Shown: in pieces, positions 1 to 30,159 of the stretch
Numbering within the stretch: position 1 is the stretch's first letter
How the letters are laid out: each line of letters starts with the position of its first letter
Position numbers and translations under genes: made by a program
The notes under the pieces: model-generated
What the model was told of the DNA's origin: nothing
The model's input: only the letters and a program-made list of their open reading frames with translations
Databases searched by the model: none
IMG/VR virus record: IMGVR_UViG_3300050821_010409
Coordinates: 1 to 30,159 of that record
DNA length: 30,159 nucleotides
Source: a virus
Taxonomy: Duplodnaviria; Heunggongvirae; Uroviricota; Caudoviricetes
Strand: one strand, 5' to 3'

Positions 1-120
1 AGGTCATTGCCAGCGCGGGACTGGCCGCAGGCACGGGCACGTCCCAGCCCCCGGGAGCGCAGGTCATTGCCAGCGCGGGACTGGCCGCAGGCACGGGCGC
101 GTCCCAGGCCCCGGGAGCGC
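1..120 (+). repeat. Near-perfect 60-bp tandem repeat encoding the 20-aa unit
   Basis: 1-60 and 61-120 both begin aggtcattgccagcgcgggactggccgcaggcacgggc and differ at only a few positions. Confidence 0.9.
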
Positions 121-1187
121 TCGCGATTGCCAGCACGGGACTGGCCACGGGCACGGGCACCGCCCAGGCTCCGGGTGCGCAAGTCACCGTCAGTGCCGGG
201 CTGGCTGCCGGGACGGGCACGGCACTTGCCCCGTCAGCATCGACGTCAGGGAACACCACGGCAAATGCCGGGCTGGCTGCGGGCGCGGGCACGTCCCAGG
301 CTCCGGGTGCGCAAGTTACCGCGCAGCCGGGCCTTGCCACCGGAACCGGGACCGCGCAGCCGCCCGTGGCCACCGCGGCAACGGCTTCTGGCCTTGCCTC
401 CGGCACGGGAACCGCGCAAGCCCCGGCCGCGCAGCTCGCGGCAGCCGCCGGGCTGGTCACGGGCGCTGGCACGGCCCAGCTCCCGGCAGTACAAGACGCG
501 GTCAGTGCCGGGCTGGCGCCCGGTGCCGGGACCGCGCAGCAGCCAGCCGTGGCGCTCACGCCGGGCACGGCCGTCAGTGCGGGCACGTCCCAGCCCCCTG
601 GTGCGCAGGTCACCGTCCTTGCCGGGCTGGCTTCCGGTACGGGCGCGGCACTGACGGCCACGGCGTCCACGTCAGGCAGCACGACGGCGAGTGCCGGGCT
701 GGCCACGGGCGCAGGCACGGCGCAGTCTCCTGGTGCGCAAGCTGTCGCCGCAGCGGGCCTGGGCGCTGGCACGGGCACTGCCCAGCCGCCCGTGCCTGGC
801 CGGGTGCCGGGACTGCCAGCAGGCACGGGCGCGGCCCTCAGCCCGGTAGCGCAGGCAGCTGAGGCTCCCGGCCTGGGCGCCGGGACCGGGGCTGCCCAGC
901 CGCCCGTGGCGAGCGTGACCGCCAGTGCCGCACTGGCCACGGGCGCAGGAACCGCGCAGGCCGCGGTCCCGGCCCGGACGCCCGTGCTGGCGGCTGCGAC
1001 CGCGGCAGCGCTGGCTGCAGCCGCCGTGGTGACGGCCCGGGCCCAGCTGGCCAGCTCGCTGGCGGTGGCCCCGCTGCCCGCCGTGTCAGCTGCCGCGAAC
1101 GTCATCAAGGGCTACAGCGCTGGCGCCAGCGTGACGCCAGCTGCCAGCAGCCGGGCAACGGTGACCTTCCCCGGAGGCGGCGCATGA
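1..1187 (+). CDS. Ala/Gly/Thr-rich repeat protein, 5'-truncated; probable virion-associated protein
   Basis: The frame of ORF 366..1187 is open back to base 3 (VIASAGLAAGTGTSQPPGAQ...). It has ~20-aa repeats of GLAxGTGTAQPP. Its stop overlaps the next start (ATGA, 1184-1187). Confidence 0.8.
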   Translation, partial: VIASAGLAAGTGTSQPPGAQVIASAGLAAGTGASQAPGALAIASTGLATGTGTAQAPGAQVTVSAGLAAGTGTALAPSASTSGNTTANAGLAAGAGTSQAPGAQVTAQPGLATGTGTAQPPVATAATASGLASGTGTAQAPAAQLAAAAGLVTGAGTAQLPAVQDAVSAGLAPGAGTAQQPAVALTPGTAVSAGTSQPPGAQVTVLAGLASGTGAALTATASTSGSTTASAGLATGAGTAQSPGAQAVAAAGLGAGTGTAQPPVPGRVPGLPAGTGAALSPVAQAAEAPGLGAGTGAAQPPVASVTASAALATGAGTAQAAVPARTPVLAAATAAALAAAAVVTARAQLASSLAVAPLPAVSAAANVIKGYSAGASVTPAASSRATVTFPGGGA

Positions 1188-3058
1188 CGACGTACCGGCT
1201 GTTCCCGGCCACTAACGGCCCGTCCTCGCCGGTGCCCTACACCGGCAACATCCTGGTGGGCGTCCTGTTCCGGGTGACCCAGGGCGGCATGTGGTTCACC
1301 GGCTACTGGAAGTGGGTGGCCACCGGCGAGGACGTGACGGCGCGGAAGTTCGCGCTGTGGCACGTCGACGGCGCCGGCACCGGGACGCTGCTGCCCGCTG
1401 CGACGGTCACGTCCGGGACGCTGACGGCCGGGCAGTGGAACTTCGTCGCCCTCAGCACGCCCATTCAGCTGTCGATCGGCAGCACGTACAACGCGTGCAC
1501 CGGCTGGGCTGCGGTCACCTTGCACGGCTTCAGCGATTCCGACACGACCGGCGCGGGCACGGGCGCGGCTGACTCGTACGGCTCCGGCGGCCACACATCG
1601 GGCATCACCAGCGGGCCCCTGTTCGCGTTCTCGGACCAGGGCTTTTCCGCGCCGGACCCGTTCGGCAACCCGCAGGGCGTTTTCTCCACGGCAGGCACGG
1701 ACGCGACCGTGAACATGCCTTTCACGGGCAGCAACAACGGCAACTTCTGGATGGACGCCAGCGTCTCCGACACGGCCCCTGCCGGGTACGCGGGGACGTA
1801 CCGGCTGTGGCCGAACACCGGGCCGCCGAACCCGTCGATCGTCTCCGATGCCCCGGACAATTACGAGGTCGCCACCGAGATCGCGCTGTCGCAGGCGTGC
1901 GTGGTCAGCAAGCTCTGGTACTACTCACCATCAGGCGCGACGCAGCTGGCGACCGCGGCGAACATCTGGAGCATCACCGGCGGCGGCCTGACGGGCACCC
2001 TGGCCGCCACGAACGCGGCGCCGTCGTGGTCGGGCGCCGCGGCGTCCGGGTGGATCTCGTGCACGCTGAGCGCGACCCTCCCTGCGGGCAAGTACAAGGC
2101 CGGCGTGTACAACGGCGCTGCCTCGCCGGCCGCGTGCTTCGCCAAGGACGCGCAGACCGATTACTGGCGCAACGGCATCGGCGCCAGCGGCGTCACCAAC
2201 GGCCCCATCTCGGCGCCGCAGCTGTCTGCCGCGTCACTGGCCTACAACTACAACGGCAATGCCGGCGGGACGCCTGCGTTCAGCGATGGCACGACGCTGG
2301 CCGGGCAGGGCACCTTCACCCAGGGCCCGCCTGACGTCTACCCCTACCTGGTGGCGCTGGTCACCACCCCGACGGCCGGCAGCACGCAAAACTACTGGGC
2401 TGACCTTGAAGTGACCCCGGCGGTCATCAGCGCGGGCCTGGCTGCCGGAACGGGCACTGCCCAGCCGCCCGTGGCCAGCGTGACTGCCAGCGCGGGCCTG
2501 GCTGCCGGGACGGGAACCGCGCAGCCGCCAGGCGCCGTCATCGCGGCCGGCCCCGGGCGGGCACCAGGAGCAGGAACTGCGCAGCCGCCAGCTGCGGCCG
2601 TGACCGCGAGCGCAGGGCGGGCGCCCGGTGCCGGGACCGCGCAGCCGCCTGCCGCGCAAGTCGTGGCCGGTACCGGGCTGGCAGCCGGGGCCGGTGCTTC
2701 CCAGCCGCCAGCAGCGCAGGTTACTGTCATTGCCGGGCTGCCCCCGGGCGCCGGGACGGCTTGGAACGCCGTGGTCACCACGGTGCCGTCCGTGACGGCC
2801 GCCGCAGGGCTGGCCGCTGCTGCAGGCACTGCCCAGGCGCCCGTTGCCGTGACCGTGGCCGCTGCAGGGGCGGGCACCGGGAACGGGACGGCGCAGCCGC
2901 CGTCCGTGGCCAGCTCCAGCAACGTGACGGCAGCGGCAGGGCTGGCGGCAGGCACGGGCACTGCCCCGGCACCGGGAGTGACCGGCCCGGTCGTGGGCGG
3001 CCACAGCATTGACACCGCCGTGACGGAGCTGGCGAGCATGCGCGCCACGGTGACGTGA
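1184..3058 (+). CDS. Protein with two tandem DUF4082-like beta-sandwich domains plus a C-terminal Ala/Gly/Thr repeat stalk; putative virion surface protein
   Basis: Two similar domains (VGVLFRV...GQWNFVAL...NFWMD and VATEIAL...SGWISCTL...NYWAD) resemble the DUF4082 pattern. The C-terminal GLAAGTGTAQPP repeats are shared with the upstream gene. Confidence 0.7.
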   Translation: MTTYRLFPATNGPSSPVPYTGNILVGVLFRVTQGGMWFTGYWKWVATGEDVTARKFALWHVDGAGTGTLLPAATVTSGTLTAGQWNFVALSTPIQLSIGSTYNACTGWAAVTLHGFSDSDTTGAGTGAADSYGSGGHTSGITSGPLFAFSDQGFSAPDPFGNPQGVFSTAGTDATVNMPFTGSNNGNFWMDASVSDTAPAGYAGTYRLWPNTGPPNPSIVSDAPDNYEVATEIALSQACVVSKLWYYSPSGATQLATAANIWSITGGGLTGTLAATNAAPSWSGAAASGWISCTLSATLPAGKYKAGVYNGAASPAACFAKDAQTDYWRNGIGASGVTNGPISAPQLSAASLAYNYNGNAGGTPAFSDGTTLAGQGTFTQGPPDVYPYLVALVTTPTAGSTQNYWADLEVTPAVISAGLAAGTGTAQPPVASVTASAGLAAGTGTAQPPGAVIAAGPGRAPGAGTAQPPAAAVTASAGRAPGAGTAQPPAAQVVAGTGLAAGAGASQPPAAQVTVIAGLPPGAGTAWNAVVTTVPSVTAAAGLAAAAGTAQAPVAVTVAAAGAGTGNGTAQPPSVASSSNVTAAAGLAAGTGTAPAPGVTGPVVGGHSIDTAVTELASMRATVT

Positions 3059-3155
3059 CCGGCGTGATGGCGAGGCGTATCCTGGCAGGCAAGAGGATGC
3101 AGGACCAGCACCCGGCGGCTGGTAGCGCGGGTCACCCTCAGCCAGGGCAGCGCGC

Positions 3156-4094
3156 ATGACCGCAACGGTCTTCTACGAGTCACCATCGGAGATAGCCGAG
3201 CTGGGCAACGTCTTCCTGAACAGCTCCCAGGTCGCGGCAGACCCGACCACGGTCAGCTGCGTGGTGACTGACCCGTCTGGCACGTCCGTCACGCACACCT
3301 ACAACGGCTCGGCTCCCGCGGACGTCGTCCGCAATTCCGCCGGGAGCTACACGCTGCCCGTGCCGTGCTCGCCGGCCATCACGGGCATTGACGGCCTGTG
3401 GTCGTTCGTCTGGATCGGCACCGGGGCGGTATCGGACATCCAGCCGGGCACCTGGCGGGTGCTGCCGACGGCGGTCGGCACCTGGTACATCGGCCTGGAG
3501 GAGTTCAAGGACCGGCTGGGCATCACCGACAGCGACGACGACTCGCAGGCCCAGATCGCCATCCAGACCGTGTGCGACTGGGTGAACCAGTGGTGCGGCC
3601 AGCACTTCACCCGGATCACCGAAGTGCGCACCTTCGTGCCGCATGAGCTGGTGAAGGTCAACATCGACCCGCTGGTCTCGCTGACCGCGCTCAACGTGGA
3701 CCGCGATGGTGACGGCACTTTCGAGGAGGCCTGGGTGCAGGGCACTGATTACCAGCTCCGGATCGGGCCTGACAGCTATAACCTGAACGCGACGGGCATC
3801 TTGCGGCCGTACCGGCAGGCCTACACCGTGCAGTCTGGGAAGCTGTTCCCCTTCATCTACCCGTTCGCGCACCTGGACCGGGTGCAGATCGCCGGGACCT
3901 GGGGCTGGAGCCAGGTCCCGGCCTCGGTGACGCAAGCGTCCTTCATCCTGGCCGCGGACTTGTTCAAGTCAAAGGACGCGCCCTTCGGCGTGGCGGGGGT
4001 CTCCGATTACGGCGTCACGCGCATCCAGGCCAACCCCTGGCTGATAGAGCTGCTGCGGCCCTTCAAGAACACGAAGCGCTCGGTGGGAGTATGA
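3156..4094 (+). CDS. Head-to-tail adaptor (gp6/gp15-like connector) with an extra N-terminal beta domain
   Basis: YIGLEEFKDRLGITDSDDD...VNQWCGQHF and GTWGWSQVPASVTQASFILAADLFK are typical connector motifs. Confidence 0.8.
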   Translation: MTATVFYESPSEIAELGNVFLNSSQVAADPTTVSCVVTDPSGTSVTHTYNGSAPADVVRNSAGSYTLPVPCSPAITGIDGLWSFVWIGTGAVSDIQPGTWRVLPTAVGTWYIGLEEFKDRLGITDSDDDSQAQIAIQTVCDWVNQWCGQHFTRITEVRTFVPHELVKVNIDPLVSLTALNVDRDGDGTFEEAWVQGTDYQLRIGPDSYNLNATGILRPYRQAYTVQSGKLFPFIYPFAHLDRVQIAGTWGWSQVPASVTQASFILAADLFKSKDAPFGVAGVSDYGVTRIQANPWLIELLRPFKNTKRSVGV

Positions 4095-4107
4095 GGCACG
4101 CCTACGC

Positions 4108-4257
4108 TGGCTGGCTGTCGATCTGTGGCAGCAGGAAGGGGAGGCATAAGGCACATCTACGCTGGCTGGCTGAGCGGATAGGGCGGCACGCATGGGGTGG
4201 CTGGCTGTAGTCGCTTGGCTGCAGGGCCGCTGAGGCTGGCACGTGTCTCATGGCTGG
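4108..4257 (-). ncRNA. TIGR-like dual-repeat array A (~4 units)
   Basis: + strand alternates tggctggct / 9 nt / tggc(a,t,g)gc, e.g. tggctggct gtagtcgct tggctgc. RNA sense is AGCCAGCCA / UGCAGCCA. Confidence 0.65.
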
Positions 4258-4289
4258 TCGTTTTACGGAACGGGGAAGAGTGAGGCGTG

Positions 4290-4400
4290 ATGGTCATCAA
4301 GGTAAGGACCGGGCTAACGCGGGGCGTGCTGACGACGCAGAACTGCCCGGCCCTCGTGCCGGTGGACAACGTGAAGTCGGGCTGCCCCCGCGGCCGGTGA
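4290..4400 (+). CDS. Possible 36-aa micro-ORF between arrays A and B
   Basis: ATG at 4290 after purine-rich ggggaagagtgagg; MVIKVRTGLTRGVLTTQNCPALVPVDNVKSGCPRGR. Confidence 0.3.
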   Translation: MVIKVRTGLTRGVLTTQNCPALVPVDNVKSGCPRGR

Positions 4401-4422
4401 GCCATGACGGTCAGGGAGTCTT

Positions 4423-4624
4423 CGGCTGGCTGACCGGCGGTGGCTGCCGTCTTCTGGCTGGCTCATCTGGTTCGGCTGCTGGTCCTTGGCGGGCAAGCGA
4501 TCTCGGGCTGCTGGTCCTTGGCGGGCAAGCGATCTCGGGCTGCTGGTCCTTGGCGGGCAAGCGATCTCGGGCTGCTGGTCCTTGGCTGACTCGCGTCCCT
4601 GGGCTGCTGTTTCTTTGACTGGCT
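4423..4624 (-). ncRNA. TIGR-like array B (~6 units, strict 32-nt period)
   Basis: 9+9+7+7 nt units. It includes three identical 32-bp copies of ggctgctggtccttggcgggcaagcgatctcg at 4474-4569 plus a partial fourth to 4586. Confidence 0.75.
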
Positions 4625-4636
4625 ACCTGCGGCCGT

Positions 4637-4651
4637 TATACTGCAGCATAC
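4637..4651 (+). promoter_or_regulatory. Phage promoter/operator motif KATACYGNNNNAKAC (copy 1 of 8)
   Basis: TATACTGCAGCATAC upstream of RBS aaggagg and ATG 4669. Other copies: 5778-5792(-), 9968-9982(+), 10227-10241(+), 10761-10775(+), 17061-17075(-), 19758-19772(-), 23792-23806(-). Confidence 0.6.
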
Positions 4652-4668
4652 AGCAAGAAGGAGGGCAC

Positions 4669-4929
4669 ATGGCACGGCTGCCAAGCGGGCGCTACCTTGC
4701 CCAGCACGCGGGCGACGACGTGATCGTGTTCGAGGAGGGCACTGAGCGCGAGGTCATGCGCGTCCCGCTGGTCTTGCGGGGAGGCGACGGCAGCGTCACG
4801 GTCAACAAGGACGGGATTGCCGAAGCGCAGGCTGTCATCTACCACAGTGAACTGGGCGACGAAGACCGGGCATTCGCGCATTTCTGGTGCGGGTACTTCT
4901 ATGCGCACGCTGCCAGGGATACCGTTTAG
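4669..4929 (+). CDS. Hypothetical protein (86 aa)
   Basis: RBS gaaggagg then ATG 4669. The longer 4486 start lies inside array B and is rejected. Confidence 0.75.
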   Translation: MARLPSGRYLAQHAGDDVIVFEEGTEREVMRVPLVLRGGDGSVTVNKDGIAEAQAVIYHSELGDEDRAFAHFWCGYFYAHAARDTV

Positions 4930-4943
4930 CCCAGGAGGTCACG

Positions 4944-5591
4944 ATGGCCAAGGCCCCGAAGGCCCCGCTTGCCGCGCATGCCGGCCGCACGCCTGCGCAA
5001 GTGGCCGCCGGGAAGAAGTTCGCCGCTGCCGGCCGTAAGGCGCAGGCTACCGCCCGGGCCCGGGGCAAGAAGCCGTCCGCTGCCCAGAAGCAGGCGGCGC
5101 TGAAGTGGGCCGCGGCGGGCCGGGCAGCGCAGGCGGCCAAGCGCCAGGGCAAGGTCCCGGTGCAGAAGGCCGCGGCCGTCGCTCCCGTCCAGCCTGCGGT
5201 CCTGCCCGGCTGGTGGCTGCTGGGCTGCAATGACGAGGCGCCCACGTGCGCGGCCACGGCAGTGGCCAACCACCTGCTGGCCGTCACGGGCCTGGCGCTG
5301 ACTGCGCAGGAGGTCGCGCGGCTGCACGCGATGGCCGGGGGCGAGGACGGCGCCGGCATCGCTGACGTGCTGGACGTGCTGCTGGCTTGGTCACCTAGGG
5401 CAGATGTGCGCCTGGTGTCGGCCAGGCGCGCTGACGAGGCCATGATCGTGCCTGGCCTCGTCGTCGGCGTCAGCCTGCCGCACGCGCGCCATGCCGTGCT
5501 GTCCCACCCGCGGGGGATGGTCAGCTGGGGGCGCGTGATGCCCTGGACCGGGGTGCCGGATGAGGCGTGGGCACTGGAGTGGGCGGCCTAG
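4944..5591 (+). CDS. Lys/Ala-rich N-terminus fused to a papain-like cysteine peptidase-like domain
   Basis: RBS aggagg before ATG 4944. TCAATAVANHL (Cys), RHAVL (His) and SWG echo the motifs of 10822..11808. Confidence 0.6.
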   Translation: MAKAPKAPLAAHAGRTPAQVAAGKKFAAAGRKAQATARARGKKPSAAQKQAALKWAAAGRAAQAAKRQGKVPVQKAAAVAPVQPAVLPGWWLLGCNDEAPTCAATAVANHLLAVTGLALTAQEVARLHAMAGGEDGAGIADVLDVLLAWSPRADVRLVSARRADEAMIVPGLVVGVSLPHARHAVLSHPRGMVSWGRVMPWTGVPDEAWALEWAA

Positions 5592-5599
5592 TGCCACAA

Positions 5600-5722
5600 T
5601 GGCTGGCCCTGGGTCAACGGCTGAACAGGCATGGCTGGCTTCGCCTGCGCGCAGAGGCAAGAGAACTGCGACATGTCCCTGGCGGCACGATCGTGTTGGC
5701 TGGCCTTGGATCAATGGCTGCA
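5600..5722 (-). ncRNA. TIGR-like array C (~3 units), preceded on the - strand by a 14-bp hairpin and a promoter motif
   Basis: tggctggcc ctgggtcaa cggctga acaggca tggctggct ... tggctggcc ttggatcaa tggctgca. Inverted repeat at 5726-5739/5769-5782; motif copy at 5778-5792(-). Confidence 0.7.
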
Positions 5723-5802
5723 AAGGAGACGACTGGCCTTCAGCGAAGAGAGCCGGGAAGGCGGGCGCAGGCCAGTCGTCTCTCGCAGTATAGTATCAGC
5801 TC

Positions 5803-5961
5803 GTGGCTGACGACGTTCCTGACCCGCTGACGATGCTGCAGGCGTCCGCCGTGGCCCAGCACGAGATGTACCTGGCCTGGGTGATGGCAGGCTTCACCAC
5901 GGAGCAGTCCATGGAGCTGGTGTCGACCGTGATCTACGCGATGATCATGAAGGCGGCGTGA
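5803..5961 (+). CDS. Small hypothetical phage protein (52 aa)
   Basis: GTG 5803, MADDVPDPLTMLQASAVAQHEMYLAWVMAGFTTEQSMELV..., resembling small actinophage proteins with an AGFTxEQA-type motif. Below the ORF-track length cutoff. Confidence 0.65.
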   Translation: MADDVPDPLTMLQASAVAQHEMYLAWVMAGFTTEQSMELVSTVIYAMIMKAA

Positions 5962-5989
5962 ATGACTGCTGTAGCGTACGGTAAAGCTC

Positions 5990-6592
5990 ATGGTAACGGG
6001 TCGTCGCACGTGGCTGCCAGGAATCAAGGATGGCCGCGTGGAGCTGCCTGAGCGCCATTACCAGCTGGTGCGCGGGCTGAAGTCAGGGCGCGAGCTGTGG
6101 AAGCGCCATCCGCACGTCCGGACCGGGCAGGAACTGACTTTTGGCGAGCGCGCTGCGGACGTGATGCGAAACGCCTTCGGGTCGTGGGCGTTCGTTGGCA
6201 GCTTCCTGGCCTTCATGGGCGCCTGGATGGCGTTCAATTCACTGTTCCTGCGCGGGCACGGGTTCGATAAGTACCCGTACATCCTGCTGAACTTGTGCTT
6301 GTCGATGATGGCCGGCTTGCAGGGAGCGCTGATCCTGATCGCGGCCAAGCGGGCTGACCGGGTCTCAGCAGAGCAGGCGCTCGCGCATTACAGCGAGACG
6401 GGAAAGCTGGACGCGCTCCTGACCGTCAATAATGAGATGACGGCGCGGATCGAGGCAGCCAGCGCGCTGCTGACGGAAATTCACCGTCATGTTACCGCGA
6501 TGACGCCAGGAGCGGGCGCGTTCTCCCCAGGGCACGAGCCCGGGCAGGAGCCAGCATCGCGCCGTGATCCCGGGAGCGCTGACTGTGACTGA
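5990..6592 (+). CDS. DUF1003-family membrane protein
   Basis: TFGERAAD...FGSWAF...FDKYPYILLNLCLSMMAGLQGALILIA matches the DUF1003 signature. Confidence 0.8.
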   Translation: MVTGRRTWLPGIKDGRVELPERHYQLVRGLKSGRELWKRHPHVRTGQELTFGERAADVMRNAFGSWAFVGSFLAFMGAWMAFNSLFLRGHGFDKYPYILLNLCLSMMAGLQGALILIAAKRADRVSAEQALAHYSETGKLDALLTVNNEMTARIEAASALLTEIHRHVTAMTPGAGAFSPGHEPGQEPASRRDPGSADCD

Positions 6593-7010
6593 CCTTGCCG
6601 CTATCCGCACCGCCCTGGCCGCCCGGATTACCACGGGCACGGGACTGCGCGCCCTGCCGGAAGCCCGTGACCAGGTCAGCCCGCCGGTGGCCGTGGTGCT
6701 GCCCGGCCAGCCCGTGGTGACCTACGGCGCCACCGTGGACGGCGCCTTCACCGTGAACCTGCGGGTGCTGCTGCTGCTCAGCGACGGGGCGCCGGTGGAG
6801 AAGGTGCAGCGCGCGCTGGATGCCTACCTGGGCATCGGCGTGGATGACAGCGTCCCGGCCAGCATCGCCGGCGCCATCCAGGAGGACCCGACGCTGGGCG
6901 GCGCCGTGCACTTCGCCGTGCCGCTGGCCGCTGACAGCTACGGGCGGGTGGACTATGCCGGGGTCACCTATTTCGGGGCCCGCCTGTCGATCCAGGCAGG
7001 GGCGCTGTAG
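6585..7010 (+). CDS. Tail terminator / tail completion protein
   Basis: GTG 6585 overlaps the upstream stop. LAAIRTALAARI...PPVAVV...IAGAIQEDPTLGG...YFGARLSI is typical of actinophage tail terminators. Confidence 0.75.
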   Translation: MTDLAAIRTALAARITTGTGLRALPEARDQVSPPVAVVLPGQPVVTYGATVDGAFTVNLRVLLLLSDGAPVEKVQRALDAYLGIGVDDSVPASIAGAIQEDPTLGGAVHFAVPLAADSYGRVDYAGVTYFGARLSIQAGAL

Positions 7011-7052
7011 CCCGGCACAGCGCGGCGCAGTCTGACGCAGTATGCTAACGTC

Positions 7053-7436
7053 ATGAATCCCGTGCTTGATGACGTCCTGGCGGCGCTGCGGCAATCCTGG
7101 ATACGGGAGACCAGCGCCTTCCCGGACCGGTGGACGCCCGGGAACCCTGCGTGCGGGCAGTGCACGGTATCGGCCCTGGTGATCCAGGACTATGCCGGCG
7201 GCGACCTCGTGCGGTTCCTTGTCGTTGACGCCGGCATGGACATGCGGCACACGGTGAACCGGCTGCCCGGCGGCATGCTGCTCGACGCCACCGCCAGCCA
7301 GTTCGCGTCCGTCCCGGTGTACGTGCCGCGGGCGCCGGAGACCCGCGCGGCGGCACTGGAACGGCAGGACATGGCCGTGCGCTACGCCATCTTGAGCGAG
7401 CGGGTGGAGCGCTGGCTGGAGGAAGAGGCATCGTGA
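7053..7436 (+). CDS. YunG-like protein (Cys-His-Asp fold)
   Basis: SWIRETS...WTPGNPACGQCTVSALVIQDYAGG...HTVN...DATASQF. Possibly leaderless after TATGCT at ~7040. Confidence 0.7.
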   Translation: MNPVLDDVLAALRQSWIRETSAFPDRWTPGNPACGQCTVSALVIQDYAGGDLVRFLVVDAGMDMRHTVNRLPGGMLLDATASQFASVPVYVPRAPETRAAALERQDMAVRYAILSERVERWLEEEAS

Positions 7437-7705
7437 GCCAGCCCTGGCACGGCATCGTGATCGAGGTCACTGGCGATGAGGCCACTGTTGACCTGCGCCG
7501 GGAGGGCAGCGTGAGCATGGTGGCAGAGGTGGAGCTGGCCCGGTGGGGCTTGCACGACGTGATGCCGGGTGACGTCCTGGTGCTGGACACCGACGCGGGC
7601 ACCGTGACGCGCCTGGAGCTGCCTGCCTGGACGCAGCAGGAGCTGGACGCCGTTCACGAGCGCGCCCGTGAGATGGCCGCCTGGTTTGAGGAGAACGTGC
7701 AATGA
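7433..7705 (+). CDS. Hypothetical protein
   Basis: 4-nt overlaps with both neighbours and GC3-rich codons. Confidence 0.7.
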   Translation: MSQPWHGIVIEVTGDEATVDLRREGSVSMVAEVELARWGLHDVMPGDVLVLDTDAGTVTRLELPAWTQQELDAVHERAREMAAWFEENVQ

Positions 7706-8226
7706 CCCTGGACACACGCGTGTACGTGATCAGCAAGGTGGACTACCGGGCCGTGTGGGTAGCGTGCAACCGGCTCATCGGCGCTCACGAGGGCATCAAG
7801 TTCACCGATGAGGGCGGTTACATCGGGAACAAGCCCGGCCAGGGGCTGCTCGCGCTGCTGGACGTTCACTATGGCACGGACGCGCCACTGGTTGCCGAGG
7901 GCGGCCACCACCGGTACTGCGAGCCTGATGACGAGGACGCGCGCCACCGGCGCTGCTTCCCGCACTGGCTGGAGGCCTCCTTCGACACGCCGTACGGCTA
8001 CCGGGACTCCGACGGCAATGGCTGCGGTGACCTGCACGCCCGCCTGGTCGCGGAGCTGGGCCAGTGGCTGGACGGCCAGGGCGCCCGCTGGGCCTGGGAG
8101 AACGAGTTCACCGGCGAGGTGCATGAGGGCTATGAGGGCCTGACGGACCTCGCCCGCGGGGGCGCGCAGGCGACCCAGTGGTACCGCACGATCGTCGCTC
8201 CGGCCCTCGGGCTGCCCGCTTCGTGA
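7702..8226 (+). CDS. Hypothetical protein
   Basis: ATGA overlap with the upstream gene and GC3-rich codons. Confidence 0.75.
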   Translation: MTLDTRVYVISKVDYRAVWVACNRLIGAHEGIKFTDEGGYIGNKPGQGLLALLDVHYGTDAPLVAEGGHHRYCEPDDEDARHRRCFPHWLEASFDTPYGYRDSDGNGCGDLHARLVAELGQWLDGQGARWAWENEFTGEVHEGYEGLTDLARGGAQATQWYRTIVAPALGLPAS

Positions 8227-8331
8227 GCGACGACCTGCGCAAAGACGCGGGCGCGTTCCTGTATGGGTACAGGTGCTTAACCGGGGTGCCAAGTCTTGTT
8301 TTTTACACCCAGGACTAGGTAATCTCCGTGT

Positions 8332-8871
8332 GTGAAACGAGTTCAAATCCCGGTTACCTGGGATATGCACAAGCGGTTCGAGGCCAAGCTGCTGCCAGGG
8401 CCACCATCACCGGATGAGGATTTGTGCCCGGGACCTTGCTGGGCCTGGTCAGGCGCGCACTTCCAGAAGACAGGTTACGCTCTGTTCAATGTTAAGTGCG
8501 GAGACGGGAAGTGGCGGCCAACGACAGCGCACCGGATTGCCTGGCGGCTGTACCGTGGCGAGTTCGATCCTGAGCTGGAACCTGATCACCTGTGCCGTAA
8601 CCGGGCCTGCGTGAACCCTTGGCACGGCGACCCGGTGACCCGGTCAGTCAACATGCTCCGCGGGATGCACCCGACTGCTATCCTGGTTCGCGAGAACAAG
8701 TGCCCGCAAGGGCATGAATTCACGGAAGCTAATACCATCCTGCGCAAAAATGGCAAGAGGGAATGCCGGGCATGCGCTCAGGCGCGGGATAACGCCAGGA
8801 ATGCAAGTGGTGCCCGCAAGGATCATTACCGAAAGATGTACCTGCAGCGTAAACAGCGGAAATCGCTGTGA
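8332..8871 (+). CDS. HNH homing endonuclease (His-Me finger plus C-terminal Zn domain)
   Basis: CWAWSG...GY...AHRIAW...DHLCRNRACVNPWH...N, followed by CPQGHEF...RECRAC. GC is lower than in neighbouring genes. Confidence 0.9.
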   Translation: MKRVQIPVTWDMHKRFEAKLLPGPPSPDEDLCPGPCWAWSGAHFQKTGYALFNVKCGDGKWRPTTAHRIAWRLYRGEFDPELEPDHLCRNRACVNPWHGDPVTRSVNMLRGMHPTAILVRENKCPQGHEFTEANTILRKNGKRECRACAQARDNARNASGARKDHYRKMYLQRKQRKSL

Positions 8872-8887
8872 AGGAGGTGATGCCAAC

Positions 8888-15650: not shown

Positions 15651-16581
15651 AGATGTGGCAGTCCACCACGACCAGCCACGCGTCATCGGGCAGGCTGTCC
15701 ACGTAGGCGTTGGCCGCGCGCAGGTAGGCAGCCCGGTCGTCCGGGCCGTCGTCACTCATGCCGAACCAGCCCATCGTGCCTGGCGCCATCCACTCGCCGT
15801 CGGTCGTGAGCAGCGCGTAGCCGGGCACGGCCTGGTCCCGCTGCCGCCGTGCGTGCTCGTCCTCGCTGACGGAGAACACCTCCAGCACGTCCTTGCTGGA
15901 CCACCGGAACGGGCTGCCCTCCGCATTGAGTCGTGCCACCCGCAGCTGGCTGTGGTACTCCTGCCGCGCGCGCTCGATGGTGTAGCCGCTGCCCTCGCTG
16001 ACCATGCCGGCGAAGACGCTGAACGGGACCGCTTCTGGCAGTCCTGCCACCAGGCCCTGGTACTCGCGGTACAGCGTCCTGGCCTCGTCTTCCGCATCCT
16101 GGCGCACCTTCTCCAGGTCCAGCGCGCGCTTGGGGCCGCCATCGCAGCCGAAGAACGGGAACTTCTCCGGTGAGCTCCACGACTGCTCTGGCATCAGGAC
16201 TTCGCCAGCGTGCCCGGGCTTGTAGCGCAGGGAACCGCCCCACCGGCCGCCGACGGTGTACCAGTCCCACTTGGACTGCTGGTTGCGCGTGGACATCATG
16301 TAGGCCCGGTCGGTGTCCTCATCAAGGAACAGATGGTCGCCTTCATCGTCGGCACCCTGGCAGTACGCGACATTGACCGCGTCCGCGACCTGCTGCCAGG
16401 TCAGCGGGCCGTCTGGGAGCTTGCCCTCAGCGCGCAGGCTCTTCACGGCCCAGTGCTCCTCGGGCAGGCCGTCTTCATAGCTGCGGTATGGCGCTGCTTC
16501 CCTGTTCTCGTCGTACGGCGCGAGCATCTCGCTCAGCTGGCCAGGGTCTTCCAGGCAGGCCAGCACGATGAAGTGCGTCAT
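15649..16581 (-). CDS. Conserved hypothetical phage protein (KWDWYxxGGRW motif)
   Basis: MTHFIVLA...SKWDWYTVGGRWGG...DGEW...MGWFGMS...VVVDCHI; overlaps the upstream stop. Confidence 0.8.
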   Translation of the reverse strand: MTHFIVLACLEDPGQLSEMLAPYDENREAAPYRSYEDGLPEEHWAVKSLRAEGKLPDGPLTWQQVADAVNVAYCQGADDEGDHLFLDEDTDRAYMMSTRNQQSKWDWYTVGGRWGGSLRYKPGHAGEVLMPEQSWSSPEKFPFFGCDGGPKRALDLEKVRQDAEDEARTLYREYQGLVAGLPEAVPFSVFAGMVSEGSGYTIERARQEYHSQLRVARLNAEGSPFRWSSKDVLEVFSVSEDEHARRQRDQAVPGYALLTTDGEWMAPGTMGWFGMSDDGPDDRAAYLRAANAYVDSLPDDAWLVVVDCHI

Positions 16582-16796
16582 GCCGCGCCCTCCTCGTTCC
16601 TGACTGCCTCAGTGATGAGCCGGACCTGGCGCCGCTCCAGGGCCATGTGCAGCAGTTCCGGTGCGGACCAGGCGATCTCGTCAAGCACCCGCTGGACTTC
16701 CTTGCCTTCCAGGCGCACGTGCAGGTTGTCCTCTAGCGAGAACCCGAGCGTGGAGCCGGTGGCGCTTACGTGCTTCAGGCCACGGTGGACGATCAT
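16578..16796 (-). CDS. Hypothetical protein (72 aa)
   Basis: ATG 16796 overlaps the stop of 16793..17041 (ATGA). Confidence 0.7.
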   Translation of the reverse strand: MIVHRGLKHVSATGSTLGFSLEDNLHVRLEGKEVQRVLDEIAWSAPELLHMALERRQVRLITEAVRNEEGAA

Positions 16797-17041
16797 GCCC
16801 TGTCCCCTCCTGCCTTCTCTTCCGGGACGCCGGTGAGCCACCGGAGCTGCACGACGGGGCCGTCCTCGTCGTATTCCGTGATGGCAGTGAGCTCCGCGGT
16901 GCCCGGGATGCCCTCGCTTGCCAGGAACGCCGGCAGTTCCGCCGCCGTGATGCCACCGGGCAGCGTGGCGCGCTCCTCCTGCACCCAGCGGTCACCCGAC
17001 CAGTACTGGGGCTTGAAGCCGTCAGGCCATCGCGTTGTCAT
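16793..17041 (-). CDS. Hypothetical protein (82 aa)
   Basis: RBS aaggacgagg; motif copy 17061-17075(-) upstream. Confidence 0.75.
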   Translation of the reverse strand: MTTRWPDGFKPQYWSGDRWVQEERATLPGGITAAELPAFLASEGIPGTAELTAITEYDEDGPVVQLRWLTGVPEEKAGGDRA

Positions 17042-17089
17042 GGCCTCGTCCTTTCTTGGTGTCTGATGCAGTATAACTCATCGGGGCAC

Positions 17090-17748
17090 GGGCTGGCTAC
17101 TTCGCCGCGCGTGCCAGGAGGCTGCTGGCTGGCCACTTCGTCTTGGCTGCATGGTTGGCTGAGTTCTGCTGGCCGCGCGGGGCACGCGTACCTTGGCTGG
17201 CTGTAAACCCGTGGCTGCAGGACACCGGCACGCTGGCTGGCTCAGGTCGTATGGCTGCATGCCCTGGCTGCGGGATGATGGCTGGCTCGTATATCCTGGC
17301 TGCGGCTCCGCATCGTTGGCTGACCGTCACTCAGGGCTGATGTACCGTGGCTGGCTAATGCCCCCTGGCTGCAGGTCGTGTGCATCATCATGATGGCTGG
17401 CAAGCGTCCGATGGCTGCTCGTCTAGTGTGGCTGACTGGTGGTCATGTGCATCATCATCATCATCATCATCATCATGGCAGGCAGGCGTTCCATGGCTGC
17501 GCGTTTACTGCGGGCTAGCTCATGATCCCGATGGCTGGCACACGTTCAAGGGCTGCATTTTTGTCCTGGCTGGCTAACGCCCCCTGGCTGCGGGTTCATG
17601 ACTGGCTAGTTGCTCCTTGGCTGCCGGCACCGGTACGTTGGCTGGCTGACACTGAGTGGCGGCATGGCGTCGTTGGCTGGCTAACGGTCATTGGCTGCGG
17701 GTTCACGGCGGCATGGCGTGGTTGGCTGGCTAGTGGTCACGGGCCGCA
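17090..17748 (-). ncRNA. TIGR-like array I, the largest (~18 units)
   Basis: About 650 bp of alternating tggctggct / tggctgc repeats filling the gap between the 17752 stop and the 17061-17075 motif. Confidence 0.85.
17450..17476. repeat. (CAT)9 microsatellite inside array I
   Basis: Nine perfect CAT copies; a related (CAT)3 lies near 17382. Confidence 0.95.
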
Positions 17749-17751
17749 AGG

Positions 17752-18330
17752 TTACTCATCGTCGTCTTCCCGGAGCTGCGCCAGGAACTCCTCGTTGCCC
17801 GGCAGTGCCGCCAGCGGCCAGCGTGCCGTGCGGGCGCACGGGTAGTACCCGTGGTTGCCGCCTGGCTCGCTACGGCTAGCGAACCGGCCCAGGTCGTGCG
17901 GCTGCTTCTGGAAGCCCCGGTACACCTCGAACAGGCCGTCTCCGTCGAGGTCGATGACGTAGCCCCACTCAGCGAACAGCGAGTCCAGCGGGAAGTCGCG
18001 GGCGTCCTCAATGACCCCCGCTGCCAGCATCAGGCCCGGCTCCCCTTGCGTGGCGCGCAGCAGGACGTACCAGTCGCGCAGGCTCCCGGTGCCCACGCCC
18101 TGGTCCGCGAAGCCGGCGAGCCGGGCGACGTCTTCGTCTGTGGGCGCGCTGCCCGGGCTGGCGACCTGCAGGGCAGCTGCCTGCTGGCGCAAGGCCGCCG
18201 GGTCCTTGGCCGCTTCCCGCAGCCACCCTAGCACCGCCAGGCCCAGGCCATCAGGGTAGCTGTCCCAGTGGTTGTAGGCCGTCTTCTCCTCGTCGTTCAC
18301 GGCGAAGGTGATGAATCCTCGTGTTCCCAT
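17752..18330 (-). CDS. Conserved hypothetical protein (MGTRG...YNHWDSYP family)
   Basis: RBS aagagaagg and GC3-rich codons. Confidence 0.8.
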   Translation of the reverse strand: MGTRGFITFAVNDEEKTAYNHWDSYPDGLGLAVLGWLREAAKDPAALRQQAAALQVASPGSAPTDEDVARLAGFADQGVGTGSLRDWYVLLRATQGEPGLMLAAGVIEDARDFPLDSLFAEWGYVIDLDGDGLFEVYRGFQKQPHDLGRFASRSEPGGNHGYYPCARTARWPLAALPGNEEFLAQLREDDDE

Positions 18331-18349
18331 GCCTTCTCTTTCTTTCCGC

Positions 18350-18538
18350 TCAGGACCTGCTGGCCGTCAGTCCCGCCAGGAGCCGGAGCAGGTCCGTCAT
18401 GCGCACCTCGATGGCGCCATGCGTGCCGCCCTGGGAGCCGATGATGAAGACGCGGGCCGTGACTGTGCCCGGCTCGTGGTTCACCTCCAGCTTCATCAGG
18501 TCGTGTGCGCCTGTCCCGTAAGCTTTCCAGGTGTTCAC
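18350..18538 (-). CDS. Hypothetical protein (62 aa)
   Basis: GTG 18538 overlaps the DUF932 stop (GTGA); MNTWKAYGTGAHDLMKLEV... Confidence 0.6.
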   Translation of the reverse strand: MNTWKAYGTGAHDLMKLEVNHEPGTVTARVFIIGSQGGTHGAIEVRMTDLLRLLAGLTASRS

Positions 18539-19689
18539 GCCAGTGCCGCTTCCCTTGCCAGCGCTGCCGCCTTCGCCTTCAGCGGCTCGGCCTTGAGCAG
18601 GTTGCGGTTCAGCCGGCTCTCCCAGGAATTCGCGCGCCGCGCCCAGTCCAGGTACTCGCCAGCCGCCTGCACCAGCCCGTACGCGGTGCCGCCGATGCCA
18701 GCGCCTTCCACGGTCGGCCCGTTCAGGAAGCCGAGCACGGCCGCGCGCGCCGTCTCGATGTTGGCCATCACCCGGTCTGAGACGATGCCGTCCGGCGGGG
18801 CCGGGATGAACTCGCGCAGCCACAGCTGCTGCTGCGCCGGGGTCACCGCGATCCCGAGCAGCCCGCTCATCACCTCGGTGTACTCCCGCGCCTCGTTGCG
18901 GGCGAACTGCAGGGCCTCGCGAGCCTCGGTGACCCGGTCCCGCCAGTCCCCGCGGTGGCTGAAGGAGAAGACCGCGCCGGTGCGCTCGCCCTCGGCCTCA
19001 GCGAGTGAGTAGGTGTTCCCGCACACGATCCTGACCTCGGTCAGCCGCGCCGCGCAGCTGGCCTTCCCGGTGTGGTCACTGGTGACGCCCAGGTACGGGA
19101 AGCTGTAAGACGCGTCAATGCGCCCGCGGGCCGTTACCTGGTGCGGCTCGTCCAGCCGGGCCAGCATCCAGACCCGGCGCCCGCCGTCCAGGCAGCCCCC
19201 GGTCTCCAGCTTGACCGTGCTGTCAGACCCGGTGACGGCGTCGATGATCTCGCCGAAGTCGCTGTTCGGGATGAGCCTGTAGGAAGCGCGCTGGTATGAC
19301 AGCGTGGCCCCGGTGTCGCTGCGGGCGATCCGGCGCCACTGGTCACTGTCGTCAGCGGCGCTGTCCACGATCTCGGCGACCAGGGGGCCGAACACGACCA
19401 CGTCATTGACAGGGCGCCGGAAGGATTCTAGCCACAAGCTGGTGACGTCGCTGGCCAGTTCATCAGCGCTCAGCTCCCCGCGGGACATGATGAGGTCCCG
19501 GGCGCGCTCGCGGAACTGGGCCGCGGTCATCACCTGCTCGCTGGTCACCGGGTAGGCGACGGGGTCCCAGTCCAGCCCGGCCAGGGCCCGGGCCTCGGCG
19601 AACGTCTGCGGGTAGTCGTCGGTGACGATGCCCTCCCGGTGCCAGGGCACCTGGCGGACGGAGAACATGGCATCTACGTTTGCTGGCAT
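18535..19689 (-). CDS. DUF932 / TIGR03299-like phage-plasmid protein
   Basis: MPANVDAMFSVRQVPWH...AGLDW...ETGGCLDGGRRVWMLA...RIVCGNT; motif copy 19758-19772(-) upstream. Confidence 0.85.
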   Translation of the reverse strand: MPANVDAMFSVRQVPWHREGIVTDDYPQTFAEARALAGLDWDPVAYPVTSEQVMTAAQFRERARDLIMSRGELSADELASDVTSLWLESFRRPVNDVVVFGPLVAEIVDSAADDSDQWRRIARSDTGATLSYQRASYRLIPNSDFGEIIDAVTGSDSTVKLETGGCLDGGRRVWMLARLDEPHQVTARGRIDASYSFPYLGVTSDHTGKASCAARLTEVRIVCGNTYSLAEAEGERTGAVFSFSHRGDWRDRVTEAREALQFARNEAREYTEVMSGLLGIAVTPAQQQLWLREFIPAPPDGIVSDRVMANIETARAAVLGFLNGPTVEGAGIGGTAYGLVQAAGEYLDWARRANSWESRLNRNLLKAEPLKAKAAALAREAALA

Positions 19690-19832
19690 TGCCAAGCGCT
19701 TCTTTCTCCTGTGCCGCGCAGCGTGCCCCGGAGCTTCCCGGATCGGCTGCGCTAAGTGTCTGTTACAGTATATAACGCAATGACGGCAAGGTCTATTCCG
19801 GATGGTAAGAAGATATTTTTCGAATAAATGTT

Positions 19833-20135
19833 CTAGTAATGTAAGCGCCAGCGCAGGTTGCTGAATGAGTCATCCAGCTTGCCGCCTGGGCCGTGCCGGG
19901 CACGGCGCCCGCGGCCTGGTTCGCTGAAGGCCTCCAGCACGAGGCGCGCGACGGTGAACGCCCGGGCACGGCCGTACTTATGCAGGCGCACGAACCGGTA
20001 CCCGGCGGAGTTAACCTGTGGCGCGAGCAAGCCGCCGTGCGCGGAGGGCCGCGCCAGTGAGTACACCTGGCCATGGCTGCTGACCTCATACCATCCCTGG
20101 TAGCCGGGGACAGGCCGCCACAGCTCATCGCACAC
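19833..20135 (-). CDS. NUMOD4 domain with a degenerate HNH motif
   Basis: ELWRPVPGYQGWYEVSSHGQV (NUMOD4); VARLVLEAF...RHGPGGKLDDSFSNLRW. Confidence 0.8.
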   Translation of the reverse strand: MCDELWRPVPGYQGWYEVSSHGQVYSLARPSAHGGLLAPQVNSAGYRFVRLHKYGRARAFTVARLVLEAFSEPGRGRRARHGPGGKLDDSFSNLRWRLHY

Positions 20136-20198
20136 TTAACAGGCTAGCTGGTGTACCCTGCCGGTAACATGCCGCGGCCCTGACCGGAGCCGGCTCGC

Positions 20199-21044
20199 TC
20201 AGTCCTGACGGAGCAGCCAGTGGCCACGGAACCGCTTGGTGCGCATCATGCACTCGCGGCAGCCCGTCGTCCCCCGCTCTGGGTGCACGATCCTGTTAGC
20301 CCCGGCCAGCCGGTGCCCGAGCGGGCAGTCAGGTGGGCGCCACGTGGGAATGATCCGGGCGTTCGCGTGCGTGATGACCAGGGCAGTGAACGCCTCGTCA
20401 TCGATCTTCCCGCTAGCCCAGGTGGCCCAGCTGCTGGCCAGTGCAGTGTATTCGTCCTCGCTGGCGCCCCGGGCTACCCAGCCCTGATTGATCTTCGTCA
20501 GCGGGCTGCGGGCCAAGTTGACGCCTGGCGTTACCGCTTCCAGGTGCAGCGGGTTCTGGCACCTGCGGTGCAGGCAGGACGCCAGCCCCCTGCACGAGCC
20601 ATCCCGGTTGTGGCAGGCATGGTCGATCCAGAAGCCGGCTGCGATCAGCCCGGTGGCCAGCTCCCAGCCCGCAATGTGCGCGGAGACGCCCTGACCATCC
20701 CAGTGAAGTTGCCCGTAACCAGTCGTGCTGACAATCGTTCCCGTCCAGGGCCAGCACTCCCCAGCCGTGCGCCGGTCAACGCCTGCGTAATACCGCACGT
20801 CATCGGGCGCCGTCTTCAGCGTCGTCAGTTCTGTCGTGCCCTGGAAATACTGCCGGTAATAATGCCTCTTGCACAGCCCTTTACCCATGTAGTCGTCAGA
20901 GCACTGCCCACCAGCCGCTGCCGTGCACGTTCGGTCAGGCACGGCTTTTTGCGGAAGCGTGCCAGCTTCCTTCCGGCGCTTGTAGCAGGCACCGCACAGC
21001 CCGCGGCGCGGCGGCCTGTCACGACCGCAATCAGTACAGATCAC
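20199..21044 (-). CDS. HNH endonuclease with N- and C-terminal Zn-binding modules
   Basis: CWPWTG...GYG...AHIAGW...DHACHN...CQNPLHLEAVT...N; CTDC..CGAC; CPLGH..CREC. Start uncertain (21044, 21062 or 21119). Confidence 0.85.
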   Translation of the reverse strand: MICTDCGRDRPPRRGLCGACYKRRKEAGTLPQKAVPDRTCTAAAGGQCSDDYMGKGLCKRHYYRQYFQGTTELTTLKTAPDDVRYYAGVDRRTAGECWPWTGTIVSTTGYGQLHWDGQGVSAHIAGWELATGLIAAGFWIDHACHNRDGSCRGLASCLHRRCQNPLHLEAVTPGVNLARSPLTKINQGWVARGASEDEYTALASSWATWASGKIDDEAFTALVITHANARIIPTWRPPDCPLGHRLAGANRIVHPERGTTGCRECMMRTKRFRGHWLLRQD

Positions 21045-21139
21045 ACTGGTATAGTATCGCATGTCACAAGGTATGTGACACCCGAGGCCGTGCACGGAGC
21101 CGGGTCCTTCGCAACACATAGCGTAAGGAGTCAGCTACA

Positions 21140-21574
21140 GTGAGTCGGATCCACGGAAGGAATGGCATCGCGTACGTCGGCGTGAATCCCGCCGACCTCG
21201 CCAGTCCCATGGCTTTCTTGTCGGACTGGAGCATCAATTTTGTCGTTAACAAAGTCGACGTAACCTCCATGGGCGACCAGAACCTCATCTGGGTCGCCGG
21301 GTTGCCCGACGCTTCCGGTGACTTCACCGGGTTCTACGACACGGCCACGGCGCAGACGTACGTGGCGGCCACTGACGGCCTGCCGCGCAACTTCTACCTC
21401 TACCCGAGCACGCTCGGCGTGCAGGGGTCCGCACCGGGCCAATACTTCTTTGGCCAAATCCTCCCTGATTTCAGCGTCGCGGGCGGCGTGGCGGCAGCCG
21501 TGAGCCTGAAGAGCACCTGGAACGCTGCGACGCGCATTCAGCGTTATCCAACTGTAGGCATAGCCGGAACCTGA
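21140..21574 (+). CDS. Major tail (tail tube) protein
   Basis: IHGRNG...DWSINF...VDVTSMGD...GLPDASGDFTGFYD...YFFGQI, upstream of the chaperone and tape measure genes. Confidence 0.75.
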   Translation: MSRIHGRNGIAYVGVNPADLASPMAFLSDWSINFVVNKVDVTSMGDQNLIWVAGLPDASGDFTGFYDTATAQTYVAATDGLPRNFYLYPSTLGVQGSAPGQYFFGQILPDFSVAGGVAAAVSLKSTWNAATRIQRYPTVGIAGT

Positions 21575-21611
21575 TAACTGTGAAGAGCGTAATTATGCGG
21601 TATCGTGCAGC

Positions 21612-22328
21612 ATGGCTCAAGAGACATGCTCAATCGAAGGCTGCGCGAATTCGCATTACGCTCGCGGCTGGTGCGCTGCGCACTGGCAGCGGAACCGGCG
21701 CTACGGAGATCCCCTGGGCGGAGGGCCGATGCGCCAGCCGCCCAGGGAGTGCTCCGTGGAGGGCTGCACCCGTCCCTACAGCGCCAAGGGCTTGTGCAGC
21801 ATGCACTACTACCGGGCGAAGGCAAACAACGGGGAAGCAGGAGGGGCCAGGCCACGTAAGAACGCCGGCTCTCGCAAGCCCAGCCAGCCGCGTCTGTGCG
21901 AAGTCGAAGGCTGCGGTTCTCTTCACTACGGCCGCGGATTCTGCCTTCGGCACTACCAGCGCTGGAAGGACTACGGGGACGCTAATGAGCCGTTGCGCCG
22001 TGGCCAGAACGGCTCAGGTCACCGGGGCGTCAACAACCAGGGCTACGTCGTGCTCAAGTACGGCAAGTGGACCATCCTGGAGCACCGTGCCGTCGCGGAA
22101 GTCAAGCTCGGCCGCAGGCTCTACCCATTCGAGAACGTGCACCACGTCAACGGCATCAAGACCGACAACCGGCCCGAGAACCTGGAGGTCTGGGTGAAGG
22201 TGCAGCCAACAGGCCAGCGCCTGGAAGACCTGATCACCTTCGTCACGCAGTACTACCCGAATGAGGTCCAGGCGGTCCTGGGTCGCGCGCGGGCGCTGAC
22301 CAGGGCCGAGCTAACGGGCTCCGCATAA
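21612..22328 (+). CDS. HNH endonuclease with three CxxxxC...CxxH Zn repeats
   Basis: CSIEGC..CAAH, CSVEGC..CSMH and CEVEGC..CLRH; EHRAVAE...VHHVNGIKTDNRPENLE. Confidence 0.9.
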   Translation: MAQETCSIEGCANSHYARGWCAAHWQRNRRYGDPLGGGPMRQPPRECSVEGCTRPYSAKGLCSMHYYRAKANNGEAGGARPRKNAGSRKPSQPRLCEVEGCGSLHYGRGFCLRHYQRWKDYGDANEPLRRGQNGSGHRGVNNQGYVVLKYGKWTILEHRAVAEVKLGRRLYPFENVHHVNGIKTDNRPENLEVWVKVQPTGQRLEDLITFVTQYYPNEVQAVLGRARALTRAELTGSA

Positions 22329-22455
22329 CTGAACAGTTCAGGAAAACGGCCAGGCGAGCACGGCGCTCGTGCCCGCCTGGCCACCCTCTCCCCCAGTGCG
22401 ACGCTGGGGTATCACGCAGTCTACATCATCAGATCCTGATACGGGACGGACCACG

Positions 22456-22782
22456 ATGACAGCACGGAAGATCACCCGCGACAGCGGCGACGCCACGGAC
22501 TTTGACGAAACGCGGCGGCTGCTGTACATGGCACTGCTGGTCAACGAGACCAAGCGGTTCAACCTTGCCGCGACCCTGGTCAACGCACTCGCGCACCATC
22601 ACCTAGTCACGGACCTGACGGTCGCGGAGATCACCCGGCACGTGGTGAACGCAACGCGCGGCATCGACAACGCCACCGGATCGGACCTGGAGGAGAACGA
22701 GGCCCGGCAGGAAGGCGTTGCCTGGATCCAGAAGCAGATTGACCGGATCACTGCTGAGCTAGGAGATGGTCCTGGTGCCTGA
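22456..22782 (+). CDS. Hypothetical protein (108 aa)
   Basis: ATG 22456 after gggacgga; GC3-rich codons. Confidence 0.65.
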   Translation: MTARKITRDSGDATDFDETRRLLYMALLVNETKRFNLAATLVNALAHHHLVTDLTVAEITRHVVNATRGIDNATGSDLEENEARQEGVAWIQKQIDRITAELGDGPGA

Positions 22783-23416
22783 GGCAGAGGCCGACTACAC
22801 GATCGACTGGGATGAGCCGGTCCCGGCCGTCACGCTCCCCCCGCCGCGGCCGGCCAAGGCCCAGGCTGCCATCCCGGCCAAGGCTGACCGCGCGCTGGCC
22901 CGGGTCCAGGCCACTGCCGCGGAGAAGAACCTGCAGCCGCCCGACGACGACGATGAGGTCACGACCGGGAGCGTCATCGCTTCGGGTGACCGCGTCACGC
23001 TGCTCGGCCAGGAGTTCCGGGTCTCAGAGCGGATCGGCCTGATGCCGCTGCTGAAGTTCGCCTCTGCCTCGGACGTGGACACCCAGGATCCGCGGGCGCT
23101 GGCTGCCATGTACACCATGCTGCGCGACTGCATTTACGAGGGGTCGCCGGGCTGCGGGGAGTGCGAGCACTGCGAGGCGCGCAACGAGACGGCCTGCAAA
23201 GCCTACGAGAGGGGTGACTGGAGCAGGTTCGAGGAGCACGCGATGGTCACCAAGGCCGATGCTGACGACCTGATGGGCGTGGTCTCCAAGGTGCTGGAGA
23301 TCGCGTCCGGGCGCCCTACCCCGCCGCGTGGTGGCTCACCCGCTACTGCGCGCAGAACGCGGGCCGGCTTGACGGCGAGCGGCTCCGCCACGCGGAAGCG
23401 GGGATCGAGGCGCTGA
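22766..23416 (+). CDS. Tail assembly chaperone (gpG-like); start may be GTG 22775
   Basis: IGLMPLLKFA...LAAMYTMLRDCI...DWSRF...DDLMGVV...GRPT; located between tail tube and tape measure genes. Confidence 0.75.
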   Translation: MVLVPEAEADYTIDWDEPVPAVTLPPPRPAKAQAAIPAKADRALARVQATAAEKNLQPPDDDDEVTTGSVIASGDRVTLLGQEFRVSERIGLMPLLKFASASDVDTQDPRALAAMYTMLRDCIYEGSPGCGECEHCEARNETACKAYERGDWSRFEEHAMVTKADADDLMGVVSKVLEIASGRPTPPRGGSPATARRTRAGLTASGSATRKRGSRR

Positions 23417-23655
23417 GCCCGCGCCAGCTGCTCAACTTCGCTTACGCCCTCATCACTAGCGAGATGACGGGGGAGGAAGCGGAGAAGTTCGAGGAGGACA
23501 TCGGCATGAGGACCAGCCCGGAGGCGGTGGCGCTGGCCGCGCTGCGGGCGCACCAGGAGGCCAGCGGGATGGCCTTCGATGACCCGGACGCGCCGGTTGC
23601 CGCCCCGCTGGGCAGCCGGGACGAGGAGATCCCGGGAGCGTGGATGGGACGGTGA
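23314..23655 (+). CDS. gpT-like -1 frameshift extension of the tail assembly chaperone
   Basis: The -1 frame from C-CCT-ACC (23314-23320) reads PYPAAWWLTRYC...GIEALSPRQLLNFAY... to TGA 23655, with no convincing start of its own. Confidence 0.6.
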   Translation, partial: PYPAAWWLTRYCAQNAGRLDGERLRHAEAGIEALSPRQLLNFAYALITSEMTGEEAEKFEEDIGMRTSPEAVALAALRAHQEASGMAFDDPDAPVAAPLGSRDEEIPGAWMGR

Positions 23656-23678
23656 GGCGCACGGGGATCTCCTCGTCC

Positions 23679-23792
23679 CGGCTGGCTGATGTCGCCTGGC
23701 TGCATGCGGGCGGCAGGGCGCACTGGGACCTTGGCTGGCTGATGTCACCTGGCGGCACGCGGATCACGGCTGGCCGTGGAGCACTGGCTGTG
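23679..23792 (-). ncRNA. TIGR-like array J (3 units) with an upstream promoter motif and a downstream 20-bp hairpin
   Basis: cggctggct gatgtcgcc tggctgca ... tggctggct gatgtcacc tggcggca cgcggatca cggctggcc gtggagcac tggctg; motif at 23792-23806(-). Confidence 0.75.
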
Positions 23793-23825
23793 TATTACCG
23801 AGTATAGCAGGACGGAGGGAACGGC

Positions 23826-24224
23826 ATGGACGTGCGGCTGGACGACGCGGCCATCACCGCCCTGCTGGACGACGAGCACGGCATGGTCGGCCGGTACCTG
23901 CAAGACCTGGCGGACCAGGCGGCGGCCGTCGCGCGGGCCCGGGTCCCTGTGCGCGCCACGCCGTCCTGGAGCGCGCGCAGCAACGCCCGGCCGCCTGGCT
24001 TCACCAAGGCATCCGTGCACACCCGGATAGGGCACCGGTCCGGGGGGTCGCTGTGGGCCAGTGCCAACGCGCCCGCGGACCCGGCCGTCTTCCTGGAGTA
24101 CCCGCGGGAGGACCGCGTCAAGGAGCCGTTCCTGACCGTCGGCCTCTGGTCCCTGATCGGCCGGATCTTATGGCGCCCCTGTTGCGGCCTGAGGCGGGTG
24201 AACAGTAATGGCCACCCTCGGTGA
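23826..24224 (+). CDS. HK97 gp10-like tail component
   Basis: RBS ggaggg; G+VGRYL...AAAVAR...PV...G..KASV...AVFLE...PFL pattern. Confidence 0.65.
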   Translation: MDVRLDDAAITALLDDEHGMVGRYLQDLADQAAAVARARVPVRATPSWSARSNARPPGFTKASVHTRIGHRSGGSLWASANAPADPAVFLEYPREDRVKEPFLTVGLWSLIGRILWRPCCGLRRVNSNGHPR

Positions 24225-27200
24225 GGCCTGGGTTACGGTCAGCCCGGACGCGAGCGGCTTCCGGCTCAAGGCAGATGCCGCGATCCGGACCGCGCTGGCC
24301 GGGATCAACCCCGACGTCAGCGTCAAGGTGAAGGCAGACACCACCGGCGCCCTGGCGTCCATCGTCAACCTCCGGGCCCGGATGGACGCCCTGTCGGCCA
24401 ACCTCGCCAGCATCAAGATCGGCGCGGACGGCAAGCCGGCCCTGGCCACCATCACCACGCTGCAGGGCAAGCTGCTCGCGCTGGCCAAGACGGTCGCGGA
24501 CATCACGCTGAGCGCGGACACCTCCGCGATCGACGCGAAGATCGCCGCGCTGCAGGCGAAGCTGGCCGCCCTGGTGCGCAAGTCCTCTGACCTGCAGATC
24601 GACGCGGACACCACGGCTGCCATCTCTAAGATCGCCAACCTGGAGCTTGAGGCGCACGGCCTGGAGGCAGCACTCAATCACCTGACGGCGGACATTGAGA
24701 TTGACGCCGCAGTGGCCCGGCTGTATGCCATTGAGGCCGAGCTGCAGGTGCTGAGGTCGGACGCCAGGAACATTGAGGTCACTGCGCAGACGGCAGCCAT
24801 CAAGGCGGCTATCGCGGCCGTCACCGCAGAAATTACAGCACTGCAGGCCAAGGCGCATGACATCCGGATGAACGTGGACACCGGCAGCCTTATCGCAGCG
24901 CAGGCATCACTGCTCGGCCTGGAGGTCGCGGCCGAGAAGGTGGGGACGGCGGTTGAGGACGCGGCGCGCGCGCAGGCTGACCTGATCGCCTCCACCAGGG
25001 GGGTGACGGTCGCGCAGAACCTGCTCGCCATCGCCCTGGGGAACACCCAGCCCATGTGGACCAGGGCCACCGGCGGCATGGCGGCCCTGGCGGGAACGGG
25101 CGGCATCCTGGGGAACGCCTTTGGCATCCTGGGAACGAAAGTCACCCTGTTCGGCGGCCTCCTGCAAGGGCTGCTGCCCGCCTGGGCCACGCACATCTCC
25201 GTCATGCACATCGCCGCCGACGTGCTGGTGGAGCTGATCGCCGTCTGGGGCGGCGCGGCCGTCGCCGCCGGGGCCTTCGGGGTGGCCGCCTCCGATGCCG
25301 TGCAGGAAGTCGCCCGGCGGATGACCAACCTGCACATCGCCGCGGATGCCACCACGCAGTCCATGTACCCGCTGACGGGCGCCCTGGAGACCCTGCACAA
25401 CGCGGTCCGGCCGGAGGTGTACCAGGTCTTCGGTGACGCGCTGGTGGTCGCCAAGGCGCACACCGGGGACTTCCAGAAAATCGTGCGGGAGACTGGCCCG
25501 GTCGTTGACCAGCTGGCCGGCCGGATGACGGCCGCGCTGACATCTGGCACGGCCTTCGACATCTTCACCAAGAACGCCAAGAGCAGCCTGCTGGGCCTGG
25601 GCACGGCATTCGGCAACGTGTTCGGCGCGATCGGCAACGTCCTGAATGTCGTGCCCGATTACGCCCAGAAGCTGCTGACCCTTGGCGTGGCCCTGACCGG
25701 CGTCCTGGAGAACGTCACCCGGATGCTGGAGCCGGTGCTGCGCTGGGGCCTGGTCATTCACGGGGCGTTCATCTACATCGGGCTGGCCACGTCGCTGGCC
25801 GTCGCCTTCTACTCCAAGGCCCTGGTCCCGCTGGCAGGCGCTTTCTACGCCGCAGCGCAGGCAGCGGCCATTTACGTCGCCGGCCTGGTCGCGGTGGCCA
25901 CCAGTGAGGAAGGCGTCATCACGCTGACGGGCGTGCTGGACGCCGCGCTGGCCGTCTTCAAGAGCATCAGCCCGCTCGGCTGGATCACGATCGTCGTAGC
26001 CGGGCTGGTGGCCCTGGCCCTGTGGCTGCACAACAGCTCCAGTGCGGCCAACGACTTCACGGCCTCCATCCAGAAGGTGGTGGGCAGTGCCGGCGTGGCC
26101 CAGACCCTGGGCATCCTGGCGCAGTCCATCGCGGCGACCAGGCAGCAGCTGGTCCAGTCTGAGGGCGCCGCCCAGATGTACTCCGCCGCCATCAGCAAGG
26201 TCGACGGCGTCCTGAGCGTTGGCGGCCACGACCGGTCGCTTGCCTCCCAGCAGCTCCAGGCCCTGCGCCAGGGGTATGAAGGGGCCACCAACGCCTCGCA
26301 GGCATATGCCCATGAGCTGGCCGTGCTCCAGGGCAACCAGCAGACGTTCAATGGCCACCTCCAGGACATCGCGAAGATCACGGGATCCACGTCCTCAGCC
26401 CTGGGAGCGCTCACGGCAGCAGGCATCACCCAGAACCAGATGCTGGACAAGAACGTCCAGGACTGGGCAGCCACCACGGCGCAGGTCCTGGGAACGCTCG
26501 CTGCCTACAAGGCGATGAACGGAACCGCCGGGGCGCTGAACAATAACCTGGACGTCCTCAGCCGCACCGAGACGGACCAGTACACCGCCACGCAGAAGCT
26601 GAACCAGGGCTGGAGCTCGTTCATCGGTGACGTCACCGGCAGCCAGGGCACCTTCGACACCCTCGCGCTCGGCATGGTCACGCTGGACCAGAACTTCCAG
26701 AAGGCCGGCGGCAGCGGTGAGACGCTGCGGAACACGCTCGGCAAGCTGAGCGTCACCGGGACGCTGACCGGGGCGTCCATGGACGGCCTGAACCAGGCGA
26801 GCCTGGACCTCAACCAGGCGTTCGGCACCCAGGTGTCCAACGCCAACGCGCTGTTCGCCAGCTGGCGCACGGCCGGGCTGGCCGGCAACCTGTTCACCCA
26901 GGGCGTCAAGGACGCCATCATCCCGCTGGTCAAGTACGCGTCCGGGTCCAAGGAGGCCACCGCGCAGCTCGTGGCCCTGGCGCAGGAAGCGGGCTACCAC
27001 GGGACCGCGTCACTGAAGGACCTGACGAACTGGCTCGGGCAGGCCGCCGTCAAGTCGGACGAGTTCACCTCCACCGTCAAGAACCTGCTGATCCCGATGG
27101 TGGCCGCCGACAAGGGCGCCAAGAACGCGTCGGCCTCCATGCTGGCGCTGGCCAAGCAGGCGGGCTACACCGGCGGCACCAGCATCAAGGACCTCACGGA

Positions 27201-30159
27201 CTGGCTGAACTCTGCTGGCACGGCGACCCAGAACGTCAAGGACATCACCGACCAGGCCACCACCCAGGAGGCCCTGCTCACCGACGCGATGCAGGCGCAA
27301 GGCGACTACATTGCCAACACGCTGATCGGTGACATCAACCAGGCGATCCTGAAGTACGACGGCGTGCAGAAGGCCGCCGCGAATTACGGTAACGCGCTCG
27401 CCCAGTTCGGGAAGGGGTCCACGCAGGCCAAGGCGGCCCAGGACGCCCTGGTGAAATCCCTGATCGCGGCCGGGATGGCGGCCAACGACTCCGGGCCGCA
27501 GATCGCGGCGATGATCGCCAAGGTGCTCGGCGTCTCCATGCAGGATGCCATCAAGCTGATGGCCACCCTGGGCGACAACATCTCCAAGACGTCGGTGAAC
27601 GCCCAGAAGGCCTCGGCCCTCATCGACAAGACCTTCATCAAGACGCTGCAGCAGATTGGCTTTGACACCCCGGGCATCAACAGCGACATCACCAAGTTCT
27701 CCCAGGCCATCTTGTCCAGCGGGGACAACTCCAACAAGACCCAGAGCGCCCGCGACCAGCTCATCAAGGACCTGGAGGCGGTGGGCGTGCAGTCCAAGGT
27801 CGCCCAGCAGCTGGTCACCAACCTGCAGAACCAGATCGACAAGCTGCACGGCGCGTCGCTGCCCATCGGCCTGGTGGCCAGCGGCAAGGGCAAGATCACC
27901 GCGGAGCAGACCATCACCGGCAGCACCCAGCAGGTGATCGGCAACCTGCTGTTCGTGGCCAAGGGCGGCCAGGTGCCCGGCTCTGGAAACTCTGACAGCG
28001 TGTTCGCGATGCTGACGCCGGGAGAGGTCGTCATCCCCCGCAACATGGTGCGGTCCGGCGCCATCGACCACCTGCGCGGCGCGCTGCCCGGCTTCGCCGG
28101 CGGCGGCGTGGTCGGGGTGGCTGGCGTGCAGGCCGTGCAGGACAAGTTCGTCCAGGGCACCGGCCAGGGATTCGAGGTGGCGATGGGCACGCGCTTCGAG
28201 AAGGCCGCCAATGCCGCGCTCGTCAGGGCCATCGCCGCTGCCGTGAAGGGCGCGTTCCTGGGCCCTGGGTCGGCGAACTACGCCGCCGACATCACCACGG
28301 TGCTGAGCTCCCTTGGCCTGCCGTTGTCGCTTGTTGCCAACTGGTTGCGACAAATTCAAACAGAGTGCGTGACACTTGACGTCATGATACTGACGCGGGA
28401 TGGCTGGAAGAAGCATGACGAAGTACAGCCTGGTGACGAGACCATCGGCTATAACCCCGTTACGGGCGTCAGTGAATGGACGCGGGTTACCCGGGTGCAG
28501 CACTACGAGAGCGCTCCCGTCGTCCGCTTCGGCAATGAGCACTGGGAAGCTGTCGCAACCCCGAATCACCGCTGGCTGATGGAGACCGTCGTCCGGCGCC
28601 GTGAAGGCGCGTTCACGGAACTCCAGTGCCCGGATTGCGGGGCCACGGGAAGCAGCCGCGGGCCATTCCGGTCCCCGCGAGCCGTGCAGGTTCACCGGGG
28701 CAAGGAGCACAAGGAGCCCGTTACCGTCCACAAGCGCGGCGTGGGCACTTATGAGCAGGTCACAAGCACGGCGCTCGTCAAGCTGGAAGACAAGGCCCCA
28801 GGCCAGCGCATCGTTCTCGCGCGTCTTGCGAACCTGGGTGACGAGTTGCCCGTGTCCGTCCGTGAGGCTGCGCTGCTCGGCTGGATCGCGGGTGACGGCT
28901 GCGTCATGGCAAGCAAGCCCGTCTGGCGGAAGGCGCCTCCTGCTCCCCCCGTGAACTGGCAGGAGCGCACGCAGGACGCGCCATTCGGGCTGCGGCGCGA
29001 TGGCACGCCAAGGAAGGGTGCCGGAGGCAGGCCCTATGAAGACCCGGATCGTACGCGCGTGCCAGGCACGAGCGGGCTCTCCGTCACCGTTTCCCAGGCA
29101 AAGGCTGAGCATTTCGCCGCCATCGAAGAAGCGCTGGCAGGCATTCCCGGGGTAGGCCGGTACGCGCAAGACCGCTGCGGGCACAGTAACGGGCCTGGGT
29201 TCGGCACCACCCAGCTCGTCACGCGCACGTGGCACCTCCCCGCAGCGTACGCCCGCGACTTGCTTGCCCGTGCCGGGAACCCGAAGACGGATGCCGTCAG
29301 CCAGGTCCTGCGGATGTCTGCCGCACAGCGTGAGGCATGGCTCGGGGCGATGATCGCGGCAGAAGGCCATCGTGAGCCCTCGAAGACGGTGATCTACCAG
29401 AATGACGGGCCTGTCGCCGACGCGATCGAGCTGGCCGTCTACCTCAGCGGGAACCGCCCGGCCCGGAGGAAGTCCCATGGCGGCTGGGGCATCGGCATCA
29501 CGTCGCCGTACATCGGCGGCCCGTCGCGCGTGATGTTCGTGAAGGATGCGGGTACAGCGCCCGTGTGGTGCTGTACTACGCAGCTGGGCAGCTGGACCGC
29601 ACGGCTTGACGGGCACGTATTCCTCACTGGTAACAGTGGCGGTAATTTGAACGCCGTGAACCTTACCGACTCAAATGCCCAAGCAGGTCACCCTAGTGTT
29701 GGCTTGCTACAGCTCATCCCAAGCACCTTCGCTGCTTACGCTGGTCCCTATATTAACACGCCTCCCTTGGTGAACTACGGCGGCGGCCCGGTGAGCGAGA
29801 ACCCGATGGCGCAGATTTACGCCGCCATCCACTACGCGCTGGCCCGGTACGGGCCCGGGATGGGCAGCGTCATCGGGCAGGGCCACGGGTACGCGGCTGG
29901 CGGCCTCGTGCGGGCCCTGGGCACCTATGACCGGGGCGGCATCCTGCCCGCGGGCGGCATCGGCATCAACACCACGCGCCACGCTGAGATGGTCACGCCC
30001 GCGCAGGGGCCTGGCTCGCTGCACGAGACGAACCTGCGGCTGAACCGCCTCAGCCAGCAACTGGACAAGCTCATCCAGGTGACGGGCACGCAGGGGCAGG
30101 CCTTCGCCCGCGGGCTGTCAGGCAGCGCGGCGCGGGGGGCATCGATGGGCTACTACGGG
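24208..30159 (+). CDS. Tape measure protein with a C-terminal lytic transglycosylase (SLT) domain, 3'-truncated
   Basis: ATG 24208 (MATLGEAWVTV); frame read as open to the window end (1984 codons, absent from the ORF track because it has no stop). Long helical Ala-rich sequence, GGxVPGxGxxDSV motif, SLT motifs E|SGGN and GLLQLIPSTF. Confidence 0.9.
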   Translation, partial: MATLGEAWVTVSPDASGFRLKADAAIRTALAGINPDVSVKVKADTTGALASIVNLRARMDALSANLASIKIGADGKPALATITTLQGKLLALAKTVADITLSADTSAIDAKIAALQAKLAALVRKSSDLQIDADTTAAISKIANLELEAHGLEAALNHLTADIEIDAAVARLYAIEAELQVLRSDARNIEVTAQTAAIKAAIAAVTAEITALQAKAHDIRMNVDTGSLIAAQASLLGLEVAAEKVGTAVEDAARAQADLIASTRGVTVAQNLLAIALGNTQPMWTRATGGMAALAGTGGILGNAFGILGTKVTLFGGLLQGLLPAWATHISVMHIAADVLVELIAVWGGAAVAAGAFGVAASDAVQEVARRMTNLHIAADATTQSMYPLTGALETLHNAVRPEVYQVFGDALVVAKAHTGDFQKIVRETGPVVDQLAGRMTAALTSGTAFDIFTKNAKSSLLGLGTAFGNVFGAIGNVLNVVPDYAQKLLTLGVALTGVLENVTRMLEPVLRWGLVIHGAFIYIGLATSLAVAFYSKALVPLAGAFYAAAQAAAIYVAGLVAVATSEEGVITLTGVLDAALAVFKSISPLGWITIVVAGLVALALWLHNSSSAANDFTASIQKVVGSAGVAQTLGILAQSIAATRQQLVQSEGAAQMYSAAISKVDGVLSVGGHDRSLASQQLQALRQGYEGATNASQAYAHELAVLQGNQQTFNGHLQDIAKITGSTSSALGALTAAGITQNQMLDKNVQDWAATTAQVLGTLAAYKAMNGTAGALNNNLDVLSRTETDQYTATQKLNQGWSSFIGDVTGSQGTFDTLALGMVTLDQNFQKAGGSGETLRNTLGKLSVTGTLTGASMDGLNQASLDLNQAFGTQVSNANALFASWRTAGLAGNLFTQGVKDAIIPLVKYASGSKEATAQLVALAQEAGYHGTASLKDLTNWLGQAAVKSDEFTSTVKNLLIPMVAADKGAKNASASMLALAKQAGYTGGTSIKDLTDWLNSAGTATQNVKDITDQATTQEALLTDAMQAQGDYIANTLIGDINQAILKYDGVQKAAANYGNALAQFGKGSTQAKAAQDALVKSLIAAGMAANDSGPQIAAMIAKVLGVSMQDAIKLMATLGDNISKTSVNAQKASALIDKTFIKTLQQIGFDTPGINSDITKFSQAILSSGDNSNKTQSARDQLIKDLEAVGVQSKVAQQLVTNLQNQIDKLHGASLPIGLVASGKGKITAEQTITGSTQQVIGNLLFVAKGGQVPGSGNSDSVFAMLTPGEVVIPRNMVRSGAIDHLRGALPGFAGGGVVGVAGVQAVQDKFVQGTGQGFEVAMGTRFEKAANAALVRAIAAAVKGAFLGPGSANYAADITTVLSSLGLPLSLVANWLRQIQTECVTLDVMILTRDGWKKHDEVQPGDETIGYNPVTGVSEWTRVTRVQHYESAPVVRFGNEHWEAVATPNHRWLMETVVRRREGAFTELQCPDCGATGSSRGPFRSPRAVQVHRGKEHKEPVTVHKRGVGTYEQVTSTALVKLEDKAPGQRIVLARLANLGDELPVSVREAALLGWIAGDGCVMASKPVWRKAPPAPPVNWQERTQDAPFGLRRDGTPRKGAGGRPYEDPDRTRVPGTSGLSVTVSQAKAEHFAAIEEALAGIPGVGRYAQDRCGHSNGPGFGTTQLVTRTWHLPAAYARDLLARAGNPKTDAVSQVLRMSAAQREAWLGAMIAAEGHREPSKTVIYQNDGPVADAIELAVYLSGNRPARRKSHGGWGIGITSPYIGGPSRVMFVKDAGTAPVWCCTTQLGSWTARLDGHVFLTGNSGGNLNAVNLTDSNAQAGHPSVGLLQLIPSTFAAYAGPYINTPPLVNYGGGPVSENPMAQIYAAIHYALARYGPGMGSVIGQGHGYAAGGLVRALGTYDRGGILPAGGIGINTTRHAEMVTPAQGPGSLHETNLRLNRLSQQLDKLIQVTGTQGQAFARGLSGSAARGASMGYYG
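28366..29634 (+). mobile_element. Intein (423 aa) with a LAGLIDADG homing endonuclease, inside the tape measure protein
   Basis: Starts CVTLDVMILTRDGW, block B ATPNHRW, LAGLIDADG-like LLGWIAGDG and LGAMIAAEG, ends VWCCTT...FLTGN followed by +1 Ser. Confidence 0.92.

What the first reader, a model, noticed from the sequence alone, without database searches (positions are those of the whole stretch)
4108..23806. About 11 guide arrays (~70 units) dispersed over 20 kb but only one Tas gene in the window
Seen: the same dual-repeat pattern fills many large intergenic gaps (4108, 4423, 5600, 10118, 11899, 13063, 14059, 15030, 15342, 17090, 23679). Arrays C and J sit antisense inside the + strand structural region, each with a promoter-like motif just 5' on the - strand. 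Array D is flipped and co-oriented with + strand motifs. Inference: orientation follows transcription rather than genome polarity, favouring RNA function. Satellite arrays may be independently expressed guide cassettes served in trans by one TasA, which would be an unusually large distributed guide repertoire.
Basis: partly seen in the sequence, partly recalled or inferred. Interest (0 to 1): 0.8.

Follow-up and report, generated by a model that had tools for sequence, protein, structure and literature searches.

The report
Scattered TIGR guide arrays, single TasA

Summary
On the minus strand a 9-nt edge repeat (AGCCAGCCA) alternates with an 8-nt loop repeat (UGCAGCCA). They fill ten intergenic gaps between 4108 and 23793, and a small flipped fragment lies at 10118-10189. 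I count 107 repeats and 34 strict edge-spacer-loop-spacer-edge units, against none on the plus strand.

The gene at 12137-13033 (-) is a solo-Nop TasA. Its model matches the Nop part of TasR with Z 18.9, and its family profile hits TasR at E 2.5e-12. It is the only Tas gene in the 122-kb contig. Arrays abut it on both sides, and a strong terminator follows the downstream array.

Two related phages keep the same repeats in the same gaps with mostly different spacers. All three phages have a small array antisense to the tail genes, just downstream of a conserved TATACT box.

This is a TIGR-TasA system with three departures from the published pattern:
- The arrays are interleaved with genes and scattered.
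- Units of 32 and 35 nt are mixed, because spacer A is 6 or 9 nt.
- The edge repeat starts with AG, not UG.

The satellites are short and more degenerate than the core arrays. This scan has noted scattered TIGR guides in other phages before.

The parts
12137..13033 (-). tasA: 298-aa solo Nop-domain TIGR-associated protein with an acidic insert at about residues 108-141
   Evidence: The AlphaFold2 model has mean pLDDT 86.7. The top Foldseek hits are TasR 9mty and TasH, E 2e-6. VIA-align gives Z 18.9 and rmsd 2.1 A over 188 residues to TasR residues 110-319, so the nuclease part is not covered. The family profile hits TasR at E 2.5e-12 and TasH at 2e-9. It also matches PHROG 4285 'transposase'. 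It is the only match in the contig.
13063..13483 (-). Array F, directly upstream of tasA: 12 edge and 10 loop repeats, the best preserved array
   Evidence: It ends 30 nt before the tasA start codon.
11898..12136 (-). Array E, starting right after the tasA stop codon: 5 edge and 5 loop repeats
11842..11877 (-). Intrinsic terminator closing the tasA/array operon: 16-bp stem followed by a U tract
   Evidence: It folds at -40.3 kcal/mol, z -7.3.
14059..14284 (-). Array G, interrupted by a 24-nt conserved element at 14146-14169. A lone edge repeat lies at 14486-14494.
15030..15189 (-). Array H: 5 edge and 4 loop repeats
   Evidence: Two of its spacers recur, with at most one change, in the syntenic array of the related phage L036.
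15401..15634 (-). Array I, with weaker repeats down to 15293. The 24-nt element lies at 15364-15387.
17090..17748 (-). Array J, the longest: 16 edge and 13 loop repeats. It is irregular and holds an (ATG)9 run at 17450-17476.
4108..4259 (-). Satellite array A, antisense, just after the head-tail adaptor gene
   Evidence: The adaptor gene is annotated.
4423..4624 (-). Satellite array B, antisense. It includes 3.5 identical 32-nt copies of a degenerate unit.
   Evidence: Weak TATGCT/TATAAC boxes lie upstream on the - strand at 4635-4650.
5600..5722 (-). Satellite array C, antisense. The 24-nt element sits inside it in the opposite orientation (5649-5672 +).
5787..5797 (-). GATACTATACT, a -10-like box upstream of array C, followed by a stable hairpin
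   Evidence: The hairpin folds at -35.5 kcal/mol, z -4.5.
10118..10189 (+). Fragment D: two loop-9 nt-edge halves on the + strand, between two + strand GATACTGTA boxes (9968 and 10227)
23679..23793 (-). Satellite array K, antisense, between tail-module genes
   Evidence: Its counterparts are in L036 and L039.
23801..23806 (-). TATACT -10-like box 8 nt upstream of array K, conserved as TATACT in L036 and as TATACTCGG in L039
23614..23683 (-). 20-bp hairpin directly after array K: a possible end of a cassette of about 180 nt, and a terminator for the + strand gene
   Evidence: It folds at -55 kcal/mol, z -5.5. It has no U tract.

Best explanation
This is a dual-repeat TIGR-TasA system of a large high-GC soil phage.

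**Shown**
- One nuclease-free Tas protein is encoded at 12137-13033 (-).
- It is flanked on both sides, and surrounded over about 6 kb, by arrays reading edge AGCCAGCCA, spacer A (6 or 9 nt), loop UGCAGCCA, spacer B (9 nt).

**Inferred from the published family**
- The core arrays E to J are transcribed with the - strand operon, from TATACT-type promoters near 21058, 19772 and 17075 down to the terminator at 11842-11877.
- The transcript is cut within the edge repeats into guides of 32 or 35 nt.
- Each guide is held by a TasA dimer.
- The two spacers pair with opposite strands of a DNA target. Because TasA has no nuclease, the complex binds and blocks, for example by repressing transcription, and does not cut.
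- Targets are probably in the host or in rival mobile elements, because none was found in the phage itself.

**Inferred, at about 50-60% for C and K and less for A, B and D**
- The small arrays 8-10 kb away are separate short transcription units, read antisense to the structural genes from their own promoters, and they feed the same TasA in trans.

**Array growth**
- The arrays appear to grow by local duplication of units followed by point mutation.
For: **Protein**
- The fold matches the Nop part of TasR and TasH (Z 18.9 and 18.8; Foldseek E 2e-6).
- The family profile matches them by sequence (E 2.5e-12 and 2e-9).
- The aromatic-basic pair described for Tas helix alpha-4 (10.64898/2026.08.11.744272) aligns with a conserved His and Arg.
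- A homodimer through the N-terminal coiled coil (residues 6-64) is predicted with score 0.75, against 0.00 for the best of 3 controls. That mark was reached by 20 of 30 proteins solved as pairs of one chain and by 1 of 23 solved as single chains. The runs agree in at least 68% of contacts, and partner pLDDT is at least 74. Solved TasR and TasH dimers exist, so this pass may only reflect likeness to them.

**Arrays**
- Two alternating repeats of 9 and 8 nt both end in CCA.
- The loop starts with UG, and G is kept at position 2 of both repeats.
- Spacer B is fixed at 9 nt.
- All 34 strict units are on the tasA strand.
- Arrays abut tasA on both sides, and a terminator follows the last one.
- Periods of 32 and 35 nt are not multiples of 3, and no array shows a coding GC3 signal.

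**Comparison with relatives**
- L036 (Tas 89% identical) has 31 units forward and 0 reverse, in the same syntenic gaps. Flanking genes are 72-85% identical there, but the arrays align only as repeats.
- Few spacers are shared between the two phages.
- Distant Tas relatives carry their own CCA-ending repeats on the tas strand, in several sub-arrays.
- Satellite K and its upstream TATACT box are conserved in three phages.
- The KATACTNNA box occurs 7 times where 0.69 is expected.
Against: - There is no RNA evidence of any kind.
- Spacer A is only 6 nt in about half the units, and the loop's UG is weaker in those units (T 57%, G 57%). The published family is described as having 9-nt spacers of constant size within a locus and uniform 36-nt guides.
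- The edge repeat begins with AG, not UG.
- The satellites are short and degenerate, and array B is a recent triplication of a defective-looking unit.
- No target was found in the 122-kb contig.
- Whether the C-terminal tail holds a Tyr/His processing pair like Y289/H296 of SpTasH (PMC13421893) could not be settled.
Confidence: 0.8

Rival explanations
1. Only the core arrays next to tasA are working guides. The distant arrays A, B, C, D and K are decaying copies spread by recombination. They may be silent, or they may serve something other than guiding, such as -35-like promoter parts or antisense transcripts that modulate the structural genes.
For: - The satellites carry 2-6 mismatches per unit, whereas array F carries 0-2.
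- Array B is 3.5 identical copies of a unit whose loop ends in CCC.
- D has no complete unit.
- The L036 counterpart of K has shrunk to a single loop-spacer-edge half.
- The last repeat of array B overlaps the -35 box of a good + strand promoter (TTGACT, 16 nt, TATACT at 4615-4642).
Against: - K keeps its position, its orientation relative to its neighbours and its upstream TATACT box in three phages, and it is about 10 repeats long in L039.
- The loop-to-edge distance of 18 nt is kept even in D and K.
- L039 also has antisense arrays 8-10 kb from tas.
Confidence: 0.25
2. The GGCT-rich repeats act on DNA as iteron-like or operator-like binding sites for a phage protein, and the nearness of a Nop-domain gene is incidental.
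For: - Direct repeats of an asymmetric site spaced 14-18 bp apart in intergenic DNA are also typical of iterons and partition sites.
- Some repeats overlap promoter boxes.
- There are no RNA data.
Against: - The repeat plan matches the TIGR dual-repeat plan in length, alternation, the CCA ends and the 9-nt spacer.
- It travels with Tas homologues across clades whose repeats differ but always end in CCA on the tas strand.
- The arrays abut tasA and end at a terminator.
- Spacers turn over much faster than the repeats.
Confidence: 0.05
3. The arrays are transcribed but act in cis on the long operon RNA, as processing or punctuation sites between genes, or as decoys that titrate TasA. They would not be guides against other DNA.
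For: - The core arrays sit in nearly every gap of the - strand operon, between protein genes and tRNA-like RNAs.
- Neighbouring spacers are often near-copies of each other.
- No targets were found.
Against: - In tested TIGR systems the processed units guide DNA binding (PMC12045711; 10.64898/2026.09.09.750476).
- Spacers differ widely between arrays and between related phages, which is not expected of pure punctuation.
Confidence: 0.07

Closest known systems
Dual-repeat TIGR-TasA systems, such as FpTIGR of Flavonifractor plautii (Faure et al. 2025, PMC12045711)
   Same: - A solo Nop-domain Tas protein.
- Arrays of two alternating short repeats with two short spacers per unit.
- Repeats that end in CCA.
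- Arrays upstream and downstream of tas on the same strand.
- A terminator after the array.
- A phage host.
   Different: - Units are 32 or 35 nt, mixed within one array, not a uniform 36 nt.
- Spacer A is 6 or 9 nt.
- The edge repeat starts with AG.
- The arrays are split into at least 10 blocks interleaved with protein genes and tRNA-like RNAs.
- Some blocks lie 8-10 kb away, antisense to structural genes.
TaTasR (PDB 9MTY) and SpTasH (PDB 9W03, 9W04, 21KL), the solved TIGR effectors
   Same: They share the Nop and coiled-coil fold (Z 17-19) and sequence-profile homology. A coiled-coil dimer is predicted.
   Different: This protein has no RuvC or HNH domain. Its alignment starts at TasR residue 110 and at TasH residue 62-66. 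It has an acidic insert of about 35 residues in a beta hairpin. A Tyr/His processing loop was not identified.
Stem-loop TIGR-TasA of the Peromyscus leucopus gut contig (PMC12045711, section 9) and intragenic or flanking tigRNAs (10.64898/2026.09.09.750476)
   Same: In both, guides are split into several sub-arrays separated by other sequence, and guide position relative to tas is flexible.
   Different: Those units are hairpins without edge repeats, whereas here the units are classical dual repeats without stems. The published sub-arrays lie within a few hundred nt of each other.
Phage CRISPR mini-arrays and solitary repeat units
   Same: Both are short guide cassettes carried by a phage away from any effector gene, and each can be read as being served in trans.
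   Different: The repeat plan, the protein family and the targeting mode (two spacers on opposite DNA strands) all differ.
Stoperators of L5-type mycobacteriophages (from general knowledge)
   Same: Both are many copies of an asymmetric short motif scattered in intergenic DNA of an actinophage, with an orientation rule.
   Different: Stoperators are single 13-bp repressor sites that act on DNA. Here the motifs form tandem alternating arrays with fixed spacers, tied to a Tas gene.

Membership tests
TIGR-Tas (dual-repeat class) | A Tas protein with a Nop RNA-binding domain and a coiled coil | tested here: met
   VIA-align gives Z 18.9 and rmsd 2.1 A over 188 residues to TasR 9mty_B, and Z 18.8 to TasH. 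Profile E-values are 2.5e-12 and 2e-9. Pfam itself gives no hit.
TIGR-Tas (dual-repeat class) | Arrays of two distinct alternating repeats of 8-12 nt (edge and loop) | tested here: met
   The edge is 9 nt, with 83-100% conservation per position. The loop is 8 nt, with 74-100%. There are 34 strict units on one strand and none on the other.
TIGR-Tas (dual-repeat class) | Two spacers of about 9 nt per unit, of constant size within a locus | tested here: inconclusive
   Spacer B is 9 nt in 35 of 37 cases. Spacer A is bimodal, 6 nt in 12 cases and 9 nt in 12, within the same arrays. L036 shows 22 units of 32 nt against 4 of 35 nt.
TIGR-Tas (dual-repeat class) | Both repeats start with box D (UG) and end with box C (CCA) | tested here: inconclusive
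   CCA is present at the end of both repeats. The loop starts with UG (T 74%, G 89%). The edge starts with AG (A 88%, G 98%), so the G is kept but the U is not.
TIGR-Tas (dual-repeat class) | Arrays next to tas on the same strand, ending at a terminator | tested here: met
   Array F ends 30 nt before the start codon, and array E begins right after the stop codon. The terminator is at 11842-11877.
TIGR-Tas (dual-repeat class) | Repeats conserved and spacers variable between related loci; repeat sequence differs between Tas clades | tested here: met
   L036 has the same repeats with mostly different spacers. L038, L008, L016, L021 and L033 have other CCA-ending repeats.
TIGR-Tas (dual-repeat class) | Arrays transcribed and processed into unit-length tigRNAs bound by Tas | not testable with these tools
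TIGR-Tas (dual-repeat class) | A C-terminal Tyr/His processing loop (Y289/H296 in SpTasH, PMC13421893) | tested here: inconclusive
   The profile alignment to TasH stops at residue 278. The tail after the last helix has a conserved His and Tyr in the family consensus, but it is disordered in the model and could not be aligned.
TasA subtype (no nuclease) | Absence of an N-terminal RuvC or HNH domain | tested here: met
   Model residues 1-3 already align with TasR residue 110 and with TasH residue 62-66. The N-terminus is two long helices. There is no Pfam nuclease hit.

The most novel reading that the evidence does not exclude
The phage runs a distributed guide programme. One TasA is fed by guide sets that sit in different transcription units: the early or middle - strand operon, and small promoter-driven cassettes antisense to the late structural genes. 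The set of DNA sites that TasA binds would then change during infection. The mixed 32-nt and 35-nt units would represent two working guide geometries of one effector.
Probability: 0.15. Interest if true: 0.75.

Novelty: new variant of a known kind. Interest (0 to 1): 0.55.

Why it matters
TIGR-Tas is a young field. The natural targets, the regulation of the arrays and the way arrays gain spacers are all stated open questions (PMC12045711; 10.64898/2026.09.09.750476). This locus bears on three of them.

- **Where to look for guides.** The guides of one TasA can be spread through many intergenic gaps, and even placed antisense in the structural module behind their own promoter box. Surveys that search only beside tas will therefore undercount them.
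- **Guide geometry.** Units with a 6-nt and a 9-nt spacer A coexist in the same arrays in two phages. That gives a direct test of how much spacer length one effector tolerates.
- **Array growth.** Neighbouring spacers are closer to each other than to spacers of other arrays. This points to growth by duplication and mutation, not by uptake of foreign DNA.

The same phage is also reported by this scan to carry a Cas12 CRISPR system, which I did not check. If so, it would hold two RNA-guided systems.

Tried and rejected
**Searches that gave nothing**
- Megablast of 10000-24000 against GenBank phages found no match.
- Pfam on tasA and its neighbours gave no Nop hit.
- A single-sequence search of TasA against PDB found only a low-complexity hit. 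The family profile was needed to reach the Tas structures.
- Rfam at gathering thresholds gave no family anywhere in the window.

**Self-targeting**
- I searched both strands of the 122-kb contig for spacer A plus the reverse complement of spacer B, in both orders and without a gap.
- The 9+9 units gave 0 hits at up to 2 mismatches and 4 at up to 3 (shuffles gave 0-7). The 6+9 units gave 0 hits at up to 1 mismatch.
- I did not know the exact target geometry, so this is a weak negative.

**Tools and data not available**
- The rest of the L036 contig could not be searched because the record is not held.
- The 129-kb contig carrying P0025 gave no DNA.

**Readings rejected**
- Coding repeat: periods of 32 and 35 nt shift the frame, and there is no GC3 signal.
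- Sigma-54 promoter arrays: the GG/GC spacing does not fit (my reading of the sequence).
- Edge-like cluster at 55.9-56.75 kb of the contig: part of it has a 39-nt period inside an SNF2 helicase gene and reads as Gln-Pro-Ala repeats, so I do not count it as an array.

Full report
**Setting**

The window is the first 30 kb of a 122,432-nt viral contig that CheckV rates 81% complete. GC content is about 67%. A head-tail adaptor gene lies at 3156-4094 and a tape-measure gene starts at 24208, both on the + strand. A block of mostly unknown genes sits between them. In that block, the stretch from 12137 to about 21100 is read on the - strand.

**The observation**

- TGGCTGGCT occurs 33 times on the + strand and never on the - strand.
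- Read on the - strand, a 9-nt repeat AGCCAGCCA alternates with an 8-nt repeat UGCAGCCA.
- With one mismatch allowed, 61 edge and 46 loop repeats fall in eleven intergenic zones. The 40 hits elsewhere equal the shuffle background.
- A strict edge-spacer-loop-spacer-edge pattern gives 34 real units on the - strand and none on the + strand.
- The loop-to-edge distance is 18 nt in 35 of 37 in-array cases. The edge-to-loop distance is 14 or 17 nt, 12 cases each.
- Units are therefore 32 or 35 nt. Spacer B is 9 nt, and spacer A is 6 or 9 nt. Both unit lengths occur within the same array.
- These periods are not multiples of three, and the arrays carry no coding GC3 signal.
It is real but fragmentary.

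**The protein**

- The gene at 12137-13033 (-) has no Pfam hit, but it has 65 homologues in metagenomes.
- Its AlphaFold2 model has mean pLDDT 86.7.
- The top eleven Foldseek PDB hits are TIGR-TasR and TasH, followed by IS110-type bridge-RNA recombinases.
- VIA-align gives Z 18.9 and rmsd 2.1 A over 188 residues against TasR residues 110-319, and Z 18.8 against TasH from residue 66. Only the coiled coil and Nop domain are shared, and there is no room for a nuclease domain.
- A profile of the family hits TasR at E 2.5e-12 and TasH at 2e-9 by sequence.
- The protein is therefore a TasA, and it is the only Tas homologue in the contig.
- A coiled-coil homodimer is predicted with score 0.75, against 0.00 for the best of 3 controls. 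That mark was reached by 20 of 30 proteins solved as pairs of one chain and by 1 of 23 solved as single chains. The runs agree in at least 68% of contacts, and partner pLDDT is at least 74. Tas dimers have been solved, so this pass may only reflect likeness.

**Fit to the published family**

Faure et al. (PMC12045711) define TIGR arrays by these features:
- two alternating 8-12-nt repeats with 9-nt spacers;
- repeats that start with UG and end with CCA;
- a position upstream and/or downstream of tas;
- a terminator at the end of the array.

Here array F ends 30 nt before the tasA start codon, and array E begins right after the stop codon. A 16-bp terminator follows array E. Both repeats end in CCA, and the loop starts with UG.

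There are three departures:
- The edge repeat starts with AG.
- Spacer A is bimodal.
- The unit is 32 or 35 nt. The 2026 preprint (10.64898/2026.09.09.750476) describes a uniform 36-nt guide in dual-repeat systems.

In the 32-nt units the UG of the loop is also weaker.

**Relatives**

- L036 comes from a 110-kb contig whose Tas is 89% identical. It has 54 exact edge repeats forward and one reverse, and 31 strict units forward and none reverse. The units sit in the same syntenic gaps.
- Genes flanking those gaps are 72-85% identical, while the arrays align only as repeats.
- A few spacers are shared in syntenic arrays, and the rest differ.
- Relative to L036, the tasA module in the window is inverted with respect to the tail genes.
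- L039 (Tas 71% identical) has the repeat core 64 times forward and 11 times reverse over 19 kb.
- More distant Tas relatives have other CCA-ending repeats on the tas strand, in several sub-arrays.
- Dispersal is therefore a trait of this Tas clade.

**Transcription: sequence evidence only**

- A box KATACTNNA occurs seven times where 0.69 is expected.
- On the - strand it lies at 21058, 19772 and 17075 inside the operon, and at 5797 just upstream of satellite C.
- A TATACT box lies 8 nt upstream of satellite K.
- K is followed by a 20-bp hairpin of -55 kcal/mol.
- The K box and array recur in L036, reduced there to one loop-spacer-edge half, and in L039, where the array has about ten repeats. 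In all three phages the array is antisense to the tail genes.
- This is the best support for an independently transcribed cassette.
- Fragment D lies between two + strand boxes.

**Cautions about the satellites**

- Arrays A, B, C and K have 2-6 mismatches per unit, against 0-2 in array F.
- Array B is largely 3.5 identical copies of a unit with a defective-looking loop.
- The satellites may be decaying copies.

**Function**

TasA proteins have been shown to bind DNA under RNA guidance and to repress transcription (10.64898/2026.09.09.750476). By homology, that is the likeliest action here. No target was found in the phage's own contig, so the host or rival elements are the likely targets. This remains inference.

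**Array growth**

Spacers within an array are more alike than spacers from different arrays. The mean nearest-neighbour distance is 3.8 within arrays and 4.8 between them, in both phages. There are many near-duplicate neighbours and one exact triplication. This suggests growth by local duplication followed by mutation.

**Verdict**

This is a genuine TIGR-TasA system, and its kind is already known. It departs from the published pattern in its scattered arrays and its mixed unit lengths. Other reports of this scan describe scattered or distant TIGR guides in other phages. I did not check those reports.

Noticed in passing
14299-15023 (-): Three tandem elements of about 190 nt lie inside the TIGR locus. 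Each has a shared leader and a tRNA-like T-arm and acceptor end. Neither ARAGORN nor Rfam calls them. L036 and L039 have counterparts next to their arrays.
   Followed up: partly
5649-5672 (+), 14146-14169 (-), 15364-15387 (-): An identical 24-nt element (a palindrome plus a 5-bp hairpin) is embedded in arrays C, G and I. In C it runs opposite to the array. It is absent from the fetched relatives.
   Followed up: partly
4637, 9968, 10227 (+); 5797, 17075, 19772, 21058 (-): A promoter-like box KATACTNNA occurs 7 times where 0.69 is expected. It is often extended to GATACTGTAAGAGAC, and the same motif precedes arrays and tRNA-like elements in L039.
   Followed up: partly
12137-21100 compared with L036:4182-10832: The whole tasA module is inverted relative to the tail genes when compared with the related phage L036. 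HNH endonuclease genes sit at the junction (20199-21119 - and 21612-22328 +).
   Followed up: partly
15220-15320 (-) and 14540-14610 (-): Two similar elements of about 90 nt each start at a TACAAC/TACAAT box, and each precedes a block of arrays or tRNA-like RNAs.
   Followed up: no
17450-17476: A perfect (CAT)9 microsatellite, ATG on the - strand, lies inside array J.
   Followed up: no
1-3058 (+): 60-nt periodic repeats occur in two very GC-rich ORFs (75-79% GC). They probably encode Ala/Gly/Pro-rich repeat proteins.
   Followed up: no
G000:C1 55900-56750 (+), also 37469-37501 (-), 43750 (-), 47410 (+): There are further edge-like repeats outside the window. One is an irregular intergenic cluster at about 55.98-56.2 kb on the + strand. 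Another is a 39-nt periodic stretch inside an SNF2 helicase gene that reads as Gln-Pro-Ala repeats. There are also isolated one- or two-unit hits.
   Followed up: partly
10284-10356 (+): ARAGORN calls a tRNA-Ile inside the ORF 10221-10748, but Rfam does not confirm it.
   Followed up: no
13063-13483 and the L036 arrays: Neighbouring spacers are often one to three changes apart, for example the AGCTACTAC / AACTACCAG / AACTACCGG series. This suggests units multiply by tandem duplication.
   Followed up: partly
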